From an uncultured bacterium (lineage in GTDB: Bacteria > Patescibacteriota > Microgenomatia > UBA1400 > MFAQ01), in NCBI GenBank assembly GCA_963980225.1, contig CAXBYW010000004.1:13007-77006 (forward strand): a stretch of DNA of 64,000 nucleotides. The letters run 5' to 3'. Positions 1 to 64,000 of the stretch are shown here, one piece after another. A program made the translations under genes and the position numbers. Below the pieces are notes generated by a model that had not been told where the DNA came from, made no database searches, and saw only the letters and a list, made by a program, of their open reading frames with translations. Each line of letters begins with the position of its first letter. Positions within the stretch are counted from its first letter, which is position 1.

Positions 1-135
1 AGACGAGATAGAGGAGGAAGGCTAGAGAGCCGACCACGACGATGGTTTTCCAGAGTTGGCCGATGTAGAAGGCTAAACCGTCCCCAGGAGATTTACTTAA
101 GATGTTGGCTGGTAGAGCGTTGTTTTGGATGGCCA

Positions 136-498
136 TTATAGATTTAATACTGCGGCTGGATCTAAGATATTTAGCCCCAAGACGTTACTAATGATGCCGA
201 TTATAAAGTAGGAGACAACGACAACGATGAGGCCGATAGCGGCTTGGGTCATCTGTGTCTTGGATTCTTCTGCTTTGGTTTTGTCACCACCAGAGGTGAT
301 CCATTTTAAGCCACCGATAATAAAAAAGATGGCGAAGGCTAAACTAGCCACTACCGTTATGGTAGTAATAATAGAGGAGAGAAATTCGGTAAGAAGAAAG
401 CCTGTTTGAGTGCCTGCTGCTTGTTGGTATTTACCTACTCCTGAGAGAGGTTTACCAAGATCGACTGTGGCTGCTTGTGCTGATTTTATTATGCTCAT
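136..498 (-). CDS. TrbC/VirB2-like type IV secretion system pilin-like small membrane protein (paralog 1 of 5)
   Basis: 120 aa with two hydrophobic helices flanking a conserved loop (GGLKWITSGGDKTKAEES). The same architecture and motif recur in four neighbouring ORFs. This is typical of CPR T4SS-pilin family proteins. Confidence 0.6.
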   Translation of the reverse strand: MSIIKSAQAATVDLGKPLSGVGKYQQAAGTQTGFLLTEFLSSIITTITVVASLAFAIFFIIGGLKWITSGGDKTKAEESKTQMTQAAIGLIVVVVSYFIIGIISNVLGLNILDPAAVLNL

Positions 499-501
499 AA
501 T

Positions 502-828
502 TTAATTAACGGTTTCAATTTTTGGACTTAGGATGAAGTTGGCATCATCAAAGAGAATCTTACCAGCAATAGCGGATAGTACGAAGCTTATGGCAATTAT
601 CACTAGACCGATTAAAGCATGATTTATTTTTGTTTGAGCTATTTCTACTTTGGCTTTGTCGCCACCGGCGGTAATGTAGTTAAAACCGGCTATGATCATT
701 TGCCAGAGAGAAAATATTCCGGCTAAGACTATTATGAAAGTAATGATGGCGCTTAAGAAATTTGTTGTATCGCCAACTGTGCTGGGGATACTGGCTGGGG
801 GAGTAATGGTGCCGACGATGTTGTTCAT
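502..828 (-). CDS. T4SS pilin-like small membrane protein (paralog 2)
   Basis: 108 aa. Motif AGFNYITAGGDKAKVE lies between two transmembrane helices. Paralogous to 136-498 and 830-1156. Confidence 0.6.
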   Translation of the reverse strand: MNNIVGTITPPASIPSTVGDTTNFLSAIITFIIVLAGIFSLWQMIIAGFNYITAGGDKAKVEIAQTKINHALIGLVIIAISFVLSAIAGKILFDDANFILSPKIETVN

Positions 829-829
829 A

Positions 830-1156
830 TTAGTTTGGATTAAATAAATCGATGTTTACTATTTGTCCTACTATTGTAGTAATAAGATAGGCGCTAACTA
901 CGACTGCTAAGCCTAATAATGCATAGTTTAACATACGGGCAGATTGTTCTGCTTTGGCCTTGTCACCGCTAGCGGTAATGTAGTTAAAGCCAGAGATGAT
1001 GATGGTAAAGAGGGCGATTAAAGCGCTAAAAATGAGGAGGTTTGAGATTAAAGGATTCAAGAGGGTGGAAAAGGTGGCGTTGGTGCCACCGAGTTTTTCA
1101 CCAGGAGCGTATATTTCTGACAGATCCTTGGCAAAGACGGGGTTTATTAGTGACAT
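830..1156 (-). CDS. T4SS pilin-like small membrane protein (paralog 3)
   Basis: 108 aa. Motif SGFNYITASGDKAKAE. Separated from the previous paralog by only 1 nt (tandem). Confidence 0.6.
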   Translation of the reverse strand: MSLINPVFAKDLSEIYAPGEKLGGTNATFSTLLNPLISNLLIFSALIALFTIIISGFNYITASGDKAKAEQSARMLNYALLGLAVVVSAYLITTIVGQIVNIDLFNPN

Positions 1157-1216
1157 GAAGGATATTATAGCAATAATATAAATCTCAATGAGGAAATGAT
1201 GAGGAGAGTGCTAGAT

Positions 1217-1909
1217 TTAGTTGCCACCAAAGCGACGGTTGCGGGTGGCGAAGCTTTTTAGGGCTGTTTTTAGTTTTTCAGGGGTGAAGTCTGGGAAGAG
1301 GGTGTTGGTGAAATAGAGTTCGGAGTAGACTGATTGCCAAGGTAGATATCCAGAGAGGCGTTTGTCTCCACCGGTTCTTATGATTAGGTCGGGGTCGGGA
1401 ATACCCGAAGTATCTAAATGAGAAGAAAAGAGTTTTTCGTTGATTTTGTCAACGGGGATGTTTTCTTTAACAATCTTTTTTACGGCCCTTAGTATTTCGT
1501 TTCTACCACCGTAGTTTAAGGCGAAGGTGACGGTTATTTGAGAGTTTTTCTTTGATTGTTGGATCATCTCTAGAGATTTTTGAGCAATGTCTTTGGGGAA
1601 ACGATCTATTTCACCTAAGATTCTTAGTCTGGCTCCTTGCTTGATGAATTTTTTAGCTAGGATGTTTAGAGCGAAACGAAAGACTTTGAATAGTTCGGCA
1701 ATCTCTTTTTTGTCTCTTTTCCAGTTTTCGGTGGAAAAAGCCCAAAAGGTAACAAACGGGATTTTTTGTTTAACACACTCTTCTATTAAGGGTTCGATAA
1801 CTTGTTCGGCTGCTTGTTGGTGACCTTTAACAACAGGTAGGTTCTTTTTTTTGGCCCAACGACGATTACCGTCCATGATTATGGCCACGTGATTTAAAGG
1901 TGTTTTCAT
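1217..1909 (-). CDS. uppS: Undecaprenyl pyrophosphate synthase (isoprenyl transferase)
   Basis: 230 aa with UppS hallmarks: N-terminal HVAIIMDGNRRWA, FSTENWKR and a C-terminal RTGG..RLSGYLPWQ region. Confidence 0.9.
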   Translation of the reverse strand: MKTPLNHVAIIMDGNRRWAKKKNLPVVKGHQQAAEQVIEPLIEECVKQKIPFVTFWAFSTENWKRDKKEIAELFKVFRFALNILAKKFIKQGARLRILGEIDRFPKDIAQKSLEMIQQSKKNSQITVTFALNYGGRNEILRAVKKIVKENIPVDKINEKLFSSHLDTSGIPDPDLIIRTGGDKRLSGYLPWQSVYSELYFTNTLFPDFTPEKLKTALKSFATRNRRFGGN

Positions 1910-1922
1910 GAAAGGTATTTTA

Positions 1923-2255
1923 TCAGATCAATGGGTCAGCCTGGAAGCCTATGATTGTAGAGACCACTCTGACTATGAGGAAACTGGCAATGACAACTAT
2001 AATACCAACAAGTCCGTTCATGAGTCTGTTGGAAGCAGCAGCGGTTTTTTTTGGATCTCCGGATGAGAACATGTAGCTCCAACCAGCAAGAAGGGTGTTT
2101 ACAAAAAAAGCCATACCAGCAACGAAGATTAAAAGATTGATGATGGAGAAACTGGTGCCTGCTCCACCCTTATTAGTAAAGATGTCTGCCAAGCTACTGT
2201 CTACAGGAATGTTTGTGGCTGGGTTTTGGTTTTTGATGGTGTCTATTATTGACAT
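1923..2255 (-). CDS. T4SS pilin-like small membrane protein (paralog 4)
   Basis: 110 aa. Two TM helices with loop motif AGWSYMFSSGDPKKTAAA. Confidence 0.55.
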   Translation of the reverse strand: MSIIDTIKNQNPATNIPVDSSLADIFTNKGGAGTSFSIINLLIFVAGMAFFVNTLLAGWSYMFSSGDPKKTAAASNRLMNGLVGIIVVIASFLIVRVVSTIIGFQADPLI

Positions 2256-2263
2256 ATGTTTTT

Positions 2264-2605
2264 TTAAAAACCTGGAATACTTAGTATTTTAACACCGATT
2301 AAGTTTAGGAGAACGATAGAGAGGATGATGAACAAAAGACCGGAGACGGCAGAGCCAATAATTTCTTTACCTTGGTTTAGTTTGTCTGGGTTGCCAGCGG
2401 AAGTAGTAACGATAAAAGTGCCGAAAAGAATAAGAAGTAAGGCAATACCACCACCTAAACCTATGGCTAGTTCTAAGAAACTACCAACAAAACCACCAGA
2501 TGCTACATCTGTGGAGATACAACCTAGGGCGGTGTCGATACCTTTGTCTCCACTAGGAGTGATACATTGAGGGGAAGCGGCGTAGACAGACTTTATTAAA
2601 CTCAT
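2264..2605 (-). CDS. T4SS pilin-like small membrane protein (paralog 5, divergent)
   Basis: 113 aa. N-terminal signal/TM, Cys pair, and TM helices flanking TSAGNPDKLNQGKE. More diverged member of the same array. Confidence 0.5.
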   Translation of the reverse strand: MSLIKSVYAASPQCITPSGDKGIDTALGCISTDVASGGFVGSFLELAIGLGGGIALLLILFGTFIVTTSAGNPDKLNQGKEIIGSAVSGLLFIILSIVLLNLIGVKILSIPGF

Positions 2606-2635
2606 GAAGGTTATTATACAAGCAATGGTTTAAAA

Positions 2636-4375
2636 TTGGTGGTAGATATTATGAAGAAGATATTGGGGGTGGCACTATTGGTGGGGATGATGCTGGGGAT
2701 GATGGGAGTGGTGAAGGCAGATGGTTGTGAAGGGAAGACGGGAGAGCCCTTATACACTTGTTTGGGGGAGGAGATATCAAGATTGAGTAGAGATTTGCAG
2801 TTAAGTAGAGATGCAACTAGTCCCTTGGAGACAGAAGCGTCTAGATTAGGAACACAAATTAGTTCCATTCAGTATCAGATTAATCAGGCAAAGGTAAAAC
2901 AAACAGAATTGGCTGCAGGGATTAGTGAAAGAGAGTACCTTTTAAGTGAGCAGTATTTAGTGTTGGCTGAGAAAACAAAGGCTTTTTACAAGAGAATTAG
3001 AAGTAGCTCTACTTTAGCGATGTTGATGACGTCTGTGGGGACCGGGTCGTTGAGTAGGGAGTTTAATTACAGGAATGAAGCAAATGAAAGAGACAGGCAG
3101 ATTATTGTTCGGTTGTCTAGTGAGATTGGGCAGTTAGAGAGTGATAAGCAGGATCTGGAAATTCAAAGAGAGAAGTTGTCTGGGCTTCAAGCAAGCTTAG
3201 ACAAGCAGAAGAGTTTTTATGATGGGGAGATAGGTAAGGCTAAGGCGTATCAAACAGACTTGTCGGGTAAGATTGCAGCTCTGTCTGCTAAACAACAAGA
3301 AGTGTTGGGAGAGAAGAGTGGGACCTTCCAGACAACTGTAGGTGATGTGCCTTTAGCGGATGACCCTAATTCCAGACCGGATTACAATCCTGGATTTTCA
3401 CCAGCGTTTGCGGCTTTTTCTTTTGGAGCACCACATTTTAAGGGTATGAGTCAGTATGGGGCGTTTGGTAGAGCAAAGGATGGTCAAAGTTATGAAGATA
3501 TTTTACGAGCATATTATGGAGGAGGAATAGAGATAAGGAGTGTGGACGTAAACACAAAGATAACTGTTGATGGTTATGGGAGCTATTCAATTGATGATTA
3601 TGCGAAACGAATTTATGAAGTGCCGGGTAGTTGGGGGGATGAGGGAGGAATGGCTGCTTTAGAGGCTCAGGCAATTGCGGCTAGAAGTTATGCTTTAGCT
3701 AGGGGTGGTTCGATTTGTGCGACTGAGGCTTGTCAGGTGTTTAAACCTAACCCTAAAGGAGGTAACTGGGAGACGGCGGTAAACAATACGAGTGGTAAGG
3801 TTGTGTACGCTAATGGTTCTCCTCTGTCTACTTGGTATGCTTCAACGAGTGGAGGATACCAAGAGTCCTATACCTCTAATGGTTACAGCACTCCTGGGTT
3901 TTGGGATACTAGTAATGGTAGAGATGGTTGGACAAGTGAAGCTTATGAAAAGAAAGCTGGAAGCCCTTGGTTTTATAAAGGGTGGTATAAGACAAGGTCT
4001 GGGGATAGTTGTGGCAGATCTCATCCTTGGTTAACAGGTGAGGAGATGGCAGATGTTTTAAATGCTTGGGTGGTGGTGGTAAAGAGAGGAGAGAGTGATG
4101 ATAGGGTTTTACCTTTAGGTGGTTGTTGGGGAGGTAATCCATATAGTGTGAGTGAGATGAAGGATAAGGCAAATAGTTCTGGGGAGGGCTATTCAAATGT
4201 TACGGGAGTAGTAAGAGTAGATTACTCTAATAGTGGGTATACACAAACTGTGGTTTTTGGAACAGACAGAGGTGAAGTAAGTATTAATGGTTTGGAGTTT
4301 AAGAAAGCATTTAATTTAAGAGCGCCAGGTAGGATTGCCTTGAAATCTGGGTTATTAAATATAGAGCAAAAGTAA
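2636..4375 (+). CDS. SpoIID/LytB-domain protein with N-terminal signal peptide and coiled-coil region
   Basis: 579 aa. Signal/TM at N-terminus, then a long coiled-coil. SpoIID-like motifs are present: GMSQYGAFG, QAIAARSYAL, ACQVF, STSGGY. Confidence 0.7.
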   Translation: MVVDIMKKILGVALLVGMMLGMMGVVKADGCEGKTGEPLYTCLGEEISRLSRDLQLSRDATSPLETEASRLGTQISSIQYQINQAKVKQTELAAGISEREYLLSEQYLVLAEKTKAFYKRIRSSSTLAMLMTSVGTGSLSREFNYRNEANERDRQIIVRLSSEIGQLESDKQDLEIQREKLSGLQASLDKQKSFYDGEIGKAKAYQTDLSGKIAALSAKQQEVLGEKSGTFQTTVGDVPLADDPNSRPDYNPGFSPAFAAFSFGAPHFKGMSQYGAFGRAKDGQSYEDILRAYYGGGIEIRSVDVNTKITVDGYGSYSIDDYAKRIYEVPGSWGDEGGMAALEAQAIAARSYALARGGSICATEACQVFKPNPKGGNWETAVNNTSGKVVYANGSPLSTWYASTSGGYQESYTSNGYSTPGFWDTSNGRDGWTSEAYEKKAGSPWFYKGWYKTRSGDSCGRSHPWLTGEEMADVLNAWVVVVKRGESDDRVLPLGGCWGGNPYSVSEMKDKANSSGEGYSNVTGVVRVDYSNSGYTQTVVFGTDRGEVSINGLEFKKAFNLRAPGRIALKSGLLNIEQK

Positions 4376-4392
4376 TTTGATAGAATATAGAT

Positions 4393-5091
4393 ATGCCTAG
4401 AGTATATTCAGCAAAAAAGAAGGTGGCTAAAAAGAAGGTGGCTAAAAAGAAAACAGACTCACGAGTAGTTGAGGAGATAAAGTTGATGTGTGATGAGGGA
4501 ATGGATAAGGGTCTTTGGAAGAATCTAGTAGTGTGTCCTAAAAAAACTAGTTTTGAGTCACAGCACAGTAAGGAAATAATACTGATAATGGCCAGGAAAC
4601 ATATCGCTACGAATATTGGCTGGCTGTTGTTGGTTTTTGTGTTGTCCTTTGTGCCTATGTTTTGGGGAGATTTTCCTTTAGTTGCTTTAGTTAGTGAAGG
4701 AGTAAGGTTTGGGCTTTTTACTTTATGGTACTTAGCGCTTTTGTTGTTTGTTTTTCAGAAGATACTTTTATGGTTTTACAACATATATATAATTACGGAT
4801 GAGAGAATAATAGATGTCGACTTCTTTGGGCTTTTGTACAAAAATATCAACGTGACTCAGATTAGAAAAGTAGAGGATGTTAATTACTCTCAGGTTGGTT
4901 TGATGTCTAGTATTTTTAACTTTGGAGATATAGTAATACAGACGGCCTCTGAGCAGATGTCTGATGATAGAAATGAAGAACAGTCGGCATTTACTTTTCA
5001 GGCTATTTCTAGACCAAACAGAGTGGCTAGAGTAGTGATGCAGTTAATGGAACAAGAAGAAAAAGAGTCTTATGAAGGGAGGGTAAGATAA
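4393..5091 (+). CDS. bPH_2 (YdbS/YdbT-like bacterial PH domain) membrane protein with lysine-rich N-terminal extension
   Basis: Two TM helices followed by IITDERII..NINVTQIRKVED..FNFGDIVIQTA, typical of the PF03703 family. The true start may be the internal Met (MARKHIATN). N-terminus has a KKVAKK repeat. Confidence 0.55.
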   Translation: MPRVYSAKKKVAKKKVAKKKTDSRVVEEIKLMCDEGMDKGLWKNLVVCPKKTSFESQHSKEIILIMARKHIATNIGWLLLVFVLSFVPMFWGDFPLVALVSEGVRFGLFTLWYLALLLFVFQKILLWFYNIYIITDERIIDVDFFGLLYKNINVTQIRKVEDVNYSQVGLMSSIFNFGDIVIQTASEQMSDDRNEEQSAFTFQAISRPNRVARVVMQLMEQEEKESYEGRVR

Positions 5092-5315
5092 TGGAGTTTT
5101 TACCAGGAATAGACATAGGATTGAGTGAGGTAGTAGGGGTGATGGTAAAGACGGTGTTGGTCCTTATCACTTTACTGTCTTTAGTAATTGTTAGGCAGAC
5201 TAGCTTGATGCATAAAGTGGTAAGTGTTCATATTGGTGGAAACATTAAGACAATGGCCTTTGTGTTTTTTGTGATTAGTTTGGTTTTAACTGGTATAGTT
5301 ATATTAGTTAGCTAA
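5091..5315 (+). CDS. small hypothetical membrane protein
   Basis: 74 aa, two predicted TM helices. Start overlaps the upstream stop (ATGA-like coupling). Confidence 0.4.
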   Translation: MEFLPGIDIGLSEVVGVMVKTVLVLITLLSLVIVRQTSLMHKVVSVHIGGNIKTMAFVFFVISLVLTGIVILVS

Positions 5316-5332
5316 CTAATAATCAGTGCAAG

Positions 5333-7189
5333 ATGAGTAGTTTTTTAGGAGTGGATTTTTTCAGGATCGTAAATGAAGGATTGGTAGACGATTGGGCTCA
5401 AGTCTATGCAAAGGTGCCTTTTGAGGAGGAAGAGTTGTCTGAAAAGGGAGCACTGTTTGGAGTTTTAAGAATAAAGGGTGGGGCAAAACTTGTAAGTAAA
5501 GGCTCAGATATCTTTTTATGGTTGGATGAGTATTTTAACAAGGTCCATCAAAAAGGAGATTTACGTGGTTTAGTAGAAGGTCTTTTGAAAGTGAATGATA
5601 AGTTGCAGGCAGCTTGGGCATGGGTGATAGTAGATGAAGAAACAGGAGAAAGAGTGGTAAAGACGGCGGCTTTAAATGGTGGTCGAGTGGTAATTGTTAG
5701 AAAAGGACAGCAAGTGGTACTTTCCGGGAATGATGATAAAGACAAGGTGGTGGTAGGTAGTTTGAGCTTGGGAGACAGATTAGGATTAGGGGTTGGAGGA
5801 ATGGTAGATAAGCTTGCGGGATTGAAGGATAAGGGTGGTTTGGGTGAAGTGTTTGAATCCTTAAATAAACAAATAGAAAAAGAAACAGAAAGAGCTGTGG
5901 CGGGATTGTTGTTGGAGGTTAAGAAAAAAGAACAAGAAAGTGTAGTAGTTAGTCCCACATCAGAGGAGATTGTTCCGAGTTCGCCGGTGAATGATAATTT
6001 AGAGGTGGTAAGTGAGAGTAAAGTAGTGGGTCCGGATGGACTGAAGAAAAGGTTAGTTGGGTATTACTTAAAAAACTTTAGTAAAAAGAAAAAAATAGAG
6101 ATAAGAGAAGAGAAAAAGAAAAACGACAAAGTATTATGGTTGGGAATAGTATTTTTGGTTTTGTTTTTAGTAAGTGTTGTGGGAGGAGTAATTAAAAGTA
6201 GAAGTCAAAATGTGATGGCCAGTTGGCAGAGCGAACTTAGTTCTTGGCAAAAAAGGGAGGAAGAAGCTAAGTCTTTAGTACAAATTAACCCTGCGGGAGC
6301 AAGAAAACTATTGAGTGAGATAAAAGAAGAAGTTTTAGAGGCAGAAAGTGTTTGGGTGGAAACTAAGTACAAGAAAGAGTGGGAGGATTACAAACTTAAG
6401 TTAGATGAGAGTTGGATAGAGGTTTCTGGGGAAAGAAAGGTTGACCCCAAACTGTTCTTGGTGTTGAGTCTGGTAAGGTCTAATTTGGTGGGAAGTAGGC
6501 TGATAAATCATGAAGACGGAATTGGTTTGCTTGACATAGATGAGGGCTTATTAGTAAGGATTGGATTGGAAGACAAAAAAGCGGAAGTGGTTGATAGTGA
6601 TAGTGATAAAAAATGGAAGGCGGTTGGGGGAGATGGTGAGAATGCTGTGTTTTTAAGCGATAGTGGTCTGAGCTTATTGGGTGAAGAGGAGGTGAGGTTT
6701 GATGCTACAGTGGCAAATCCAGTGGAGGTAGAGGTATTTGGAACTGGAATTTATGTGTTGGATGATGGGACTGGTGAGGTGTGGAAGTTTAGCTTATTAG
6801 GTGGAGAGATACAGGACAGGAGAAGATGGCTCCAGCCTGAAGAGGAAATAGGAGTAAGTGAGTTGGTGGACTTAGATATAGATGGGGATATTTGGGTTTT
6901 GGGTAAAAAAGGTGAGATAAGTAGACTGAGAAGAGGTAGTAGGGAGAGATACGCTTTGGAGGGAAAACCAGATAACTTAGTAGGAGATAGATTGGCTGTG
7001 CAGCTTGATGGAGAAGAGATGGCAATTCTTGATGTGTCTAGTTCTAGAATAGTAGTTTTTAATAAGGAGTCGGGGGAGTATTCACACCAGTTGATTTGGA
7101 GTGGTTTTTCTGAAAGCAAAGACATTTTATATACAGATGATGGACGGTTAATGGTGTTGTCTGGAGGTAAGTTGTACTGGGTAGAGTAA
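5333..7189 (+). CDS. hypothetical membrane-anchored protein (N-terminal cytoplasmic domain, one TM, C-terminal repeat-rich possibly beta-propeller-like domain)
   Basis: 618 aa long ORF with a TM segment near residue 270 (LWLGIVFLVLFLVSVVGGVI). C-terminal region has repeated hydrophobic-Asp strands (IYVLDDGTG, IWVLGKKG, MAILDVSS, LMVLSGGKLYWV). Confidence 0.45.
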   Translation: MSSFLGVDFFRIVNEGLVDDWAQVYAKVPFEEEELSEKGALFGVLRIKGGAKLVSKGSDIFLWLDEYFNKVHQKGDLRGLVEGLLKVNDKLQAAWAWVIVDEETGERVVKTAALNGGRVVIVRKGQQVVLSGNDDKDKVVVGSLSLGDRLGLGVGGMVDKLAGLKDKGGLGEVFESLNKQIEKETERAVAGLLLEVKKKEQESVVVSPTSEEIVPSSPVNDNLEVVSESKVVGPDGLKKRLVGYYLKNFSKKKKIEIREEKKKNDKVLWLGIVFLVLFLVSVVGGVIKSRSQNVMASWQSELSSWQKREEEAKSLVQINPAGARKLLSEIKEEVLEAESVWVETKYKKEWEDYKLKLDESWIEVSGERKVDPKLFLVLSLVRSNLVGSRLINHEDGIGLLDIDEGLLVRIGLEDKKAEVVDSDSDKKWKAVGGDGENAVFLSDSGLSLLGEEEVRFDATVANPVEVEVFGTGIYVLDDGTGEVWKFSLLGGEIQDRRRWLQPEEEIGVSELVDLDIDGDIWVLGKKGEISRLRRGSRERYALEGKPDNLVGDRLAVQLDGEEMAILDVSSSRIVVFNKESGEYSHQLIWSGFSESKDILYTDDGRLMVLSGGKLYWVE

Positions 7190-7198
7190 AATAGGGGA

Positions 7199-7636
7199 AT
7201 GAGGTTGGTAAACAGAAAAGCAAAAAGAGATTATGAGATTGTAGAAAGCTTGGAAGCTGGAGTAGTGTTGACTGGTAGTGAAGTGAAAAGTTTGAGGGTG
7301 GGACAAGGTAATTTGTTGGGTTCTAGAGTGATACTTAGAGATGGTGAGGTTTGGTTGAGTGGTTTTTCCATACCAAGGTATAGATTTGATGGTAGGGAGG
7401 ATGAATATGATCCTGATAGGATTAAAAAATTGTTGATAAAACAAGCAGAAAAACGACGTTTGGAGGTAAAATCCAAGAGTGGAGGTTTGACCATGATACC
7501 TCTGTCGGTGTATAATAAGCGAGGATTGATAAAAGTGGAGATAGGTTTGGTAAGAGGAAAGAAAAAATATGAAAAACGAGAGGTCCTTAAGAAAAGGAAA
7601 CAAAAAAGAGACCTGTCCAGAAGATTTAAAACTTAA
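7199..7636 (+). CDS. smpB: SsrA-binding protein SmpB
   Basis: 145 aa matching SmpB throughout (RKAKRDYEI..E.GVVLTGSEVKSLR..G.LLG). tmRNA gene lies immediately downstream. Confidence 0.9.
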   Translation: MRLVNRKAKRDYEIVESLEAGVVLTGSEVKSLRVGQGNLLGSRVILRDGEVWLSGFSIPRYRFDGREDEYDPDRIKKLLIKQAEKRRLEVKSKSGGLTMIPLSVYNKRGLIKVEIGLVRGKKKYEKREVLKKRKQKRDLSRRFKT

Positions 7637-7650
7637 ATAGATAGAAAGAA

Positions 7651-7899
7651 ATGAAAATGAATATATTTTGGGATAAAGCTATGCCTGTTGCAGTATCTGG
7701 TTACTCTTGGGGTGAAGAGATCTGTAAGTTAAAAACTCAGAAGGCATGGAAGGCAAGTCTTAAACCTAAATTAAAGAAAATGGATAAGGGTGAGTTTGAT
7801 CTTTTTTTGGCGGCAGTGGTAATGGAAGCGGCTAAGAAGCAGGTAATGGGAGTAGATTTGACCGAAAAAGTGGAAATGTTTAGAGAACTTAGAAAGTAA
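7651..7899 (+). CDS. small hypothetical protein between smpB and ssrA
   Basis: 82-aa ORF with no recognisable motif. May or may not be expressed. Confidence 0.3.
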   Translation: MKMNIFWDKAMPVAVSGYSWGEEICKLKTQKAWKASLKPKLKKMDKGEFDLFLAAVVMEAAKKQVMGVDLTEKVEMFRELRK

Positions 7900-7905
7900 T
7901 TTTAC

Positions 7906-7934
7906 TTGATTTTTCAGGCTATTTTTGATATATT
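7906..7934 (+). promoter_or_regulatory. sigma70-like promoter for tmRNA (TTGATT - 17 nt - TATATT)
   Basis: -35 TTGATT at 7906-7911, 17-nt spacer, -10 TATATT at 7929-7934, about 10 nt upstream of the tmRNA 5' GGGG. Confidence 0.5.
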
Positions 7935-7944
7935 CTCTAATATT

Positions 7945-8349
7945 GGGGACGAAAGGTTTCGATGGAATAAGTACATTGACAGTGGCAAGCCGAGTCTTAG
8001 GACAAACTCGTTAATACTGACCTAAAAAATAACTGTCAACGAAGAGAAGACAGACAGCGTTATCGCTACAGCTCCAGTTTTTGCTGGTGTTGAAACCGGT
8101 CTCGCTCCCGCTTACCTTTTTGCGTAATCGGGTGTTTCTAGATGGTCTTTCTTTTAGGGATCGCTAGAGGCAGGTACAAACTTTAAGATGCTTTATTTTT
8201 GTTTAATTTAGGCAAAGATAAAAAAGACTTCTAAATTAACTTAAAACTGATTTTGTTTGTGGGTAGGTTTTGAGGAAAATACACAAACTAAGCTTGTAGA
8301 CATTGTTATTTATTTATTGCAGACGTGGGTTCGAATCCCACCGTCTCCA
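7945..8349 (+). ncRNA. ssrA: tmRNA (SsrA)
   Basis: 5' GGGGACG pairs with 3' CGTCTCC-A (tRNA-like acceptor). The 3' end has a T-arm GGTTCGAATCCCACC. An internal ORF-like stretch ends in TAA. Lies directly downstream of smpB. Confidence 0.8.
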
Positions 8350-8378
8350 CAAAGGTAAATGGTAAAATATTTTATGTT

Positions 8379-8464
8379 GGAGGGTTGGCCGAGTGGTTAT
8401 GGCGCTGGTTTTGAAAACCAGTGAGCGCAAGCTCTCACAGGTTCGAATCCTGTACCCTCCGCCA
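8379..8464 (+). tRNA. tRNA-Ser(UGA)
   Basis: Cloverleaf GGAGGGT../..ACCCTCC-G-CCA. Anticodon loop TTTGAAA (anticodon TGA). Long variable arm. T-loop TTCGAAT. Confidence 0.85.
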
Positions 8465-8488
8465 GAGGCTGGTATAATTCGTTGTATT

Positions 8489-8576
8489 GGAGGCGTCGCA
8501 TAGTCTGGTCAATTGCACAAGATTGCTAATCTTGAACCTTCGGGTTACGTGGGTTCGAATCCCACCGCCTCCGCCA
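8489..8576 (+). tRNA. tRNA-Ser(GCU)
   Basis: Acceptor GGAGGCG/CGCCTCC-G-CCA. Anticodon stem CAAGA/TCTTG with loop TTGCTAA (GCT). Long variable arm. Confidence 0.85.
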
Positions 8577-8600
8577 TTTTGCTTGTGCTAAACTTTATCT

Positions 8601-9128
8601 GTGAGTAATAAAGATGCGGTAGCTAGAGAGCCAGTAGATGAAATGGATATTGGAGAAGAGAAGGTGCTTCATACCTGGAAGTCTGTAGAGAGACCGTTTA
8701 AGAAATGGAATAAGGAGTTTTATAGTACGGTGATGGTTTTTGCTGTTTTGGTGAGTATAATTTTCTTTTTCATAGAAGGATTTATGTTGGTATTAGTAGT
8801 CTGGGCGGTGGTGTTTATGGCTTGGGCGATATCTAGGACAGAGCCGGGTATTAGGGAACATAAGATTACAGATAAAGGAATTAGGACAGGAGGAACACTT
8901 TATAGATGGGATACGATGTTGGTTTACTGGTTAGAGGAGAAATGGGACAAGAAACTTTTGAGAGTACTTTTAAGCAAGTTTCCAGGCCAGTTAGTGTTGG
9001 TTTATGATCAGAAAGAAGAAAAAAAGATTAGAGAAATCATGAGTAAGTTTTTGGCTTTAGAGAAACCGGAGGCTACATGGACTGATAGAGTAGTGAAGTG
9101 GTTTGGTGAAAAGGTGCCTTTAGAGTAG
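8601..9128 (+). CDS. hypothetical membrane protein
   Basis: 175-aa ORF with two adjacent TM helices, embedded in the tRNA cluster. Confidence 0.45.
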   Translation: MSNKDAVAREPVDEMDIGEEKVLHTWKSVERPFKKWNKEFYSTVMVFAVLVSIIFFFIEGFMLVLVVWAVVFMAWAISRTEPGIREHKITDKGIRTGGTLYRWDTMLVYWLEEKWDKKLLRVLLSKFPGQLVLVYDQKEEKKIREIMSKFLALEKPEATWTDRVVKWFGEKVPLE

Positions 9129-9151
9129 TTTCAAGGTAAAATATTGGGCAT

Positions 9152-9224
9152 GCGCCCATAGCTTAATGGATAGAGCACTTGATTGCGGATCAAGAGGTTA
9201 CAAGTTCGAGTCTTGTTGGGCGCA
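9152..9224 (+). tRNA. tRNA-Arg(GCG)
   Basis: 73-nt cloverleaf GCGCCCA../..TGGGCGC-A. Anticodon stem CTTGA/TCAAG with loop TTGCGGA (anticodon GCG, G37). CCA not encoded. Confidence 0.7.
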
Positions 9225-9236
9225 CAATAAAGGCAA

Positions 9237-9321
9237 GGAGGGTTGGCCGAGTGGTCTATGGCGTTGGTTTCGAAAACCAATGGGTGTTAAGCCCGCACAG
9301 GTTCGAATCCTGTACCCTCCG
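9237..9321 (+). tRNA. tRNA-Ser(CGA)
   Basis: Acceptor GGAGGGT/ACCCTCC-G. Anticodon loop TTCGAAA (CGA). Long variable arm. Near-duplicate backbone of tRNA-Ser(UGA). Confidence 0.85.
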
Positions 9322-9344
9322 CAGTATTTACTTGCAATCTTGAT

Positions 9345-10397
9345 TTGACACAATCTTCGGGTTTTGTTAGACTAAATATAGGTATGAGATGGGTTTTTGC
9401 AGATGATGATCAAGTAAGTTTTTTTAAAGAAATTAAAGAGAAATCTGGTTTATCTAATGAAGTATTGGGTAGTTTTATTGGTGTGTCTGGTAGGAGTTTT
9501 GGTGACTGGGTTAATAGAAAGACGCTGCCTTCAAAAGAAGGTGTGTTAAGGTTGGGTCAAAAGTTTAAGATAATGGTTCCAAAGATATTGGAAGAAAGAG
9601 AGGAATTTTGGAGTGGAAGAATTCACGGAAGGAAAGCGGCTTTAAAGAGATTGAAGATTTATGGTCCTCCAGGTACACCCGAGGGTAGGAGGAAGGGTGG
9701 TTTGGTTTCCTGGCAAAGAAGACGAGAAAATCCTGATGTTTACAGGAAGCTAGGGTGTATTGTAGGAAATAAATTTATTAAACCAAAAAAGTCAGAAGAC
9801 CTAGCTGAGTTTGTTGGTATTGTTTTGGGGGATGGCTGTTTAACTAAAGATCAGTGTCAGATTTCTCTTAACATGATAGATGATAAAGAATATGTGAAGT
9901 ATGTTGCAAGATTGGTTTCAAAGCTTTTTGGATATGATCCAACAGTGGCTGAATATCCAGGGCAAACTGTTACGAGGATTATTATTACAGGTGTGTATTT
10001 TATAAAAATAATGAAAAGTTTTGGTTTGATAGTGGGAAATAAAACCAAGAATCAGGTTGGTGTCCCGGAATGGATAAAATCTGATAAAAACTTTTTTCGT
10101 GCCTGCATTAGGGGTTTGTTCGATACTGATGGAGGTACCTTTACTCACAAGCATAAAGTAAAGAGATACGATTATTGCCATTTTGGTTTAACTTATACAT
10201 CAGCTTGTAAACCACTGCTGTCTAGTTTTAAGAAATGTTTGGAGGTTGATGATATCAAGACTTATGGAAAAAAAGATTGTCTGTTTGTGTATAGAGTTGG
10301 TGATATTAATAGTTTTTTTAATATATATCAGACGAAGAATTTAAAACATGTTTATAGATTTAAAGACCATCTAAGTCGATCGACTAGGCTTAATTGA
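9345..10397 (+). CDS. double-motif LAGLIDADG homing endonuclease-like protein
   Basis: Two canonical LAGLIDADG motifs are present: FVGIVLGDGCLTK and IRGLFDTDGGTF, spaced about 100 aa apart. Free-standing between tRNA genes. The annotated start overlaps the tRNA 3' end, so the true start is probably the internal Met (MRWVF). Confidence 0.7.
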   Translation: MTQSSGFVRLNIGMRWVFADDDQVSFFKEIKEKSGLSNEVLGSFIGVSGRSFGDWVNRKTLPSKEGVLRLGQKFKIMVPKILEEREEFWSGRIHGRKAALKRLKIYGPPGTPEGRRKGGLVSWQRRRENPDVYRKLGCIVGNKFIKPKKSEDLAEFVGIVLGDGCLTKDQCQISLNMIDDKEYVKYVARLVSKLFGYDPTVAEYPGQTVTRIIITGVYFIKIMKSFGLIVGNKTKNQVGVPEWIKSDKNFFRACIRGLFDTDGGTFTHKHKVKRYDYCHFGLTYTSACKPLLSSFKKCLEVDDIKTYGKKDCLFVYRVGDINSFFNIYQTKNLKHVYRFKDHLSRSTRLN

Positions 10398-10415
10398 GGT
10401 ATAATTTGTTATGTT

Positions 10416-10499
10416 GGAGGGATGCAGGGAATGGTTAACCGGAACGCTTGGAAAGCGTTTGCCCTAACGGGCTTGGGGGTTCGAGTCCCCCTCCCTCCG
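10416..10499 (+). tRNA. tRNA-Ser(GGA)
   Basis: Acceptor GGAGGGA/TCCCTCC-G. Anticodon stem AACGC/GCGTT with loop TTGGAAA (GGA). Long variable arm. T-loop TTCGAGT. Confidence 0.8.
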
Positions 10500-10540
10500 C
10501 AGAGTAAGTGTTTTTTAGTATTTAGGATAGAATAGGGATT

Positions 10541-12310
10541 ATGGATCAGGTTGAAGAAATTAAGAGAAAAGTAAATATTGTTTCGTTGATTGGTGAGTAT
10601 GTTACTTTAAAGAATACGGGTAGAAACCATAAAGGACTGTGTCCGTTTCATGGAGAGAAAAGCCCGTCGTTTATGGTAAATGAGGAGTTACAGATTTATA
10701 AATGTTTTGGGTGTGGAGTTGGAGGTGATGTAATCAAGTTTTTGATGGAGATTGAGGGTTTAGATTTTATAGAAGCGTTGGAAAAACTGGCTAAAAGAGC
10801 TGGGGTTAAGTTAGAGAAAAAGGGGAGAGATAATCAGAGTAGTGAAAAGAAACGAGTATTGGAGATGCATTCTTTGGCTGGTGAGTACTATCATTACTTG
10901 CTTATGGAGCATAAGGTTGGAGAGGTGGCAAGAAAGTATTTGTTGGGTAGGGGTTTGAACAAGAAAATTTGGGAGAGTTTTCGTTTAGGTTTTTCTTTAT
11001 CTACATGGGATGGGTTGAGTAAGTTTTTGATTGAAAAAAAGGGTTTTAAGGAGAATGAACTAATCAGTGCAGGACTTTCGATAAAGGGAAGTAAGGGAGG
11101 AGTGTATGACAGGTTTAGAGGTAGGATAATGTTTCCTTTACTTGATAGTGGTGAGAAGGTGGTTGGTTTTTCAGGTAGGGTAATTCCTGAACTTGCTAGG
11201 GAAAATGAACCTAAATATATAAACTCACCGGAGACGCTTGTGTACCATAAGTCACAGATGCTTTTTGGTTTGACTCAAGCAAGGCAAGCGATAAGAAAAA
11301 AGGATCAGGTGGTGGTAGTGGAAGGAGAGTTGGACATGATTAGTTCCTTTATGGCAGGAGTGACTGAGACGGTGGCTATTAAAGGGTCTGCTTTAACAGA
11401 GGAAATGGTAGAGAAACTAGCTAGGTTGTGTAACTTGGTTATCTTGGCTTTGGATGCTGATGATGCAGGCGAGGAAGCGTTGAAGAAGTCTATTGAGACA
11501 CTGGAAAAAAGAGGTTTGGAGGTAAAAGTGGTGTATTGGTCTGACGGTAAGGATCCAGATGAACTAGCTAGAAAAAACCCTTTGTCGTGGAGAAAACTGG
11601 TTGACAAGCCGGTGTCGGTATATGAATGGATAATGAAAAAGGCTTTTGATAAATGGGGGGTGGAGACGCCGGAAGACATAAAAAAAATAGTAAAAATGAC
11701 TGTGCCTTACTTGTCCAAGATAGAAAATAGGGTGGTGGCGGAAGTTTGGGTGAAGAGGTTGGCGGAAAAACTAGGTGTAGGTAAAGAAAGAGTTTGGGAA
11801 GAGGTTGAAAAAAGTGGAAAAAGAAGTGAGTTAAGAACTGAGTCAAGTACTAAGGAGGTAGAGAAAATAGAGGAGACGGACAACAAGACACATAAACTTA
11901 CAGAAAGACTTTTAACTGTTCTGTTTCAACTTGAGGGAGAAGAAAAAGGGTTGGTGAAAAAGATACTTTCAGGGATTAGTTTGGATGGTGCTGCCGGTAA
12001 ACTCTTAATAAGGTGGGTTAAGACTAAAGATGGAAAGATTGCTAGTTGGATCAAGAAGTTGCCGGATGAATTAAGAGTGGTGGCAGAAAGGTGTTTTATT
12101 AATGAAAAAGAAGAAGGTTTAGGGGAAAGAGAGGTTGTTAGGTTAGCTGTGGACTTGGCTAGAAATAAATTACAGGAAGAAAGAGTAGTTTTGATCGGTA
12201 AGTTGGAAATGGTGGAAAAGACTGATGATGAGGGTAAAATAGAGGAAATTAGTAGGAGATTGGTGTGGCTAGACAAGAAAGAAAGATTAATAGTTGGGTT
12301 TTTGATCTAG
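10541..12310 (+). CDS. dnaG: DNA primase
   Basis: N-terminal CHC2 zinc finger ([18 protein letters not shown]). Toprim region present ([24 protein letters not shown]). Confidence 0.9.
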
Positions 12311-12356
12311 TAGCTTTGAATTTTTTACCGTTTGTGGTAAGCTAGGGAGATCAGTT

Positions 12357-13508
12357 TTGTTTGAAAAATCAAGATATATGGCTACAAAAAAGACCAAGAA
12401 ACAAACCAAGAAACAGGCAGGGACAAAGACGTTGCCTGTTGAGATGATTATTAAAACTCTTTTAAAAAAAGGAAAAGAGTATGGTTTTGTAACCCAAGAA
12501 GAGATTTTTGAGTATTTCCCTGACGCAGAAAAGAGAGTTGATGATTTGGATAAATTATACAATGAGCTGTTTTCGGCAGAGATTGATGTGTTTGAGAGTG
12601 TTTTGATGGGGGAAGAGAGTGTGGTAGTAAATGCTGATTTAGAGAAGGAGCTAGAAGAAGTTTCTAAAATGGATAGGAAAACTATTAATGACCCGGTAAG
12701 GATGTATTTAAGAGAGATTGGAAGAATTCCTCTTTTGAAAAGAGAGGAAGAGATTTCTTTAGCTCAACAAGTTGATAGAGATGATCCTAAAGCTAAGGCT
12801 AAGTTGACCCAAAGTAACTTAAGGTTGGTTGTTTCTATTGCTAAGAAGTATATGGGAAGAGGTATGAGCTTTTTAGACTTAATCCAAGAAGGAAATAAGG
12901 GTTTGATTAGAGCGGTAGAAAAATATGACTGGACAAAGGGATACAAATTTTCCACTTATGCAACCTGGTGGATTAGACAGGCAATAACTAGGGCAATTGC
13001 TGATCAGGCAAGAACGATTAGAATTCCAGTTCATATGGTAGAGACGATTAATAAGTTAATTCGTACTCAGAGAAAACTAATGCAAGATCTGGGTAGGGAA
13101 CCAACTGATGAAGAAGTGGGTGACGAGTTAGAGATTACACCAGAGAGAGTTAGGGAGATTTTGAAGATTTCACAGAAGACAACTTCTTTGGAGACTCCAA
13201 TTGGAGATGAGGAAGATTCGCTTTTAGGAGACTTTATTCCAGATGACAGACAAGCTTCACCATATGAAGTAACTAGTAAACAGTTAATGCATGAGAACTT
13301 AGAGTCGGCTCTTGATGCTTTAACAGAAAGAGAAAGTAAGGTACTAAAGATGCGATTTGGTTTGGCTGGGAGTAAGCCACTTACACTAGAAGAGGTAGGA
13401 AGACATTTTGGAGTAACCAGGGAAAGAATAAGACAGATCGAGAGTAAGGCGATAAGGAAGCTAAGACATCCAAGTAGAAAACGAAGACTGCAGGACTTTT
13501 TAGATTAG
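12357..13508 (+). CDS. rpoD: RNA polymerase primary sigma factor (sigma-70 family)
   Basis: Regions 2-4 are conserved ([28 protein letters not shown]; region 4 [22 protein letters not shown]). Follows dnaG as in the macromolecular-synthesis operon. Confidence 0.9.
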
Positions 13509-13522
13509 TATAGAATTAAAGT

Positions 13523-13843
13523 ATGATAGGAAAACTTTTAGTTAGTACGATCGCCTTTTATGTAACAGCTTACTTGGTCCCTGGAGTAACGATTGCAGGC
13601 TGGGCCCCTTTATTGGTGGTGTCTGTTGTTTGGGGGATACTAGCTATGTTGATTAGACCTTTACTGATACTTTTGACTTTACCGGTTAATATTATGACTT
13701 TGGGACTATTTACCTTGGTTATAAACGCGGCTTTGGTACTGATGACAGCTAGGTTAGTGGAAGGATTTAGTGTAGAGAGTTTTGGCGCAGCCATGATTGC
13801 AGCCTTAGTGCTGGCAATTATCAATATGATTTTTGGGAGATGA
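13523..13843 (+). CDS. phage-holin-4_2-like (PF04020 family) small membrane protein
   Basis: 106 aa with 3-4 TM helices and the family pattern YLVPGVTIAGW..LIRPLLILLTLPVNIMTLGLFTLVINAALV..LVEGFSVESFG. Confidence 0.6.
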   Translation: MIGKLLVSTIAFYVTAYLVPGVTIAGWAPLLVVSVVWGILAMLIRPLLILLTLPVNIMTLGLFTLVINAALVLMTARLVEGFSVESFGAAMIAALVLAIINMIFGR

Positions 13844-14157
13844 AAAGGTTTTCAGGATTTTTGGAGTTTGTCCGTGAACAGGGTGTGGTGGGTTTGGCAG
13901 TTGGTTTTATTTTAGGAGGGTCGGTGTCCAAGGTGGTGTCTTCTTTGGTAAAGGATGTTATTAACCCTATCTTGGGAATATTTTTAGGAGCAACCGGTAA
14001 CTTGAGCTCGTACAGCTTGAGGATTGGCTCATCGGAAATTCTGTGGGGTAGTTTCTTATCGGTATTGATTGATTTTGTGTTAATTGCTTTTGTGGTGTAT
14101 TTTGGGGTGAAAAAACTAGGATTAGATAAGTTAGACAAGAAGAAAGAGAAGAAGTAG
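13840..14157 (+). CDS. mscL: large-conductance mechanosensitive channel
   Basis: 105 aa. MscL signature: FREFVREQGVVGLAVGFILGGSVSKVVSSLVKDVINPILG, a second TM helix, and a KKEKK C-terminal tail. Confidence 0.85.
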   Translation: MKRFSGFLEFVREQGVVGLAVGFILGGSVSKVVSSLVKDVINPILGIFLGATGNLSSYSLRIGSSEILWGSFLSVLIDFVLIAFVVYFGVKKLGLDKLDKKKEKK

Positions 14158-14252
14158 GTTGAAGTTTTTAGATTATGGCTTGGTTTGAGAGTGTTTTTAG
14201 GTTAAAATAGTGAGGCTTCTGGAATTTATTTTTAGAAGTTGTACATTTATAT

Positions 14253-14541
14253 TCCCCGGTAGCTCAGTTGGTAGAGCGCGCGACTGTCGATTGGCAGCTT
14301 CCATTGGAAACTTTGGAATGATAATTGGGTGAACTGCGGGAAGCCTAAGTGGTTAATAACTATATGGGAATCCGCAGCCAAGCCCACTTTTAGTGGGAAG
14401 GTTCAGAGACTAGGTGAGTACACCCTAGAGCGCCCGACACCTAAATTCGAAAGGATATGGTGATGAGATAGTCCACGCCATTTGGAAACAAGTGGATTAA
14501 GTGTAATCGCTAGGTCACTGGTTCGAGTCCAGTCCGGGGAG
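14253..14541 (+). tRNA. tRNA-Asn(GUU) interrupted by a group I intron in the anticodon loop (exons 14253-14287 and 14504-14541)
   Basis: The exons reconstitute a canonical tRNA-Asn: TCCCCGG-TA-GCTCAGTTGGTAGAGC-G-CGCGA-CTGT^TAA-TCGCT-AGGTC-ACTGGTTCGAGTCCAGT-CCGGGGA-G. It closely parallels E. coli tRNA-Asn, including U1-A72 and the CUGUUAA loop. Confidence 0.8.
14288..14503 (+). ncRNA. group I self-splicing intron (216 nt, ORF-less) inserted between anticodon positions 35 and 36 of tRNA-Asn
   Basis: The 5' exon ends in U and the intron ends in G (omega-G). The intron's GCAG pairs with exon CUGU to form P1 with a U-G wobble. The intron 5' CGAUUG pairs perfectly with the 3' exon UAAUCG to form P10. 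The core resembles known tRNA group I introns (CGCAGCCAAG, AGAGACUAG as in the Azoarcus/Anabaena P7 region). Confidence 0.75.
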
Positions 14542-14609
14542 CTCGATTTTTTACTCAAATGATTTTATGGCCCAACGTGGACAATTCAACCTTTTGGTAA
14601 ACTTAAGCT

Positions 14610-15209
14610 ATGAAAATTAGTCTGGGCAAGTTTAAGTATGTAGCTTTGAATAAGGAGAGGGAAAGTAATAATATCTTCGTTCAGAGTAGGCCCGAGCAAT
14701 GGTTTTTTGTGCTGATTCCTTATGTGGTTGGTGCGGCTATCTCTCAAAATTGGCACTGGTTAATCTTTTTGTTTTTTACTTTTCCATATAATTATTTTGT
14801 TTATAAATTCGATGATATCTTGGAGAACAAGTATGGGAAAGGTGACTATGAAATTATTAGTGCACCAATTTATTTTATAGTTCCTTTTATTGCGGGGTTT
14901 GGGAAGATTGATGTGCTGATTATTGTTGGTTTGTATTTATGGATGTTTGGAGCAAATGCTGTTCATAGTATTGGTCATAAGGAAATTAACTTAAGATGGG
15001 CATATTTTTTATTACCCATAATACTTTTTGGAGCTTATCTGATGTCAAAGACGTCTCTTTTTTCGTACATGTTTTTCAAAGCAACTCTTGTGGTGGGCTT
15101 TACTCATTTAATGTTATTGATAACAAACACATGGCGGGATGATTATTGGATTGCAACATTTGGACTATATGTTGGTTTGGGGTTATACGAAGGCTTACTG
15201 TATTTATAG
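14610..15209 (+). CDS. hypothetical polytopic membrane protein
   Basis: 199 aa with about 6 predicted TM helices. No diagnostic motif. Confidence 0.45.
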   Translation: MKISLGKFKYVALNKERESNNIFVQSRPEQWFFVLIPYVVGAAISQNWHWLIFLFFTFPYNYFVYKFDDILENKYGKGDYEIISAPIYFIVPFIAGFGKIDVLIIVGLYLWMFGANAVHSIGHKEINLRWAYFLLPIILFGAYLMSKTSLFSYMFFKATLVVGFTHLMLLITNTWRDDYWIATFGLYVGLGLYEGLLYL

Positions 15210-15314
15210 TTATAAAAAATAAGTTTCCTTATGGTTCGTGTAAGTTGATGTAAATAGATTCTGGCGAACCCAATCCTGGGAACTTAGCATGATTTAGATT
15301 GGTACAATGAAAGT

Positions 15315-16043
15315 ATGAATAAAAAAGTGTTGATGGTGGTGTTGGGCTTTTTCGTAATAAGCGTTAGTGTCTTTTTTATATCGAAAGGGAAGGTAAGTCA
15401 GGAGAACATGGAAGCAGAAGTTACCATAAGAGAACCTGAGACAGTGGTGCAAGAAGAAGTGGTTATGCTTGTCGCCAAACTAGAAGATGTGAGTGGGGGT
15501 GATTCTAGTGGGACGGCTATTATAATAAGAGAGAATGTTTTAAAACATGAGGTTGAGGCAAGTTTGCCTGAGTTAGTTGGTGACACCTTTTATGAGGGTT
15601 GGTTGGTAAAACAAAAACCCAGTTTAAAGTTTTTTTCGACTGGAGTAATAAGATTACCAGCAGAGAAACTGAGACATTTTATTGAAGGGGCCTACTTCTT
15701 ACCAAGCAGAGCAACGCAAGAAGAGATAGATATGAAGATTTCATGTTTGTCGAAATCCAGAGTGATCATAACCCAAGGAGATGCGGTTGTGTCTCTTAAC
15801 GTTATCGACGCTCTGCGGGTTTCTCCAGGGGAGATAGGGGAGTTCGAAAGAACATTTCTATCGGAATCTACAGAAGATGATAAAGAACAGTTAAAATTGA
15901 TCTTTTGTGGATGGAAGACAACCTTCGAAGATAATAGTTATCTTGATCCATATTCTTGGTCAAGGTACATTTTTACCTTTGAAAAATTAGTTTTCCAAGA
16001 AGACTCTCGTAATCAACTAGACCAGACCAAACCATTACCTTAA
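15315..16043 (+). CDS. hypothetical protein with N-terminal signal anchor
   Basis: 242 aa. N-terminal TM/signal (VLMVVLGFFVISVSVFFI). No recognisable domain. Confidence 0.45.
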   Translation: MNKKVLMVVLGFFVISVSVFFISKGKVSQENMEAEVTIREPETVVQEEVVMLVAKLEDVSGGDSSGTAIIIRENVLKHEVEASLPELVGDTFYEGWLVKQKPSLKFFSTGVIRLPAEKLRHFIEGAYFLPSRATQEEIDMKISCLSKSRVIITQGDAVVSLNVIDALRVSPGEIGEFERTFLSESTEDDKEQLKLIFCGWKTTFEDNSYLDPYSWSRYIFTFEKLVFQEDSRNQLDQTKPLP

Positions 16044-16068
16044 CGGGAAAACGGTTTGGTCTTTTTTT
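16025..16068 (+). terminator. rho-independent terminator (9-bp stem GACCAAACC/GGTTTGGTC followed by T7)
   Basis: Perfect inverted repeat at 16025-16033 and 16053-16061 with a T-run at 16062-16068. Overlaps the stop of the 15315-16043 ORF, at a convergent gene junction. Confidence 0.55.
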
Positions 16069-16085
16069 GTTTATTTTTTGGGGTT

Positions 16086-16775
16086 TTAGAAAAACTCTAT
16101 TACTTGTTTAAATGTCGCCTCCTGTAAGCCTCGTCTTAGAATTTTTAAACCATCTCTTAGACGATGTCTGTATGGTTTGTTGACGGATATTTTGCCTTGG
16201 TTCTGTTTGAGTATTTTTTTTAGTTTTAATCTTGCTTTGGTTTTTGTTTTCCAACCTAAGAGCATGACAGCGTGTGGGTTTAGTTTTACTTCGTCGTCAA
16301 AAGGAACAGATATTGAAAACACAAGCTTTTCCTTTGTTTCTTTAAATAGTGATGACAGTCCATAGGGGGTAAAGCGAAAATAGTCTGATGGGTGTTTGTG
16401 AATATACATATTTTGATGTGAGGAAACTATCATAGCTCCCTTTTTGGAGAGTACTCTTTCTATTTCTTTTGCTATAACCCATGGTTTCTCGGCGTGTTCT
16501 AAGGTTTCTAGGCAAAGTATCAAGTCAAAAGAGTTGTTCTTGAAAGGGAGTTTTTCTCCATTTATTACTCTATCAACTCCTGTGCCTTTTCTCATGTCTA
16601 CTCCAATATATTCACTTCTGTTATCAAACAAACTTCTTAGGTTGGCTATTTTTTTTTGGTTTGATTCGTGCCTCGAGCCAATTTCTAGGACTCTTTTAGG
16701 GGTAGTTAGACTTTTAATTATGATTTCGACTGCTTGGCGTACGTGTATTGTCATGTTTAAGATATGATAGCGCAA
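16086..16775 (-). CDS. class I SAM-dependent methyltransferase
   Basis: 229 aa. Motif I region VLEIGSRHE. Methyltransf_11-like spacing (DLILCLETLEH..GAMIVSS). Confidence 0.6.
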   Translation of the reverse strand: MRYHILNMTIHVRQAVEIIIKSLTTPKRVLEIGSRHESNQKKIANLRSLFDNRSEYIGVDMRKGTGVDRVINGEKLPFKNNSFDLILCLETLEHAEKPWVIAKEIERVLSKKGAMIVSSHQNMYIHKHPSDYFRFTPYGLSSLFKETKEKLVFSISVPFDDEVKLNPHAVMLLGWKTKTKARLKLKKILKQNQGKISVNKPYRHRLRDGLKILRRGLQEATFKQVIEFF

Positions 16776-16865
16776 ATGAAGGCTAAAGTCTTCATTGTTA
16801 GTTTATTTGATTAATTACCAAAGTATGTTTGGAGCCACTTCTTTATAGCGATAGGGTGATTTTTG

Positions 16866-16894
16866 TTGCTATTTGAGCTTAATAAGAATATAAT
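16866..16894 (+). promoter_or_regulatory. sigma70-like promoter (TTGCTA - 17 nt - TATAAT)
   Basis: -35 TTGCTA at 16866-16871, 17-nt spacer, consensus -10 TATAAT at 16889-16894, about 38 nt upstream of the ATG at 16932. Confidence 0.5.
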
Positions 16895-16931
16895 CCGGTA
16901 TACCGTATTAGTAATGGTGTAGTGAATTTTT

Positions 16932-17486
16932 ATGAATGATTTTAGATTTAATGACAGATCAAGAGGTGGTAGGGATGGGCGAGGTTCGTCTAGACCACCA
17001 CTACATGATGCAGTGTGTAATGAGTGTGGCAAGGACTGTAAGGTACCTTTTAGACCAAGTGGTAGCAAACCGGTGTTTTGTAGTGAGTGTTTCGAACAGA
17101 AGGGTGGAGGAGGAGACAGTAGAGATAATAGAGGTGGTAGATCAAACCAAAGAGATTCTTTTAGGCCACGTTTTGGTGATAGAGATTCTGGTAGGCCACC
17201 TAGACGAGAAGGTTCTGGTTCTCCTGATTTGTCACGACTAACAAGAGGTATTGACAGTTTAAATAGTAAGATGGATAGAATTATTAGTTTGTTGGAATCT
17301 TCAGCTGGGATTAAACCAAAGAAAGCTAAGGGTAAAAAAATGGATGAAGTGGCTGAAATGGTGGCGTCTTTGAAAAAGAGTGATGCTGATTTAGCGGCTG
17401 TTGAGAAAAAGAAGGCTCCTAAGTCTAAAGCTAAACCTAAAAAAACTTCTAAGTCTAAAGCTAAAACTAAGAAGATTAAAAAATAG
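16932..17486 (+). CDS. zinc-ribbon protein with RGG/RS-rich middle and lysine-rich histone-H1-like tail (probable nucleic-acid-binding protein)
   Basis: CNECGKDC..(17 aa)..CSECF forms a four-Cys zinc ribbon. Followed by RGG/RD/SR-rich low-complexity sequence and a C-terminal KAKPKKTSKSKAKTKKIKK tail. Confidence 0.55.
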   Translation: MNDFRFNDRSRGGRDGRGSSRPPLHDAVCNECGKDCKVPFRPSGSKPVFCSECFEQKGGGGDSRDNRGGRSNQRDSFRPRFGDRDSGRPPRREGSGSPDLSRLTRGIDSLNSKMDRIISLLESSAGIKPKKAKGKKMDEVAEMVASLKKSDADLAAVEKKKAPKSKAKPKKTSKSKAKTKKIKK

Positions 17487-17650
17487 TCCTATAATTGACA
17501 GTGATTGGGGAGTGTGTTACAATTTCTTTGTTAGCTAAAAAATGCTGATCAGTAGGTACTGATTTGAGTCGGTTAATTTGGATTTTAAGTATTTATACTT
17601 TCCCCTTTTTTCAATCGTCTCCTTTTTTGAGGCGATTAATATATAAAAAT

Positions 17651-18907
17651 ATGAGTAACTTTCAGCGTGGTAATTCTCGTGGTTCACACGGGCAAAATAG
17701 AGGTAATAGATCAGGTGGTGGTGGTGGATATCAAAATAGAGGTAGAGGTGGATCCCAAAAAAGAGGTAGGGGTGGATATCAAAATAGAGGTAGATACCAA
17801 AATAAAGGTATTTTCTTAAATCCTTTGATGTTTGTTAAGAAGGCCGTGAACGTGATCGAGGTTGCGTATACACCAAAAAACAGTTTTTCGGATTTTCTTT
17901 TGGATGAAACTGTCAAAAAGAATGTTTTATCTCGTGGTTATGACGTACCAACTCCGGTTCAGGACGAATCTATACCAGCCATATTAGAAGGAAGGGATTT
18001 AGTTGGTATTGCCAATACAGGAACTGGTAAGACAGCTGCATTTCTATTGCCTTTGATTACTAAAGTAGCAAAGGACAGAAGTCAAAAGGTTTTGATTGTT
18101 ACACCTACGCGTGAGTTGGCTGCACAGATCCAAGATGAGTTTAAGAAATTCAGTGTGGGTATGAATATGTACTCTACGCTATGTATTGGTGGTGCTTCTA
18201 TAAATGTACAGTTTAGAGAGTTGTCACGCAGGCCTAATTTTGTAATTGGTACACCTGGAAGAATCAAAGATCTTGAGAACAGAAGAAGATTGGACTTAAG
18301 GCAGTATCAGAATGTTGTATTAGATGAAGTCGACAGAATGTTAGATATGGGATTTATTAATGATATTAGAGAGATTATTTCTCTATTACCTCATGAGCGT
18401 CAGTCATTGTTTTTTTCCGCCACTTTACCGGAAAAAATCAAAGCTGTGATGCAGACATTTTTGGTTAACCCAGTAATGGTGCAGGTAAAAAATGGAAACA
18501 CTGCTAGCAATGTTGATCAGGATATTATTAGAACCAAAGGTAGAGACAAGGTAGAGATTCTTCATCAGCTTTTGATAAAACAAGAGTTTAAGAAGGTTTT
18601 GGTATTTGGTAGAACCAAATGGGGAGTAAACAAACTAGAGATAAACTTGACTGGTAGAGGTTTTAAGGCAACATCAATTCATGGTAATAAGAGTCAGGGG
18701 CAGAGATCACGAGCTTTGAGAATGTTAAAAAATAGTGAGGTTCAGGTTTTGTTAGCTACTGATGTAGCTTCCAGGGGTATTGATGTTGAAGACATAACTC
18801 ATGTGATTAACTATGACGTGCCAGAGACGTATGATGACTATGTTCATAGAATAGGTAGAACGGGTAGAGCTGGGAAAAAGGGTGTGGCTTTAACTTTTAT
18901 TGACTAA
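17651..18907 (+). CDS. DEAD-box ATP-dependent RNA helicase with N-terminal RGG/GYQNRGRGG-rich extension
   Basis: Q-motif, ANTGTGKT (motif I), PTRELA, TPGR, DEVD (motif II variant), SAT, HRIGRTGR. Start placed at the internal Met (MSNFQRG) rather than the upstream extension. Confidence 0.85.
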   Translation: MSNFQRGNSRGSHGQNRGNRSGGGGGYQNRGRGGSQKRGRGGYQNRGRYQNKGIFLNPLMFVKKAVNVIEVAYTPKNSFSDFLLDETVKKNVLSRGYDVPTPVQDESIPAILEGRDLVGIANTGTGKTAAFLLPLITKVAKDRSQKVLIVTPTRELAAQIQDEFKKFSVGMNMYSTLCIGGASINVQFRELSRRPNFVIGTPGRIKDLENRRRLDLRQYQNVVLDEVDRMLDMGFINDIREIISLLPHERQSLFFSATLPEKIKAVMQTFLVNPVMVQVKNGNTASNVDQDIIRTKGRDKVEILHQLLIKQEFKKVLVFGRTKWGVNKLEINLTGRGFKATSIHGNKSQGQRSRALRMLKNSEVQVLLATDVASRGIDVEDITHVINYDVPETYDDYVHRIGRTGRAGKKGVALTFID

Positions 18908-18974
18908 TCTAACTAGAGGTTTGGTTGGGGGAGATTGGTAGTTTTGATAAACATAGGGTTACAATGTTCTTAAG

Positions 18975-19181
18975 ATGACAAACAGAGTATCTAATCATCT
19001 TCAGGTGTTGCGCCGGAAGAAACAGCTTACACAAGAAGAGTTGGCGAAGAAGGTGGGGGTGACCCGTCAGACTATTATTGCTATGGAGAAAGGTAGTTAC
19101 ACACCGTCGGTACTTTTAGCATTAAAAATCTCCCGGTTTTTTAAGAAGCCGGTAGAGAGTATATTTATACTACAACCATGA
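18975..19181 (+). CDS. XRE-family helix-turn-helix transcriptional regulator
   Basis: 68 aa. LTQEELAKKVGVTRQTIIAMEKG is a canonical Cro/C1 HTH. Confidence 0.75.
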   Translation: MTNRVSNHLQVLRRKKQLTQEELAKKVGVTRQTIIAMEKGSYTPSVLLALKISRFFKKPVESIFILQP

Positions 19182-19354
19182 ATACTATTTTTGAACTTAT
19201 CTTGGGGGGTGTTATTTTGATCATTTTGGCAGTTTTTCTTAATCCGACTCATTTATTAATGCCTGATTCTATCAATACAATGTTGATGCTGGGGCTTTTA
19301 GTGGCGTTTTTAGTTTTTGTGGGAATGGTGTGGAGAGAAAGAGGTCAGCTCTGA
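19178..19354 (+). CDS. small hydrophobic ORF (58 aa) translationally coupled to the XRE regulator
   Basis: Its ATG overlaps the XRE TGA (ATGA). Encodes two TM helices (MNTIFELILGGVILIILAVFLNPTHLL...). Not in the ORF track because it is under 60 aa. Confidence 0.4.
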   Translation: MNTIFELILGGVILIILAVFLNPTHLLMPDSINTMLMLGLLVAFLVFVGMVWRERGQL

Positions 19355-19961
19355 TTTCAAGATAATTGATTTGATGGTATTTAAAAAGTACTTGCAAGAC
19401 AAGAAGATAAGGCGATTGTTGTTGGGGTTTTTGGCTTATCTCTTAACTCATGTGGTTTGGACGAGTAATTTAGCTTTGTACACTGACAGAAGATGGGGAT
19501 TTGATGCGCAGGATATTGGTTGGATGTTGGCTTATGTAGGGTTAGTGACTATCCTGTTCAGAGGCATGCTTATTTCTAAGATGATTGATAAGTGGGGAGA
19601 GGGTAAGTTACGATCTTGGGGAGTTATGGCAACAATTTTAGGGTTGGTAGGATTCTTAGGGAATGGAAGTATCTGGTCTTTGGGGATTACCTTATCTTTG
19701 TTTGCCTTTGGTAGTGGAGTGATTAGGCCATTAATGATGGGAAGTATTTCTAGGGGAGTGAGTGGGAAGGAGCAAGGAGCAATAATTGGACTGACTAATT
19801 CTTTAGGCAGTTTGGCTCAGATAGTGGGGCCATTGATTGGTGGTTATTTACTTACTTATCTGTTCCCACAAAGTGTGATTTTGATGTCTTTGGTGATTAT
19901 GGGGGTAGGTGGTTTCTTCATTCTTTCCAAGCGAGTTAATGGTAAAATGGGCAGTATATGA
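19317..19961 (+). CDS. MFS transporter C-terminal half (truncated; possible gene remnant)
   Basis: About 6 TM helices with MFS-like loop motifs (GWMLAYVGLVTILFRGMLISKMIDKWGE..; SLFAFGSGVIRPL). The N-terminal six-helix half that a full MFS needs is missing. Confidence 0.5.
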   Translation: MWEWCGEKEVSSDFKIIDLMVFKKYLQDKKIRRLLLGFLAYLLTHVVWTSNLALYTDRRWGFDAQDIGWMLAYVGLVTILFRGMLISKMIDKWGEGKLRSWGVMATILGLVGFLGNGSIWSLGITLSLFAFGSGVIRPLMMGSISRGVSGKEQGAIIGLTNSLGSLAQIVGPLIGGYLLTYLFPQSVILMSLVIMGVGGFFILSKRVNGKMGSI

Positions 19962-20206
19962 AGACTAAAAAAAGAATATTCTTACCAAAATGGCAACGCT
20001 GGTTTATGGTGCCTCTTTTTGTGAGTATGTGGTTGTTTATTACCTATATGGAGTTTTTTAATCCAGACAACAGTGAAAACCTAGGTATAGTAGGATACGT
20101 TTTTATGAGTTTACTTTTCTTGGGGGTAGGTGTAATGATGTATCTGATGACCAGTGGGAAGCTGCCTGCTTATATTATCGAGGAGACGAAGGAGAAGGAA
20201 AAGTAG
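19958..20206 (+). CDS. small hypothetical membrane protein
   Basis: 82 aa, two TM helices. Start overlaps the upstream stop. Confidence 0.4.
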   Translation: MKTKKRIFLPKWQRWFMVPLFVSMWLFITYMEFFNPDNSENLGIVGYVFMSLLFLGVGVMMYLMTSGKLPAYIIEETKEKEK

Positions 20207-20221
20207 TTTTTTAAAAGAAGT

Positions 20222-20686
20222 TTATTTTTTGAAGTAAGATTTTATCTGGAAGAGGAAGTACCAGGAAATGGCTGAGCCTACTACTAGTGACCCCAGATTG
20301 AAGGTTAGTAAGTTTTGTACAAAAGCAACAAGCGAAGAATAGAAGAGGAACTTCCAGCCTTGTTTTGTGCGTTTGAACAATCCAGGGAGAGCAACAGCGT
20401 TTAATATTATGATGGCGTAAGTGAAGATGAAGTTGAGGCTAAAGTTATAGCCGGATCTGATCCCCCCTAAGTAGCTAAAAGGCATGCTTATGGCGCCTAG
20501 ACCAAAGATGGCTAGGATTGCTGGAAGAGAGAAGACAAGAGAGACAAGGATTAACCAAGGGCCGTAATTAACGATGGCTTCTTTTAAGTTTTTAGGTAAT
20601 GCTGGAGCCTTTTTAACAAATATGTCTTCTAAGATGGATTCTAGGTTGGACATGTTTATTTTTTGTGTTTTAGTTTTTGCGGCCAT
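20222..20686 (-). CDS. hypothetical membrane protein
   Basis: 154 aa, 4 predicted TM helices. No diagnostic motif. Confidence 0.4.
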   Translation of the reverse strand: MAAKTKTQKINMSNLESILEDIFVKKAPALPKNLKEAIVNYGPWLILVSLVFSLPAILAIFGLGAISMPFSYLGGIRSGYNFSLNFIFTYAIIILNAVALPGLFKRTKQGWKFLFYSSLVAFVQNLLTFNLGSLVVGSAISWYFLFQIKSYFKK

Positions 20687-20712
20687 AATAATTTTTTAAA
20701 TGATTAATAACT

Positions 20713-21132
20713 TTATTGTAGCAAAGTAGTCGATGGTTGTTTTTTTGAAGGAATAAAAACAAGGAAGGTACCAAGGGTAATGTAGACATCGGCGAGATTG
20801 AAAACAGAGAAAGGAAAGAAAGGAAGGAATAGCCAGTCTATGACGTAGCCTGAGATAGATCTGTCTAGAAAGTTACTTAAGCCGCCGGTGAAAATTAAAG
20901 ATAAAGCTAGGGTGAGACGCTTGTCTGTCTTTTTGGTGGTTTTTACAAGCCAGAGGAAAAGAGTAGTGAGTAGAATTAGGGAGAGGATGATTAATAGGGT
21001 GGGTTGGATGTTGAACAAGAACAGGCTGGTGTTTTTTTGATGGGGGAGATTTTGGGTAAAGATAATTTTTTTTGAAAGTTGATCAAGGAGAAGAAGAGAA
21101 AGACTGGTTAAGATAAGATTTTTTTTGGTCAT
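20713..21132 (-). CDS. lspA: lipoprotein signal peptidase (signal peptidase II)
   Basis: 139 aa with LspA motifs GGLSNFLDR and FNLADVYITLG, in a four-helix membrane protein. Confidence 0.75.
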   Translation of the reverse strand: MTKKNLILTSLSLLLLDQLSKKIIFTQNLPHQKNTSLFLFNIQPTLLIILSLILLTTLFLWLVKTTKKTDKRLTLALSLIFTGGLSNFLDRSISGYVIDWLFLPFFPFSVFNLADVYITLGTFLVFIPSKKQPSTTLLQ

Positions 21133-21202
21133 GGTGTGTACATATTACCATTTGAAAGAAAATTGATGTTTGGAGAGTATTAAGGGTAGTTAATAAAATA
21201 GT

Positions 21203-21574
21203 TTGAGCGGAGGTGAGAATAAGATGAAAAAAACAACAATAATATTAGGAGCAGTTGCTTTGGTTCTGGGAGGCTTGTTTAGCTTAACAGGAACGGTTAG
21301 TGCAAATGGAGAGACTAGAGGAAAGGGTTCTGAATACTCTAGAGAACGTCATGAAGTTATGGTGCAGATCTTTGAAAATGAAGATTTTGATGCCTGGCAG
21401 GAGATGATGCAGGACAGGGACAGGTTTGTTGAGATGGTGAACGAGGATACCTTTTCGAAGTTAGTTGAGGTTCACAATTTGAAGACTGAAGGTAAAATTG
21501 ATGAGGCTAGACAGATGAGAGAAGAGTTGGGCCTTAAAGGAGGACGTGGTGCAAAGAGAGACTGCCAGAGGTAG
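21203..21574 (+). CDS. hypothetical secreted protein
   Basis: 123 aa with N-terminal signal peptide (KKTTIILGAVALVLGGLFSLTGTVSA) and an acidic/charged remainder. Confidence 0.45.
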   Translation: MSGGENKMKKTTIILGAVALVLGGLFSLTGTVSANGETRGKGSEYSRERHEVMVQIFENEDFDAWQEMMQDRDRFVEMVNEDTFSKLVEVHNLKTEGKIDEARQMREELGLKGGRGAKRDCQR

Positions 21575-21596
21575 TTTTTTGCAAAGAAAAGTTAAT

Positions 21597-21618
21597 TACC
21601 CCGTCGGGTGGCGGGGTA
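21597..21618 (+). terminator. GC-rich hairpin (TACCCCG/CGGGGTA), possible terminator or attenuator
   Basis: 7-bp perfect stem with 8-nt loop between two + strand genes. The trailing sequence is A-rich rather than U-rich, so terminator function is uncertain. Confidence 0.25.
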
Positions 21619-21631
21619 AAATTGTAATAAA

Positions 21632-22189
21632 ATGATAGAGATGAATGATTTATCAAAGTTGACTGACGAAAGGGTAGTTGAGGTGGTTAGAAAGGATAAT
21701 GATTCTTATAGTGAGATTATTAAACGATATCAAGAAAAATTATTAAGATACGCTACGTACTTGATTAAAGATGAAGAAAGGGCGGCTGATGTGGTTCAGA
21801 ATACTTTTATTAAGGTATATATAAATTTAAATGCTTTTCATACAAAGAAGAAGTTTTCTAGTTGGATATATAGAATTACTCACAATGAAGCAATGAATAT
21901 GGTTAAAAAATATAAAAAAGAGGTAATGATGAGTGAGGGTTTTGATGGGGATTCTGGGGTGGACATTGAAAAAGAGTATGGTGAAAAAGAGTTAGGACAG
22001 ATGATAAAAACCTGTCTTAATGAGGTACCCTTAAAATATAGGGAACCACTGAGCTTGCATTATTTAGAAGAAAAGTCGTATAAAGAGATAAGTGATATAT
22101 TACGTGTACCGATGGGGACGGTGGGAACTAGAATTAATAGAGGTAAGTTATTAATGAAAAAGATATGCCAAAAAAGAAAAATAAGGTAA
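21632..22189 (+). CDS. ECF-type RNA polymerase sigma factor (sigma-70 family)
   Basis: Region 2 (DVVQNTFIKVYINLNAFHTKKKFSSWIYRITHNEAMN) and region 4 HTH (YKEISDILRVPMGTVGTRINRGKLLMKK). Confidence 0.75.
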   Translation: MIEMNDLSKLTDERVVEVVRKDNDSYSEIIKRYQEKLLRYATYLIKDEERAADVVQNTFIKVYINLNAFHTKKKFSSWIYRITHNEAMNMVKKYKKEVMMSEGFDGDSGVDIEKEYGEKELGQMIKTCLNEVPLKYREPLSLHYLEEKSYKEISDILRVPMGTVGTRINRGKLLMKKICQKRKIR

Positions 22190-22644
22190 GACTAGAAGAA
22201 AAAATTATGCGTCAGATTAAGTCTGAGGCAATAAAGATGAAGCCTAAGTGGTATTTTGTGGCAGGCTCAAGCCTGTTGTTTGCTAGTTTGGTGATGTTGG
22301 GTATGGGAGTGATGTTTTTGGTTAACTTGATGTTTTTCTCTTTAAGGGTGCAGGGTCCAATGGTGGGTTGGAGGCTGACGATGATGTTAAGTCATTTCCC
22401 ATGGTGGGGATTGGCCTTGTCTATTTTGGGAGTAGTGGTGGGGATTAAGCTACTGAAAAGATATGATTTTTCATACAAGAAAAACTTTAACTTGATAGTG
22501 GTGATTTTTGTACTAACGATGTTGGTGGCTGGTCTATTGTTTGACAGGATGGGTTTGAACGAGAGAATAATGAAAAGAAGACCAAGACTTAAGTTTTACC
22601 AAGTAATTGAGCGAACTGTGGGGAATGGTAGAATATATCGATGA
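22165..22644 (+). CDS. putative membrane anti-sigma factor
   Basis: Overlaps the 3' end of the ECF sigma gene. Short cytoplasmic N-terminus followed by TM helices. Role assigned by position only. Confidence 0.35.
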   Translation: MPKKKNKVRLEEKIMRQIKSEAIKMKPKWYFVAGSSLLFASLVMLGMGVMFLVNLMFFSLRVQGPMVGWRLTMMLSHFPWWGLALSILGVVVGIKLLKRYDFSYKKNFNLIVVIFVLTMLVAGLLFDRMGLNERIMKRRPRLKFYQVIERTVGNGRIYR

Positions 22645-23387
22645 GTGACTTGGTAAATATAGTACTTCTTTCTTTGTTGGGTGGGGCAATTGCTTTGCTG
22701 GGTGGTTTGATATTCTTGTTTGTTAAAAAATGGTCTGATACTTTAACTAAGTACTCGGTGCCCTTTGCTGCTGGGGTTTTGGTAACGGTAGCTTTGATTG
22801 GTCTGCTCCCGGAAGTGGTTCATCAAGTTGGAGAAAAAGGATTCTTGGTTGTTTTGATTACTTTCTTTGGAGCATATTTATTTGAACAGTTTGCTTGTGA
22901 TCTACATCACCATGACCATAATCATGATGGAGACCCAAGTTGTACGACTTCCATACCTTTGATAATAATGGGGGATACTCTTCACAACTTTATAGATGGA
23001 GTGGCTATCGCAGCGGCCTACTTACTTAACCCTGGTTTGGGATTGGTGACAGCCCTTTCCACATTACTGCATGAAATACCTCACGAGATAGGGGATTTTG
23101 GGATCTTGCTAAAGGCGGGTTGGAAAAAAAGAAAGATCTTGACGGTTAACTTAATATCGTCTTTGTTTACTGTTGCAGGTGCCTTAATGGTGTATTTTAT
23201 GAATTTTTCTGGGGCGATGATTGGAAACTTATTGGCGGTAGCAGCAGGGATGTTTTTATATCTTGGGGCCAGTGACTTTTTACCACATGCTAATGAAGGA
23301 GCTTCTAAAAGTAAGTCAGTTTTAGTGCTGATTCTTGGAGCGTTGGTTATGTATGGGGCGCTAAGTATCGTGCCTCACTCCCACTAA
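22641..23387 (+). CDS. zupT: ZIP-family zinc/iron transporter
   Basis: 248 aa. ZIP signature LLHEIPHEIGDFGILL and a histidine-rich loop HHHDHNHDGD. Confidence 0.8.
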   Translation: MSDLVNIVLLSLLGGAIALLGGLIFLFVKKWSDTLTKYSVPFAAGVLVTVALIGLLPEVVHQVGEKGFLVVLITFFGAYLFEQFACDLHHHDHNHDGDPSCTTSIPLIIMGDTLHNFIDGVAIAAAYLLNPGLGLVTALSTLLHEIPHEIGDFGILLKAGWKKRKILTVNLISSLFTVAGALMVYFMNFSGAMIGNLLAVAAGMFLYLGASDFLPHANEGASKSKSVLVLILGALVMYGALSIVPHSH

Positions 23388-23389
23388 GA

Positions 23390-24079
23390 TTACCAGTTTA
23401 TTGTGTCTTGGTTGTTTTGTTTTAAGTACGTGTTGGCCTTAGAGAAATGTTTAGATCCAAAGAAACCAGAGTAGGCGGAAAAAGGAGAAGGGTGCGACGC
23501 TTCTAGGATCAGGTGTTTTTGTTGGTCGATGTTTACCCCTTTTTTCTTGGCGTAGTTGCCCCAGAGCATGAAGACGACGTTTGCTTTTTTATCTGAGATA
23601 GTTTTTATAACGGCGTCGGTAAATTCTTCCCAACCTTGGTTTTGGTGGGAACCAGCTTGGTGGGCTCTGACAGTAAGAGTGGCGTTTAAGAGTAGAACTC
23701 CTTGTTTGGTCCAGTGAGTTAGGTTGCCGGAGTTGTCGATCACCTGACCGATGTCCTTTTTGATTTCTTTGTAGATGTTTTGTAAGGATGGAGGAGGCGG
23801 TGTGGGGGGGAGGACGGAAAAACAAAGACCGTGGGCTTGGTTGGGGCCGTGGTAAGGATCTTGACCTAAGATGACTACCTTGACCTTGTTAAATGGAGTG
23901 GAGTCGAAGGCGTTGAAGATGAGTTTCGCGGGCGGGTAGATTGTTTTAGAGTTGTATTCTTTTTTAACAAAGTTGGTTAGACCCTCAAAGTATGGCTGGT
24001 TAAATTCTGGTTTTAAGACTTTTTTCCAGGAGGCTTCAATCTTTACGCTCATGTGTACTGTAGGATGGTTTGGAAGCAA
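23390..24079 (-). CDS. ung: uracil-DNA glycosylase (family 1)
   Basis: GQDPYHGPNQAHGLCFSV (water-activating loop), LLLNATLTV and HPSPFSA (His-Pro-Ser-Pro-Leu-loop variant). Confidence 0.85.
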   Translation of the reverse strand: MLPNHPTVHMSVKIEASWKKVLKPEFNQPYFEGLTNFVKKEYNSKTIYPPAKLIFNAFDSTPFNKVKVVILGQDPYHGPNQAHGLCFSVLPPTPPPPSLQNIYKEIKKDIGQVIDNSGNLTHWTKQGVLLLNATLTVRAHQAGSHQNQGWEEFTDAVIKTISDKKANVVFMLWGNYAKKKGVNIDQQKHLILEASHPSPFSAYSGFFGSKHFSKANTYLKQNNQDTINW

Positions 24080-25419
24080 AAGTATCCAAGGAAGAAGAAG
24101 GCGGAGATAAGAATGAGGTTTCTTGCTAAGTTGGGTCGGAGGGGCTTAGGGAGTTTGAAGTTGTTTAAGTAAAGTAGGATGCCGGTATATATGAACATGG
24201 CAAAGGCATTTAAGACTGCGCCTAAGATGATTAGTTGTTGAGGTTGATTGAAGCTTGAGGAGAAAACGGCGATGCCGAAGAATATCTGTAACCAGAGAGC
24301 TAAAAAATAGGTTTTACTTATGTTGCCTGGTTTTTTCTTTAGTAAGTGGGTGTTTTCGGAGATTATTCTGCTGGTGGAGTCTAGTATGCCTAGTTGGGTA
24401 GATAGGAGCATTAGTCCGGTTATGCTTAAAAATGCAGCCCCAATTAAAGGAAATGTTCTTTGAGTTATGGCAGAGGCCTGGTTAAATAAGAAGTTTAACC
24501 CCTCTTGGTTGTTGGTGCTTTCACCAGCGGTGATGTAGGCTAGCAAGCCAAGGGTAAGCATGGTTAGGAAGCCTAAGAGCCAGAAGACAATAAAGTGTTC
24601 TTTGTTTATTACTTTCCACCATTTTTTAAAGTTTTGAAGGTTTTTGTCGGTTAAAGGAAAGGTATTGCCGGTAAGAGAGATGTTTTTGGTTGACCTTATA
24701 TTGGTTATTTTGTCGGCAAACAGGCCCATACCGTAACCTTTGTCTCTTATATAGAAGGATTGAGCTAAATTCAGGTTTCCACCAGCGCCAGAGTAGGCTA
24801 GAGCGCCCAAGAAGGTACCCAGAGATATACCAGCAGGGAGGAATAGATAACCATTACCTTGGCCGACTAGGCCTTGGGTTAAGGCGATTAAATCTTGGGA
24901 TCCAGCTAGGTAGAGAGTGAGGATGATGATGAAAGGAACTCCAATGAAAATTAAGATTTTTTGTAAGGATTCTGTGGTTTTGTAGATGCTCCTTCCAAAA
25001 GAGAGAATGAGCCCGATGAGGATGAAAACAATGGTGGCTATTAGTTGGGGGTTATTTATGTTGAATATGTGGGAGATAACCGTGGCTCCGGCTAGTCCGA
25101 TGCCAGGCCATCCAAAACTTATGAAGGTAGAGAAGATAAACCAGGCGGGTAGCCAACGTAGAAGTTTTTTAAAACCGACGAAGACGCTTTCTCCATATAT
25201 TAAGGCGTAACGCTCTATCTCCATATTAATGAAGAACTGGATGGTGATACCTAGGAGCATGCCCCAGACCAACCCTAGTCCGTGAGTAGAAGTAAGAAGA
25301 GGCCAGAGAATGATCTCGCCACTACCTAGACCTAATCCCAAGAGAATGAAACTAGGACCGATGATTTTTTTTAGAGAGGGAGGAGAAGGTAAGTCCTTTA
25401 ATTTTGTCTCTTTAATCAT
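24049..25419 (-). CDS. Nramp-related divalent-cation transporter-like membrane protein
   Basis: 456 aa, about 11 TM helices. The N-terminus (IGPSFILLGLGLGSGEIILWP...LGLVWGMLL...) parallels Nramp TM1-2, but with GSGE in place of DPGN. Confidence 0.5.
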   Translation of the reverse strand: MIKETKLKDLPSPPSLKKIIGPSFILLGLGLGSGEIILWPLLTSTHGLGLVWGMLLGITIQFFINMEIERYALIYGESVFVGFKKLLRWLPAWFIFSTFISFGWPGIGLAGATVISHIFNINNPQLIATIVFILIGLILSFGRSIYKTTESLQKILIFIGVPFIIILTLYLAGSQDLIALTQGLVGQGNGYLFLPAGISLGTFLGALAYSGAGGNLNLAQSFYIRDKGYGMGLFADKITNIRSTKNISLTGNTFPLTDKNLQNFKKWWKVINKEHFIVFWLLGFLTMLTLGLLAYITAGESTNNQEGLNFLFNQASAITQRTFPLIGAAFLSITGLMLLSTQLGILDSTSRIISENTHLLKKKPGNISKTYFLALWLQIFFGIAVFSSSFNQPQQLIILGAVLNAFAMFIYTGILLYLNNFKLPKPLRPNLARNLILISAFFFLGYFCFQTILQYT

Positions 25420-25434
25420 AGCTTTGAGTATATA

Positions 25435-26139
25435 ATGAAAGTTATGAATAAGGATGATTACATCAAATTAACGGTGGGAGCGCTGAAATCTTTGATAAAA
25501 CCTGGTGGAACTAAAAAGAAATTACCCAAGATCGAAAGTGAGAAGTATCCAGAAATATATGTATTTAGACATGGGGAGACTTTTGATAATCGAAATCTAG
25601 TTTTTTGTGGTTGGAGAGACTCGAAAATAACTAATGTGGGCAAGAAACAAGCCGGTATGTTGACCGAAAAGCTGAAAAATAAAAAGATTGATGTATGTAT
25701 TACTTCACACTTAAGTAGGTCCATCGATACTGCCAAGATTGCCCTCAAAGGAAAGAAGGTTAAATTTGAGGTGGATGATAGGATAATCGAGAGAAATTAT
25801 GGGAAGTTGTCAGGTACCAGTAAGGCAAAGATTTTAGAAACTGATCCGGTCAAGGCGGTGAAGTATCGTCGGTTTTATGATTTTGCACCTCCTAAAGGAG
25901 AGAGTATGAAGGTAGTGAGAAAACGAGTGTTTAAGTTTTGTCGACAGTTGCTAAAACGGATGAGGAAGACAGGGGAAAACGTAGCTATTTCTTGTCACGG
26001 GAATAGTATGAAGATGATAAGATTTTACTTTGAAAAGATGGACTTAGTAGATGTGCTGACGCAGGAGAATCCATTGGGTACGGACTATGCGGAGTATGTA
26101 GTAACGCCTAAGGGATTTAAGGTTTCTAAGACGATTTAA
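25435..26139 (+). CDS. histidine phosphatase family protein (phosphoglycerate-mutase-like)
   Basis: RHGETFDN catalytic motif, SHLSRSIDTA, and a later HGN motif. Confidence 0.7.
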   Translation: MKVMNKDDYIKLTVGALKSLIKPGGTKKKLPKIESEKYPEIYVFRHGETFDNRNLVFCGWRDSKITNVGKKQAGMLTEKLKNKKIDVCITSHLSRSIDTAKIALKGKKVKFEVDDRIIERNYGKLSGTSKAKILETDPVKAVKYRRFYDFAPPKGESMKVVRKRVFKFCRQLLKRMRKTGENVAISCHGNSMKMIRFYFEKMDLVDVLTQENPLGTDYAEYVVTPKGFKVSKTI

Positions 26140-26561
26140 GGGGTGGTGAAGGTAAGGTCGCTAGTGACGATTGGGTTTTGATTGACTGGTTTGAGAGTAA
26201 TATTGAAGAGGTAGTCGGTTTGTTTGATGAGGTTTTTTAAGGTGATTGCGTGAGAGGTTTGAGGATCATCTGAGATCGAGATAACTTCTTTTCCTGAAGG
26301 GGTGGTGAGACTTAGTTGGCTGGTGACTGGTATCTTAGTAGAAAAAGAAATTACTATTTGATTGGATGAGATAGGAGTAATTAAGGGGTTGGAGTAGATA
26401 GTGTTGGCTTGGGTGCGGGTTTCTTGGTTACTTTTTACTTGTTTTAGAGTTAAAGGAAGAACGGATACAGCGGTTAACAAGGTAAAACTCAAAAAAAGAG
26501 TGGAGAGAATGGCTTTGGTGGGTGAGTCCCAGTAGCGACGTTTTTCTATTGAATTGCTCAT
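26136..26561 (-). CDS. hypothetical protein with N-terminal TM anchor
   Basis: 141 aa, signal anchor and a Ser/Thr-rich body. No motif. Confidence 0.4.
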   Translation of the reverse strand: MSNSIEKRRYWDSPTKAILSTLFLSFTLLTAVSVLPLTLKQVKSNQETRTQANTIYSNPLITPISSNQIVISFSTKIPVTSQLSLTTPSGKEVISISDDPQTSHAITLKNLIKQTDYLFNITLKPVNQNPIVTSDLTFTTP

Positions 26562-26687
26562 AATAATATTGTATCAGTTCGAATAAGTATTGGTGTGTGA
26601 TGGTTGAAAAGATAATTTATCGTTTTCATTTTGGTATAATGTTTTATATTACATTTTAACCTGTTTGAAAGCGAGGTGAATTAAGAG

Positions 26688-26978
26688 ATGAATTCTAGTA
26701 ATGGAGATGTAGGAACACGTTTGTATGTGGGTAATTTGCCATATTCTATGCGCACACCTGATCTATTTAAACTTTTTTCTGAGTACGGTGAGATAGTGGA
26801 TTCTGTGGTAATGATGGAACCTGATAACAAAGAAAGAAGTAGGGGTTTTGGTTTTGTGACAATGAAAGATGCTTCGGCAGCCGAGAAGGCAGTGTTAGCA
26901 GTAAACGGAACGGAAATTTTAGGTAGAGAAATGACTTGCAATATTGCTAAACCACGAGAGCCCAGACTTGATTTTTAA
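26688..26978 (+). CDS. RRM-type RNA-binding protein
   Basis: RNP2 LYVGNL and RNP1 RGFGFVTM in a 96-aa protein. Confidence 0.8.
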   Translation: MNSSNGDVGTRLYVGNLPYSMRTPDLFKLFSEYGEIVDSVVMMEPDNKERSRGFGFVTMKDASAAEKAVLAVNGTEILGREMTCNIAKPREPRLDF

Positions 26979-26989
26979 GGTAGAATGGG

Positions 26990-28324
26990 ATGATGAGGTT
27001 GAAGTTTTTAGGAGCAGCTGGAATGGTAACGGGATCTTGTTATTTTCTGCAAGGGGTTAGTGGTAGCTTGGTGGTGGATATGGGAATGTTTCAAGGTTTA
27101 AATAGTAGAGAGTTAAATACTAAGTGGCCGGAGATCGATGTTAGCAACCTTAAGGGGGTACTAGTAACTCATGCCCACTTGGATCATGGAGGTAGATTAC
27201 CTTTGTTGGTAAAGATGGGATATAAGGGTAAGGTGTACATGACGGCGGCGACCAGAGATTTGGTAGAGTTATCCTTACATGATACGGTTAAGATTAGTCG
27301 TGAAAGTCATGGAGATAAGTTGTTTGGGGAAGAGGAAGTTATGCAGCTTTTGAGTCAGGTGGAAATTTTAGAGATTGGAGAAACGAAAGTTTTGGATGAG
27401 TTTAAGGTAAGTTTTTTGAGAGCCGGTCATATTTTAGGAGCAGTAAGTGTGTTGGTAGAGGCCCAAAAAAAACGAATTGTGTTTAGTGGAGACTTGGGGA
27501 CAGGGGAGTCTCCTTTGATCAAGCCACCGGAACCACCAGAAAAGGCTGATGTGGTGGTGTTGGAGTCTACTTATGGAGATAGGTTGCATGAAAATGAAGA
27601 TGAAGAGAAAATTTTAAAGGAAGAGATAAAGCAAATAAGTGAGAGTAATGGGGTTCTTCTGTTGCCGGTATTTTCTATTCAAAGGTCTCAGAGAGTGTTA
27701 CATTTGTTGGATCATATTCAAAAAAAGGGTGGTTTACCTGGTGGTATGAAGGTGTATTTTGATAGTCCTATGGCAATTGAAGCAACCAAGATTTTTGGTA
27801 AGTACAGACAGTATTATGGTGGGGAGATGGCAAACCATTCTAAAAAAGATGATCCGTTTGAGTTTCCTGGATTGGTGGTAACAAGAGATGCTTGGGAGAA
27901 AAAGATAATAAGAAAGGACAAGGGTGCAAAGATAATTGTGGCGGGAAGTGGAATGATGAGTGGAGGGAGAATGATGGGACACGCAAAGGAATACTTGTCT
28001 AAAAAGAATACAAGATTATTGATTGTTGGTTATCAGGCTGTAGGAACCTTGGGAAGGAAGATTGTGAACGGAGATAAGTTAGTAAATATTGACGGTGTGG
28101 ATGTGGATGTAAAAGCTGGAATAAGGCAGATTCACTCTATGAGTGCACATGCAGATCAAGAACAACTACTTTTATGGTTGTCTAAAATTAAAGGAGTAGA
28201 AAAAGTAATATTGACTCATGGTGAGGATGAACCAAGACAGGTTTTGGGTGAAAAGGTGAAAACTATGTTTGGAGTAGGTGTGGAGAAACCCTTACTCAAT
28301 GAAGATATAGGAGTGATAGAATAG
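26990..28324 (+). CDS. MBL-fold metallo-hydrolase of the beta-CASP RNA-metabolising family
   Basis: HAHLDHGG metallo-beta-lactamase motif, downstream beta-CASP region and a C-terminal RNA-specificity domain. Follows the RRM protein. Confidence 0.7.
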   Translation: MMRLKFLGAAGMVTGSCYFLQGVSGSLVVDMGMFQGLNSRELNTKWPEIDVSNLKGVLVTHAHLDHGGRLPLLVKMGYKGKVYMTAATRDLVELSLHDTVKISRESHGDKLFGEEEVMQLLSQVEILEIGETKVLDEFKVSFLRAGHILGAVSVLVEAQKKRIVFSGDLGTGESPLIKPPEPPEKADVVVLESTYGDRLHENEDEEKILKEEIKQISESNGVLLLPVFSIQRSQRVLHLLDHIQKKGGLPGGMKVYFDSPMAIEATKIFGKYRQYYGGEMANHSKKDDPFEFPGLVVTRDAWEKKIIRKDKGAKIIVAGSGMMSGGRMMGHAKEYLSKKNTRLLIVGYQAVGTLGRKIVNGDKLVNIDGVDVDVKAGIRQIHSMSAHADQEQLLLWLSKIKGVEKVILTHGEDEPRQVLGEKVKTMFGVGVEKPLLNEDIGVIE

Positions 28325-28331
28325 CTAGACT

Positions 28332-28958
28332 ATGATTGAGGTAATTTTTGATGTAGAGACCCAGAAGTTGTTTGAAGAAATAGAAGATCGTGATCCGGGA
28401 AAATTGTTGGTGTCGGTTGTTAGTTTATATCGAAGAGAGTTAGATGAGAGCCTTAGAGAGATTAGTGGGGCGATGAAAAGTTTTTGGATAGATGAAGCTG
28501 GTAGAGAACCTAGGATAGGTGGAATGTGGTCGTGGTTTGAGGAAGCAGATAGAATTGTTGGGTTTAATTCTCTTGGTTTTGATGTGCCGGCTTTACAACC
28601 TCTTTATGAGAATGATTTCAGTAAGCTTAATCATTTTGATTTGTTGGAAAAAGTTAAAAATGTTTTGGGCCATAGGTTGAGTTTGGATGCCATTGCTAAG
28701 GAAACCTTGGGGAAGACTAAAAGTGGTGTGGGTACGCAGGCAGTGGAGTGGTGGAAGGCGGGGGATGATAAAAGCTTGGATTTATTAAAAAAATATTGCG
28801 AAATGGATGTGATAGTGACGAAGGATGTATATGATTTTGGGTTGGAAAACAGACACTTGAAGTTTATGGATAAGTGGAATGAGTTACGAGAAGTGGAAGT
28901 AGATTTCTCTTATCCTAAAGAAGTGGAAGAGGGTGAAACTCAGATGGGATTGTTTTAA
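28332..28958 (+). CDS. putative RNase H-like 3'-5' exonuclease-fold protein
   Basis: FDVET near the N-terminus, GFNSLGFDVPAL, and a C-terminal YCEMDV acidic motif suggest DEDD-like exonuclease fold. Assignment is tentative. Confidence 0.4.
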   Translation: MIEVIFDVETQKLFEEIEDRDPGKLLVSVVSLYRRELDESLREISGAMKSFWIDEAGREPRIGGMWSWFEEADRIVGFNSLGFDVPALQPLYENDFSKLNHFDLLEKVKNVLGHRLSLDAIAKETLGKTKSGVGTQAVEWWKAGDDKSLDLLKKYCEMDVIVTKDVYDFGLENRHLKFMDKWNELREVEVDFSYPKEVEEGETQMGLF

Positions 28959-28987
28959 AGCCTAACATGGAGTAAAATACTCTACGT

Positions 28988-29380
28988 ATGAGTTTATTTA
29001 AATTAACTAAAAGAGCAGACTATGCTTTATCACTTTTGGCCCTTTTATCTGGGAAACCAAAAGGTGAGAGAGTAAGTTTGTCTCAGATGGAGTCTTTGGG
29101 AATGCCAAAGGCCTTTATGGCGCAAATTGCCAAGGATTTGGTAGATGGCAAGGTGCTTATCTCTAAGGAAGGAAAGGGTGGTGGTTATAGTTTGGTAAAA
29201 GAACCTGGTGAAGTGACAGTAAAAGAAGCGTTGGAGGTTTTGGAGGGAGAGATTTTACCGGTTGATTGTAATGATTGTGGGGCCAGTGATGGATGTAGCC
29301 AAAAAAGTTTTATGGCTGGTTTTGCAGATGAAATTGGAGAGATGCTCTCTAGTTACACGTTAATTGATTTATCAAGTTAA
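28988..29380 (+). CDS. Rrf2-family transcriptional regulator (IscR/SufR-like, with C-terminal Cys cluster)
   Basis: N-terminal wHTH (KRADYALSLLALLS..SLSQMES) and CNDCGASDGC Cys residues. Immediately upstream of the suf genes. Confidence 0.7.
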   Translation: MSLFKLTKRADYALSLLALLSGKPKGERVSLSQMESLGMPKAFMAQIAKDLVDGKVLISKEGKGGGYSLVKEPGEVTVKEALEVLEGEILPVDCNDCGASDGCSQKSFMAGFADEIGEMLSSYTLIDLSS

Positions 29381-29385
29381 GAAAT

Positions 29386-30108
29386 ATGGGATTCAAAATA
29401 AAAGATTTGTTTGTAAGTGTAGAAAAAAAAGAAGTTCTCAAGGGAGTCAGTTTGGACATAGAACCTGGTGAGGTAGTGGCATTGATGGGTCCAAATGGGT
29501 CGGGGAAGTCGAGTTTGGCTTATGCTTTGGCTGGTCACCCTAACTATGTGGTAAGTAAAGGTAGGGTTGAGTTAGATGGAAAGAAACTGCTTAATAAAAA
29601 AGTAAATGAGAGAGCAAATATGGGTTTGTTTTTAGCGTTTCAGTACCCAGTAGGAATTGATGGGGTAAATGTTAAGGAAATTTTGATTACAACTTTAAGA
29701 GGAAGAGGAGAAAAGATATCTGCTTTGGAGTTGAAGAAAAAAGTAGAAAAAGAGGCGCAAAAAATGGGAATAGAGAAGGAGCTTTTGATGAGAAGTCTAA
29801 ATGATGGTTTTAGTGGAGGAGAAAAGAAAAAGATGGAGATGCTACAGATGAGCATCTTGAAACCCAAATATGCAGTTTTAGACGAAACTGACTCAGGTTT
29901 GGATATTGATGCTTTGAGAGTGGTAGCCGATGGGGCAAAAAAAGCGGCTCAAAAAGGAATGGGAGTTTTGATAATTACACACTACAAACGAATTTTAGAG
30001 TACTTAAGACCGGATAAGGTGTTGGTAATGAAAAAAGGCAAGATGGTGGCTCAAGGTGGGGAAGAGTTGGTTAAGATGCTTGAAGACAAGGGATATAAGA
30101 AATTATGA
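29386..30108 (+). CDS. sufC: Fe-S cluster assembly ATPase SufC
   Basis: Walker [14 protein letters not shown] signature FSGGEKKK, Walker [11 protein letters not shown]. Confidence 0.9.
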
Positions 30109-31457
30109 GTAGTTTTAAGTATGTTTACAAATCTGGCAAGGGTTTAAATGAAAAACTGGTAAGGGAGATTTCTTCTTTGAAAAAAGAACCTGAGTGGATG
30201 TTAGAAAAAAGACTTGAAGCTTTGAAGATCTTTAATGATCTATCTTTACCTGAATGGGGTGCTGATTTAACTGGAGTTGATTTTTCTAATATTCACTACT
30301 ACTTAAAACCTTTACAGAATCAGAAAAAAAGTTGGAAAGATATACCAGATGAGGTAAGAGATACATTTGAAAAAATTGGAGTACCAAAAGCAGAGAGAGA
30401 GGTGTTGTCTGGGGTAAAGGCTCAGTACGATAGTGAGGTGATTTATGGGTCACTTAAAAAAAGTTTGGAAAAGAAAGGAATTGTATTTTTGTCTATGGAT
30501 GAAGGTTTAGTAAAGTACCCAGAGTTGGTAAAAAAATACTGGGGAAGTGTGGTGCCTTTGGGAGATAACAAACTAGCGGCATTAAACAGTGCAGTTTGGA
30601 GTGGAGGAAGTTTTGTTTATGTACCTAAGGGGGTAGATGTGGGCTTGCCACTACAAGCTTATTTTAGAATCAATACAGAAAGAGCAGGGCAGTTTGAGAG
30701 GACCCTAATCATTGCTGATGAGGGGAGTAAGGTGCACTATGTGGAGGGTTGTTCCGCACCGGCATTTTCTACAGGGTCTTTGCACTCGGCGGTAGTGGAG
30801 GTGATTGTAGAAAAGAAAGCAAAGGTAACTTATACCACTGTACAGAATTGGTATAAAAATGTTTATAACTTGGTAACCAAAAGAGCTTTTGTAAAAGAAG
30901 AAGGGGAGATGAGATGGGTAGATGGTAATTTGGGAAGTAGGACGACGATGAAGTACCCTTCTTGTATTTTGGCAGGTAGAAAAGCTAAGGGAGAGATGTT
31001 GTCGATTGCTTGGGCAGGAAAAGGTCAACATCAAGATACGGGAGCAAAAATGATTCACCTGGCCCCAGAGACCACAAGTCAGATTATTTCTAAATCTGTA
31101 AGTAAAGAAGGGGGTAGGGCTAGTTATCGAGGGTTGGTGCATATAAATAAGGGAGCTACCGGGGCTAAAGCTAAGGTGGTGTGTGATGCTCTGATCTTAG
31201 ATGATGAGTCTCGATCAGATACTTATCCTACAAACAAGATTTTTGAGAATGGTGCTAGTTTGGAACATGAAGCAACGGTGGGGAAAATTGGTGAGGAACA
31301 ATTGTTCTATCTAATGAGTAGGGGTATAAAGGCAGAAGAGGCAGAGGCAATGATTGTGAATGGTTTTTTAGAACCTATCATGAAGCAGATTCCTTTGGAG
31401 TACGCGATAGAGATGAATAAGTTAGTAGAGATGGAAATGGAAGGGAGTGTTGGATGA
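30105..31457 (+). CDS. sufB: Fe-S cluster assembly protein SufB
   Basis: 450 aa, SufB/SufD beta-helix core. Confidence 0.85.
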
Positions 31458-31945
31458 GGTATAAGGTGACATTAGATAAACCAGGAAAGAAAGATGTGGT
31501 AGTACCTTTTTTGAAAAAGGGAGAAACAGCAGAGGTGTTGGGGTTGGTGCTTGGGGGAAAACGAGGTGATTATGAGTTGAATGTAATTATGGAACATAAA
31601 GTGGGTCAGACAAAAGGGAGGGTAGAGATAAGAGGATTTGCTAAGAATGGAGCTAGGGTGAAGGTTACTGGTTTGATTAAAATAGATAAAAAAGCTCAAG
31701 AAGTGGATGATTTTTTGGAGATGAGGGTTTTAATGTTAGATGATAAGTCCTGGGCGGTAGTAGAGCCAAGATTAGAAATAGAAGCTAATCAAGTAAAGGC
31801 GTCTCACGCAGCTACGGTAAGTAAGATTAATGAAGAGGAATTATTTTATTTGGCCAGTAGAGGAATTGATAGGGAAGAAGCAGAGGAGTTGATTGTTGAT
31901 GGGTTTTTAAAAGATATTACTGATAAAATTAAAAGCAATGTTTAA
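31454..31945 (+). CDS. sufD: short SufD-like protein (SufBD C-terminal domain only)
   Basis: 163 aa. C-terminus ([35 protein letters not shown]) is paralogous to the SufB C-terminus ([35 protein letters not shown]). Confidence 0.6.
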
Positions 31946-33182
31946 CATAAAAAAAGTAAGGAGTGATTTCCCAATTTTAAAAAGAAAAATAATGGGCAAG
32001 AAACTGGTGTATTTAGATAGCGCTGCTACAAGCCAAAAACCCATGCAGGTAATTGACTCGGTTGTTAATTACTATAAAAATCATAATGCCAATGTTCATC
32101 GAGGAGTACATACTTTAAGTGATGAATCTACAGAAATGGTGGAAAATGCGCGAAATAAAATAGCTGATTTTATAGGTGCAAATTCTAGTGAAGAAGTAAT
32201 ATTTGTGCGCAATGCATCTGAGGGGATAAACTTGGTAATGTATAGTTGGGCAAGAAAGAATTTAAAGAAGGGTGATGTGGTTGTTATTGGTATGCAAGAA
32301 CACCACTCCAACATTGTTCCCTGGCAAGTATTGGTAAAAGAAAAAGGTTTGGAATTAAGGTTTGTTGATGTTGATTCAGAAGGATGTTTGGTGGATGAAT
32401 CTTTAATTAAAGTGTTAGATAAAAAAGTAAAACTGGTGGGGTTAACGCAAGTGAGTAATTTATTGGGAGTTATAAATAACATGGAAGATGTCGTTAAAGA
32501 GATAAAGAAAAAATCACCTATGGCAAAGATTTTGGTAGATGGAAGCCAAAGTGTGTCACATATGAAAGTAGTGGTAAAAAAAATGGGAGTGGATTTCTTT
32601 GCTTTTTCAGGACACAAGATGTTGGGTCCAACAGGAATTGGAGTTCTGTGGGGTAAAAAGGATATTTTAGAAAAAATGGATCCATTTATTTTTGGAGGAG
32701 ATATGATTAGTGATGTTAAGGTTGAAGGATCTAAGTGGAATAAGTTGCCGTACAAGTTTGAGGCGGGGACACCGAATATGGCGGGAGCAATTGGGTTAGG
32801 AGCAGCAGTAGAGTATTTGGAAAAACTTGGTATGGATAATGTAAGGAATCATGAGAAAAAATTGGTTGAATATGGTTTGAGGAAACTAGAGGAACTTGAA
32901 AAAAAAGGAGTAATAGAAATTTATGGTCCTAGAGATAGTGAGGTAAAGGGTGGGGTGTTGACCTTTAATATTAAAGGTGTCCATGCTCATGATGCAGCCC
33001 AGATACTGGATAGTTTTGGAATTGCAGTTAGAAGCGGTTTCCATTGTGCCCAGCCTTTAGCAGAAAAACTCAAGATGGGAGCAGCAGTAAGAGCGAGTTT
33101 TTATATTTACAATACAAAAGAAGAAGTTGATTTTTTGGTGGAAAAGATTTTAGAAGTGTTAAAAGTTTTTAAGATTAGATGA
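31938..33182 (+). CDS. sufS: cysteine desulfurase SufS
   Basis: PLP-lysine region SGHKMLGPTGIGVLWG, HxGxH. Confidence 0.9.
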   Translation: MFNIKKVRSDFPILKRKIMGKKLVYLDSAATSQKPMQVIDSVVNYYKNHNANVHRGVHTLSDESTEMVENARNKIADFIGANSSEEVIFVRNASEGINLVMYSWARKNLKKGDVVVIGMQEHHSNIVPWQVLVKEKGLELRFVDVDSEGCLVDESLIKVLDKKVKLVGLTQVSNLLGVINNMEDVVKEIKKKSPMAKILVDGSQSVSHMKVVVKKMGVDFFAFSGHKMLGPTGIGVLWGKKDILEKMDPFIFGGDMISDVKVEGSKWNKLPYKFEAGTPNMAGAIGLGAAVEYLEKLGMDNVRNHEKKLVEYGLRKLEELEKKGVIEIYGPRDSEVKGGVLTFNIKGVHAHDAAQILDSFGIAVRSGFHCAQPLAEKLKMGAAVRASFYIYNTKEEVDFLVEKILEVLKVFKIR

Positions 33183-33532
33183 AGCTATATAAAGAAGAAA
33201 TAATTGATCATTATAAGAATCCAAGGAGATTTGGAGAGCTATCTAACAAGACTCATGAGGCAAGCGAAACTAATGCCTCTTGTGGAGATATGATGGAGGT
33301 TTATCTTTTTATTAAAGACGGAATTATTGAGGATGCGGCTTTTAAGGGAGTGGGATGTGCCTTATCGACAGCGGCGGCTTCAATGTTAATGGAGAATCTT
33401 GTGGGTAAAAAACAGGAGGATGTAAAAAAATGGGATGGCGAGAAAATTGAAGAATTAATAGGAGAGGTAAATCCAGGTAGGCAAAAATGTGTAATGTTGC
33501 CATTGGAAGCAGTCAGGGAGGCAGTAAAGTGA
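33179..33532 (+). CDS. sufU: SufU/IscU-like Fe-S scaffold / sulfurtransferase
   Basis: Conserved Cys residues (SCGDMMEV, GVGCALS). 117 aa. Confidence 0.75.
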   Translation: MKLYKEEIIDHYKNPRRFGELSNKTHEASETNASCGDMMEVYLFIKDGIIEDAAFKGVGCALSTAAASMLMENLVGKKQEDVKKWDGEKIEELIGEVNPGRQKCVMLPLEAVREAVK

Positions 33533-34233
33533 GTGTTGGGAAACTAAATACCAGGTTAGTTGAAAAGAAACATTTAGCGAATGGTTTTTGGTGGTTTGAG
33601 TTGGAGTTTAAAGAAGTTTTTGATTTTGAGGCAGGACAGTATTTGAGCGTGAAGATGAATGAAAAAGGAGAGATGAGAGCTTATTCAATTGCCACGGTTC
33701 CTGGGAGTAAAAAAATTGGCTTGTTGGTCGATGTGTCACCAGGAGGTTTGGGAAGTAAGTTTTTTTTGATGGCAGAAGTGGGAGATGAGATAGAAGTGTT
33801 GGGACCACTAGGTAGGTTTGTAGCAGACCCCTCTTGCTTTGAAGCTTTGGAAGGACTGGTTTTTGTGGCAACTGGGAGTGGAATAGCTCCAGTTAAATCT
33901 ATACTTGAGGATTTGTTGAAAAATAAAAAATATAAAGGCAGAGTCAGGCTAGTGTGGGGTTTAAGATTTGAGAATGATATTTTTTGGCAAAAAGACTTTG
34001 AGAAGATGGAAGAGAAGTATAAAAACTTTAAGCTCAATTTAGTTTTGTCTAAACCTAGTAAGAACTGGGAGGGAAGAAAGGGTCGGGTAACAGATCTCTT
34101 GGAAAAAATGGAAAAATTAGGCAGTCGACATATTTATCTTTGTGGTGGAAACGAGATGGTTGATGGTTGCAGAAAAAGCTTGTCTGAAAAAGGTGTTAAA
34201 GATAAAAATATTTACTTTGAAAAATATGGATAG
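33487..34233 (+). CDS. ferredoxin-NADP reductase-like FAD/NAD(P)-binding oxidoreductase
   Basis: RAYSIA (RxYS FAD motif), GSGIAPVKSIL NAD(P)-binding motif, LCGGNEMV. The start may be the GTG near 33530 rather than the overlapping ATG. Confidence 0.65.
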   Translation: MCNVAIGSSQGGSKVSVGKLNTRLVEKKHLANGFWWFELEFKEVFDFEAGQYLSVKMNEKGEMRAYSIATVPGSKKIGLLVDVSPGGLGSKFFLMAEVGDEIEVLGPLGRFVADPSCFEALEGLVFVATGSGIAPVKSILEDLLKNKKYKGRVRLVWGLRFENDIFWQKDFEKMEEKYKNFKLNLVLSKPSKNWEGRKGRVTDLLEKMEKLGSRHIYLCGGNEMVDGCRKSLSEKGVKDKNIYFEKYG

Positions 34234-34257
34234 GTTAATATTTGGTATGATTAGAAG

Positions 34258-34890
34258 ATGAAAGATTGGAAGATGATTTTAGGGGTAGTATTAGGAGCGG
34301 TGATTTTGGTGGGAGTAATGGTGTGGGGATTGAGCAAGATGAGTGGAGAACAGGGAGGGTTGAATGTAGAAGTTGATCAGTTAGTTGATGGAGCTGGATG
34401 GGTAACGGGAGGTGAAAATTATCAAGTAACGGTAGTCGAGTTCGCAGATTTACAGTGTTCTGCTTGTAAACAAGCGGAGCCAGTGGCAGAAGAGTTGAGA
34501 CAGATGGATGGAGTACGTTATGTTTACAGACATTTGCCGTTGTTGACGATTCATAAAAATACTTGGAGAGCAGCCAGAGTAGCAGAAGCAGCTAAAGTAA
34601 TGGAAAAAGGTTGGGAAATGGTAGAGCTTTTGTTTGAAAAACAGGAGGAATGGGCAGAAACTGGGAGTTTTGATAAAAAAGCTATGGATTATGCAATAGA
34701 GTTGGGATTAGAGGGGGGTAAGTTTGAGGAGCTTTACAACAGTAAAGAGGTAGAAGATCAGATAGTCAAAGATAATACTTTAGCAAATGAGTTGAGGCTT
34801 GGTGGAACACCTACGTTCTTTGTAGAAGGAGAGCAGGTAGCAAGTAGTTTTGTTTTGACGAGAGTTAGGGAAATATTAGAAAGTAATTAA
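34258..34890 (+). CDS. DsbA-like thioredoxin-fold thiol:disulfide oxidoreductase (membrane anchored)
   Basis: N-terminal TM anchor and a CSAC (CxxC) active site in FADLQCSACKQ. Confidence 0.7.
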   Translation: MKDWKMILGVVLGAVILVGVMVWGLSKMSGEQGGLNVEVDQLVDGAGWVTGGENYQVTVVEFADLQCSACKQAEPVAEELRQMDGVRYVYRHLPLLTIHKNTWRAARVAEAAKVMEKGWEMVELLFEKQEEWAETGSFDKKAMDYAIELGLEGGKFEELYNSKEVEDQIVKDNTLANELRLGGTPTFFVEGEQVASSFVLTRVREILESN

Positions 34891-35577
34891 ATGGAGTCTC
34901 TGGGTTATTTAGTAACGGTTACTGGTTTAATGAATGGTTTGAATCCTTGTGCCTTAGGGCTGATGATAACTTTCTTGGGATACTTGATGGTTTTTGGAGG
35001 TAAAAAGAAGAAGGACAAAAATATATTGATTCTGGGTGGGCTTTACTTGTTTGGGGTGGTGATAACCTACTTACTTTTAGGATTGGTGTTTTATCAGTTA
35101 GCGTATGGATTGCAACGGAGTGTTTGGGTGGGTCTGGTTAAGTATGTTTTGGCTTTTCTACTTTTTGTTTTTGGATTAATGCAAATCAATGAGGGTTTAT
35201 GGCCAGATAGTAAGTTTAAGATAAAGACACCTAAAAATTTAAATGTGTGGTTTGGAAGGTTGATGAAAAAAATAAATGGTCCGGTGGCAATTTTGGTAGG
35301 GGGGTTGACAGCGGTGATTTCTGCGCCTTGCACCTTACCAGTTTACGCGGGTACAGCTATGGTGCTTGCTAGATCAGGAATGGTTTCCGTTAAGATTCTT
35401 GGTTACTTTGTGTATTACAATTTGCTATTTGTTTTACCTTTACTCACGGTTTTGATATTGGTTTACAAAGGTAGGGAAGTTGTCGATATGAAGGAGTTTG
35501 GACACAGGAGTGAAAAATTCCTAAGGGTAGTGGGTGGAGTATTACTTTTGCTCTTAGGTTGGTGGATGATAGAATGA
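34891..35577 (+). CDS. DsbD/CcdA-like transmembrane disulfide-transfer protein (DsbD_2-type)
   Basis: Polytopic membrane protein with conserved Cys in TM1 (LNPCALG) and a later SAPCTLPVY. Confidence 0.6.
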   Translation: MESLGYLVTVTGLMNGLNPCALGLMITFLGYLMVFGGKKKKDKNILILGGLYLFGVVITYLLLGLVFYQLAYGLQRSVWVGLVKYVLAFLLFVFGLMQINEGLWPDSKFKIKTPKNLNVWFGRLMKKINGPVAILVGGLTAVISAPCTLPVYAGTAMVLARSGMVSVKILGYFVYYNLLFVLPLLTVLILVYKGREVVDMKEFGHRSEKFLRVVGGVLLLLLGWWMIE

Positions 35578-35783
35578 ATTTAGATATAAGAATGGAGGTG
35601 AGTAAGATGAAAAAGAAACAGAAAAAAGATTTAGCTCAAGCTTTGATATATGGTTCAGTGGTAGCAGTAACATTGTCTGTCATCGGTATGTTGGGTACAG
35701 ACTTGTATTTAGCCAGTACACAGTGGTTGTTGGTGGGAGCCTTACTAGCACTTTGGGGAATATATTTACAAATGGCTAAGTGA
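35559..35783 (+). CDS. small hypothetical membrane protein
   Basis: 74 aa, two TM helices. Confidence 0.35.
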   Translation: MVDDRMNLDIRMEVSKMKKKQKKDLAQALIYGSVVAVTLSVIGMLGTDLYLASTQWLLVGALLALWGIYLQMAK

Positions 35784-35784
35784 G

Positions 35785-36078
35785 ATGGAAAAAAAGATAT
35801 GGAGTGTTCTAGATAAAATTGATGACCCGGAGTTGGGAGTAGGTTTGGTTGGTTTAGGTCTTATTTATGAAGTAAAGGTAAAAAAAGAAGAAGTGAGTAT
35901 AAAAATGAGCTTAACTAGTATGGGTTGTCCTTTGTTTGATGTTATAGAGAGTGAGATAAAAGAGAAAGTAAAAAAAATAAAAGGAGTGAGTAAGGTAAGT
36001 GTGGAGTTAGTGTGGGATCCGCCGTGGCATCAGGACATGATGAGTGAAGAGGTAAAAGCAGAATTAGGAATAGATTAG
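35785..36078 (+). CDS. DUF59/MIP18-family Fe-S assembly protein (SufT-like)
   Basis: DDPELGVGLVGLGLIYEV..TSMGCPL motif of PF01883. Confidence 0.7.
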   Translation: MEKKIWSVLDKIDDPELGVGLVGLGLIYEVKVKKEEVSIKMSLTSMGCPLFDVIESEIKEKVKKIKGVSKVSVELVWDPPWHQDMMSEEVKAELGID

Positions 36079-36088
36079 GGTATAGTAG

Positions 36089-36835
36089 TTGAATATGCAG
36101 ATTTTTAGTTTATGGATAGCTTTTGCAGCAGGGTTAGTGAGTTTTTTTGCTCCTTGCGTTGTGCCCTTGGTTCCAGCGTTTATTAGTTTTGTGAGCGGGG
36201 TCAGTCTGACTAAGTTAAAACTGAAAGGGATGAAAAGATATCGAAAAACCTTGTTTGTGTCGACATTGTTTTATGTTTTAGGTTTTTCTTCCATCTTTGT
36301 TTTATTGGGAGCAACGGCAGCCGGGGTAAGTGGTTGGTTGAAGATTAATTCGCAGTTAATACAAAGAGTTGGTGGTTTGCTGATCATCTTCTTTGGCCTG
36401 GAGTTTGCTGGAGTACTACGGCTGCCTTTTTTAGAGAGAGAGCATAGATTTAAGTTGCCTGATGGTTTTAAGAAACATAGCCAATTAAGATCTTTGTTGG
36501 TGGGGATGGTGTTTGGTATATCCTGGACTCCTTGTGTGGGAGTGGTGTTGGGGAGTATTTTGGTGTTGGCTGCTAATACGGCTACGGTTTGGCAAGGAGC
36601 ATTACTTCTGTTTGTGTATTCGTTAGGAATATCTATTCCTTTCCTGATTATTTCATTAACTCTTTTAAGCGCACCAAGGTATTTAAAGTTTTTGAAAAAA
36701 CATGTTGGCAAGATTAGCATGATAGCTGGATTGTTATTGGTTGCGTTGGGTGTTTTACTTCTGACTGATACATACAAATACTTAAATAGTTGGTTATTTG
36801 AAGTAGCATTCAGGTTGGGATATGAGATAAAATAA
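36089..36835 (+). CDS. ccdA: cytochrome c-type biogenesis protein CcdA (DsbD transmembrane domain family)
   Basis: Conserved Cys in TM1 (FFAPCVVPLVPAF) and TM4 (SWTPCVGVVLG). Confidence 0.75.
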   Translation: MNMQIFSLWIAFAAGLVSFFAPCVVPLVPAFISFVSGVSLTKLKLKGMKRYRKTLFVSTLFYVLGFSSIFVLLGATAAGVSGWLKINSQLIQRVGGLLIIFFGLEFAGVLRLPFLEREHRFKLPDGFKKHSQLRSLLVGMVFGISWTPCVGVVLGSILVLAANTATVWQGALLLFVYSLGISIPFLIISLTLLSAPRYLKFLKKHVGKISMIAGLLLVALGVLLLTDTYKYLNSWLFEVAFRLGYEIK

Positions 36836-36839
36836 ATTT

Positions 36840-37280
36840 ATGAAGATAATTTTGGGGGCAGATCATGGTGGATGGCAGATGAAGAAAGATGTGACTGAGT
36901 GGTTAAAGGAGAATGGTTACGAGGTGAAAGATGTGGGAGCTGTGGAAGAAAAGAAGGATGATGATTATGTAGATTTTGCTATGTTGGTTGCCGAAGAGAT
37001 TCAGGGGGGTGGTGAAGCCAAGGGAGTTTTGTTTTGTAAGAATGGGTTTGGAATGGTAATGGCGGCCAATAGATTTACTGGTGTACGGTGTGGTTTAGGT
37101 TTTGACAAAAGAGCGGTGGAAAAAGGAAGGATGGATGATGACATAAACTGTCTGGCTATTCCATCTGAGTATGTGGATATATATAAAGCAAAAGAAATGA
37201 TAAGTGTTTTTTTAAAGACTGATTTTAGTGGAGAAGAAAGATATAAGAGACGATTGTTTAAGTTGGCTTCAATAAAATGA
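36840..37280 (+). CDS. rpiB: ribose-5-phosphate isomerase B
   Basis: IILGADHGG and CKNGFGMVMAANRFTGVRCGL (RpiB/LacAB). Confidence 0.85.
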   Translation: MKIILGADHGGWQMKKDVTEWLKENGYEVKDVGAVEEKKDDDYVDFAMLVAEEIQGGGEAKGVLFCKNGFGMVMAANRFTGVRCGLGFDKRAVEKGRMDDDINCLAIPSEYVDIYKAKEMISVFLKTDFSGEERYKRRLFKLASIK

Positions 37281-37960
37281 TAACGATCATACCGGCGATA
37301 TTAGAGAAAAGCTTAAGGGAGTTTGAGGATAAGCTGTTTTTGGTGTGGGGGAACGTGGATAGGGTGCAGGTAGATGTTGTTGATGGTAAGTTTGCTGAAA
37401 CCACAACCATTGGTCCAGAAGACCTGGGGCAAATTGATACAGTAGTGGCGTTTGATGCGCATTTGATGGTGGAAAAACCGGAAGAATGGATTGGGCGATG
37501 TGTGGCTGGAGGAATAGATAGAGTTTTTGGTCAAGTGGAAAAAATGGAAGATGAAATAGCTTTTATTAGTGACGCTCAAGCAGAAGGGTTGATGGTGGGG
37601 CTAGCTTATGACATTGACACCCCATTGGATGGTTTAAAGGAGTATGTAAATGACTTAGATGCGGTGCTTTTAATGAGTGTGAAGGCAGGATCACAAGGTA
37701 GAAAATTTGATGATCGGGTTTTAGAAAAAATTAAACAGGTGAGAAAGATGTCAAAACGAATTAGTATTGTTGTGGATGGTGGAGAAAATGAGGAAAATAT
37801 TAAAAAGTGCATTGCAGCAGAATGGGCTGAAGAGATAGAAGAAGATGAGTTGAACAGATCAACTGCGTTGTTGGAGTTTGTGGTGGGAAGTCATTTGTTT
37901 GAAGAGAAAAATATTAAAGAGGAACTTTTGAGACTGCGAGGCTTGAGAAGCCATTCCTGA
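37277..37960 (+). CDS. rpe: ribulose-phosphate 3-epimerase-like TIM-barrel protein
   Basis: VDVVDGKF, DAHLMVEKPEEWI, LLMSVKAGSQGRKF, IVVDGG motifs. Confidence 0.7.
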   Translation: MITIIPAILEKSLREFEDKLFLVWGNVDRVQVDVVDGKFAETTTIGPEDLGQIDTVVAFDAHLMVEKPEEWIGRCVAGGIDRVFGQVEKMEDEIAFISDAQAEGLMVGLAYDIDTPLDGLKEYVNDLDAVLLMSVKAGSQGRKFDDRVLEKIKQVRKMSKRISIVVDGGENEENIKKCIAAEWAEEIEEDELNRSTALLEFVVGSHLFEEKNIKEELLRLRGLRSHS

Positions 37961-37972
37961 TATACTGAATTA

Positions 37973-38623
37973 ATGGTCAAAGATGTAAGTGAAATAGGGG
38001 ATTTTGAAAGAATTAAGACAGTGAGTTTTTTGGGCTATGCAGATGCAGAAAAGGGAGATAAGTTGTATGAGGCGGCCAAGGAGGTAGCCAGATTAATGGC
38101 AGAACATGGAGTGGTAAATGTAAATGGTGGAGGTCCGGGTGTAATGCGGGCGGCAACTGAAGGTGCACATGAGGGTGGAGGAAAGGCGTATGTGTCTACT
38201 TTTTATCCTAAGCACATAGAGACGTTTGAGGGGAAAGACCCTATGAATAAGGCGGATAAAGAGATAGTGATGAATACGTATTTAGATAGAACACTGAAGC
38301 TTTTGGAGTTAGGGAATGCCTACATTATTTTTAATGGAGGAACGGGAACAGTGAGTGAATTTGGTATGGCTTGGGGATTAGCTAAGTTATATATTGGACA
38401 TCATAAGCCCTTAATTTTATATGGGGAATTTTGGCATGAGATTATGGAGTCGTTTGCTACCAATATGCATATCCGACCAGAAGCCTTAAGAGTTTACAGA
38501 GTTGTAACGACACCAGAAGATGCTCTGAAAGCCTTGTGGCATTATGAGGAGGAACTAGGCATGCATGCAAAACATGAGCAAGGAAAGAATGGGGTGGATA
38601 TAGAGGAAGCCTTTAGGAATTAA
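37973..38623 (+). CDS. LOG-family (TIGR00730, lysine-decarboxylase-like) nucleotide-binding protein
   Basis: NGGGPGVMRAATEGA and FNGGTGTVSEF motifs of the LOG Rossmann fold. Confidence 0.55.
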   Translation: MVKDVSEIGDFERIKTVSFLGYADAEKGDKLYEAAKEVARLMAEHGVVNVNGGGPGVMRAATEGAHEGGGKAYVSTFYPKHIETFEGKDPMNKADKEIVMNTYLDRTLKLLELGNAYIIFNGGTGTVSEFGMAWGLAKLYIGHHKPLILYGEFWHEIMESFATNMHIRPEALRVYRVVTTPEDALKALWHYEEELGMHAKHEQGKNGVDIEEAFRN

Positions 38624-38630
38624 GATATCT

Positions 38631-39485
38631 ATGAAAGTTGAAGAGTTGCAAGATATGGCGAACAAGGTCAGAGAGATGGTAATAAAAATGTTGCTTAATG
38701 CAGGATCAGGACACTCAGCTGGTCCTTTAGGGTCGGCCGATTTTTTTACAAGTTTATATTTTGGGGATGTAATTAAGTACAAGGTGGATGATCCATGGTG
38801 GGAAGATAGAGATAGAGTGGTTTTGTCTGCAGGGCATTACTGCCCAGTTTTGTATGCAACACTGGCTGAGGTTGGGTTTTTTCCTAAAGAAGAACTAGAT
38901 ACTTTGAGGAAAATTGATTCAAGGTTGCAAGGTCATCCGCAGATTAAAAGTTTACCAGGGATTGAAAATACTAGTGGACCTTTAGGGCAAGGTGTAAGTG
39001 TTGCTGTGGGAATGGCTTTGACGGCAAAGTTAGATAAAAAAGATTGGCAGGTAATTTGCTTTATGGGAGATGGAGAACAAAATGAAGGACAGGTATGGGA
39101 GGCGTATATGAGCGCGGCCAAGTTTGGTTTAGGAAACTTAACATTGGTTGTTGATAGAAATAATATACAAATAGATGGGCAGACAGAAGAGGTAATGCCG
39201 CTGGAGCCGTTTAAAGCAAAACTTTTAGCTTTTGGGATGGAAGTATTTGATATAGATGGACATAATATTAAGGAGATAATAGAAACCTTGAAAATGGCTC
39301 GGGCTGTGGGAAAACCAAGTGTGGTGATTTTAAATACAACTCCAGGTAAAGGAGTGGAGTTTATGGAAAATTTAAGTGAGTGGCATGGTAAGTTGCCAGT
39401 CCAACCAGGAGAGGCAGTAGAAGCGCTGAAAAATATTCATGATATTAGAACTTTGGGTGGAAAAATTATTAGTGAGCACGAATAA
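38631..39485 (+). CDS. tkt: transketolase, N-terminal (thiamine-diphosphate-binding) subunit
   Basis: GHSAGPLGSADFFTSLYF and GDGEQNEGQVWEA (ThDP GDG motif). 284 aa split form. Confidence 0.85.
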   Translation: MKVEELQDMANKVREMVIKMLLNAGSGHSAGPLGSADFFTSLYFGDVIKYKVDDPWWEDRDRVVLSAGHYCPVLYATLAEVGFFPKEELDTLRKIDSRLQGHPQIKSLPGIENTSGPLGQGVSVAVGMALTAKLDKKDWQVICFMGDGEQNEGQVWEAYMSAAKFGLGNLTLVVDRNNIQIDGQTEEVMPLEPFKAKLLAFGMEVFDIDGHNIKEIIETLKMARAVGKPSVVILNTTPGKGVEFMENLSEWHGKLPVQPGEAVEALKNIHDIRTLGGKIISEHE

Positions 39486-39486
39486 G

Positions 39487-40470
39487 ATGTTGAATAAAGA
39501 AATGAGTTTGGTGGATGATTTAAAGAAGCCAGAGATGAAGGCTATGCGGGATGGATACGGAGAGGGTTTGGTGGAAGCAGGAAAAAGGGATGAAAAAGTG
39601 GTGGTTTTAACAGCTGATTTAGCAGAAAGCACGAGGGCTAATTTGTTTGCGAAGGAATTTGAAGAAAGGTTTTTTGATTTAGGAGTGGCAGAACAAAATT
39701 TAATGGGGGTGGCGGCTGGAATGGCTTTGTCTGGTAAAACCCCTTTTGTTTCTAGTTATGGAGTATTTAGTCCAGGGAGAAACTGGGAACAGTTGAGGGT
39801 GTCTGTCTGTTACTCTAAGACCAATGTAAAGATTGCTGGTGCACATGTGGGATTTAGCGCTAGTGCAGACGGAGCTACACATCAAGCATTGGAAGATATG
39901 GCAATTACTAGAGCGTTACCAAACTTAATAGTTTTGGCACCTTGTGACTATGAGCAAGTTAAAAAGGCGGTTTTAGCATCCAGTCAGATTAAAGGACCGG
40001 TCTATATCCGCCATCATAAACTTAAAGCTGCTTGTGTGACGACGAGTGTCACACCATTTGAGGTAGGTAGATCTCAGGTGTTTAAAGAAGGGAAAGATGT
40101 GAGCGTGTTTGCTTGTGGGCCGATGGTTTATAAAGCTTTGAAAGTGGCGGAGAAGTTAAAAGGAAAAGTGGATGTGGAGGTGGTAAATATTCATACGATA
40201 AAACCAGTAGATAGAGAAGGCATAATCAGAAGCGTCAGGAAGACTGGTAGGGTGGTAACGGTAGAAGAACATCAGATAACTGGAGGTTTGGGAAGTGCGG
40301 TGGCAGAGGTTTTAGCAGAGGAATTACCAACACAGATGAAGCGGGTTGGGGTAAGAGATACTTTTGGAGAAAGTGGAGAATATGATGATCTGCTTGCTAA
40401 ATATGGATTGGGAGAAAAGGATATAATGAGAGCGATTGATAGTGTAGTTAATAAACCTTTGGAAAGATAA
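39487..40470 (+). CDS. tkt: transketolase, C-terminal (pyrimidine-binding) subunit
   Basis: Pyr and C-terminal domains. Start taken at the ATG one codon after the upstream stop (MLNKEM). Confidence 0.85.
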   Translation: MLNKEMSLVDDLKKPEMKAMRDGYGEGLVEAGKRDEKVVVLTADLAESTRANLFAKEFEERFFDLGVAEQNLMGVAAGMALSGKTPFVSSYGVFSPGRNWEQLRVSVCYSKTNVKIAGAHVGFSASADGATHQALEDMAITRALPNLIVLAPCDYEQVKKAVLASSQIKGPVYIRHHKLKAACVTTSVTPFEVGRSQVFKEGKDVSVFACGPMVYKALKVAEKLKGKVDVEVVNIHTIKPVDREGIIRSVRKTGRVVTVEEHQITGGLGSAVAEVLAEELPTQMKRVGVRDTFGESGEYDDLLAKYGLGEKDIMRAIDSVVNKPLER

Positions 40471-40475
40471 TAAAT

Positions 40476-41342
40476 ATGAGTAGTGGAAATATTGATTTAT
40501 GGTTAAAGAAAGCGAGAGAAGAAAGATTTGCTATTGGTGCTTTCAATGCAGCTAATATAGAAACTTTCAAGGCAATCGTAGGCGCTGCTAAAAAAATGTC
40601 TTCCCCAGTGATTATTGAAGCGTCTCATGGTGAGGTAGAATTTATTGGAGGAGATAACTTGGTGGACCTGGTGAAAAATGCTAGGGAAGAAATGAGTCTA
40701 CCTATTTTTACCAATCTTGATCATGCACCTACGGTGGAGGACGCTATGGATGGGGTAGATTGGGGTTTTGACATGATTCACTATAATGGCAGCAAACTTT
40801 CTTTAAAGGAGAATGTTAAGAATACTAAGCGGGTAGTAGAAGCCGTAAAAGGTGGTGGATCAGTGGTTGAAGCAGAGATTAACCCAATTGTAGGAGAGAG
40901 TGCTGAGCACATGCAAGAAACAGCTGAGGAGATTCAAAAGCAAGGGGAATATACTGACCCACAAGAGGCTGAGGAGTTTGTTAAAGAAACAGGAGTAGAT
41001 ATTTTGGCGTCGTTTGTGGGGAATTTGCATGGAGTGTATAAGACCCCACCAAAGATTGATGTTGATAGGTTGAAAGAGATAGGTAAGAGGGTGGATTGTT
41101 ATTTAAGCTTGCATGGAGGAAGTGGTATTCCAGATGATCAAGTGAAAATGGCGATTGAAAGAGGAGTCGTAAAGGTCAATGTAAACAGTGAAATGAGAAT
41201 TATATATAGGGAGACGTTGGAGAAGGTATTGGAGAAGAATGATGAGGTGGCAATTTATAAAATAATGCCAGAGGTTATAAATATGGTTCAGGGTGTGGTG
41301 GAGAAAAAAATAGAGCTATTGGGGAGCAAAGGAAAGGCCTGA
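40476..41342 (+). CDS. fba: class II fructose-bisphosphate aldolase family protein
   Basis: FNAANIE, LDHAPT, SLHGGSG motifs. Confidence 0.8.
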   Translation: MSSGNIDLWLKKAREERFAIGAFNAANIETFKAIVGAAKKMSSPVIIEASHGEVEFIGGDNLVDLVKNAREEMSLPIFTNLDHAPTVEDAMDGVDWGFDMIHYNGSKLSLKENVKNTKRVVEAVKGGGSVVEAEINPIVGESAEHMQETAEEIQKQGEYTDPQEAEEFVKETGVDILASFVGNLHGVYKTPPKIDVDRLKEIGKRVDCYLSLHGGSGIPDDQVKMAIERGVVKVNVNSEMRIIYRETLEKVLEKNDEVAIYKIMPEVINMVQGVVEKKIELLGSKGKA

Positions 41343-41381
41343 TTTTTCTGGAAACCCTTAAACCAAATGAGACTTAAATGA

Positions 41382-41954
41382 TTAATCTTGTTTAATATAG
41401 TCGATTACGTCAGGGAGATTAAGGAAGCCCTTAATACGTTTACGACCGTATCTAGCTAGGCCGGAGAAAAGAGAGAGGAAACGATATATTTTGAATTTAT
41501 TTTTATTGTTTCTTAAGTCAAAAACCCTAATTTCACTTACGAAGTCTAGAGTATCTGCATCTTGAACTATTTGGGCGTAGAGAGAGTATTTGCGATTTAA
41601 TCGTCTAAAAGGAAAACTAAGGGTGTGGTTGTAGACTGCTTCGGAGAGGAGGTAGCGATCGGACTCAGTTAAGTTGAATTGCTCTAGTATGGAGGGGAGC
41701 ATTTGGCGAAGTAATCTGCTCTCCCTGATCCAATTTAAGAATGATGGTTTATATTTAATGTGGTGAATGTCGTGTAGGAGACAAGCAGCCTTGAGAAGAT
41801 TCAAGTCAATTTTAGAGTTTAGCTTTAAAAGACTGGCTATCTGAACAGCGTTGTTCTTAGTTCTTGTTAGGTGTCCATAACTATGTTGAGAGTCAACATT
41901 TTTAGTAGCTTTTTTTACGTAGTTATCTATTTTTTGAAACTGCTTGGTGGTCAT
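41382..41954 (-). CDS. HD-domain phosphohydrolase
   Basis: H..HD motif (ACLLHDIHHIKYK) and downstream D. Confidence 0.6.
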   Translation of the reverse strand: MTTKQFQKIDNYVKKATKNVDSQHSYGHLTRTKNNAVQIASLLKLNSKIDLNLLKAACLLHDIHHIKYKPSFLNWIRESRLLRQMLPSILEQFNLTESDRYLLSEAVYNHTLSFPFRRLNRKYSLYAQIVQDADTLDFVSEIRVFDLRNNKNKFKIYRFLSLFSGLARYGRKRIKGFLNLPDVIDYIKQD

Positions 41955-41980
41955 AGAGGAGATTATATTAGAATAAAGGT

Positions 41981-42970
41981 ATGAAAAGGGTAATTACCGT
42001 AGGTTCAGCAGTAGTAGATGTGTTGGTTAGGTCTAATGGATTTAGAGTGATGAAAAGCCATTTGGTAGAAGGAGGTGTGGCAATGTGTGAGGTGTATGGA
42101 GGTAAATTGGGTGCAGAAGAGATTTCAACTGAAGTTGGTGGTGGAGGAACTAATGTGGCTTTGGGATTAAAGCGACTGGGTGTTTTTGCCAGACCATTTT
42201 CTTTGGTGGGAGATGATGATTGGGGAAAGTGGATAAGAAAAAATCTAGAGAGAGAAAGTTTGGAGACAAATGGTATTAGAGAGGTTGTTGGTAGTACGGC
42301 GGTATCGGTTATTTTAATAGCAGATGGAGGAGGTAGAACGATTATTACTCAAAGAGGTGTGGGCGCTAAGATGAGTGCAAAGGATATAGACTGGAAGATG
42401 CTTGATAAGGCAAATTGGGTACAGATTTCTAGTTTGGGTGGAAATGTTAATTTGTTGGAAGATATAGTTCTCTATGCTTTTAGTAAAAAAATAAAAATAG
42501 GGTTGAACCCTGGAAAAAAAGAGTTGGAAGAGAAAAAAACTCTACTTTCGTTGTTGCCCAAAATAGAGTATTTAAATGTTAATCATATGGAAGCAGTTAA
42601 GTTTTTTAAAGGAAGATATGGAGAAGATAAGAAAATGGCTCGTAGATTTCTAGATGAAGGAGTTAAATATTTGACGATTACTGATGGAGTTGGTGGTGCA
42701 GGGTTGGCTATGGGAGACACCTGGATTAAAGCAAATTCTTACAAGACAAAATCAATAGATGATACTGGAGCAGGAGATGCGTTTACTGCTGGAGTGGTGG
42801 CCGGTTTTTTGGCTGGACGGGAAAAAGAAGAGGTGTTGAAAATGGGTTTGGCTAATGGGGCCAAGGTGGTAACGATGTTGGGGGCTAAAAGAGGTCTGTT
42901 GCGAAAAGAAGAAATGAATAAGTGGGTCAAAAAGAGAAGGGTAAAAATAGTGGAGGAGAAGTGTGGTTAA
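41981..42970 (+). CDS. PfkB-family carbohydrate kinase
   Basis: GGGGTNVA N-terminal and DTTGAGDAFTAG C-terminal signatures. Confidence 0.75.
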   Translation: MKRVITVGSAVVDVLVRSNGFRVMKSHLVEGGVAMCEVYGGKLGAEEISTEVGGGGTNVALGLKRLGVFARPFSLVGDDDWGKWIRKNLERESLETNGIREVVGSTAVSVILIADGGGRTIITQRGVGAKMSAKDIDWKMLDKANWVQISSLGGNVNLLEDIVLYAFSKKIKIGLNPGKKELEEKKTLLSLLPKIEYLNVNHMEAVKFFKGRYGEDKKMARRFLDEGVKYLTITDGVGGAGLAMGDTWIKANSYKTKSIDDTGAGDAFTAGVVAGFLAGREKEEVLKMGLANGAKVVTMLGAKRGLLRKEEMNKWVKKRRVKIVEEKCG

Positions 42971-42978
42971 ATTAGGGT

Positions 42979-43944
42979 ATGAAACAGAGGGTTTTTGTAA
43001 CACATAAATTACCAGGAAAAGAAATAGATAAATTAAAGGAAGACTTTGAGGTAGACGTTTGGTCTGATAAGGATATTGGTCGAAAAGATTTGATTGATAA
43101 GGTTAAGGGGGTAGATGGAATAATAAGTCTGTTAACCGAGAAGATTGACAAAGAAGTGATGGATGCAGCTGGAGAAAATCTGAAAGTAATTGCCAACTAT
43201 GCAGTTGGTTTTGACAATGTTGACTGTGAAGAGGCAGACAAGCGAAAAATAGTGGTAACTAATACACCGGGAGTTTTAACGGAATCAGTAGCGGAACATG
43301 CGATTGGCCTGATGTTTTCAGTGATGAAAAGAATAACGGAAGGAGATAAATTTATTAGAGAAGGGAAGTTTGCTGGTTGGGAACCGGACTTGTTGGTAGG
43401 AACAGGAGTAAGAGATAAAGTGTTGGGAGTTGTGGGGTTGGGTAGAATTGGTAGGTGGACGGTAAAATTAGCTAACAGCTTGGGGATGAAAGTAATTTAC
43501 CATTCAAGAACAAGAGACGAAGAGTATGAGGAAATGGAAGGAGTGGTTTATCATTCTTTGGAGCAACTGTTAGAGATGTCAGACGTGGTCAGTTTAAGTG
43601 TTCCTTTACATGATGATACAAAAGGTATGATAGGGAAAAAAGAGCTCAAGTTGATGAAGAGGTCAGCAGTTTTAATCAACACAGCTCGAGGTGGTGTAGT
43701 TGAGGAGAAGGATTTAATCGAAGCTTTAAAAGGGGGTGTGATTGCTGGCGCTGGCCTAGATGTATTTTGGGATGAAAGTAAGATTCCTGTTGATTTAATT
43801 AAGTTGCAAAATGTGACCTTAACTCCACATATTGCTTCAGCTACCATAGAAGCAAGACTCTCTATGGCAAAGTTGGCCGTTGATTCTGTGAGATCTGTTT
43901 TATTGGGAAGAATGCCGGAAATGGTGGTAAATATGAAAAAATGA
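42979..43944 (+). CDS. D-isomer-specific 2-hydroxyacid dehydrogenase (glycerate/hydroxypyruvate reductase-like)
   Basis: NAD-binding GVVGLGRIGRWTVKLA, and catalytic-domain motifs. Confidence 0.85.
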   Translation: MKQRVFVTHKLPGKEIDKLKEDFEVDVWSDKDIGRKDLIDKVKGVDGIISLLTEKIDKEVMDAAGENLKVIANYAVGFDNVDCEEADKRKIVVTNTPGVLTESVAEHAIGLMFSVMKRITEGDKFIREGKFAGWEPDLLVGTGVRDKVLGVVGLGRIGRWTVKLANSLGMKVIYHSRTRDEEYEEMEGVVYHSLEQLLEMSDVVSLSVPLHDDTKGMIGKKELKLMKRSAVLINTARGGVVEEKDLIEALKGGVIAGAGLDVFWDESKIPVDLIKLQNVTLTPHIASATIEARLSMAKLAVDSVRSVLLGRMPEMVVNMKK

Positions 43945-44207
43945 AAAAGGAAGAAAGTGGTAGACAGTTAAAGCTTAGTGAGCAAGACAATGAAGAGAAG
44001 GTAGTTGATAAGAAGGATAAAAAGAAAAGAAATAAACCTAAAGATAGATGGACCATATTTGTGGTTTTGTTTATAACAATACTAGTCAGTTTGGTATTTT
44101 ATTTTGTCTCCGGGATACCTAAAACACAAAAAAATGATGAAATGGAAAAAATAGAAAACATAAAAAAAAATAATGATTTCTTTGGCTCAGCTGTACATGA
44201 GCTCTAG
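43941..44207 (+). CDS. small hypothetical membrane protein (lysine-rich N-terminus, one TM)
   Basis: 88-aa ORF. One TM helix (WTIFVVLFITILVSLVFYFV). Confidence 0.35.
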   Translation: MKKEESGRQLKLSEQDNEEKVVDKKDKKKRNKPKDRWTIFVVLFITILVSLVFYFVSGIPKTQKNDEMEKIENIKKNNDFFGSAVHEL

Positions 44208-46174
44208 TTATCTAGGATATAGTTCACAGTTTTTGCCCAAATAGGAGAAGCCCCGGTGACACCGGAAGCAACTCTACTCATTGGTGAGTTATTGTTGTTG
44301 CCCACCCAAACCCCAACTAAGAAATTTGGAGTATAACCTATGGCCCAGTTATCCCTAAGGTCGTTACTAGTGCCAGTCTTAACAGCAACTTTGGCTTTTT
44401 TAATGTTTAAAACTGAGTTAAAGCCAAAAGCTGGGGCACGAGCAAAATTATTTGAGAGGATGTCAGTGATCTGGTAGGCTGTTTCTGATTTGATGACTTG
44501 ACGTGGTTGTTGTTTTCCAAAAGAAAGAGATTTGTTGCTGGGATTTTCAATAGAGATTATTGATTTTAGGGGTGTGGTAACCCCAGAATTAGCAAAAGCA
44601 GAATAGCTTTCTGCTAGATCGGTCATTTTCACTTCTAAACTACCTAGGGCAGCAGCGGGAGTATGACGACTGGGGTCGTTCCAGGTGGTAATACCCATTT
44701 CTTGAGCTAGGGCAATAAAATTATTGACTCCATTTTTGGTGGCTAAAAGAACAGAAGGAATATTGTAAGAACTGGCTAGTGCTTGCCTTAAAGTAACGTG
44801 TCCATGATATTTACCGTCATAGTTTTTGGGAGACCAGGGATCAGAACCAGGCAATCGAATAGTAATTGGAGAGTCATTTATCATGGCTGAAGGAGTGGCT
44901 CCCAACTCGAAAGCTAGGGCATAATTAATAGGTTTGATGGCAGAACCGGGTTGACGAGAAGATGTGGTGAGATTGACGTTACCGTCTGTTGAGTTATCAA
45001 AGTAATCTTTGGATCCGACCATAGCTAAAATTTCACCAGTTTGAGGGGAGGTAATAATACCGGCACCGTTACTTATATTTAGACGAGAAAGACGGTTGAC
45101 CTCTGTGGTAATAAATAGCTGGAATTTTTTTTGAAGATTTAGGTCTAGGCTAGTAGTGACGATTAGACCACCGTGGTTAACAAGGTTTTCTCCAAATTGG
45201 TCGACTAAAATGTCTTTTACATACATTACAAAATGTGGGGCTTGGATCTCTATTTTTAAAGATGCAAACTTTAGGTTGGTTTCTAAGGCTTTTTGATAAT
45301 CTTCCTGTGAAATAAACTTAAGAAGAAGCATTTGATTTAAAACAAAATGTTGTCGATCTGTGGCTAATTCGGGGTGCGCACCAAATGGTGAGTATTTACT
45401 GGGAGCTTTGGTTAAACCAGCGAGATAACTGGCTTGAGCAAGACTTAGATCTTGAGCATTTACCGAAAAATACTGTTGAGCTGCTTCTTGGATGCCGTAG
45501 GTTGGACCACCAAAACCAATTTGATTTAAGTACATTTGGAAAATAGCGTCTTTGCTATAAGTATTTTCTGTGTGAATAGCAAGAACTAATTCTTTTATTT
45601 TTCTAGTTAAACTTCTTTGTGAAGTAAGTAAGGTGTTTTTAATCAATTGTTGGGTGATGGTGGAGCCGCCTTCTAAGTGGCAGTTGGTAAGTGATAGCTT
45701 GCAAGTTGTAAAAAAATTATTGAGATTTTTGGTGAATGCGCGAAAGATGCTACCAGATGAAAATCCATTATGAGAATAAAAATCCTTGTCTTCTGCGGCC
45801 AAAAAAGCACCTGTGACGTAATTAGGAAGAGTGTCTAGGCTAATTAAAGTGCGATTTTCTTGTTTGTATATTTTGAAAAGTAATTGTCCATTGCGGTCAA
45901 GAATTTGAGTTGTTAATTTTGGTAAATGGTCAGCAAGATCGCCGGGGTGGGGTAGATTGTAAAAAATTTTGAAGTATATAAAAATTGACAGAAAAGTAAG
46001 GACGACGGTAAATGGAGTTACTAACTTAGGAACTGTTAGTTGCTTTAGTTTGAGTGATAGAAATTTATGTGGAAATAATAGTAGAAAGTCAATGATGAAG
46101 ATTAGAAGTTTATGAAAAGGGCGGCCGATTAAGTTTAGTAGGGAGACGTGAACTGGTTTTTTTGACCTAGTCAT
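44204..46174 (-). CDS. class A penicillin-binding protein (glycosyltransferase GT51 + transpeptidase)
   Basis: GT51 motif EGGSTITQQLIKN, transpeptidase SAIK (SxxK), SYN-like and KTGTSN. Confidence 0.85.
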   Translation of the reverse strand: MTRSKKPVHVSLLNLIGRPFHKLLIFIIDFLLLFPHKFLSLKLKQLTVPKLVTPFTVVLTFLSIFIYFKIFYNLPHPGDLADHLPKLTTQILDRNGQLLFKIYKQENRTLISLDTLPNYVTGAFLAAEDKDFYSHNGFSSGSIFRAFTKNLNNFFTTCKLSLTNCHLEGGSTITQQLIKNTLLTSQRSLTRKIKELVLAIHTENTYSKDAIFQMYLNQIGFGGPTYGIQEAAQQYFSVNAQDLSLAQASYLAGLTKAPSKYSPFGAHPELATDRQHFVLNQMLLLKFISQEDYQKALETNLKFASLKIEIQAPHFVMYVKDILVDQFGENLVNHGGLIVTTSLDLNLQKKFQLFITTEVNRLSRLNISNGAGIITSPQTGEILAMVGSKDYFDNSTDGNVNLTTSSRQPGSAIKPINYALAFELGATPSAMINDSPITIRLPGSDPWSPKNYDGKYHGHVTLRQALASSYNIPSVLLATKNGVNNFIALAQEMGITTWNDPSRHTPAAALGSLEVKMTDLAESYSAFANSGVTTPLKSIISIENPSNKSLSFGKQQPRQVIKSETAYQITDILSNNFARAPAFGFNSVLNIKKAKVAVKTGTSNDLRDNWAIGYTPNFLVGVWVGNNNNSPMSRVASGVTGASPIWAKTVNYILDN

Positions 46175-48512
46175 TATGATAGTATGAGTTTGGTTTCGTT
46201 GGATTTAATTGGAACAAGTCGTAATTTATGGTGGTAGACGGCCAGGTGATTTTTCCTTCTTCATCTTGAGGATATGCACAGTCAATACAAAATTCTTTGA
46301 CGAATGGGTCTGAAAGGATGGTATGTTCTTCTAGATCTCTATCTACGGTATCGTCACCCTCTAAAATTGGATACTTATCTTCTCTTCTGACCCAGATTTG
46401 TTTTTTGGTTAAAACTTGTCCTGGAGGTAAGAAGTTTTCTATGAATAGCTCTGAGCGAGACTCACATTGGTTTGCTTGTTGAGCCAAAAGCCCGGTAAGA
46501 TTACAGACTTGGTATCCTTTTACACCATCTGGTTTGGTGGGAGGATGATCTTTTTGATCTTTTAATAAATTACGCATGATTTTGTTCCATATGGTGGAGG
46601 CGCCAGTGGTGCCAGAAACGACATAGCTCATGGGAGTATTGTCGTTATTGCCTACCCAGGTGGCAACAAGAAAGTCTGGGGTATAACCTATGGTCCAGTT
46701 ATCTCTTAGATCATTTGTGGTTCCGGTTTTAACAGAAACAGTTTTACCAGGGATAACTAGTTGGCTAGATGACCCAAAAGCAGCGGAGCGAGCTCCGTTG
46801 TCTGAGAGAATGTTGGAAATAATAAAAGCAACTTCTTCTGGAAGAGTAGTGTGGGGGCAATTCTCTTGCGAACACTGACTGGTTTTTTCTTCTGTTGAGG
46901 TTTGGTGAAAGTTTTCCCAGTTTAATGGTAGTGTAGAGGAGATCTCTTTAGTTTTGCTTAAGTCAGATTCTTCTAACACTTGGCCGGTATGATCCTCTAT
47001 TTTTAGAATTGGATTTAGAGGTACGGTAACACCAGAGTTGGCAAAAGTGCCAAAAGCGGTAGCCATTTCCATCATAGTAACTTCACCACCACCCAAAGTG
47101 AGTGAGAGACCGTAATGACTAGGATCTTGCCATCCTTTAATTCCCATGGCACTGGCGGTGGCGATCATGGATTCTACTCCGTTGAGAGACAACATCTTAA
47201 CTGCTGGAATATTGTAGGAGTTGGCCAAGGCATGTCTTAACTGAACTGGGCCATGAAAGGAGTTATCGTAGTTTTTTGGGCAGTATAGTTTTTGCCCGGA
47301 AGCAGAATAGCAAGTAGGGAGGTCTAAAAACATTGTGGATGCGGTCCATCCTTTAAGTAGACCGACGGCGTAGTTGACGGGCTTAATGGATGATCCAGGT
47401 TGTCTTTGGGCAGTAGTTAGGTTTACCTGACCATCTTGCTCCTTATTAAAGTAGTCTGCAGATCCAACCAAAGCAAGAATTTCACCAGTTGATGGTGAAG
47501 TAACAAGAGCTGCACCATTACCCACTCTTAGTCTTTTAAGTTTTGTGATTTCTGCTGAAAGAGAACTTTGGGCATATTCTTGTAGGTCAAGATCCAAAGT
47601 GGTGGTGACTCTTAGTCCACCAAGATTTACCCTATCCTCTCCATATTTTTCTACCACCAACTCTTTAACTAGGAAGACAAAATGAGGGGCCTTAATGGTG
47701 GTGGCAGGAGAAGAAAACTCCAATTCCTTGTTTTTGGCCTCTTCAGCTTGTTCTGCGGTGATGAAGTTATCTTCCACCATTCTTTTTAAGACTTGGGCTT
47801 GTCTTTTGACACTTAGTTCTGGGTGAGCTCCAAAAGGTGATAGTTTTGTGGGTGATTGAGGTAGTCCAGCCAAAAGACTTGCTTCAGCTAAGGTGAGGTC
47901 TTGGGCGTTTTTGTCAAAGTATGTGAGAGCGGCAGATTGAATACCATAAGTGGTCCCTCCATATGGAGCATGGTTTAAATAGAGTTCCAAAATTTCCTCT
48001 TTGGTGTAAATAAGTTCTGTGACAATAGCTAATGAAGCTTCTTTAATTTTTCTGGTTATGGTTCGTCTTGGGTCCTGTAAAAGACCGATTTTGACAAGTT
48101 GTTGGGTGATGGTGGAGCCGCCTTCTAAGCGTTGACCAGTAATAGTTTTTACAAAAGCCCTGGCGATACCAAACAAGTCTAGCCCGTGATGTGTGTAGAA
48201 GTTTTTATCTTCTATGGAGATGGTGGAGTTCTTGACATGGTCTGGGAGACTTTCTAATTTTATGGGAGTGCGATTTTGGTCTGTATATATTTCATAAAGA
48301 AGTTTCCCATTTCTATCTAAAATTTGCGTACTAACAGGAGCAGGGGACTTAGTTAATTTTTGAGGATTAGGAACATCTTTGAATAGTAAGATGATGCTTA
48401 TCATTACTAGTAATCCAATAATCAATAGAGTGAGTTTTTTCCGGGGATACTTCTTGAGGGTTTTTTTGTAGTTTTTGAGAATTTGCTTGAACTTCTTTTT
48501 CCTGGGAGACAT
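46167..48512 (-). CDS. class A penicillin-binding protein, second tandem copy with long C-terminal extension
   Basis: EGGSTITQQLVK, RQPGSSIKP, KTGTTND, plus about 150 extra C-terminal residues. Confidence 0.85.
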   Translation of the reverse strand: MSPRKKKFKQILKNYKKTLKKYPRKKLTLLIIGLLVMISIILLFKDVPNPQKLTKSPAPVSTQILDRNGKLLYEIYTDQNRTPIKLESLPDHVKNSTISIEDKNFYTHHGLDLFGIARAFVKTITGQRLEGGSTITQQLVKIGLLQDPRRTITRKIKEASLAIVTELIYTKEEILELYLNHAPYGGTTYGIQSAALTYFDKNAQDLTLAEASLLAGLPQSPTKLSPFGAHPELSVKRQAQVLKRMVEDNFITAEQAEEAKNKELEFSSPATTIKAPHFVFLVKELVVEKYGEDRVNLGGLRVTTTLDLDLQEYAQSSLSAEITKLKRLRVGNGAALVTSPSTGEILALVGSADYFNKEQDGQVNLTTAQRQPGSSIKPVNYAVGLLKGWTASTMFLDLPTCYSASGQKLYCPKNYDNSFHGPVQLRHALANSYNIPAVKMLSLNGVESMIATASAMGIKGWQDPSHYGLSLTLGGGEVTMMEMATAFGTFANSGVTVPLNPILKIEDHTGQVLEESDLSKTKEISSTLPLNWENFHQTSTEEKTSQCSQENCPHTTLPEEVAFIISNILSDNGARSAAFGSSSQLVIPGKTVSVKTGTTNDLRDNWTIGYTPDFLVATWVGNNDNTPMSYVVSGTTGASTIWNKIMRNLLKDQKDHPPTKPDGVKGYQVCNLTGLLAQQANQCESRSELFIENFLPPGQVLTKKQIWVRREDKYPILEGDDTVDRDLEEHTILSDPFVKEFCIDCAYPQDEEGKITWPSTTINYDLFQLNPTKPNSYYHND

Positions 48513-48540
48513 AGGAGGTATTATAGTAGAATTGGAGGTA

Positions 48541-49140
48541 ATGGGGAAAAAGTTGTTTGGTTATTATGTTTATTTGTTACTGGCCTGGGGATGTTTTCGA
48601 TATTGGGTGAGACTACCAGAGGTGATAGAAGAGCTATGGTTTAAGCCAGTTATCTGGTTGGTGCCATTATTTTGGTGGCGTATAAGCCTTAAGGGAAAAC
48701 CAAAACTGTTTAACAATAAGTGGTTTTTGAGTGGGTTTATGGGAATGGCGGTTGGTCTTTTTTACTTTAGTTTAATAAGACTTTTAACACCTGCTTCGTG
48801 GGAAGGTCTTGGTGGGGCAAATTGGAGTTTGAATTTAATTGGAATAGCATTAACAACAGCGGTAGTGGAAGAGATAACTTTTTCTGGGATGGTCTTGGGT
48901 ATTTTAGATTGGATACGAGGTAAAAAACTATTTAACTTAGTGGTGCTGGGTTTCATGGTTGTGGGAGTGCATTTGCCGATAAATATTTTTGTGTTTGGGC
49001 TACAAGGCAAGGAGCTCGTGGGTGTTTTGGTATGGCTTTTTTCTGTGGCAGTAATTAATGGATGGTTGAGGCGAAAGACAGAAAATGTTACGGGGTCTAT
49101 AATTGCTCGTTTTATTTTAATGTTGGCGGTTTTGGGATAA
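48541..49140 (+). CDS. CPBP-family (CAAX protease / Abi) intramembrane metalloprotease
   Basis: Multi-TM protein with VVEEITFSG (EExxxR/F-type motif 1). Start taken at the internal Met (MGKKLFGYY). Confidence 0.5.
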   Translation: MGKKLFGYYVYLLLAWGCFRYWVRLPEVIEELWFKPVIWLVPLFWWRISLKGKPKLFNNKWFLSGFMGMAVGLFYFSLIRLLTPASWEGLGGANWSLNLIGIALTTAVVEEITFSGMVLGILDWIRGKKLFNLVVLGFMVVGVHLPINIFVFGLQGKELVGVLVWLFSVAVINGWLRRKTENVTGSIIARFILMLAVLG

Positions 49141-49186
49141 AATTTGTGCCTGAGATTTGCTTAAATTGGGTTTTCAGTGTAGGATG

Positions 49187-50428
49187 TCAAGAGATATGGC
49201 AAAAGAAATAAGTTTAAGTGATTTAAATAAGGTTGATAAACAGATCGCAAAGAATTTTGAAGACCAAACAGTGTTTTTAGAATCCTTGGTCAAACAAAAG
49301 AGTGTCAATCCAAGCAGACAAGGGTTTGATAATGTTTCTGAGGAAGGTATGGCTAAGATAATAAGGTCAAAGCTTAGAGATATGGGTGTTGTGTCGAGAT
49401 ATTTACGCAACAAAAAAAAGAGACCAAACTTAGTTGTTTCTTGGGGACCAACGAGGTCAAGGAAGTCCTTGGCTTTAGTGGGACATATGGATACAGATGA
49501 GCCAATTAATGAAAATAAGAGTGAGTGGTTTTCGGGAGAAGTAAAGGATGGAAAGATGTATGGAACAGGAGTTTTAGACATGAAAGCATCTTTATCTGCC
49601 TATGTTTTTGCCTTGAAAGCCTTGAAGGATTTGGGGTTTGAATTAGATGGTAAATTAAAATTGGCCTTTACTGTGGATGGAAAGAGTGAGTATTTTTCTA
49701 AATTAGGATTACATTACTTAATAAATAAAGGCTTCAAAGCAAAGGTGGCTTTGCTTTCAAAACCTGGAACAAATAAAATAGCGGTTGGTCATAGGGGTGG
49801 ATACAGATTTAAGATTTCTGTAAAAGGTGAGGAAGTGGACACCGGTAGAAAGTCTTGGGAAACAGGGAAAAAAGGAAAAAACGCAATTCAAGATGTCGGA
49901 AAAATTATCTCTTGCCTTGGGGGATTTGATTTACCATTTAAGCAAGCAAGAGCATTTCCTGGTAGGGTGCCTGTATTCACTTTTCCCACTAAAATAACGG
50001 GTGGCAGAGCGGTTAATGTGGTGCCTGGCAAGTGTGAGGCTTGGGGAGACGTGAAGCTTTTACCAGGTAATACAGATAGCCAAGTTAGATGGTGGTTGGA
50101 AGGAAGATTGAGTAAGCTTTCGGGTGTGAACTGGAGTTTGGAAGACATACTTTATGTTCCGGCTATGGAGGTAGACAAAACTGACAGGTGGGTTAAGTTG
50201 TTGCATGAACAAGCTGAGAAGGTTTTGGGTAAGTCGCCAAAATTGGAAGGGTGTGGTCCTTGGAATGATGCCTGGATGTTGACCCAGACAGATACTCCTT
50301 GTTTGGCTGGTTTTGGACCTGATGGTCAAATTGATGAAGGTCAGGGAGAGTGGGTAGACCTTGCTAGTTTGAAACAAGTGACGCAAATAATTACTCGATG
50401 GATATTGGTGTATTTGGGAAAAAAATAG
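49187..50428 (+). CDS. M20-family metallopeptidase (ArgE/DapE-like)
   Basis: LVGHMDTD metal-binding motif, GTGVLDMKASL, dimerisation-domain spacing. Confidence 0.7.
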   Translation, partial: SRDMAKEISLSDLNKVDKQIAKNFEDQTVFLESLVKQKSVNPSRQGFDNVSEEGMAKIIRSKLRDMGVVSRYLRNKKKRPNLVVSWGPTRSRKSLALVGHMDTDEPINENKSEWFSGEVKDGKMYGTGVLDMKASLSAYVFALKALKDLGFELDGKLKLAFTVDGKSEYFSKLGLHYLINKGFKAKVALLSKPGTNKIAVGHRGGYRFKISVKGEEVDTGRKSWETGKKGKNAIQDVGKIISCLGGFDLPFKQARAFPGRVPVFTFPTKITGGRAVNVVPGKCEAWGDVKLLPGNTDSQVRWWLEGRLSKLSGVNWSLEDILYVPAMEVDKTDRWVKLLHEQAEKVLGKSPKLEGCGPWNDAWMLTQTDTPCLAGFGPDGQIDEGQGEWVDLASLKQVTQIITRWILVYLGKK

Positions 50429-50547
50429 ATTTTTGATATTAGAAGAAGATTCTGCGGTGATTAGCCTTGGTGATATATTTTGATTAGTTAAGAGAGAGTT
50501 GTAATACTAGGAGTAGTGTTTTAAGGTATCTGTTACCACTAAATATA

Positions 50548-51000
50548 GTGATTATGAATTGTCCTTATTGTAACCACAACGATACACAAGTTTTAGAAAG
50601 CAGATTACTGTTTGAAGGGCTTGGTGTACGTCGAAGGAGAGAGTGTAAAAAATGTACAAAAAGGTTCACGACCCATGAACTAGTGGTCAATTTAGAACTA
50701 AAGGTAGTTAAGAAAAATGGTAGTGTGGAAGATTACAAACGAGAAAAGTTGGCGAAAGGAGTAAGGAAGGCGTGTTGGAAGAGAGAAGTGTTGGAGGAGA
50801 AAATGGAGGAGTTGTTGGATGATATTGAACTAAAGCTTTTAAATAGAAGGACAATCCAGATTAAGTCTACAGATATTGGCAAGATGGTATTGGCAAGATT
50901 AAAAAAATTAGATGATGTAGCCTATTTAAGATTTGCTAGTGTGTATATGGATTTTGAAAAGGCTAGTGATTTTAGTAAGGTTTTAGATAACTTGAAATGA
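50548..51000 (+). CDS. nrdR: transcriptional repressor NrdR
   Basis: N-terminal zinc ribbon CPYC..(x)..CKKC followed by an ATP-cone. Directly upstream of the RNR gene. Confidence 0.85.
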   Translation: MIMNCPYCNHNDTQVLESRLLFEGLGVRRRRECKKCTKRFTTHELVVNLELKVVKKNGSVEDYKREKLAKGVRKACWKREVLEEKMEELLDDIELKLLNRRTIQIKSTDIGKMVLARLKKLDDVAYLRFASVYMDFEKASDFSKVLDNLK

Positions 51001-53435
51001 GTAATACGATATATAGACAATCTAACCAAAATGATAGTTTCGAAGAAAGAATGAATAAGGTGAGTAAGGTGGCAGGTAAGAGACCTGAGCTGCCCGGTGA
51101 TTTGCCTACAGGGTCGTGGTCAGAACAAGCATTAAGGGTGTTAAATGAAAGATATTTAAATAAAGATGACTCTGGTAAGGTGATTGAAACAGCAGATGAG
51201 ATGGTGTGGAGAGTTGCTTTTGCTGTTGCTGGAGCAGAGTCGTTGTGGGATGAAGACAGACAGAGTGTTTTTGAGCAAGCAAAAAGATTTTATCGATTAA
51301 TGGCAGGAGGTAAGTTTTTACCAAACTCTCCTACTTTAATGAATGCCGGCAAAGGTAATGGTCTGCAATACTCAGCTTGTTTCGTGCTGCCAGTTGAAGA
51401 CTCTTTAGAGGGCATTTTTGATGCTATTAAGTATCAAGCTATTATTCATCAATCTGGTGGAGGAACAGGTTTTTCTTTTACGAAATTAAGACCAAAAGGT
51501 TCGATAGTGAAAAGAAGTAAGGGGGTTGCTTCAGGGCCTGTTAGTTTTATGAGGGTGTTTAATGAAGCAACTCAACAGATAAAACAAGGAGGGACAAGAA
51601 GAGGGGCAAACATGGGGATCTTGCAAGTGGATCATCCTGACGTTAGAGAATTTATTACCTGCAAGATTGATGGAGGGATTACCAACTTTAATATTTCCGT
51701 GGCAGTAACTGATGAGTTTATGAGGGCAGTTAAAGAAGGCGGAGATTATGACTTGAAGTCTCCACATAATGGAGAAGTAGTGGGATCGGAAAATGCAAAA
51801 GAGATTTTTGATTTAATTGCTGAGACTGCTTGGGAGACTGGTGATCCAGGAATCATCTTTATAGATAAAGTTAACAATAGTACGGCAAATCCAGTACCTA
51901 GTAAGGGTCCAATACAAAGCACTAACCCTTGTGGGGAACAACCTCTCTATCCTTTTGATGCTTGCAATTTAGGTAGTATATTTTTAGACAAGTTTGTTAA
52001 GAGAGAAAAAGGACAGAAGCCAGAAGTGAATTGGGAGGAATTGAAAATGGCAGCTAGGGAGGCGGTTAGATTTTTAGATGACGTAATTGAGATAAATCCA
52101 TATCCCCTGGAACAAATTAATGATATGGTGCGTTCAGTAAGGCGGATTGGTTTGGGGATTGGTGGTTGGGGAGACATGCTTTACTTATTGGAAATCCCTT
52201 ATGATTCTGAGGAGTCACTTGATTTGGCCAGAAAAATAATGAGAACAATTAAAGTAGAAGGACACAAAGCTAGTAGAGAGCTAGCAAAAAAAAGAGGTTC
52301 GTTTAAGTTGTGGGATGAAAGTATCTTTTCTAAAGGAGAACCAATGAGGAATGCTACGGTAACAACAATTGCTCCGACAGGGAGTATCGGTATTTTAGCT
52401 TCTACAAGTGGAGGTTGTGAGCCAGTATTTGCTTTGTCTTACAAACACATGGTGAAAGATGAAAGTTTGGACAGAGAACTCTTTTTTACTGATCCTGCTT
52501 TTGAAAAGGTGGCGCGTGATGAAGGATTTTGGAGTGAGTCTTTGGCTAAAAAAGTGGCGGAAACCGGTAGTGTAGAAGGTTTGTCGGAGATACCAGAAAA
52601 ATGGCAAAGAATTTTGACTACTTCCCATCAAATTACGCCAGAGTGGCATGTAAAGATGCAGGCAGCCTGGCAAGAAGATACAGATAATGCTGTTAGTAAG
52701 ACAGTTAATTTGCCTAATGACGCTAGTGTAAAGGATGTGGCTGATGTTTATATGCAAAGTTTTGAGCTTGGTTGCATGGGGGTCACTGTTTATAGAGATG
52801 GGAGTAAGGATTGGCAAGTGTTGAATGTTGGTAAAGAAGGAAAACATGAACCTAAGGTAGAGTTAGGGGTGTTGGGTGAAGGTGAGGTGGCAGAGCTACA
52901 GTTGCGACCTGAAAAATTAACAGGAAGCACTTATAAAATTAAGACTCCGATAGGGACAGCTTTTGTAGTAATTAACTCTGATGAATTAGGAAACCCATTT
53001 GAGGTCTTTATTAATGTCGGCAAAGCCGGAACTCATGTTATGGCTGACGCAGAAGCCATTGGTAGATTACTGTCTACAGCCTTGAGGATACCCTCTGTTT
53101 TGTCAGCTAGAGCAGTAGCAGAAGCAGCGATTGAACAGTTAGCAGGTATTGGTGGTTCGGAAAGTGTTGGTTTTGGGAATGGTAAAGTAAGAAGCTTGGC
53201 TGATGGGGTCGCTAAGGTTTTGAAGCGTCATTTGGGTGAGAAGGAAGAAAAACTACTTAATGGTCATTCAGAAATAAAAGATTTAGAGTTATTGGACGGG
53301 GCAGGGTCAGCGAAGCAAGAGCAGTTGATATTAATGGCAAAGAAAGCAGACTTGTGTTCTGATTGTGGACAGGCTAGTTTGGTGTTGGAGGAGGGTTGTG
53401 CTAAGTGTTATTCTTGTGGTGCAAGTAAGTGCTAA
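50997..53435 (+). CDS. nrdJ: adenosylcobalamin-dependent (class II) ribonucleotide reductase
   Basis: 812 aa. Active-site NPCGEQPL. C-terminal Cys-rich tail CSDCGQ..CAKCYSCGASKC. Confidence 0.85.
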   Translation: MSNTIYRQSNQNDSFEERMNKVSKVAGKRPELPGDLPTGSWSEQALRVLNERYLNKDDSGKVIETADEMVWRVAFAVAGAESLWDEDRQSVFEQAKRFYRLMAGGKFLPNSPTLMNAGKGNGLQYSACFVLPVEDSLEGIFDAIKYQAIIHQSGGGTGFSFTKLRPKGSIVKRSKGVASGPVSFMRVFNEATQQIKQGGTRRGANMGILQVDHPDVREFITCKIDGGITNFNISVAVTDEFMRAVKEGGDYDLKSPHNGEVVGSENAKEIFDLIAETAWETGDPGIIFIDKVNNSTANPVPSKGPIQSTNPCGEQPLYPFDACNLGSIFLDKFVKREKGQKPEVNWEELKMAAREAVRFLDDVIEINPYPLEQINDMVRSVRRIGLGIGGWGDMLYLLEIPYDSEESLDLARKIMRTIKVEGHKASRELAKKRGSFKLWDESIFSKGEPMRNATVTTIAPTGSIGILASTSGGCEPVFALSYKHMVKDESLDRELFFTDPAFEKVARDEGFWSESLAKKVAETGSVEGLSEIPEKWQRILTTSHQITPEWHVKMQAAWQEDTDNAVSKTVNLPNDASVKDVADVYMQSFELGCMGVTVYRDGSKDWQVLNVGKEGKHEPKVELGVLGEGEVAELQLRPEKLTGSTYKIKTPIGTAFVVINSDELGNPFEVFINVGKAGTHVMADAEAIGRLLSTALRIPSVLSARAVAEAAIEQLAGIGGSESVGFGNGKVRSLADGVAKVLKRHLGEKEEKLLNGHSEIKDLELLDGAGSAKQEQLILMAKKADLCSDCGQASLVLEEGCAKCYSCGASKC

Positions 53436-53551
53436 ATATTGGCAATTAAGGGTTTGTAGTGATAGTTTGGGGGTTAGCGGTGTTTTTTGTTGATATATGG
53501 TGTAAATGTTGTGTTTTGTTTGGTAGAAATTTGGTCATTTTTTTATGAGTA

Positions 53552-53941
53552 ATGAGGCAGTGGTGGAAGACGTGTTATAGTTTATCTATGGCTACAATTA
53601 AGGAAGTTGAACCAAGATCAATATCGGTGGATGAAGAGGCACTAAAAGAAGTAGAAGGATATGTGGAAAGAGTAGAGAAGCAAATGGAGATTAAGAAGCC
53701 GTCTAATCCATTACAACCTTCTTCAGTAAAAACTCCTGCACCTAAAGTTCAAGATGATTTTGGTAATGTGGTAATGCAGGCAGCTCAGAAACAAGTTAAG
53801 GCAAAAATTATATTACCAATGGATGAAATAGAGGTAAAAGAAGGTTTGCATCATAAGATAATAGATGCTGCTAGATGGTTGGCAGAATGGTGTGTGTTAA
53901 TGATTAAAAAATATCCAGGTAGAGTGTTTTATAAACGATGA
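53552..53941 (+). CDS. hypothetical protein
   Basis: 129-aa ORF (likely starts at the internal MATIKEV) immediately upstream of, and overlapping, the T4SS-like ATPase gene. Confidence 0.35.
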   Translation: MRQWWKTCYSLSMATIKEVEPRSISVDEEALKEVEGYVERVEKQMEIKKPSNPLQPSSVKTPAPKVQDDFGNVVMQAAQKQVKAKIILPMDEIEVKEGLHHKIIDAARWLAEWCVLMIKKYPGRVFYKR

Positions 53942-56259
53942 TTGATCTAGCTAACATGGTGCAGTATGTTTTTGGAGTGGTTTTGGGGTTGTCATTGTTT
54001 TTGACGGTATTTATTGGCTTAGGGATAATATTGTTGCAGTGGCTTAGGTTCAAGAACAGAGAAGAGGTTAGTCTTAATTTTGTTTTACTAGAGTTGGCTG
54101 TACCAAGAGATAATGAGATTAAGATAGATGCGGCAGAACAGATGTTTGCGGCTCTTTCTTCTATTAAGAAGGGTGGCTTTTGGCAAAAATTTAAAGCTCA
54201 ACAGCATTTGTCTTTTGAGATAGTGGGCAAGAAAGAAGATATAAGATTCTATGTTTCATGTCATAGGGATAACATGGAACTTATTGATAAGCAGTTGGCT
54301 GGCGCTTATCCTGGTATTCAAGTGAAGGAAGTAGATGAGTACAATATTTTTGATGAACAAGGTAAGGTCGCTTTTACGGAGTTGGTTTTAAAAAATGAGT
54401 CTTTTAAGCCAATAAAGAGTTATAGAGAACTACCAGTTGACTCCTTATCTCAAATTACTTCTTCTTTAGCTAAGTTTGGAGATGATGAGGGGGCAGTGAT
54501 ACAGATGATTATTAGTCCAGCTGATCCTGCTTGGAGCAAGTCAGGAAGTGGTTTCTTGTCTAAAACAAAAAAAGATGAGGCTGATCCTGAGAAGGCAAGC
54601 TTCAAGATGAGTCCACAAGACATGGAAGCTATTGATCAAAAAGTTGGTAAGCCAGGTTTTTTGGCTAGTGTGAGGATTGTGTGTGTGGCGCCAAGTGAAG
54701 GTCAAGCAAAAAGTAACTTAAGTAACTTAAAAGGTGTTTTTGCTCAGTATTCAAGTGATTTGAATAATTTTTCTAGCAAGAAAATTAGATTTAAAAAAGG
54801 TTTCATGGTGGATTTTGTTTATAGATACCAATCGTTATTTGGTAATAATTCTGTTTTATCTAGTGATGAGTTGGCAACGATGTGGCATATGCCAAACAAT
54901 ACGATACAGACACCACATATTCACTGGTTAAATGCTAAGAGTGCACCAGCATCTGGTGGTTTCCCGTCCACTGGTCTCTGGTTGGGTAGATCAATTTACC
55001 GAGGTCAGACAAGAAATATATTTATGAGTGAGGCGGATAGGATGAGGCACATGTACATTATTGGACGAACCGGTACAGGAAAAACAGAGCTTTTAAAGCA
55101 GATGATTATTCAGGACATGAGGGCTGGTAATGGTTTGTGTTTTCTAGAACCACATGGTGATGGAATAGAAGAACTTTTGGAGATGGTGCCACCAGAACGA
55201 GCAGAGGATGTAATTGTGTTTGACCCAGCTGATGAAGAGAGACCAATCGGATTTAATCCGATGTCGGTTAAGAATATCGATGAGATTTATCAAGTGGCGA
55301 GTTCGATAATTAATCTGATGTACAAGCTTTATGATCCTAATAAGACGGGGATGGTTGGTCCTAGGTTTGAACATTCAGTCAGAAACATAATGTTAACGGT
55401 GGCGGTAGAAAAGGGTGCTGGTTTTGTAGAAATTGTGAGAGCTTTAACAGATAGTAAGTATGTTCAAGAGCTTCTACCAAAAGTAAAAGATCCGGTGGTA
55501 AAAAGGTACTGGACGGATCAAATCGCTCAGACAAGTGATTTTCATAAGAGTGAGGTCTTAGACTACATTACTTCTAAGTTTGGTAGGTTTGTTACAAATA
55601 GAATGATAAGAAATATTATTGGCCAAAGTGAGACGACATTGGACTTTAGAAAGGCCATGGACGAGGGGAAGATTGTGTTTTTGAAATTAGCTAAGGGTTT
55701 GATCGGTGAAGAAGACTCTAACTTTTTAGGATTAGTTTTGGCGCCGAAAATTTTACAAGCAGCTTTGTCTAGGCAAGACACGCCTAGGGAGCAAAGGAGA
55801 CCGTTTTACTTTTATGTTGATGAGTTTCAAAACTTTGCTACACCAGACTTCGCTCAAATGCTATCTGAAGCCAGAAAATATAACTTGGGGCTTATACTAG
55901 CTAATCAGTTTGTTAGTCAGGTGGATGAGCAAGTGCGAGATGCTATTTTTGGTAACGTGGGTACCTTGATGAGCTATCGGGTTGGAGTACAAGATGCAAG
56001 TATTCTAGCTAAGTCTTTTGCCCCAACGTTTAACGAAGGGGATTTGTCGAACATTGGAGCTCAAAATCTTTATGTAAAAACCATTGTTGATGGTACACCG
56101 GTGCCACCTTTTAGTATGAATGTGTGGAGAGACCTAGAAAAAGAGAGAGGACATGGTAGTGCAAAGGTGGCAACATTAGTTAAAGAACTGTCTTCTTTAA
56201 AGTATGGTAGGGATAGGGCAGAAGTTGAGGAGGAGATTTTGAGAAGATCTAAGCTGTAA
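53938..56259 (+). CDS. VirB4/VirD4-like type IV secretion system ATPase (FtsK/HerA-TraG superfamily P-loop NTPase)
   Basis: 773 aa. N-terminal TM hairpin, Walker A IIGRTGTGKTE near residue 375, Walker B FYFYVDEFQNF (DEF as in TraG/VirD4-type coupling proteins). The roughly 300-aa N-terminal domain is VirB4-like. Confidence 0.6.
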   Translation: MIDLANMVQYVFGVVLGLSLFLTVFIGLGIILLQWLRFKNREEVSLNFVLLELAVPRDNEIKIDAAEQMFAALSSIKKGGFWQKFKAQQHLSFEIVGKKEDIRFYVSCHRDNMELIDKQLAGAYPGIQVKEVDEYNIFDEQGKVAFTELVLKNESFKPIKSYRELPVDSLSQITSSLAKFGDDEGAVIQMIISPADPAWSKSGSGFLSKTKKDEADPEKASFKMSPQDMEAIDQKVGKPGFLASVRIVCVAPSEGQAKSNLSNLKGVFAQYSSDLNNFSSKKIRFKKGFMVDFVYRYQSLFGNNSVLSSDELATMWHMPNNTIQTPHIHWLNAKSAPASGGFPSTGLWLGRSIYRGQTRNIFMSEADRMRHMYIIGRTGTGKTELLKQMIIQDMRAGNGLCFLEPHGDGIEELLEMVPPERAEDVIVFDPADEERPIGFNPMSVKNIDEIYQVASSIINLMYKLYDPNKTGMVGPRFEHSVRNIMLTVAVEKGAGFVEIVRALTDSKYVQELLPKVKDPVVKRYWTDQIAQTSDFHKSEVLDYITSKFGRFVTNRMIRNIIGQSETTLDFRKAMDEGKIVFLKLAKGLIGEEDSNFLGLVLAPKILQAALSRQDTPREQRRPFYFYVDEFQNFATPDFAQMLSEARKYNLGLILANQFVSQVDEQVRDAIFGNVGTLMSYRVGVQDASILAKSFAPTFNEGDLSNIGAQNLYVKTIVDGTPVPPFSMNVWRDLEKERGHGSAKVATLVKELSSLKYGRDRAEVEEEILRRSKL

Positions 56260-56334
56260 AATTACCTGTAATTGACAAACCTATAGTAGTGCGGTATAAT
56301 AGGGTTAGTTCATTTACAATCCATTTTATTCCCT

Positions 56335-56895
56335 TTGGAGGTTTTTGTGAGAAAAAAAAGCGTTTTGTTTTCCTTTAAAATAAGCGAGTCTTATATGAAA
56401 GATTTAATTAAGCGTTTCGGGATAGGGTACGAATCATTACCGAACGGAGAAATAGGTAAATTATCACAAGGTGAGGTGTTTTGGCCACAATCTGAGCTAA
56501 AAACATCTTTAGGGGATATTTATGACAACTTACTACTTGTTGGCTTGAATGTGACTTCTGTGAAAATTACGAAATTAGTGAAGCAGAAGGGTGTTTCTTT
56601 CAAGGTGGCGGTTGTTCTGTCAAATACAGTAAGTTCTCAGCACCGAAAGGTGACAGATGTTGAATGGGAGCTGTTGTCAGAATTATTTAAAGACAATTTG
56701 TGGTATGCAATAGGATATCTTAACGAAGATACCAACCCATTATATGGCGAATCCAGACAACTGGTCTCCTTTAGTATGGTTGGAAGGAGACCTAAAGCTG
56801 AACATAAAGAGAGACAGAGAGTTGTTACCCTTGAAGGTACGGGGGATCCGGAATTGGTTTTTTCGGAATTCATCAAGTTATATCCAGGTGGATAG
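56335..56895 (+). CDS. hypothetical protein
   Basis: 186-aa ORF downstream of the ATPase. Upstream GGAGG is followed by GTG at about 56347, which may be the real start. No motif. Confidence 0.4.
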   Translation: MEVFVRKKSVLFSFKISESYMKDLIKRFGIGYESLPNGEIGKLSQGEVFWPQSELKTSLGDIYDNLLLVGLNVTSVKITKLVKQKGVSFKVAVVLSNTVSSQHRKVTDVEWELLSELFKDNLWYAIGYLNEDTNPLYGESRQLVSFSMVGRRPKAEHKERQRVVTLEGTGDPELVFSEFIKLYPGG

Positions 56896-57002
56896 TGGAT
56901 AGAAATAGTTTTAAACTTAAGACTCTGGCATTATGCTAGAGTCTTTTTTGTACAAATAGACAGGCATGAGATGTAGGAGTAAGTTATAATACTGTGGTAC
57001 AT

Positions 57003-57079
57003 GGGCCGGTAGCTCAGTTGGTCAGAGCGCGAAGCTTATACCTTCGTGGTCGCTGGTTCGAGTCCAGCTCGGCCCACCA
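57003..57079 (+). tRNA. tRNA-Ile(UAU)
   Basis: GGGCCGG-TA-GCTC..GAGC-G-CGAAG-CTTATAC-CTTCG-TGGTC-GCTGGTTCGAGTCCAGC-TCGGCCC-A-CCA. Anticodon loop CUUAUAC gives anticodon UAU. Confidence 0.8.
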
Positions 57080-57477
57080 TGAAATTAGATACAGAGAAAT
57101 TAGGTGTATTAGTAGATGAAATATTGAAGTTTAATGACCATCGTGGGTGGAGTCCTGTGGCAGAAGATTTAGCTAAGTCTGTAGTGTTAGAAAGTAGTGA
57201 ATTAATGGAACACTTTCAGTGGGATGCAAGTAGTGTTACCAGAGACTCTAAACTTCCAGAGAAAGATTTGGAAGAAATAGGGTTTGAAGTTGCAGATGTA
57301 TTTTGGTATTTAGTTCTTTTTTGTGAAGAAATGGATATAGATTTAGTTGAGGCTTTGGAAGAAAAACTAAAACACAATGACAAAAAATTTCCAGCAGAAC
57401 AATTTGGTGGTGAACATGATGAAAAATTTTATAGAGAACAAAAGAAAGCATATCGGGAAAAGAAGGGAGTCAAATAA
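57079..57477 (+). CDS. MazG-like nucleotide pyrophosphohydrolase
   Basis: 133 aa from the ATG overlapping the tRNA 3' end. MazG_2-type EExGE..E..AD pattern (LEEIGFEVADVFWYLVLFCEEM). Confidence 0.55.
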   Translation: MKLDTEKLGVLVDEILKFNDHRGWSPVAEDLAKSVVLESSELMEHFQWDASSVTRDSKLPEKDLEEIGFEVADVFWYLVLFCEEMDIDLVEALEEKLKHNDKKFPAEQFGGEHDEKFYREQKKAYREKKGVK

Positions 57478-57845
57478 TGAAAAAAATAAAGGACAGAGAA
57501 GAAAAAAAGGGGAGAGATAGACTTCTTTTGAAGTTTGATTCTCCGTTAATGGATGAGATGGGTGTGGAAGAAGATGTTGAGTCTAAAGATATTGTTATTT
57601 CTGGAAATTTAGGTATAGGAAATAAAGGTAATCCAGTGACTATTGTTGTAGAGGATGAGGTAACAGGGGAGAGTTTGGAGATGAGTCATGTAGAGTCTGC
57701 CTTTGTAGTGGTGGAGGATAAGAGGAAAAGTTCTTCTGGCTGGTTGGCAATAGCTGTCGGAGAGGTTAAGAAGTTAAACCAGGTACTAGGATTTTTAGCA
57801 GGGACGACCTTAGATGGATTAAAGAAAATGATTAGAAAGAATTAG
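57477..57845 (+). CDS. hypothetical protein
   Basis: 122-aa acidic ORF, start overlapping the upstream stop. Confidence 0.35.
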   Translation: MKKIKDREEKKGRDRLLLKFDSPLMDEMGVEEDVESKDIVISGNLGIGNKGNPVTIVVEDEVTGESLEMSHVESAFVVVEDKRKSSSGWLAIAVGEVKKLNQVLGFLAGTTLDGLKKMIRKN

Positions 57846-57848
57846 TTT

Positions 57849-58724
57849 TTAAAGCTCAGAAAGCTTAGGTTTCTCTTTTGACGGTTTGTTGGGAATGAAT
57901 TCTAGGTATTTTTCTGTAGTAGAAAGGCGTTTGTGACCAACAAGTTTAGAGATGTATACGAGTGGACTGCCAGATGACAACTGGTGAGCGATGAAGGTGT
58001 GGCGTAAGTCATTTACCTTTACATTGTCTATACCAGCTAGTTTGAAGTATCTGTCTAGGCTTGAACGGATATTTCTGATTAGGAAAGACTTGCCTGTTTT
58101 AGTAATAAAGATGTTTTGGGTCTCTGATTTTGGACGATCTTTTAGGTATTTCTCTAAGGCTTCTTTTGAAACTTGATTAAAAGGGATAGATCGTTCTGGA
58201 TGAGAATCATGAGCTATGATGGTGGCCTTATTTTCGTTTAGGTCTATATCGTTTATTCTTAGGTTAGCTAGTTCTGAGATTCTGATACCAGTTTGAAGAA
58301 GAATTTCTACGATAGCGAAAATTCGAGAATCATCTTTACAAGCATCCCTTAAGGCCCTGTATTCTAGTTTAGAGAGGATTCTTGGAGGCTTGACCTCATA
58401 TTTGGGGTGGGTGACTGCTTGAGCAGGGTTAGCTTTAATGGTTCCTTGTGACTGAAGGAAACTAAAAAATGACTTAATGGAGTTTATTTTTCTAGAAATT
58501 GATTTGGCTGTATAGTCTTTCTTGTCTAAGTGGTCCTTAAATGCATCAATATCTTCTGCCTTGACTTCATTAGTTGAAGTCTTGCTTAAGCTTTCTTTTA
58601 GAAAATTGCTTAACTGTTCTATGTCTTTGGTATAAGCTAAAATAGTAGCATTAGCCCTCCCAAGCGTGGCAAGGTGGGTTTTAAAATTACTGATTGATGT
58701 TGCAAAATTGTTGCTTGACTCCAT
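57849..58724 (-). CDS. tyrosine site-specific recombinase (XerC/XerD / phage-integrase family)
   Basis: N-terminal core-binding domain. Catalytic R..HxxR..Y region (LRHTFIAHQLSSGSPLVYISKLVGHKRLSTTEKYL). Confidence 0.8.
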   Translation of the reverse strand: MESSNNFATSISNFKTHLATLGRANATILAYTKDIEQLSNFLKESLSKTSTNEVKAEDIDAFKDHLDKKDYTAKSISRKINSIKSFFSFLQSQGTIKANPAQAVTHPKYEVKPPRILSKLEYRALRDACKDDSRIFAIVEILLQTGIRISELANLRINDIDLNENKATIIAHDSHPERSIPFNQVSKEALEKYLKDRPKSETQNIFITKTGKSFLIRNIRSSLDRYFKLAGIDNVKVNDLRHTFIAHQLSSGSPLVYISKLVGHKRLSTTEKYLEFIPNKPSKEKPKLSEL

Positions 58725-58791
58725 AATTAATTACTTCTACGTATTTATTAATGATAAAAGATTACTACAGGCTATATTTTACTAGGCTTTA

Positions 58792-59166
58792 TTGTATATG
58801 TCAAGGTTGAAAAAAAGCGGTTTTTTAGATAAATTGATGTTTCTAGTAGGCTTGTTATTGTTATGGTCTTTGGTGCGTGGTTTTTCAGAGTTTAAGGGAG
58901 CTTATAGGCGAGTTGAAGAGGCCAAAGAAGTGCTTGATTTTGAGGACATCAAAAATCAGCAGTTAAAAGAAAAGTTGGAAGAAGTGCAAAAAGATGATTA
59001 TATTGAGAAAGTGGTTAGAAATGAGTTAAATATGCAAAAAGAAGGAGAAGTTGTGGTGGTTTTATCAGATGATCCGACTAAAGTTGACGTATTTGGGCAA
59101 GAAAATAAGCTAGAAATAGAAGAAAATAAGCAAAATTGGAAGAAATGGCTTGATTTGATTCGTTAA
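58792..59166 (+). CDS. FtsB/DivIC-like septum formation initiator
   Basis: N-terminal TM, coiled coil, and conserved C-terminal IEKVVRNELNMQKEGEVVV. Confidence 0.6.
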   Translation: MYMSRLKKSGFLDKLMFLVGLLLLWSLVRGFSEFKGAYRRVEEAKEVLDFEDIKNQQLKEKLEEVQKDDYIEKVVRNELNMQKEGEVVVVLSDDPTKVDVFGQENKLEIEENKQNWKKWLDLIR

Positions 59167-59323
59167 TTTGGTTGCGGGCCCGGGGTTACGCTCCCCAGTT
59201 AAGTGAGATTATGAGCCTCACGAGATACTTACCTCCCGCCCGCACGTTAGGTAGGGGAATTATATCATTTTATGTGGCTAGTTGGCAGGAATGGCTGTGG
59301 CTAGTGTAGAATAGTGGGTACCT

Positions 59324-59398
59324 GGCAGGGTAGCTCAGCTGGTTAGTAGCGCCGTCTTCATAAGGCGGAGGTCGAGGGTTCGAGTCCCTCCCCTGCTA
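59324..59398 (+). tRNA. tRNA-Met(CAU) (elongator type; could alternatively be lysidine-modified Ile2)
   Basis: GGCAGGG../..CCCTGCT-A. Anticodon stem CCGTC/GGCGG with loop TTCATAA (CAT). No initiator features (1-72 paired, no 3 G-C in the anticodon stem). Confidence 0.75.
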
Positions 59399-59429
59399 CA
59401 CTAGGTGTTGATTATTAATATAAGAAATT

Positions 59430-60446
59430 ATGATAAATAGAGTTTTGTCTGGTATTACTCCAAGCGGATCTAAGTTACATATAGGTAATTTTTTTGGTGC
59501 GGTCAAGCCACAAATAGAGTTGCAAGAGAAAATTGGTGAAACATTTTATTTTATGGCTGACCTTCATGCCCTAACTACTGTTCAAAGTAAGAAAGTGTTA
59601 GAGGAAAATATTGAGGCGGTGATTTTGGATTATTTGGCCTTAGGCCTTAATCCTGAAAAGAGCGTGTTTTTTAGGCAATCAGATATTGCGGCCCATTCTC
59701 AGTTGGCGGTGGTTTTGGCTAATTATGTATCTTTCGGTCAGATGAAACGTATGCATGCGTTTAAGGACAAGTTGCAAAAAGGAGTGAGTCAAGAGTCGGT
59801 AAATATGGGTTTATTTAACTATCCTATTTTAATGGCGGCTGATATTCTTCTATATAAACCTGATGGAGTGCCCGTGGGTGAGGATCAGAGACAGCATATT
59901 GAGATAACTAGAGATATGGCTGACAAATTTAACAAGGTTTATGAGAAGGAGGTATTTCCTTTACCAGAACCTTTAATATCTAAAAGTGTAGGAAGAATAA
60001 TGGGAACAGACGGAGAACGGAAAATGAGTAAGAGTTTGGGTAATGTAATTGGTATTTTTGAAGAAGATGAGATTATTAAAAAACAGATAATGAGTTGTTT
60101 TACGGATCCTAACAGGAAGAAAGCGACGGATCCTGGAAAAGTAGAAGGTAATCCAGTATTTATTTTTCACGATTTACTTAATGATGATAAAAAAGAAGTG
60201 GAAGACTTGAAGGATAGATATAAGAAGGGTAAGGTGGGGGATGTAGAGGTAAAGGAAAGGTTGTTTGAGGCACATAAGCGCACGTTTGAGACGGCAAAAA
60301 AGAAAAGGAAAGAACTGGAAGGCGATTTAGAATTGGTGAAAGGTATTTTAAGTAAGGGAGCAAAAAAAGCAAAATTGGTGGCGGATAAAACAATGGAAGA
60401 GGTTTATGAGCTGATTGGGATTAAGAACAAGTTGAGTGGGGTATAA
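59430..60446 (+). CDS. trpS: tryptophanyl-tRNA synthetase
   Basis: Class I HIGH variant (SGITPSGSKLHIGNFFGA) and KMSKS. About 338 aa, typical of TrpS. Confidence 0.85.
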   Translation: MINRVLSGITPSGSKLHIGNFFGAVKPQIELQEKIGETFYFMADLHALTTVQSKKVLEENIEAVILDYLALGLNPEKSVFFRQSDIAAHSQLAVVLANYVSFGQMKRMHAFKDKLQKGVSQESVNMGLFNYPILMAADILLYKPDGVPVGEDQRQHIEITRDMADKFNKVYEKEVFPLPEPLISKSVGRIMGTDGERKMSKSLGNVIGIFEEDEIIKKQIMSCFTDPNRKKATDPGKVEGNPVFIFHDLLNDDKKEVEDLKDRYKKGKVGDVEVKERLFEAHKRTFETAKKKRKELEGDLELVKGILSKGAKKAKLVADKTMEEVYELIGIKNKLSGV

Positions 60447-62345
60447 TTGGAGCTCATGGCCACAAAGAAAAAACAAGTAAAAAGATTTGAGATAAAGCTT
60501 AATCCTAAGCGTTTATTAATATGGTTTTTAATTATCTTTTTGTTTTTACCTTCCCTTTTAGGTTTTTTGGGTGAAGAGACTGGGGTAATAGAGAATATTG
60601 CCTTATCAGAAGCAGTTAAGGAGATAAAAGATGAAAAGGTTGAGAAGGTAGAGATTAGAGGTGATGAGCTGGTTCTTTTTTATCCGGAAGTAGATGGTGT
60701 TCCTCATTTAAAATTGGCTAGAAAAGAAGAGGGTTCTGGTTTTGTTGAGATCTTACAGGGAGCTGGAATTGATGAAAATAACGTAAAGGTAGAAGTAGCA
60801 TCACAAACCTTATCCAAAGCTTTTTGGGGGATGGTGTCTTTGGTGGCACCAATATTAGGATTTGGCGTGCTACTTTATTTTATGTCCAAGAGGCAGATGG
60901 GTGGCAGTGGTGCTGGGGGGATGTTTGGTATGGGGAAGAGTGGGGCTAAGTTGTTTGTTAAGGGTAAGCAGTCTGAGAGGTTTAGTAATGTGGCTGGAGT
61001 TGATGAAGCTAAAAAAGAGTTAGAAGAAGTTGTGGATTTTTTGAAGAACCCTAAAAAATATAAAGCAGTCGGAGCTAGAACTCCTAAGGGAGTTTTGTTA
61101 ATTGGCCCAAGTGGTGTCGGAAAAACATTGTTGGCGCGTGCAGTAGCAGGAGAAGCGGGAGTACCATTTCTTTCTATGGCAGGGTCAGAGTTTATGGAAA
61201 TGTTGGTAGGTGTTGGTGCAAGCAGGGTCAGAGACCTCTTTGCTACAGCTAAAAAAATGGCTCCGGCAATTATTTTTATAGACGAGATTGATGCTATTGG
61301 TAGAGCTAGGGGTGTGGGAACTATGGGAGGACATGATGAAAGAGAGCAAACATTGAACCAAATATTAGTAGAGATGGATGGTTTTACGGCTAATGATAAC
61401 GTGATTGTAATTGCAGCTACTAACAGGCCAGATGTTTTGGACTCTGCCTTGGTTAGGCCAGGAAGGTTTGATAGAAGAGTAAGTTTAGATTTACCCGACA
61501 TTGCTGATAGAAAAGAGATAATAAAAATTCATGCTAGAGGCAAGCCGTTTATAAAGAGGTTGAAGTGGTCGATGGTGGCAGAAATGACTGTTGGCTTTTC
61601 TGGGGCCGATTTGGAAAACATGCTTAATGAGGCAGCTATTTTGGCAGCTAGAGAAGATAGAAAAGAAATTCTTATGAAGGATATTCGAGAAGCGGCAACT
61701 AAGGTGAAGCTTGGTCCAGAGAAGAAACGTCTGCAAAGTAAAAGAGAAAGAGAGATGACAGCTTATCATGAAGCTGGACATGCAGTTGTAGGCCACATGT
61801 TACCAGGAGCAGACCCCATCCACACTGTGAGTATTGTCTCTAGAGAGTTGTCTTTGGGACATACTGAAAGTAGACCAAGTAGGGATAGATATCAGTACAC
61901 GATGTCGGAGTTAAAGGATAGGATGGCGGTAATGATGGGAGGAAGAGCGGCTGAAAAAATTATTTACAATGAGTTGTCTGGTGGTGCAGCTAGTGATATT
62001 GATGGAGCTACAAAACTAGCCAGAAAAATGGTGGTAGATTTAGGAATGAGTAAGTTGGGGCCATTAGCTTTGGGAGCTAGCTGGGAGTCAGCAGGTGCCA
62101 TGGGAAGAGGCTTCATGAGGCAGGTGGAGGTGTCTGACAGAATGCAATCTAAGGTGGATGATGAGATAAAACTTTTTATAGATGAGGCTTATGGGCGAGC
62201 AGAAGAGGTATTGAAGAAAAACAGAGCGGTAATGAAAAAATTAGTTAATAAGTTGTTAAAAGTAGAGACGATTGAAGTGGATGGGTTTTTGAAAATAATG
62301 GGTACTAAAAAAACAACTTATGATAAAAAAATTAGTATTAGTTGA
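60447..62345 (+). CDS. ftsH: ATP-dependent zinc metalloprotease FtsH
   Basis: N-terminal TM, AAA Walker A GPSGVGKT, SRH, zinc site HEAGHAVV. Confidence 0.9.
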   Translation: MELMATKKKQVKRFEIKLNPKRLLIWFLIIFLFLPSLLGFLGEETGVIENIALSEAVKEIKDEKVEKVEIRGDELVLFYPEVDGVPHLKLARKEEGSGFVEILQGAGIDENNVKVEVASQTLSKAFWGMVSLVAPILGFGVLLYFMSKRQMGGSGAGGMFGMGKSGAKLFVKGKQSERFSNVAGVDEAKKELEEVVDFLKNPKKYKAVGARTPKGVLLIGPSGVGKTLLARAVAGEAGVPFLSMAGSEFMEMLVGVGASRVRDLFATAKKMAPAIIFIDEIDAIGRARGVGTMGGHDEREQTLNQILVEMDGFTANDNVIVIAATNRPDVLDSALVRPGRFDRRVSLDLPDIADRKEIIKIHARGKPFIKRLKWSMVAEMTVGFSGADLENMLNEAAILAAREDRKEILMKDIREAATKVKLGPEKKRLQSKREREMTAYHEAGHAVVGHMLPGADPIHTVSIVSRELSLGHTESRPSRDRYQYTMSELKDRMAVMMGGRAAEKIIYNELSGGAASDIDGATKLARKMVVDLGMSKLGPLALGASWESAGAMGRGFMRQVEVSDRMQSKVDDEIKLFIDEAYGRAEEVLKKNRAVMKKLVNKLLKVETIEVDGFLKIMGTKKTTYDKKISIS

Positions 62346-63246
62346 CGGCAACTCTTTGATCCATAGGGCCTATCATGGGTATCCTGGCTTGAGAACAGGT
62401 GATGGGGAACTGGTGAATGCGGTGTTTGGTTTCTCGTCGATGCTTTTAAAAGTTTTGGAACAACTTCAACCAACTCATGTGGCGATTGCTTGGGATGTTA
62501 AAGGTAAGACCTTCAGACATAAAATGGATAAAGAGTATAAGGCGGGAAGAGCTAAGACAGATCAAGAACTGATTGATCAAATAGATAGAACTAAAGAGGT
62601 GGTAATGAGTTTGAACATTCCACAGTTTGGTGTAACTGGATATGAAGCAGATGATATTATTGGAACTCTGGCACAACAAGCTTTTGAGACAAAAAATATG
62701 GGAGAAAAAGAGGTAATAATCGTGACGGGGGACAGAGATGCCTTACAGTTGGTAAGGGGTAAAAAAATAAAGGTGTATATGCCCACAAGAAGTAAAAAAC
62801 AAGGAAATGGTTCTCAGATGTTTGATGAAGAAGCAGTTAAGATTAAGTATGGACTTTCTCCAAAACAGTTAATTGATTTAAAAGGCTTGATGGGAGACAG
62901 TTCAGATAATATTAAAGGGGTAATGGGGATTGGACAAGTGACAGGAACAAAATTACTTGAAGAAGCTGGTGATTTAGATGGGGTGTATAAAAATCTTGAT
63001 AAACTAAATGTAAGTGACAGAGTTAAAAGTTTACTTAGAAAAGAAAAAGAAACTGCCTTTGTTAGTAAGGCCTTGGGGACGATAGAGTGTGAGATGCCAA
63101 TTGATTTAGAGTGGGATAGATGTGAGTTGAATGATTATGATAGAAGTAAGGTGGAGAAATTATTTAAAGAACTAGGGTTTAAGAGCTTGCTTGCTAGATT
63201 ACCACAAGATAAATGGGAAAAAGAAGCAGAAGGAGTGTTTGTATGA
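62320..63246 (+). CDS. 5'-3' exonuclease (Pol I N-terminal / FEN-like domain protein)
   Basis: LVLVDGNSLIHRAYHG N-terminus and FEN-family acidic clusters (GYEADDIIGTLA, VTGDRDALQLV). Confidence 0.8.
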   Translation: MIKKLVLVDGNSLIHRAYHGYPGLRTGDGELVNAVFGFSSMLLKVLEQLQPTHVAIAWDVKGKTFRHKMDKEYKAGRAKTDQELIDQIDRTKEVVMSLNIPQFGVTGYEADDIIGTLAQQAFETKNMGEKEVIIVTGDRDALQLVRGKKIKVYMPTRSKKQGNGSQMFDEEAVKIKYGLSPKQLIDLKGLMGDSSDNIKGVMGIGQVTGTKLLEEAGDLDGVYKNLDKLNVSDRVKSLLRKEKETAFVSKALGTIECEMPIDLEWDRCELNDYDRSKVEKLFKELGFKSLLARLPQDKWEKEAEGVFV

Positions 63247-64000
63247 AGATCGCTTTAGTACATGACTATATAAAGGAGTTTGGAGGAGCAGAGAGGGTAT
63301 TGCGGACACTTTCGGATATGTATCCTAAGGCTCCAATTTACACAGCTTTTAGGGTGAAAGGATCTGAAGGAGATAAGGCTTTTGAAAACAGAGAAGTAAG
63401 AGAGAGTTTTTTGGCTCCTTTATTGAAGGTCTGGAAGCTTTATAGCCCCTTAAGGTTTTTAGCACCCTTGGTTTGGAGGAGTATGGACCTATCTGAATTT
63501 GATTTAGTAATTACTAGCTCCAGTTGGTATATTACTCGTGGTTTTAGGGTGGGTAAGAATACTAAGGTTGTTTGTTACTGTCACACTCCACCTAAATATT
63601 TATATGGATATGAAACGAGTATTAATTTGCAAAAATACTGGCCGGTGAAGATTTATGCTTGGGTGGTGAATCATTTTTTGCGGCTTTATGACTTATGGTC
63701 TGTGGATACGGTTGATAAGTGGGTAGTTAACTCTTTAAATGTTCAAAATAGAGTGAAGAAGTTTTATAAAAAAGATTCAATGGTTATTTATCCACCAATA
63801 GAAGTGGGAAAATTTATTGATGCAAGCAAGGATGTGGGAAAAAAAGACTATTTCTTAATTGTTTCCCGATTGGTAGGAAGTAAGGGTTTGCAGGAAGCTG
63901 CAATGGCAGCAAAAAAGGAAGGTTTTAAGTTAAAAATATCTGGTAGCAAGGCGGGCCTATCTGGAGTAGCTGGAAATCTAGAGAAATTGGGTGGAGAGAT
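63243..64000 (+). CDS. GT4-family glycosyltransferase (N-terminal part; runs off the window end)
   Basis: MKIALVHDYIKEFGGAERVL N-terminus typical of GT4/GT1. ORF still open at position 64000. Confidence 0.7.
   Translation, partial: MKIALVHDYIKEFGGAERVLRTLSDMYPKAPIYTAFRVKGSEGDKAFENREVRESFLAPLLKVWKLYSPLRFLAPLVWRSMDLSEFDLVITSSSWYITRGFRVGKNTKVVCYCHTPPKYLYGYETSINLQKYWPVKIYAWVVNHFLRLYDLWSVDTVDKWVVNSLNVQNRVKKFYKKDSMVIYPPIEVGKFIDASKDVGKKDYFLIVSRLVGSKGLQEAAMAAKKEGFKLKISGSKAGLSGVAGNLEKLGGE

What the first reader, a model, noticed from the sequence alone, without database searches (positions are those of the whole stretch)
136..2605. Tandem array of five paralogous T4SS-pilin-like (TrbC/VirB2-type) genes interrupted by uppS
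Five consecutive minus-strand ORFs of 108-120 aa share the same architecture: two TM helices around a conserved (S/A)G(F/W)xY(I/M)(T/F)(A/S)GGD(K/P)(A/T)K loop. They are separated by gaps of only 1-9 nt. A housekeeping gene (uppS) sits in the middle. The array may provide antigenic or functional variation of a surface filament, possibly for host attachment or DNA uptake in an episymbiont. The adjacent SpoIID/LytB-like protein (2636-4375) could remodel cell wall for filament passage.
Basis: partly seen in the sequence, partly recalled or inferred. Interest (0 to 1): 0.6.

Follow-up and report, generated by a model that had tools for sequence, protein, structure and literature searches.

The report
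Pilin-like gene array of a Patescibacteria T4SS
The five small genes are real and belong to a nine-gene array of secretion-system "pilin-like" membrane proteins in an ultra-small Microgenomatia bacterium, a type of array already described in these bacteria, so this is a new example rather than a new kind of thing.

Summary
Five minus-strand ORFs (136-498, 502-828, 830-1156, 1923-2255, 2264-2605) are paralogous two-helix membrane proteins, with uppS (1217-1909) between them. All five match Pfam PF18895 T4SS_pilin, three above the curated cutoff.

The window edge cuts the array. A sixth gene starts at base 136, and the 100%-identical 303-kb contig shows nine pilin-like genes. These are followed by PrgI/VirB3-like, TrsD-like and VirB4-like genes 8 kb further on. 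A coupling-protein-like gene lies at 53938-56259.

Such VirB2-like pilin arrays (2-11 genes, sometimes split by a non-pilin gene) are already published for Patescibacteria, and one is essential in Southlakia epibionticum.

Antigenic variation is not supported. Each paralog has a positional ortholog in a sister genome (70-93% identity, dN/dS 0.04-0.16). Similarity to canonical VirB2/TrbC is weak. There is a significant but sub-cutoff match to the Mycoplasma ICE pilin-like family.

Points I found no mention of in the papers checked:
- a uppS / pilin pair / SpoIID-like neighbourhood conserved across Microgenomatia;
- loss of the Sec signal peptide in 8 of 9 paralogs, some keeping a conserved 9-11-residue mini-leader;
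- leaderless-type promoters.

Verdict: a new member of a known kind, of modest interest.

The parts
1..136 (-). 5' part of a sixth pilin-like gene (P6, 104 aa in full), cut by the window edge. Its ATG at 136-134 overlaps the stop codon of P5.
   Evidence: The window's left 8 kb is 100% identical to L001. In L001 the ORF 10363-10677 encodes 104 aa and scores 26.2 bits against PF18895.
136..498 (-). P5, 120-aa pilin-like two-helix protein with the mini-leader MSIIKSAQA|A
   Evidence: PF18895 35.1 bits. NF045849 E=2e-7. AF2 hairpin model.
502..828 (-). P4, 108-aa pilin-like protein
   Evidence: PF18895 17.9 bits, E=0.0034, below the cutoff. E=9e-33 against the family HMM built from A2, which includes the window's own paralogs.
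830..1156 (-). P3, 108-aa pilin-like protein with the mini-leader MSLINPVFA|K
   Evidence: PF18895 27.8 bits. NF045849 E=1.5e-5.
1164..1169 (-). TATAAT box 7 nt upstream of the P3 ATG (leaderless-type promoter candidate)
   Evidence: The motif is enriched at gene starts: 12 of 68 against 1.2% of all ATGs, p=3e-11.
1217..1909 (-). uppS, undecaprenyl diphosphate synthase, nested in the array
   Evidence: PF01255 E=1e-74, full length.
1917..1922 (-). TAAAAT box 7 nt upstream of the uppS ATG, directly after the P2 stop codon (candidate own promoter)
1923..2255 (-). P2, 110-aa pilin-like protein
   Evidence: PF18895 27.6 bits.
2264..2605 (-). P1, 113-aa pilin-like protein, first gene of the array. 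It has a conserved Cys pair (C14, C29) in the N-terminal tail. Orthologs elsewhere carry signal peptides and larger N-terminal ectodomains.
   Evidence: PF18895 22.4 bits, below the cutoff. Orthologs Q1 (175 aa) and R1 (392-aa ORF).
2613..2618 (-). TATAAT box 7 nt upstream of the P1 ATG (leaderless-type promoter candidate)
2651..4375 (+). SpoIID/LytB-domain protein with an N-terminal anchor and coiled coil, transcribed divergently from P1. Candidate cell-wall remodelling partner.
   Evidence: TIGR02669 88.3 bits against a cutoff of 83.3. PF08486 E=1e-9. Adjacency to the pilin pair is conserved in L007, L009, L010, L011, L012 and L018.
53938..56259 (+). T4SS coupling-protein-like (VirD4/TrwB-type) ATPase, 51 kb from the array
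   Evidence: PF10412 TrwB_AAD_bind 31.4 bits and PF12696 TraG-D_C 28.2 bits, both above their cutoffs.

Best explanation
The five ORFs are part of a nine-gene chromosomal array of T4SS pilin-like subunits (Pfam T4SS_pilin family). The host is a Microgenomatia (Collierbacteria-like, order UBA1400-type) Patescibacterium.

Shown: each protein is a two-helix membrane hairpin.

Inferred from charge distribution and conserved Cys pairs: the N- and C-terminal tails face outward and the short basic GGDKxK-type loop faces the cytoplasm.

Inferred from gene neighbourhood and published work on related systems: the subunits are handled by the adjacent monoderm-type T4SS. That system comprises a polytopic 537-aa membrane protein (possibly VirB6-like, itself a guess), PrgI/VirB3-like, TrsD-like and VirB4 ATPase genes, plus a distant coupling protein. 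The subunits would build a pilus or conduit through the cell wall toward the host cell of this presumed epibiont.

The nine paralogs are old, positionally conserved and under purifying selection. They most likely have non-redundant roles, for example one major and several minor or accessory subunits, or a mixed polymer, rather than serving as interchangeable antigenic variants. P8 has the only full signal peptide and 93% ortholog identity, so it is the best candidate for a major subunit.

uppS and the divergent SpoIID/LytB-like gene are long-standing neighbours of the first two pilin genes. The SpoIID-like enzyme may open the peptidoglycan for the apparatus; this is inference only.
For: - PF18895 hits all five in-window proteins, three at or above the cutoff. 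It also hits the four further paralogs, three at or above the cutoff and one just below.
- 79 of 80 family members match PF18895.
- NF045849 'pilin-like conjugal transfer protein' of Mycoplasma ICEs matches P5, P3, P8 and P9 over the full model at E=2e-7 to 2e-5.
- The AF2 model is a hairpin with pLDDT about 90 in the hairpin.
- The array is contiguous with a PrgI-like gene (27.0 bits, equal to the cutoff), a TrsD/VirB4_plasma-like gene and a VirB4-like gene carrying AAA_10 and P-loop_TraG. A T4CP-like gene lies in the window.
- Ortholog matrix and dN/dS.
- Loop and tail charges, and conserved Cys pairs in the N-tails of P1 and P9 orthologs. DsbA- and DsbD-like genes are present in the window.
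[quoted passage not shown] The pilin series is essential in S. epibionticum (PMC10633639; PMC12857230).
Against: - No filament has been seen for any member of this family.
- Sequence similarity to canonical VirB2/TrbC is weak. PF04956 reaches only 18.1 bits for P9 and matches 5 of 80 relatives, about as many as unrelated hydrophobic families. hhalign against a VirB2 profile gives E=0.021 and probability 2%.
- Foldseek against the PDB gives no significant hit; an archaeal conjugation pilin (8dfu) ranks 14th among generic helical hairpins.
- Eight of nine paralogs lack the long cleavable signal peptide typical of VirB2, TraA and TrbC.
- Two in-window paralogs are below the Pfam cutoff.
- The VirB6-like assignment of the 537-aa protein has no family match.
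Confidence: 0.6

Rival explanations
1. The proteins are T4SS components homologous to pilins, but they do not build an extracellular pilus. They stay in or near the membrane as part of the translocation channel or its assembly platform. This would resemble the single pilin-like protein of wall-less Mycoplasma ICEs, and the pilin requirement for substrate transfer in Gram-negative T4SSs that make no pili.
For: The best curated sequence match outside PF18895 is the Mycoplasma ICE pilin-like family NF045849. The T4SS review notes that pilin-like subunits are needed even where no pili are made (PMC12857230). No filament has been reported for this family. The signal peptide is absent in 8 of 9 paralogs.
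Against: Nine conserved paralogs are hard to explain for a channel plug alone. Extracytoplasmic tails with conserved disulfide-type Cys pairs, and large ectodomains on P1 orthologs, suggest surface exposure.
Confidence: 0.22
2. This is the first reader's version: the array supplies antigenic or host-range variants of one surface filament, with paralogs being interchangeable and turning over quickly.
For: Within-array divergence is high, 22-64% identity. Analogies with Bartonella and Anaplasma VirB2 paralogs are drawn in PMC12102498. The N-terminal ectodomain of P1 orthologs differs greatly between species.
Against: Copy number and order are identical in six assemblies of this organism and in a sister species. 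Blackburnbacteria keeps 8 genes in largely matching order. Every paralog has a 1:1 ortholog with dN/dS 0.04-0.16, similar to uppS and SmpB. No repeats or recombination signs were found, although none were searched for in depth. The fast-evolving gene of the locus is the 645-aa secreted protein at 40% identity, not the pilins.
Confidence: 0.06
3. The proteins are small two-TM membrane proteins whose real partners are UppS and the SpoIID-like enzyme, acting in cell-envelope or lipid-carrier biology. The 'pilin' name would then be a mis-annotation carried over from gene neighbourhood.
For: uppS lies within about 180 nt of a family member in all eight Patescibacteria loci recovered, and SpoIID-like is adjacent in six. 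Sequence and fold links to canonical VirB2 are not significant.
Against: The same conserved block also holds unrelated housekeeping genes (SmpB and others). Inherited synteny therefore explains the linkage without any functional tie. The bulk of the array abuts T4SS genes, and in 1135 assemblies pilin genes lie near virB4 (PMC12102498). The NF045849 match ties the family to conjugation systems. uppS has its own promoter-like box.
Confidence: 0.07

Closest known systems
VirB2-like pilin arrays of Patescibacteria T4SS loci (Pfam PF18895 T4SS_pilin), e.g. the essential pilin series SEML1_0006-0019 region of Ca. Southlakia epibionticum ML1; 441 arrays surveyed in PMC12102498
   Same: Same Pfam family. 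Tandem array within the published 2-11 gene range, split by one non-pilin gene. Low within-array identity (22-64% here; published mean 25%, maximum 54%). Located a few genes from virB4 in a monoderm-type T4SS locus. The class, Microgenomatia, is one in which arrays are reported to be most abundant.
   Different: Nine genes is near the upper end of the range. The intervening gene is identified here as uppS and is a conserved neighbour. Eight of nine paralogs have no Sec signal peptide. A coupling-protein-like gene is present elsewhere in the window, whereas none was recognised in S. epibionticum. Neither uppS nor SpoIID occurs in the main text of the survey paper PMC12102498.
Mycoplasma ICE 'Mbov_0395 / MMCAP2_0565 family pilin-like conjugal transfer protein' (NCBIfam NF045849)
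   Same: About 80-residue two-helix core aligned end to end (model positions 7-11 to 76-78 of 80) at E=2e-7 to 2e-5. Encoded next to a VirB4 of the monoderm type. The 228-aa gene upstream of VirB4 here also matches the Mycoplasma VirB4_plasma and TrsD models.
   Different: Scores of 24-30 bits are below the equivalog cutoff of 40. The Mycoplasma elements are mobile ICEs in wall-less cells, whereas this is a nine-gene array in a chromosomal locus of a walled cell. That the ICEs carry only one such gene is from my own knowledge and was not checked here.
Canonical conjugative pilins VirB2/TrbC (PF04956), e.g. A. tumefaciens VirB2 (PDB 8cue, 8exh)
   Same: Small size; two hydrophobic helices joined by a short loop carrying basic residues; inferred N-out/C-out topology; association with VirB3/VirB4-type genes. 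hhalign places helix 1 on helix 1 and helix 2 on helix 2.
   Different: No significant sequence or fold match. Most paralogs lack the long leader. There is no evidence for cyclisation, and no TraF-type peptidase was seen. The organism has no outer membrane.
Multi-copy VirB2 paralogs of Bartonella / Anaplasma T4SS
   Same: Several divergent pilin genes in tandem within a T4SS locus.
   Different: Those paralogs are thought to serve immune evasion or host-range variation. Here the paralogs are ancient, 1:1 conserved between species and under purifying selection.

Membership tests
Pfam PF18895 T4SS_pilin | Whole-protein score at or above the gathering cutoff (26.6 bits) | tested here: met
   In the window: 35.1, 27.8 and 27.6 bits are above the cutoff; 22.4 and 17.9 bits are below it (E=1e-4 and 3e-3). 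The four paralogs beyond the window edge score 26.2, 30.2, 35.9 and 44.5 bits. So 6 of 9 meet the cutoff. The other three join through the family HMM built from A2 (E=2.6e-25 for P1, 8.7e-33 for P4, 5.7e-22 for P6); P1 and P4 are themselves in that alignment, so only the P6 score is independent.
Pfam PF18895 T4SS_pilin | Two-helix hairpin core of about 70 residues | tested here: met
   AF2 model: helices 28-68 and 73-107, pLDDT about 90 in the hairpin. Each of the nine has two hydrophobic segments.
Patescibacterial VirB2-like pilin array (as defined in PMC12102498) | At least 2 pilin genes in tandem or separated by one non-pilin gene | tested here: met
   Nine genes, with a single intervening gene, uppS.
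Patescibacterial VirB2-like pilin array (as defined in PMC12102498) | Located near virB4 (within 20 coding sequences) together with other T4SS parts | tested here: met
   The VirB4-like gene (AAA_10, P-loop_TraG) is the 7th gene after P9, 8.3 kb away. PrgI-like and TrsD-like genes lie in between.
TrbC/VirB2 pilin (Pfam PF04956) | HMM score at or above the gathering cutoff (27.9 bits) | tested here: not met
   No in-window paralog hits at E<=1. P9 scores 18.1 bits (E=0.003). Only 5 of 80 relatives hit at E<=0.01.
TrbC/VirB2 pilin (Pfam PF04956) | Profile-profile homology to bona fide VirB2 | tested here: inconclusive
   hhalign of A2 against a 30-sequence VirB2 profile aligns in the correct register over 66 columns, but with E=0.021 and probability 2%. 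Against single VirB2, E=0.056. The VirB2 profile was narrow (55-95% identity).
TrbC/VirB2 pilin (Pfam PF04956) | Long N-terminal signal peptide removed by signal peptidase I | tested here: not met
   By eye, only P8 has an n-h-c signal peptide ending AQA|K; the hydropathy scan did not flag it as a separate segment. The other eight have no N-terminal hydrophobic segment (hydropathy scan and inspection). No dedicated predictor was available.
TrbC/VirB2 pilin (Pfam PF04956) | Fold match to solved conjugative pilins | tested here: inconclusive
TrbC/VirB2 pilin (Pfam PF04956) | Polymerises with lipid into a helical filament | not testable with these tools
   Needs cryo-EM or cryo-ET.
NCBIfam NF045849 Mbov_0395-family pilin-like conjugal transfer protein (Mycoplasma ICE) | Score at or above the equivalog cutoff (40 bits) | tested here: not met
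   Scores of 30.4, 26.1, 24.5 and 24.1 bits with E=2e-7 to 2e-5 and full-length alignment. This indicates significant homology, not membership of the equivalog.
UppS (PF01255 Prenyltransf) | Full-length match above the cutoff | tested here: met
   251.3 bits, model positions 1-219 of 219.
SpoIID/LytB domain (TIGR02669) | Score at or above the cutoff (83.3 bits) | tested here: met
   88.3 bits. Catalytic residues were not examined.

The most novel reading that the evidence does not exclude
In Microgenomatia the first two pilin-like genes form an ancient module with uppS and a divergently transcribed SpoIID/LytB-like gene. This module could reflect a functional coupling. The SpoIID-like enzyme would be the missing VirB1-type wall-opening factor of these T4SSs, and/or UppS-derived polyprenyl lipid would take part in pilin modification or in the pilus itself. 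The conserved 9-11-residue N-terminal mini-leader ending in (V/I)-x-A|A would be a new Sec-independent targeting or processing signal for these pilins.
Probability: 0.12. Interest if true: 0.55.

Novelty: new member of a known kind. Interest (0 to 1): 0.3.

Why it matters
T4SS pilin arrays are among the few envelope machines shown to be essential for the epibiotic life of Patescibacteria, and what they do is unknown. This locus adds four things:
- a well-resolved Microgenomatia example with nine paralogs;
- evidence that the paralogs are ancient and individually conserved, which argues for division of labour rather than antigenic variation;
- a candidate wall-remodelling partner (SpoIID/LytB-like) in a class where VirB1 and VirB6 homologues are reported as scarce;
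- leaderless, signal-peptide-less pilin forms that raise the question of how they are inserted and processed.

None of this changes the known picture. It gives concrete hypotheses for groups that can now manipulate these organisms.

Tried and rejected
- Sequence search of the family profile against all PDB chains: no pilin hit, only a de novo design and an unrelated membrane protein.
- Foldseek of the AF2 model against the PDB and BFVD: nothing significant. The BFVD search was of little value.
- hhalign against single VirB2 and against a VirB2 profile: not significant.
- The search for related loci with the 80-sequence pilin alignment failed because no stretch was conserved enough, so uppS was used as the probe instead.
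- Consensus sigma-70 and terminator scan of 1-3000: counts no higher than in shuffles, so not used as evidence.
- An origin of replication at the divergent P1/SpoIID junction was considered and rejected: GC skew does not change sign across the locus.
- Hidden upstream signal peptides or a read-through polyprotein were considered and rejected. The ORFs are already maximal, gaps are 1-8 nt, and P5's stop is TAA; the other stop codons were not all inspected.
- Strain variation in copy number was rejected. Apparent differences between contigs are gene-calling differences on identical DNA.
- A Pfam survey of the rest of the window found only housekeeping genes: no relaxase, no signal peptidase I, no further T4SS parts apart from the T4CP-like gene.
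Full report
**1. The observation**

The five minus-strand ORFs are present exactly as described: 136-498 (120 aa), 502-828 (108), 830-1156 (108), 1923-2255 (110) and 2264-2605 (113). Between them lies a 230-aa ORF (1217-1909) that is a full-length undecaprenyl diphosphate synthase (PF01255, E=1e-74).

Pilin-to-pilin gaps are 3, 1 and 8 nt. The gaps around uppS are 60 and 13 nt.

The five proteins align over their whole length at 21-34% identity to the first. A Gly, a Lys and a Gly are invariant in and just after the inter-helix loop. An HMM made from them recovers only these five among 267 window ORFs of 40 aa or more, and the next best E-value is 0.24. The similarity is therefore real paralogy and not a generic hydrophobic pattern.

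**2. The array is larger than the finding says**

The left 8 kb of the window is 100% identical to a 303-kb metagenome contig (locus L001). A sixth paralog starts at window base 136, its ATG overlapping the TAA stop of the 120-aa gene, and runs off the window.

In L001 the order is P1, P2, uppS, then P3 to P9, which makes nine pilin-like genes. They are followed by:
- a 645-aa secreted Cys-rich protein;
- a 537-aa polytopic membrane protein;
- a 716-aa protein on the other strand;
- a 230-aa protein;
- a PrgI/VirB3-like protein (PF12666, 27.0 bits, equal to its cutoff);
- a 228-aa protein matching the TrsD and Mycoplasma VirB4_plasma models;
- a VirB4-like ATPase (AAA_10, P-loop_TraG).

The window also encodes a coupling-protein-like ATPase at 53938-56259. 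The rest of the window is housekeeping chromosome: DnaG, RpoD, the SUF system, pentose-phosphate enzymes, two class A PBPs, a ribonucleotide reductase, FtsH and others. No relaxase and no signal peptidase I were found.

**3. Family assignment**

All five in-window proteins hit Pfam PF18895 'T4SS_pilin'. Three are above the 26.6-bit cutoff (35.1, 27.8, 27.6) and two are below (22.4, 17.9). The four paralogs outside the window score 26.2, 30.2, 35.9 and 44.5 bits.

A database search with the five-sequence profile returned 453 relatives. Where named, they come from Patescibacteria, Collierbacteria or Microgenomates. Of the 80 aligned members, 79 hit PF18895.

The AlphaFold2 model of P5 is a helix-loop-helix hairpin with pLDDT about 90 in the hairpin.

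The link to canonical VirB2/TrbC is weak:
- PF04956 reaches only 18.1 bits for P9 and matches 5 of 80 relatives, no more than some unrelated hydrophobic families.
- hhalign against A. tumefaciens VirB2 gives E=0.056, and against a 30-sequence VirB2 profile E=0.021 with probability 2%. The helices do align in the right register. I had checked the recalled VirB2 sequence against PDB 8cue and used the deposited sequence for the comparison.
- Foldseek against the PDB finds only generic hairpins, with an archaeal conjugation pilin (8dfu) at rank 14.

A more informative link is NCBIfam NF045849, the 'pilin-like conjugal transfer protein' of Mycoplasma ICEs. It aligns end to end with P5, P3, P8 and P9 at E=2e-7 to 2e-5, though below the strict equivalog cutoff. 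This fits the published conclusion that the Patescibacteria T4SS is related to the monoderm MPF-FATA class, which includes Tenericutes (PMC12102498).

**4. What is already known**

PMC12102498 searched 3,035 Patescibacteria genomes with PF18895, PF04956 and other profiles. [quoted passage not shown] These are most abundant in Microgenomatia and Saccharimonadia, with mean within-array identity of 25%.

In Ca. Southlakia epibionticum the series of predicted pilins inside the T4SS cluster is essential for epibiotic growth (PMC10633639). A recent T4SS review highlights these as the only monoderm T4SSs with potential pili (PMC12857230).

The present locus is therefore a further example of a described kind.

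**5. What the paralogs tell us**

All nine genes are found in the same order in six independent assemblies of this organism. Apparent differences in gene number are gene-calling differences on identical DNA.

A sister genome (L007, uppS 84% identical) also has nine, each a positional ortholog at 70-93% identity. Paralogs within a genome share only 22-64%. Blackburnbacteria (L009) has 2 + uppS + 6, with positional orthologs at 36-51%.

Nei-Gojobori dN/dS between L001 and L007 is 0.04-0.16 for the pilins, against 0.065 for uppS and 0.16 for SmpB. dS is near saturation, so these values are rough. The fast-evolving genes of the locus are the 645-aa secreted protein (40% identity), the 537-aa membrane protein (56%) and the SpoIID-like protein (60%).

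This pattern argues against an antigenic-variation cassette and for nine individually maintained functions. P8 is the most conserved (93%) and the only one with a full signal peptide, so it is my candidate for the major subunit. This is inference.

**6. Topology and N-termini**

The loops carry net charge 0 to +2. Six of the nine N-tails are net negative, and C-tails range from -2 to +1. P1 and P9, and their orthologs, have a conserved Cys pair in the N-tail. The window encodes DsbA- and DsbD-like proteins. Together these point to N-out/C-out topology with a cytoplasmic loop, as in VirB2 and TraA. This is inferred from the positive-inside rule.

Eight of nine paralogs have no Sec-type signal peptide. 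P1, P3 and P5, and dozens of their orthologs, begin with a conserved 9-11-residue motif, M-x-(L/I)-(I/V)-K-x-(V/I)-(Y/H/F)-A|A. It resembles the n- and c-regions of a signal peptide with the hydrophobic core deleted. Some orthologs start exactly after it, and Blackburnbacteria orthologs carry full signal peptides. How these forms are inserted, and whether the mini-leader is cleaved, is unexplained.

**7. uppS and SpoIID**

Using UppS as a probe in one genome per species, I recovered eight loci that are from Patescibacteria by title or by content. These cover Collierbacteria-like, Blackburnbacteria, Woesebacteria, Gottesmanbacteria, Pacebacteria, a 'Parcubacteria group' MAG and two unplaced or mis-binned contigs. 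In all eight a pilin-like gene lies within about 180 nt of uppS. None of the other 72 loci has one.

In six of the eight loci a SpoIID/LytB-like gene flanks the same pilin pair. bPH-domain, 618-aa and SmpB genes follow it in four of them (the SmpB match is missing in Blackburnbacteria). uppS is co-directional inside the array in Collierbacteria-like and Blackburnbacteria genomes, but convergent with the pilin pair elsewhere.

The same block keeps unrelated housekeeping genes, so inherited synteny is the simplest explanation. uppS also has its own TAAAAT-N7-ATG element directly after the P2 stop codon.

The SpoIID-like protein passes the TIGR02669 cutoff. [quoted passage not shown] Neither uppS nor SpoIID appears in the main text of that paper.

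**8. Expression signals**

TANAAT boxes 6-7 nt upstream of the ATG occur at P1, uppS, P3 and P9. They occur at 12 of the 68 window gene starts examined (P9 lies outside the window and is not among them), against 1.2% of all ATGs (binomial p=3e-11). Shine-Dalgarno motifs are rare.

This suggests leaderless transcripts and at least four transcription units: P1-P2, uppS, P3 to P7 or P8, and P9 onward. It is a sequence-based inference without transcript data.

**9. Verdict**

The family assignment and the SpoIID idea are supported to the extent possible in silico. The antigenic-variation idea is not supported, and homology to canonical VirB2 remains unproven by sequence or fold.

The finding is a new member of a known kind. 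The conserved uppS/SpoIID neighbourhood, the signal-peptide-less pilins with a mini-leader and the strict 1:1 conservation of nine paralogs are modest additions worth noting.

Noticed in passing
window 1-64000: Extreme strand asymmetry: G 17360 against C 7737, GC skew 0.38 over the whole window and up to 0.57 in 2-kb windows. There is no sign change across the T4SS locus, so the pilin/T4SS genes lie on the C-rich strand. This matches the whole-chromosome G/C disparity published for order UBA1400 (Collierbacteria, Beckwithbacteria, Ch65; PMC7143001) and supports the taxonomic placement.
   Followed up: partly
window gene starts, e.g. 2613-2618, 1917-1922, 1164-1169 (minus strand); upstream of 4393, 7199, 10541, 15315, 22641, 36840 (plus strand); 26561, 41954, 48512 (minus strand): A TANAAT box sits 6-7 nt upstream of the ATG at 12 of 68 gene starts, against 1.2% of all ATGs (p=3e-11). 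Shine-Dalgarno motifs are rare. This suggests widespread leaderless mRNAs in this genome. A full-text search for leaderless + Patescibacteria + Shine-Dalgarno found no paper.
   Followed up: partly
window 2576-2605, 1127-1156, 469-498 (N-termini of P1, P3, P5); many orthologs among P0001-P0120: Conserved 9-11-residue N-terminal mini-leader, M-x-(L/I)-(I/V)-K-x-(V/I)-(Y/H/F)-A|A. It resembles a signal peptide lacking its hydrophobic core. Some orthologs start exactly after it, and others carry a full signal peptide.
   Followed up: partly
L007 7099-7626; L009 6920-8098; L010 344-3214; L012 11862-13136; L018 11425-12627: In relatives, several ORFs carrying the pilin domain are much longer. The P1 orthologs have a signal peptide plus a Cys-rich or larger N-terminal region ahead of the C-terminal pilin hairpin (175 aa in L007; a 392-aa ORF in L009). 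Other ORFs in L010, L012 and L018 reach about 400-950 aa, but some lengths may be inflated by my choice of start codon. In this genome P1 is trimmed to 113 aa.
   Followed up: partly
L001 11778-13715 and 13735-15348 (just outside the window): Directly after the array lie a 645-aa secreted Cys-rich protein and a 537-aa polytopic membrane protein. Neither has any Pfam or NCBIfam match. They are the fastest-evolving genes of the locus (40% and 56% identity to L007). The second may be the divergent VirB6 reported as 'scarce' in Microgenomatia.
   Followed up: partly
L001 10363-10677; L002 (P1, P3, P6): Public gene calls differ between contigs with identical DNA: the 104-aa P6 is not called in L001 and L002, and P1 and P3 are not called in L002. 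Counts of pilin genes taken from annotations alone would understate array sizes.
   Followed up: yes
window 7199-10500: SmpB (7199-7636) is followed by tmRNA (7945-8350), then four tRNA-Ser genes and one tRNA-Arg. A LAGLIDADG-domain ORF (9345-10397) sits between two of the tRNA-Ser genes.
   Followed up: no
window 44204-48512 (minus strand): Two tandem, slightly overlapping class A penicillin-binding proteins (transglycosylase + transpeptidase; 656 and 781 aa) in a reduced genome.
   Followed up: no
window 53552-56259: The T4SS coupling-protein-like gene (773 aa) lies 51 kb from the pilin array, directly after the NrdR and ribonucleotide reductase genes. It is preceded by a 129-aa ORF with no family match. 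No relaxase was found in the window.
   Followed up: partly
L008 (CAZBRK010000071.1): A 2.2-kb contig labelled 'uncultured Pseudomonadales' carries two pilin-like genes and a uppS 70% identical to this one. It is probably a mis-binned Patescibacteria contig.
   Followed up: no

Follow-up and report, generated by a model that had tools for sequence, protein, structure and literature searches.

A probable free-standing LAGLIDADG homing endonuclease, fused to a helix-turn-helix domain, at the 5' edge of tRNA-Ser genes in ultra-small (CPR) bacteria

The DNA analysed here, a bacterial stretch of 64,000 nucleotides that we call the window, carries a compact cassette: an endonuclease gene with its own promoter, then a short spacer, then a tRNA-Ser gene. 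As judged from its sequence and from structural modelling, the open reading frame (ORF) is a real and intact LAGLIDADG homing-endonuclease gene fused to a helix-turn-helix (HTH) domain, with DNA cleavage as its predicted activity. We consider it likely, at a probability of roughly two in three, that the product is a free-standing, monomeric (two-motif) LAGLIDADG homing endonuclease which targets and co-converts its cognate tRNA-Ser gene.

A preliminary description of this DNA had pointed to an ORF with two LAGLIDADG motifs, and both of them (FVGIVLGDGCL and CIRGLFDTDGG) indeed lie within the forward-strand ORF at 9345..10397, which measures 350 aa when counted from a TTG codon and matches Pfam LAGLIDADG_3. 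The start is better placed at the ATG at 9384, whose Met (MRWVF...) is the first residue in all homologues, and the 337-aa product that results (9384..10397, + strand, TGA stop at 10395-10397) is the one called in other assemblies of the window's species. The TTG at 9345 marks the first base of the -35 hexamer of a sigma-70-type promoter (9345..9373, + strand), which consists of TTGACA, a 17-nt spacer and TAGACT with TG ahead of the -10 box, and matches at 10 of 12 positions. A promoter scan returned 4 promoter-like sites where shuffled sequence gave a mean of 3.6, a count without significance by itself; loci L081, L082 and L001 share TTGACA and the spacer core TTCGGGTTTT, with proteins that are only 57-73% identical. 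The gene thus does not abut the 3' end of tRNA-Ser(CGA), as had been thought from the TTG start: a gap of 62 nt, holding the gene's own promoter, separates that tRNA from the ATG. Those homologues that have a name in the databases are entered as 'hypothetical protein' or as 'XRE-family / helix-turn-helix transcriptional regulator', and the majority are nameless.

The family profile and the AlphaFold2 helices (7-21, 25-31, 36-43 and 51-60) delimit an N-terminal XRE-type HTH domain at about aa 1-70 (9384..9593, + strand). Among PDB structures, this profile finds XRE/LexA-like HTH proteins (2kpj, E 5e-5; 3op9, 1e-4), and Pfam gives weak HTH_31 and Xre-like matches on the N-terminus. Next comes a basic helical linker (aa 82-122; 9627..9749, + strand) with the consensus YGPPGTxEGRRKGGxxSQxxRRENPExYRxLGC, whose G, R, S, P and Y columns are invariant in the homologue alignment; it has no Pfam match, is modelled as helices 82-93, 99-115 and 117-122 at a lower pLDDT of 58-85, and possibly provides an extra DNA contact. 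LAGLIDADG domain 1 (aa 138-212; 9795..10019, + strand) contains the motif GIVLGDG with catalytic Asp150 (9831-9833), and domain 2 (aa 235-315; 10086..10328, + strand) the motif RGLFDTDGG with catalytic Asp249 (10128-10130). Across 37 homologues of 36-73% identity, the G, D and G of the motifs are invariant, as are one Lys and one Gln; both catalytic acidic residues, which the preliminary description had singled out for checking, are therefore intact and conserved throughout. In pure LAGLIDADG maturases these catalytic residues are lost.

The AlphaFold2 model (pLDDT 90.3) consists of two alpha-beta-beta-alpha-beta-beta-alpha domains. Foldseek returned 106 PDB matches at E<=1e-3, and the best 50 of these 106 are all LAGLIDADG proteins. 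I-Tsp061I ranks first (E 2.7e-9, TM-score 0.75 on the target); inteins, I-AniI and the I-OnuI group come next, and the fold matches also include WhiA (8dy9_I) and the maturase bI3 (2ab5). The LAGLIDADG core was found by this fold search, whereas a PDB sequence search gave only the HTH plus weak intein matches. The protein shares with monomeric LAGLIDADG enzymes (I-Tsp061I, I-AniI, the I-OnuI group, and inteins such as PI-PfuI) the same two-domain fold and two motif helices ending in a catalytic Asp, at an aligned-core identity of just 9-21%. Unlike them, it adds the N-terminal XRE HTH and the conserved basic linker, and its gene is free-standing, with an address fixed at the tRNA-Ser 5' edge.

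Profile searches assigned the protein to LAGLIDADG_3 (Pfam PF14528; 32.9 bits, E 8e-8, cut-off 22.5 bits) and not to a non-nuclease family, and PHROG 4645 'endonuclease' matched at 2e-9. Matches were limited to LAGLIDADG and HTH, with no GIY-YIG domain. A word index yielded 308 homologues, and at least 764 clusters at 50% identity were found at E<=1e-30, which rules out the motifs as chance matches. The family was confirmed in at least 152 species by a genome scan; this is an undercount, because the scan, made with an 18-sequence subset, matched only via the pattern CxRGLFDTD, the 37-sequence alignment having no conserved stretch of 7-10 columns. Viral contigs gave distant core-only matches at 25-34% identity, with no full-length member and no phage vector among them. 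The HTH-LAGLIDADG tRNA-Ser family was not found in the literature searched, Pfam, NCBIfam or PADLOC; this large family of ultra-small (CPR) bacteria is apparently undescribed.

The gene lies between tRNA-Ser(CGA) (9237-9322) and tRNA-Ser(GGA) (10416-10500), on the same strand as both, and the ARAGORN coordinates of these two complete tRNA genes agree with the placement first given. From this position between two tRNA-Ser genes it follows that the ORF is inside no intron or intein, as had also been proposed; an Rfam scan of the window gave no intron model overlapping 9323-10415. The sole intron match in the window is an ORF-less group I intron of 218 nt (14278-14495), about 4 kb away as previously noted, which interrupts tRNA-Asn(GUU) after anticodon position 35. 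The presence in one window of this intron and of a free-standing LAGLIDADG gene had led to the suggestion that the protein acts in trans as a maturase or homing enzyme for the intron, and some LAGLIDADG proteins, such as the fold match bI3, are maturases. We regard this as extremely improbable: L087 has the intron (Rfam 94.9 bits) and no gene, L086 has neither, and the family is tied to tRNA-Ser in 72 loci and never to tRNA-Asn. That these tRNA introns of Patescibacteria are reported to self-splice, and their few intron-encoded enzymes to be HNH-type (PMC13011429), also counts against it.

The spacer between gene and tRNA (10398..10415, + strand) holds a -10-like box (TATAAT, 10400-10405, preceded by GG) that lies 10 nt ahead of the tRNA. 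Its sequence, GGTATAAT, is common to the window, L082, L001 and the empty-site L087; the equivalents are GGTAGAAT in L086 and GGTAAAAT in L088 and L089, and the -10-like box also precedes tRNA-Ser(GGA) in genomes without the endonuclease gene. No convincing -35 box for a tRNA promoter was seen by eye in the gene's 3' end, nor was one detected there in the promoter scan. The linked tRNA-Ser(GGA), which we term the type A allele (+ strand), was missed in the whole-window Rfam scan and was considered as a strongly deviant tRNA. A local search gave it 44.4 bits, so the miss was a filter effect, and the gene is valid, though lower-scoring than the other three tRNA-Ser genes (58-63 bits). The notion that linked tRNA-Ser genes are generally aberrant was likewise dropped, since over 15 loci they did not score consistently lower than unlinked ones.

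The entire family shares one placement, ahead of a tRNA-Ser gene, and this constancy escaped the preliminary description. All 72 bacterial loci for which downstream sequence exists have their stop codon between -57 and about +42 nt from the 5' end of a same-strand tRNA-Ser; intact ORFs all end within +27, and the pseudogene fragments of L046 and L063 end at +42 and +25, respectively. The median distance is -14, meaning that the ORF often ends inside the tRNA gene. Upstream neighbours differ between loci. Most loci have a single copy, situated before one tRNA-Ser gene; a script linked 69 of the 94 tRNA-Ser genes in bacterial loci to a family member (72-73 when hand-added pseudogene loci are included), and some 21-25 are unlinked.

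Each protein cluster corresponds to one anticodon in the linked tRNA (GGA, CGA, GCT or TGA) and spans several CPR classes. The subfamilies thus appear to track tRNA anticodon and not host taxonomy, where the clusters come from UPGMA on identities, not a tested phylogeny, and the window's own clade diverges like host genes. L041 and L081 each carry two members of different subfamilies, each before its own isoacceptor. Positions specific to subfamilies are mostly on beta-strands of domain 2 (251, 255, 268, 294 and 302), and the enrichment of such columns on beta-strands is weak (odds ratio 4.8, Fisher p 0.037). These patterns bear on the proposal that an accessory or addiction-type gene simply gathers in a tRNA-array hot spot and moves with the tRNA by ordinary recombination, its nuclease being irrelevant to its spread. 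In relatives, this array has acquired toxin-antitoxin pairs (MazE-PIN in L081 and L087, RHH-PIN in L087), which makes the region a hot spot for accessory genes. Such gathering would, however, leave unexplained why all 72 loci, in many CPR classes and beside unrelated upstream genes, place the gene at tRNA-Ser 5' ends, and why the protein subfamilies follow the anticodon; in addition, the protein matches no PADLOC defence family. We therefore think this account very unlikely.

We then compared five sister lineages, whose DnaG proteins are 79-88% identical. The gene is present in the window and in L153 and absent in L086, L087 and L088/L089, where an HMM search gave no match even at E 10. The presence/absence polymorphism that had been proposed as a check is thus observed, the gene missing at the same site in three sister species with DnaG 88, 83 and 81% identical to that of the window, of which L086 is the nearest gene-less relative. 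Conversely, an additional copy, of the GCT type, is present in L081 where the window has an empty site. In blastn, the window aligns to L086 at 5204-9322 and 10444-13980 only, so that 63 bp of L086 are replaced by a segment (9323..10443, + strand) that holds the promoter, the whole endonuclease gene and the tRNA's 5' part. Allele differences extend through the remainder of tRNA-Ser(GGA): this tRNA is 68% identical between the window and L086 (type B allele), whereas the four adjacent tRNAs are 98-100% identical, and the window's tRNA-Ser(GGA) shares 93% identity with that of the distant, gene-bearing L082.

At tRNA-Ser(GCT), the L081 paralogue is linked to an allele that matches the one in L087 and differs from that of the window, L086 and L082. 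The allele swaps at these two tRNA genes look like the signature of co-conversion, with an inferred direction. When the first 19 nt of the type A tRNA served as query against metagenomes, most of the returned sequences were unrelated; only 5 were true type A alleles, and the gene lies alongside in 5 of these 5. Linkage is imperfect: L087 lacks the gene yet carries a type A allele, and in L002 a B-like allele is accompanied by a gene with 50% identity. Furthermore, decayed copies were identified, with an in-frame TAA in L046, frameshifts in L041 and L063 and many stops in L080, and all of them adjoin tRNA-Ser. Absence from three sister species, a swapped flanking tRNA allele and pseudogenised copies all favour the mobile homing endonuclease gene invading the tRNA array that was among the options first put forward.

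Within its own lineage the gene is maintained. dN/dS is 0.15 against L081 (range 0.15-0.19), indicating purifying selection, and the gene is fixed in the window's species, where no contig of sufficient length lacks it; contigs that break inside it were rejected as evidence of strain polymorphism, since coverage is only 3-5x and they break at different points. Comparison of the window with the syntenic L082 gives 57% identity for the endonuclease, as against 58% for DnaG, 61% for SmpB and 53% for ORF175. Divergence similar to that of housekeeping neighbours looks like long vertical descent and not recent invasion.

These observations would also suit a domesticated LAGLIDADG protein, that is, a host-serving DNA-binding regulator or nuclease (compare WhiA and HO) which controls or maintains the downstream tRNA-Ser and is kept for the benefit of the cell. 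The XRE-type HTH is typical of regulators, the promoter region is conserved, the end of the ORF runs into the tRNA gene at many loci, which suggests transcriptional coupling, and WhiA is among the fold matches. WhiA likewise joins a double LAGLIDADG scaffold to an HTH; there, however, the HTH is C-terminal and of a different type, the catalytic acidic residues are lost and the gene belongs to the conserved core, whereas the present protein has its XRE-type HTH at the N-terminus and keeps the Asp invariant, and its gene occurs sporadically. The protein has no match to the Pfam models of WhiA. Moreover, the gene is dispensable, with tRNA-Ser(GGA) retaining its own -10 box in the three sister species that do without it, and the mostly single copy per locus, the unlinked tRNA-Ser genes and the pseudogenes speak against a cellular role. 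The domesticated endonuclease raised in the preliminary description is thus consistent with purifying selection and with host-like divergence at one locus, yet at odds with dispensability in sister species, and we judge domestication unlikely.

A further reading, which we consider rather unlikely, is an ancient isoacceptor-specific partnership between endonuclease and tRNA gene, in which four subfamilies, under purifying selection, would have stayed joined to the four tRNA-Ser isoacceptor genes throughout the CPR radiation. The cassette may then drive its own tRNA allele through populations, as a natural tRNA gene drive, or cells may have become dependent on it: with ORF and tRNA gene overlapping at many loci, transcription of the tRNA probably passes through the endonuclease gene or starts within it.

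Under the favoured explanation, homing into tRNA-Ser, the enzyme would recognise and cut the gene of its cognate tRNA-Ser isoacceptor, or the immediate 5' edge of that gene, in chromosomes that lack the cassette. Repair off a cassette-bearing chromosome would copy the endonuclease gene in, and the same repair would convert the tRNA gene to the linked allele, which is presumably resistant to cutting. The XRE HTH and the basic linker may provide further contacts to DNA or act as a repressor of the gene's own promoter. For the HTH, I-TevI offers a possible model: in this GIY-YIG homing endonuclease, the DNA-binding domain contains an HTH and doubles as a repressor of the enzyme's own promoter. 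By analogy, the HTH here could be an extra DNA anchor, an autorepressor or both, and the endonuclease promoter is unusually conserved; I-TevI differs in belonging to another nuclease family and in bearing its HTH at the opposite end of the protein.

The closest analogue in the proposed mode of action is T4 SegB, a free-standing GIY-YIG homing endonuclease in the T4 tRNA cluster, which recognises tRNA-gene DNA (a T-psi-C stem-loop motif) and is inherited preferentially with flanking tRNA genes, replacing recipient markers (PMC2330249); the allele swaps seen here appear alike in character. SegB belongs to an unrelated protein family, resides in a phage and not in a cellular chromosome, is not tied to one tRNA species and has no isoacceptor-specific subfamilies. 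The CPR LAGLIDADG enzymes whose genes sit in 16S and 23S rRNA genes, inside group I introns or insertion sequences (PMC11270868), share host group and superfamily with the present protein and have highly conserved RNA genes as targets, as is proposed here; tRNA and HTH fusions go unmentioned in that paper. We also observed a second LAGLIDADG family, without an HTH, that precedes tRNA-Cys and tRNA-Leu, which suggests that the strategy is general in these bacteria.

Free-standing homing endonucleases and CPR LAGLIDADG genes in rRNA introns were already known; what distinguishes the present family is the fusion of XRE HTH and nuclease, the fixed position at the tRNA-Ser 5' edge and the anticodon-specific lineages. 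If the proposed mechanism is true, it would explain why some tRNA-Ser alleles are far more divergent than the rest of the genome in sister CPR species, and essential single-copy tRNA genes would join the list of homing targets in cellular genomes. The family would then also represent a natural series of related meganucleases, the targets of which can be read from the adjacent tRNA gene, and such a series would be useful for studying the evolution of LAGLIDADG specificity and for enzyme engineering.

The open reading frame at 9345-10397 on the forward strand, which carries the motifs FVGIVLGDGCL and CIRGLFDTDGG, was confirmed as a double-motif LAGLIDADG gene lying between tRNA-Ser(CGA) (9237-9322) and tRNA-Ser(GGA) (10416-10500), both on the same strand, in an array ordered tmRNA, Ser(TGA), Ser(GCT), ORF175, Arg(GCG), Ser(CGA), the gene, Ser(GGA), dnaG and rpoD. 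The start, placed at 9345 in the preliminary description, has to be moved: it is almost certainly ATG 9384, because the corresponding methionine opens all homologues, because gene callers predict 337 residues in other assemblies of the same species, and because TTG 9345 forms the first bases of a promoter, TTGACA-17-TAGACT (9345-9373, forward strand), that is kept in relatives despite proteins of only 57-73% identity.

As anticipated from the motifs, a profile search matched the product to Pfam LAGLIDADG_3 above the cut-off (32.9 bits, E 8e-8). Pfam matches to XRE-type helix-turn-helix (HTH) domains were weak (residues 26-70 of the 350-residue ORF), and NCBIfam matches were confined to intein regions of archaeal proteins; a family profile also hit PDB structures with an XRE/LexA-like HTH (E 5e-5). 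Across 37 aligned homologues, 36-73% identical to the window protein, the architecture is constant: an HTH at the N-terminus is followed by a basic stretch of conserved sequence (YGPPGTxEGRRKGGxxSQxxRRENPExYRxLGC) and by two LAGLIDADG motifs, whose G-D-G and D-T-D-G, including the catalytic aspartates singled out earlier for checking, are invariant. The confident AlphaFold2 model (pLDDT 90.3) has two alpha-beta-beta-alpha-beta-beta-alpha domains, in which each motif helix ends in one of the two aspartates, Asp150 and Asp249. I-Tsp061I, an archaeal intron enzyme, is its top Foldseek match in the PDB (E 2.7e-9; TM-score on target, 0.75), followed by inteins, I-AniI, bI3 maturase, the I-OnuI group and WhiA. 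Given the invariant motifs and this predicted fold, the active site looks intact, unlike that of the known domesticated LAGLIDADG relatives.

The family is large, with at least 764 clusters at 50% identity (E<=1e-30), and occurs in Microgenomates, Parcubacteria, Peregrinibacteria and further groups of CPR bacteria; most members are nameless, the others being called 'hypothetical protein' or 'XRE-family / helix-turn-helix transcriptional regulator'. We fetched 80 species-level genome loci encoding relatives and scanned them for tRNA genes. A same-strand tRNA-Ser lies downstream of the gene in all 72 bacterial loci with downstream sequence (69 scored by script, and the pseudogene loci L041, L046 and L063 added by hand), while three additional contigs stop at the gene. 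The stop codon ranges in position from 57 nt within the tRNA gene to ~42 nt before it (median 14 nt within). Intact ORFs end within +27 nt, and the values of +42 and +25 belong to terminal fragments of pseudogenes, in L046 and L063 respectively; upstream genes differ from locus to locus. Pseudogenised members, with an in-frame TAA (L046), frameshifts (L041, L063) or many stops (L080), still adjoin tRNA-Ser. Short forms without the HTH, whose profile match begins at position 79-84, 97 or ~128-129 (L018, L028, L047, L057, L062, L068, L071, L036, L043, L049, L067 and L070), also sit directly 5' of tRNA-Ser, so placement does not require the HTH; the truncation of L067, which starts 3 nt from the end of its contig, may be artefactual. 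At L081, a relative's locus, the downstream tRNA is missing for a technical reason, since the contig runs into Illumina adapter sequence (AGATCGGAAGAGCACACGT, 3473-3491) right after the stop codon. Among the archaeal relatives, L076, L078 and L079 lack a tRNA-Ser in the vicinity, and L077 has a tRNA-Ser(GCT) ~160 nt upstream of the gene, not downstream.

At the script-scored loci the linked anticodons are GCT (21), GGA (20), CGA (19) and TGA (9), and protein groups clustered by nuclease-core identity coincide with them. Each anticodon group is a mix of CPR classes, Kaiserbacteria and Nomurabacteria, for example, each having members in the GGA group and in the CGA group, and two genomes have two different subfamily members, each before its own isoacceptor (CGA and GGA in L041, GCT and GGA in L081). 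Positions that are constant within a subfamily but vary from one subfamily to another appear enriched on the beta-strands of the modelled second domain (odds ratio 4.8, p 0.037), a suggestive result only; these strands are the DNA-contacting surface in the LAGLIDADG fold. Beside the endonuclease-linked tRNA-Ser(GCT) of L065 and L073, ARAGORN called a tRNA-Ser with the unusual anticodon ACT (3901-3991 and 5680-5767), possibly through a mis-call or as a variant.

Close relatives were found via DnaG, encoded just downstream. In the window's own species (DnaG 100% identical) the gene is on every sufficiently long contig. Among five sister lineages (DnaG 79-88% identical), its presence proved polymorphic, as the preliminary description had proposed to check. 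L153 (DnaG 81%) has it, 73.6% identical, in the order gene, Ser(GGA), DnaG. It is absent from L086 (88%), where 33 bp separate Ser(CGA) from Ser(GGA), from L087 (83%), where MazE-PIN is followed by 18 bp and Ser(GGA), and from L088/L089 (81%), where the 222-336 nt before Ser(GGA) contain no coding remnant; the family HMM found no match in L086-L089 even at E 10. These sisters also bear on the proposal of a trans-acting maturase or homing enzyme for the tRNA-Asn intron. The tRNA-Asn(GUU) gene (~14260-14545), overlooked by ARAGORN, is split after anticodon position 35 by an ORF-less group I intron (~14278-14495, 218 nt), in agreement with the description for Patescibacteria (PMC13011429). The intron is itself polymorphic among the sisters: L087 has it and no endonuclease gene, and L086, with an intronless tRNA-Asn at 8023-8096, has neither. 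The intron thus does not depend on the gene, and such a service is not supported; the family's constant partner is tRNA-Ser.

The allele of the linked tRNA appears to move together with the gene. When the window is compared with L086, tRNA-Ser(GGA) shows only 68% identity, against 98-100% for four neighbouring tRNAs, and homology (blastn) ends at 9322 and restarts at 10444, with 1121 bp in place of 63 bp. Type A, the window's allele, shares 93% identity with the allele of the distant L082. It accompanies the gene in L082, L001, L153 and four further metagenome contigs as well as in the window, and stands without the gene in L087; L086 and L088/L089, which all lack the gene, have type B. A second, independent swap is seen at tRNA-Ser(GCT), where the allele that follows the GCT-type paralogue in L081 matches the one in L087, which has no gene at that site, and differs from the one common to the window, L086 and L082. 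These patterns would be expected if homing inserted the gene and co-converted the linked tRNA-Ser allele, and the gene was at times lost later with its allele left behind, in what we infer to be the order of events. In a single comparison (L081 with L087), the left edge of the insertion maps ~4 nt upstream of the point where the tRNA begins in the empty allele. Toxin-antitoxin pairs (MazE-PIN, RHH-PIN) occupy the same array in sisters (L081 1691-2370; L087 1351-2139 and 3683-4362), in L087 exactly before the two tRNA-Ser genes with 'endonuclease-type' alleles and no endonuclease gene.

The more distant but fully syntenic L082 and L001 (DnaG 58%) also have the gene, 57% identical, near the values for SmpB (61%) and ORF175 (53%). 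Against L081 its dN/dS is 0.15, compared with 0.06-0.085 for its neighbours, rough values as dS is near saturation; purifying selection on it is clear, although roughly twofold weaker than on these neighbours. Such long-term selection and host-like divergence would fit a role that benefits or addicts the host, which we consider unlikely. Absence from sisters, the swapped tRNA allele and decayed copies best support a mobile homing endonuclease gene that has invaded the tRNA array, at a probability of roughly two in three. The product is a LAGLIDADG enzyme by family; its nearest precedent by behaviour is phage T4 SegB, itself a GIY-YIG enzyme, which is encoded among tRNA genes, recognises tRNA-gene DNA and brings neighbouring tRNA genes along (PMC2330249).

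Other features of these genomes were also recorded. A tRNA with anticodon TAT at 57003-57079 of the window (ARAGORN call tRNA-Ile(UAU); Rfam tRNA, 69.6 bits) has counterparts in L066 and L073; this is an unusual means of reading AUA among bacteria. GC skew is strongly positive in every 1-kb segment of 1-64000 (0.11 to 0.63), its cumulative curve climbs with no turn, and the gene-like long ORFs at 7-13 kb are all on the forward strand, the same disparity as reported for the Microgenomates order UBA1400 (Collierbacteria, Beckwithbacteria) (PMC7143001). One Patescibacteria DnaG homologue (P0234, 975 residues) is ~390 residues longer than others and has a LAGLIDADG_3 domain, presumably an intein in the primase.

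CPR LAGLIDADG enzymes described to date are located in rRNA introns (PMC11270868), and in the full-text literature searched, whose coverage is incomplete, no LAGLIDADG gene was described as associated with tRNA-Ser, an absence of evidence only. The new elements are the family-wide placement rule and the anticodon-specific lineages. A second double-motif family, HTH-less and with motifs YVLGFLYADGC and LRGYFDGDGC (L019 10733-11509; L038 4214-4942; L022 4054-3452, reverse strand), lies directly upstream of tRNA-Cys(GCA) at two Parcubacteria loci (9 nt before and with an 18-nt overlap) and between tRNA-Cys and tRNA-Leu(UAA) at a third locus, which suggests a more general tendency of LAGLIDADG genes to flank tRNAs in CPR bacteria.

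What the first reader, a model, noticed from the sequence alone, without database searches (positions are those of the whole stretch)
14253..14541. tRNA-Asn(GUU) split by a compact ORF-less group I intron between anticodon positions 35 and 36
The flanks assemble into a textbook tRNA-Asn only if 216 nt (14288-14503) are removed. The insert obeys group I rules. The 5' exon ends in U, which pairs with the G of an internal guide GCAG to form P1. The intron ends in G. The first six intron nucleotides (CGAUUG) are perfectly complementary to the first six 3'-exon nucleotides (UAAUCG), as expected for P10. The core carries CAGCCAAG and AGAGACUAG elements like the Azoarcus tRNA-Ile and cyanobacterial tRNA-Leu introns. 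Bacterial tRNA group I introns are best known in tRNA-Leu(UAA), fMet, Ile(CAU) and Arg. An Asn(GUU) host with a 35/36 insertion site appears unusual, and it would be the cell's only tRNA-Asn.
Basis: partly seen in the sequence, partly recalled or inferred. Interest (0 to 1): 0.85.

Follow-up and report, generated by a model that had tools for sequence, protein, structure and literature searches.

The report
Known self-splicing intron in tRNA-Asn
The asparagine tRNA gene of this tiny-genome (Patescibacteria) bacterium is split inside its anticodon by a small self-splicing RNA intron; this is real, but the arrangement was reported in 2020 and shown to splice in vitro in a 2025 preprint published in 2026, so it is an ordinary member of a known class.

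Summary
Window 14253-14541 encodes tRNA-Asn(GUU), interrupted between anticodon positions 35 and 36 by a 216-nt ORF-less group I intron (14288-14503). Evidence: Rfam RF00028 at 83 bits; ARAGORN calls tRNA-Asn after in-silico splicing; a syntenic relative carries the uninterrupted gene, which fixes both boundaries to the base; and all core helices hold across 96 aligned introns (90 split tRNA-Asn, the rest tRNA-Asp or other hosts; 94.8% of cells paired against about 40% for slid controls; 55 of 64 pairs with compensatory changes).

The novelty claim fails. Williams (bioRxiv 2020) listed this class as "Asn.4Ug". Nakagawa et al. (bioRxiv 2025, mSystems 2026) found it to be the commonest tRNA intron in Patescibacteria and showed precise self-splicing in vitro. 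The window intron is 72% identical to their validated intron.

The "IC3-like" label is doubtful. The published classification is subgroup IA. This intron keeps a small hairpin at the P7.1 position and lacks P7.2, and it scores best against relatives that carry an insert there.

"The cell's only tRNA-Asn" is untestable from 64 kb.

The parts
14253..14287 (+). 5' exon of tRNA-Asn(GUU): positions 1-35, ending in G34 U35 (the last base is U-1 of the splice site)
   Evidence: ARAGORN calls tRNA-Asn on the spliced sequence. Intact phage tRNA-Asn genes and the intronless orthologue L144 align up to exactly 14287.
14288..14503 (+). Group I intron, 216 nt, no homing-endonuclease ORF
   Evidence: RF00028 at 83.2 bits, E = 1e-19. 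Model R1 and 96 aligned homologues. Covariation. The only fully internal ORF is 44 aa. 72-78% identity to published Asn 35/36 introns.
14504..14541 (+). 3' exon of tRNA-Asn: U36 through discriminator G73. CCA is not encoded (the next bases are CTC).
   Evidence: L144 5409-5447 aligns to 14504-14542.
14284..14297 (+). P1 hairpin: exon CUGU plus intron C (14284-88) paired with the internal guide GGCAG (14293-97). U14287.G14294 is the splice-site wobble.
   Evidence: Rfam alignment. Intron base +1 pairs with the base before GCAG in 76 of 83 family members (CG 31, AU 25, GC 15, GU 5). Helix 1 is 97.7% paired.
14299..14318 (+). P2 hairpin with a GAAA tetraloop (14307-10). The window copy has two U.U mismatches.
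   Evidence: RNAalifold. All 8 pairs show compensatory changes.
14325..14331 (+). P3 5' strand, pairing with 14431-14437
   Evidence: 7 of 7 pairs show compensatory changes; 93.1% paired.
14335..14376 (+). P4 (14335-40 / 14371-76) enclosing P5 (14344-49 / 14363-67). P5 has the sequence of an 11-nt GAAA-tetraloop receptor (CCUAAG / UAUGG).
   Evidence: P4 is 98.9% paired, with 5 of 6 pairs compensatory. The receptor motif is read directly from the sequence; its function is inferred.
14377..14402 (+). P6 (14377-79 / 14400-02) and P6a (14383-87 / 14393-97)
   Evidence: Helices 7 and 8 are 96.7% and 97.8% paired, and all 8 pairs are compensatory.
14406..14412 (+). P7 5' strand (G06, bulged A07, GACUA 08-12), pairing with 14469-14474. 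G14408-C14473 is the inferred guanosine-binding pair.
   Evidence: Pseudoknot helix 9 is 98.6% paired and essentially invariant in 96 sequences. The G-site assignment is an inference from general group I architecture.
14413..14424 (+). Extra 4-bp hairpin GGUG-AGUA-CACC between P7 and P3', at the position of P7.1. No P7.2 is present.
   Evidence: Family comparison. The identical hairpin, followed by a second hairpin, is in published GCA_016700135.1. Helix 10 is 99.1% paired where present.
14431..14437 (+). P3 3' strand
14438..14462 (+). P8, with a CCUAAA / UAUGG receptor-like internal motif and a GAAA loop (14449-52)
   Evidence: Helices 11 and 12 are 98.1% and 90.5% paired, and all 8 pairs are compensatory.
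14469..14474 (+). P7 3' strand (UAGUCC)
14475..14502 (+). P9.0 (14475-76 with 14501-02) enclosing P9 (14478-84 / 14489-95, GAAA loop 14485-88)
   Evidence: P9.0 is 99.4% paired and both pairs are compensatory. All 7 pairs of P9 are compensatory.
14503..14503 (+). Omega-G, the last intron nucleotide
   Evidence: It immediately follows P9.0. The empty-site comparison with L144 places the junction after it. All 83 exon-mapped inserts end in G, although only G-TAA junctions could yield a 7-nt CUGUUAA loop.
14288..14293 (+). P10 guide: CGAUUG pairs with the 3'-exon bases 14504-14509 (UAAUCG; 5 Watson-Crick pairs plus 1 G.U)
   Evidence: Read from the sequence. Only 3 of 83 family members have 6 contiguous P10 pairs and most have 0-1, so a long P10 is not a family trait.

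Best explanation
This is the tRNA-Asn(GUU) gene of a Patescibacteria (CPR) bacterium, interrupted between anticodon nucleotides U35 and U36 by a compact, ORF-less, self-splicing group I intron. It belongs to the published 'Asn 35/36' (Asn.4Ug) class.

Inferred mechanism. The precursor is transcribed through 14253-14541. The intron folds into the P1-P9 core. An exogenous guanosine bound in the P7 pocket attacks the phosphodiester after U14287, which sits in a U.G wobble with G14294 of the internal guide. Omega-G14503, positioned by P9.0, then replaces it. With the 3' exon held by P10 (14288-93 with 14504-09) and by the tRNA anticodon stem, the freed 3'-OH of U35 attacks after G14503. The exons are ligated into a 73-nt tRNA with anticodon loop CUGUUAA. 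End processing and CCA addition follow, because CCA is not encoded.

Shown here: the sequence, the boundaries, the homology and the covariation-supported secondary structure. Shown by others on a homologue with 72% identity: GTP-dependent precise splicing in vitro. Inferred: that this particular copy splices and that its product is the working tRNA-Asn.
For: - RF00028 matches at 83.2 bits, E = 1e-19.
- ARAGORN calls tRNA-Asn(gtt) on the spliced sequence.
- The empty site in syntenic L144 fixes the insert as exactly 14288-14503.
- Intact phage tRNA-Asn homology ends at 14287.
- Six independent metagenome contigs carry the locus at 100% identity.
- 90 split tRNA-Asn genes with an intron at the same site were found in other genomes: 81 mapped by their exons and 1 from the relative L007, 3 more resolved after splicing and 5 cut at a contig end.
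- P1 covaries.
- In the model-based alignment of 96 introns (90 split tRNA-Asn, the rest tRNA-Asp or other hosts), 94.8% of cells are paired against 39-43% for slid controls, 55 of 64 pairs have compensatory changes, and the covariation score is 0.571 against at most 0.089. P7 is invariant and P9.0 covaries.
- The intron is 72% identical to the experimentally spliced GCA_016700035.1 intron and 78% to GCA_016700315.1.
- Nakagawa et al. showed splicing, sequenced the junction and ran an omega-G to C control (PMC13011429).
Against: - There are no expression or splicing data for this copy.
- P2 has two U.U mismatches in the window copy.
- The consensus scans found no promoter or terminator on the + strand near the gene.
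- The alignment used for pair counting was fitted to the model's structure, which favours it; the slid controls mitigate this.
- P1's U.G and GCAG were required by my search pattern, so their conservation in the family is not independent evidence.
Confidence: 0.93

Rival explanations
1. The gene is tRNA-Thr(UGU) with the intron at 33/34 (5' exon ends at U14285, intron ends at G14501), as ARAGORN's intron mode calls it.
For: ARAGORN -i reports tRNA-Thr(tgt) i(34,216) on the unspliced sequence. Removing 14286-14501 also obeys the U-1 / omega-G rule and gives a 7-nt loop. Nakagawa et al. report the same two-base miscall by ARAGORN and tFind.
Against: U14285 is in a Watson-Crick pair with A14296, whereas the wobble is at U14287.G14294. 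Intronless orthologues, including syntenic L144, read CTGTTAA and align to 14287 | 14504. The tRNA body matches tRNA-Asn genes. P9.0 covariation places omega-G at 14503. Published junction sequencing of a homologue shows 35/36.
Confidence: 0.02
2. The intron is a decayed, non-splicing relic and the locus is a tRNA pseudogene; a different intact tRNA-Asn serves the cell.
For: Only 64 kb of the genome is visible. P2 carries two mismatches. No promoter was predicted.
Against: Every core helix (P1, P3-P9, P9.0) is intact in the window copy, and the locus is identical in six contigs from different samples. No intronless copy with this tRNA's sequence exists in the JGI metagenome collection, which does contain this organism; the nearest has 4 mismatches and comes from another species. 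Nakagawa et al. rarely found intron-containing and intronless copies of the same anticodon in one genome.
Confidence: 0.04
3. The intron belongs to subgroup IC3, like the Azoarcus tRNA-Ile and cyanobacterial tRNA-Leu introns, rather than IA.
For: It is small and sits in a tRNA anticodon loop. L2 and L9 are GAAA tetraloops, and P8 and P5 carry CCUAAA/UAUGG and CCUAAG/UAUGG receptor-like motifs. As I recall, that layout resembles the Azoarcus ribozyme; this is a lead from memory, not a test. Some family members at the same site have no insert at all between P7 and P3'.
Against: Published model-based typing puts 25 of 28 introns at 35/36 in IA and no Patescibacteria tRNA intron in IC. The window intron has an extra hairpin between P7 and P3', identical to the first of two hairpins (P7.1 + P7.2) in published GCA_016700135.1. 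Its best-scoring relatives carry an insert at that position (133-155 bits), while the insert-less members score lowest (55-65 bits).
Confidence: 0.2

Closest known systems
Group I introns at position 35/36 of tRNA-Asn(GUU) in Patescibacteria (Nakagawa et al., mSystems 2026, PMC13011429; preprint 10.1101/2025.07.03.662931; class 'Asn.4Ug' of Williams 2020, 10.1101/2020.01.27.920355)
   Same: Same host tRNA, same insertion site, same phylum, same U-1 / omega-G rule, same Asn-versus-Thr annotation pitfall, and mostly ORF-less. The window intron is 72% identical to the intron they spliced in vitro (GCA_016700035.1) and 78% to GCA_016700315.1.
   Different: This exact sequence is not in the part of their tables that is held. 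It carries only a 4-bp P7.1-type hairpin and no P7.2 or long P7.1 extension, and it has an unusually long 6-bp P10.
Group I introns at 35/36 of tRNA-Asp(GUC) in Patescibacteria (same paper)
   Same: Same site and a homologous ribozyme. L096's Asp intron starts with the identical CGAUUGGCAG. Seven such loci were picked up by my scan.
   Different: Different host tRNA (3' exon CAC..., acceptor GCGGCUG).
Classical bacterial tRNA introns of subgroup IC3: tRNA-Leu(UAA) 34/35, tRNA-fMet 33/34, tRNA-Ile(CAU) and tRNA-Arg(CCU) 36/37 (Azoarcus, Anabaena and others)
   Same: [quoted passage not shown] They share core strings (CAGCCAAG, AGAGACUAG), GAAA tetraloops and receptor-like motifs.
   Different: Different host tRNA and insertion site. 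They have no hairpin between P7 and P3'. Published typing separates the 35/36 introns (IA) from these (IC).
Subgroup IA group I introns of phages (for example T4 td and Twort orf142-I2)
   Same: An extra element between P7 and P3' (the P7.1/P7.2 position). Weak blastn similarity of the P2-P7 core to introns in phage genomes.
   Different: Phage IA introns sit in protein-coding genes, are usually larger, often carry homing-endonuclease ORFs and have both P7.1 and P7.2.

Membership tests
Group I intron (Rfam RF00028) | Scores above the curated threshold of the family covariance model | tested here: met
   83.2 bits against a gathering score of 50, E = 1e-19, full model 1-253.
Group I intron (Rfam RF00028) | P1 formed by the 5' exon end and an internal guide sequence, with a U.G wobble at the 5' splice site | tested here: met
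   U14287.G14294. The P1 extension pair covaries in 76 of 83 homologues.
Group I intron (Rfam RF00028) | Conserved core helices P3-P9, including the P3/P7 pseudoknot | tested here: met
   94.8% of cells paired against 39-43% for slid controls. 55 of 64 pairs are compensatory. P7 is invariant and 98.6% paired.
Group I intron (Rfam RF00028) | Terminal omega-G positioned by P9.0 | tested here: met
   G14503 directly follows P9.0 (14501-02 with 14475-76). Both P9.0 pairs covary. The empty site confirms the 3' boundary.
Group I intron (Rfam RF00028) | Guanosine-dependent self-splicing | not testable with these tools
   Demonstrated by Nakagawa et al. for a homologue with 72% identity, not for this copy.
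tRNA-Asn(GUU) | Canonical cloverleaf with anticodon GUU after removal of the insert | tested here: met
   ARAGORN calls tRNA-Asn(gtt), 73-74 nt, with loop CUGUUAA and discriminator G.
tRNA-Asn(GUU) | Homology to uninterrupted tRNA-Asn genes across the junction | tested here: met
   19 intronless metagenome tRNA-Asn genes share the 23-nt junction. Syntenic L144 differs at 4 of 73 positions.
Published 'Asn 35/36' (Asn.4Ug) intron class | Insertion between anticodon nucleotides 35 and 36 of tRNA-Asn(GUU), with U-1 and omega-G | tested here: met
   and the paper's definition.
Published 'Asn 35/36' (Asn.4Ug) intron class | Sequence homology of the ribozyme to published members | tested here: met
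   72-78% identity over aligned columns to six Table S3 introns. R1 finds full-length matches in all complete family loci and matches cut by a contig end in five others.
Subgroup IC3 | No extra helices between P7 and P3' (P7 joined to P3' by a short linker) | tested here: not met
   The 4-bp hairpin at 14413-24 plus a 6-nt linker lies between P7 and P3'.
Subgroup IC3 | Best score to an IC3-specific covariance model | not testable with these tools
   The subgroup models are not available here. Published typing of the class gives IA.
Subgroup IA | Additional pairings P7.1 and P7.2 (or P7.1a) between P7 and P3'. This definition rests on my own knowledge of the classification; the 2014 review confirms only that P7.1 and P7.2 are classifying elements. 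| tested here: inconclusive
   Only one short hairpin is present. It is identical to the first of two hairpins in published GCA_016700135.1. Relatives carry P7.1+P7.2 or a long P7.1.

The most novel reading that the evidence does not exclude
At the single Asn 35/36 insertion site, one homologous intron lineage spans several architectures: no insert between P7 and P3' (Azoarcus-like), a short P7.1 hairpin (this window), a long P7.1 hairpin, and full P7.1+P7.2. The split gene also occurs well beyond Patescibacteria: 30 of the 81 exon-mapped loci from the scan are in MAGs labelled Nitrospirota, Acidobacteriota, Planctomycetota, Omnitrophota, Methylomirabilota, delta-, beta- or gammaproteobacteria, Chloroflexota, Elusimicrobia or Cyanobacteria. 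Several of these lie on contigs of 0.3-2 Mb. If this holds up, the IA/IC3 boundary among bacterial tRNA introns is blurred by modular loss or gain of P7.1/P7.2, and the site is less Patescibacteria-specific than the survey of complete genomes suggested.
Probability: 0.4. Interest if true: 0.35.

Novelty: new member of a known kind. Interest (0 to 1): 0.15.

Why it matters
For this window it matters mainly for annotation. Standard tRNA finders miss this gene or call it tRNA-Thr, which makes a small genome look as if it lacks tRNA-Asn and can distort completeness estimates. Nakagawa et al. have already made that point. Biologically, if this is the only tRNA-Asn, every asparagine codon in the organism depends on a ribozyme reaction. 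That dependence is a property of the already described class and not a discovery at this locus.

Tried and rejected
- **ARAGORN, default mode** finds no tRNA at the locus. Its intron mode miscalls Thr(tgt). I rejected that call for the reasons given under the first rival explanation.
- **A brute-force deletion scan** showed that ARAGORN accepts almost any deletion, so 'only this deletion gives a tRNA' is not a valid test.
- **The first literature search** ('group I intron' + 'tRNA-Asn') returned only organelle papers. The spelling 'tRNAAsn' found the key papers.
- **P10 as a family feature:** most homologues have 0-1 contiguous P10 pairs in strict register, so I rejected it as a conserved trait.
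- **Consensus promoter and terminator scans** found nothing on the + strand near the gene.
- **A citable Azoarcus sequence** was searched for, to test the IC3 resemblance, and was not found. That resemblance therefore remains a lead from memory.
- **Neighbour-gene relatives** L008-L013 had no split tRNA-Asn next to the 199-aa ORF homologue, so synteny there is not conserved.

Full report
**What is at the coordinates.** TCCCCGGTAGCTCAGTTGGTAGAGCGCGCGACTGT (14253-14287) is followed by 216 nt that begin CGATTGGCAG and end TTAAGTG (14288-14503). Then comes TAATCGCTAGGTCACTGGTTCGAGTCCAGTCCGGGGAG (14504-14541). ARAGORN in default mode finds no tRNA there. After in-silico removal of 14288-14503 it calls a canonical tRNA-Asn(gtt) with loop CUGUUAA and discriminator G. 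Rfam's group I intron model matches 14278-14495 over its full length at 83.2 bits (gathering score 50, E = 1e-19), and it is the only such hit in the window. The only ORF wholly inside the intron is 44 aa.

**Fixing the splice sites.** ARAGORN alone cannot fix the boundaries, because it reports some tRNA for almost any nearby deletion. One alternative that also has a U before the 5' site and a G before the 3' site (remove 14286-14501) gives Thr(UGU), and this is what ARAGORN's intron mode reports. Four results settle the matter:
- In P1, U14287 sits in the U.G wobble with G14294, whereas U14285 is Watson-Crick paired with A14296.
- Intact mycobacteriophage tRNA-Asn genes align up to exactly 14287.
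- A metagenome scan for the spliced 23-nt junction found 19 uninterrupted tRNA-Asn genes. One of them, L144, lies on a 704-kb contig that is syntenic with the window (dnaG about 70% and rpoD about 73% nucleotide identity, same tRNA-Ser genes). L144 5367-5408 aligns to 14246-14287, and the very next base, 5409, aligns to 14504. This empty site defines the insert as exactly 14288-14503 and excludes the Thr reading.
- P9.0, which ends immediately before G14503, covaries in the family.

**Organism and context.** The window is a bacterial chromosome segment. dnaG (10541-12310), rpoD (12357-13508), a holin-family ORF and mscL (13840-14157) lie directly upstream of the split tRNA. Six metagenome contigs from several samples carry the locus at 100% identity. 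The downstream 199-aa ORF has relatives named 'Patescibacteria group bacterium'. One of these relatives, NCBI MAG GCA_023487645.1 (L007), has a tRNA-Asn split at the same 35/36 site by a diverged 184-nt group I intron.

**Distribution.** I scanned one genome per GTDB species with a pattern requiring the tRNA-Asn 5' half, a non-T base after CTGT, and a GCAG guide.
- In 81 of these loci a full tRNA-Asn cloverleaf appears only after removing an insert of 180-561 nt that ends in G and is followed by TAA.
- Three more resolved after splicing (L088, L094, L103; a fourth, L052, is ambiguous), and five are cut by a contig end.
- With L007, that makes 90 split tRNA-Asn genes besides the window.
- Seven further hits are tRNA-Asp(GUC) genes split at 35/36.
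- The remaining hits include intact tRNA-His genes and archaeal loci whose anticodon loop reads CUGUAG (probably tRNA-Tyr; not checked further).
- By record title, 41 of the 82 exon-mapped loci are Patescibacteria, 30 are labelled as other phyla, 8 are unclassified, 2 are on short contigs labelled archaeal and probably mis-binned, and 1 (L016) belongs with the tRNA-Asp group.

**Structure.** A manual fold, confirmed by RNAalifold on a plain MAFFT alignment, gives the following elements:

| Element | Coordinates and notes |
|---|---|
| P1 | 14284-88 / 14293-97 |
| P2 | 14299-306 / 14311-18, L2 GAAA |
| P3 | 14325-31 / 14431-37 |
| P4 | 14335-40 / 14371-76 |
| P5 | CCUAAG 14344-49 / UAUGG 14363-67 |
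| P6, P6a | 14377-79 / 14400-02; 14383-87 / 14393-97 |
| P7 | 14406 and 14408-12 / 14469-74, A14407 bulged |
| Extra hairpin | 14413-16 / 14421-24 |
| P8 | 14438-62, CCUAAA / UAUGG, L8 GAAA |
| P9.0 | 14475-76 / 14501-02 |
| P9 | 14478-84 / 14489-95, L9 GAAA |
| Omega-G | 14503 |

A covariance model built from the window sequence with this structure (R1) found full-length matches in every complete candidate locus, plus matches cut by a contig end in five. The match boundaries equal the intron coordinates I had derived independently from the exons. On the resulting 96-sequence alignment:
- 94.8% of cells form standard pairs, against 39-43% when partners are slid by 1-3 columns.
- 55 of 64 pairs show compensatory changes.
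- The covariation score is 0.571, against at most 0.089 for the slid controls.
- P7 is invariant and paired, and both P9.0 pairs covary.

Two caveats apply. The alignment was fitted to the model. P1's CUGU/GCAG was imposed by my search pattern. However, the unforced P1 extension pair (intron base +1 with the base before GCAG) is paired in 76 of 83 introns, using CG, AU, GC and GU.

P10 is 6 bp in the window (five Watson-Crick pairs and one G.U). In strict register it is only 0-1 bp in most relatives, so it is not a family trait.

**Comparison with the literature.** Williams (bioRxiv 2020) expanded the known tRNA-intron classes from 4 to 21 with tFind. Nakagawa et al. cite its 'Asn.4Ug' class. 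Nakagawa et al. (bioRxiv July 2025; mSystems January 2026) report the following:
- The same Asn-versus-Thr two-base miscall by ARAGORN and tFind.
- Precise GTP-dependent self-splicing in vitro, with junction sequencing and an omega-G to C control.
- Most of these introns lack homing endonucleases.
- 25 of 28 introns at 35/36 type as subgroup IA, and no Patescibacteria tRNA intron types as IC.

Their Table S3 sequences align to the window intron at 72% identity for the validated GCA_016700035.1 intron and up to 78% for GCA_016700315.1. The window locus is thus another member of a published, experimentally validated class.

**Subgroup.** Between the P7 5' strand (AGACUA) and the P3 3' strand, the family shows four layouts:
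- no insert (L007, L064, L082 and others);
- two hairpins, as in classic P7.1 + P7.2 (L022, L045 and others);
- one long hairpin with a conserved UGAGGA...CCAAUAA interior (L014, L027 and others);
- a short 4-bp hairpin (the window, L037, L081).

The window's GGUG-AGUA-CACC hairpin is identical to the first of two hairpins in published GCA_016700135.1. The window intron scores best against relatives that carry an insert there (L080 155, L037 151, L125 149 bits) and worst against the insert-less ones (55-65 bits). This agrees with the published IA typing and argues against a strict IC3 assignment. On the other side, the GAAA loops in L2 and L9 and the receptor-like motifs in P8 and P5 resemble what I recall of the Azoarcus IC3 ribozyme. 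I could not obtain a citable Azoarcus sequence to test that, and the subgroup covariance models are not available here, so I leave IC3 at about 0.2.

**What remains untested.** I could not test splicing of this copy, its expression, or whether it is the only tRNA-Asn. No other tRNA-Asn is in the window. No intronless gene with this tRNA's exact sequence is in the JGI metagenomes. The paper reports that intron-containing and intronless copies with the same anticodon rarely coexist in one genome.

**Verdict.** The subgroup label is doubtful and the novelty claim is wrong. Interest is low because the class is known and validated. The broader phylogenetic spread and the architectural range at this one site are modest extensions of the published survey.

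Noticed in passing
window 1-64000: Extreme GC skew on the + strand: 0.38 overall and 0.16-0.57 in 2-kb windows. At third codon positions G is 28% and C is 7% (skew 0.59). Regions whose genes lie on the minus strand still show +0.16 to +0.26 on the + strand, so the skew is not only a coding effect. The syntenic relative L144 shows 0.48, whereas other Patescibacteria loci are near 0.
   Followed up: partly
window 9345-10397 (+): A 350-aa ORF between tRNA-Ser(cga) 9237-9322 and tRNA-Ser(gga) 10416-10500. It matches only a LAGLIDADG_3 domain (Pfam E = 8e-8) and the endonuclease parts of intein-containing proteins (NCBIfam). It looks like a free-standing homing-endonuclease-like gene inside a tRNA cluster.
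   Followed up: partly
L016, L018, L026, L047, L078, L096, L129: Patescibacteria tRNA-Asp(GUC) genes (acceptor GCGGCUG) split at 35/36 by homologous group I introns. L096's intron begins with the same CGAUUGGCAG as the window's Asn intron. This is the second class described by Nakagawa et al.
   Followed up: yes
L037 4685-4905; L026 2042-2250; L129 963-1186: Second group I introns within 2 kb of the split tRNA-Asn or tRNA-Asp genes in the same contigs. In L037 the exons read UGAGG-CU | CAUAA-UCUCA, which I read as a CAU-anticodon tRNA split at 33/34. The host genes of the other two were not resolved.
   Followed up: partly
L014-L133 (genome scan): Split tRNA-Asn 35/36 genes occur in many MAGs labelled as non-Patescibacteria: Nitrospirota (L071, L102, L120), Acidobacteriota (L032, L049, L062), Planctomycetota (L048, L055), Omnitrophota (L085, L128, L130), Methylomirabilota (L034, L072, L122), delta proteobacteria (L027, L059, L100, L107, L113), Chloroflexota (L127), Elusimicrobia (L031) and a cyanobacterium (L038). 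Some lie on contigs of 0.3-2 Mb. Labels on short contigs may be binning errors.
   Followed up: partly
L027, L048, L075, L086, L095, L102: Asn 35/36 inserts of 352-561 nt that may carry ORFs. Nakagawa et al. report HNH endonucleases in long Asn introns. L095's insert contains a run of N, and L048 has two nearby pattern matches. None was examined.
   Followed up: no
window 57003-57079: tRNA-Ile with anticodon UAU, which is uncommon in bacteria.
   Followed up: no
window 7945-8352: tmRNA (Rfam 160 bits) with an unusually long predicted 30-residue tag, VNEEKTDSVIATAPVFAGVETGLAPAYLFA. The tag frame is ARAGORN's call and was not checked.
   Followed up: no
window 14239-14252 and L007 2127-2165: The sequence TTGTACATT(T/A)ATAT directly abuts the 5' end of the tRNA-Asn gene in both the window and L007. 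The consensus scan found no sigma-70-like promoter on the + strand. It may be a conserved promoter or processing signal.
   Followed up: no
window 26990-28324 and 53938-56259: A beta-CASP / Cas14-like metallo-beta-lactamase RNase homologue and a VirD4/TraD-like coupling-protein homologue (NCBIfam hits below the curated cut-offs).
   Followed up: no
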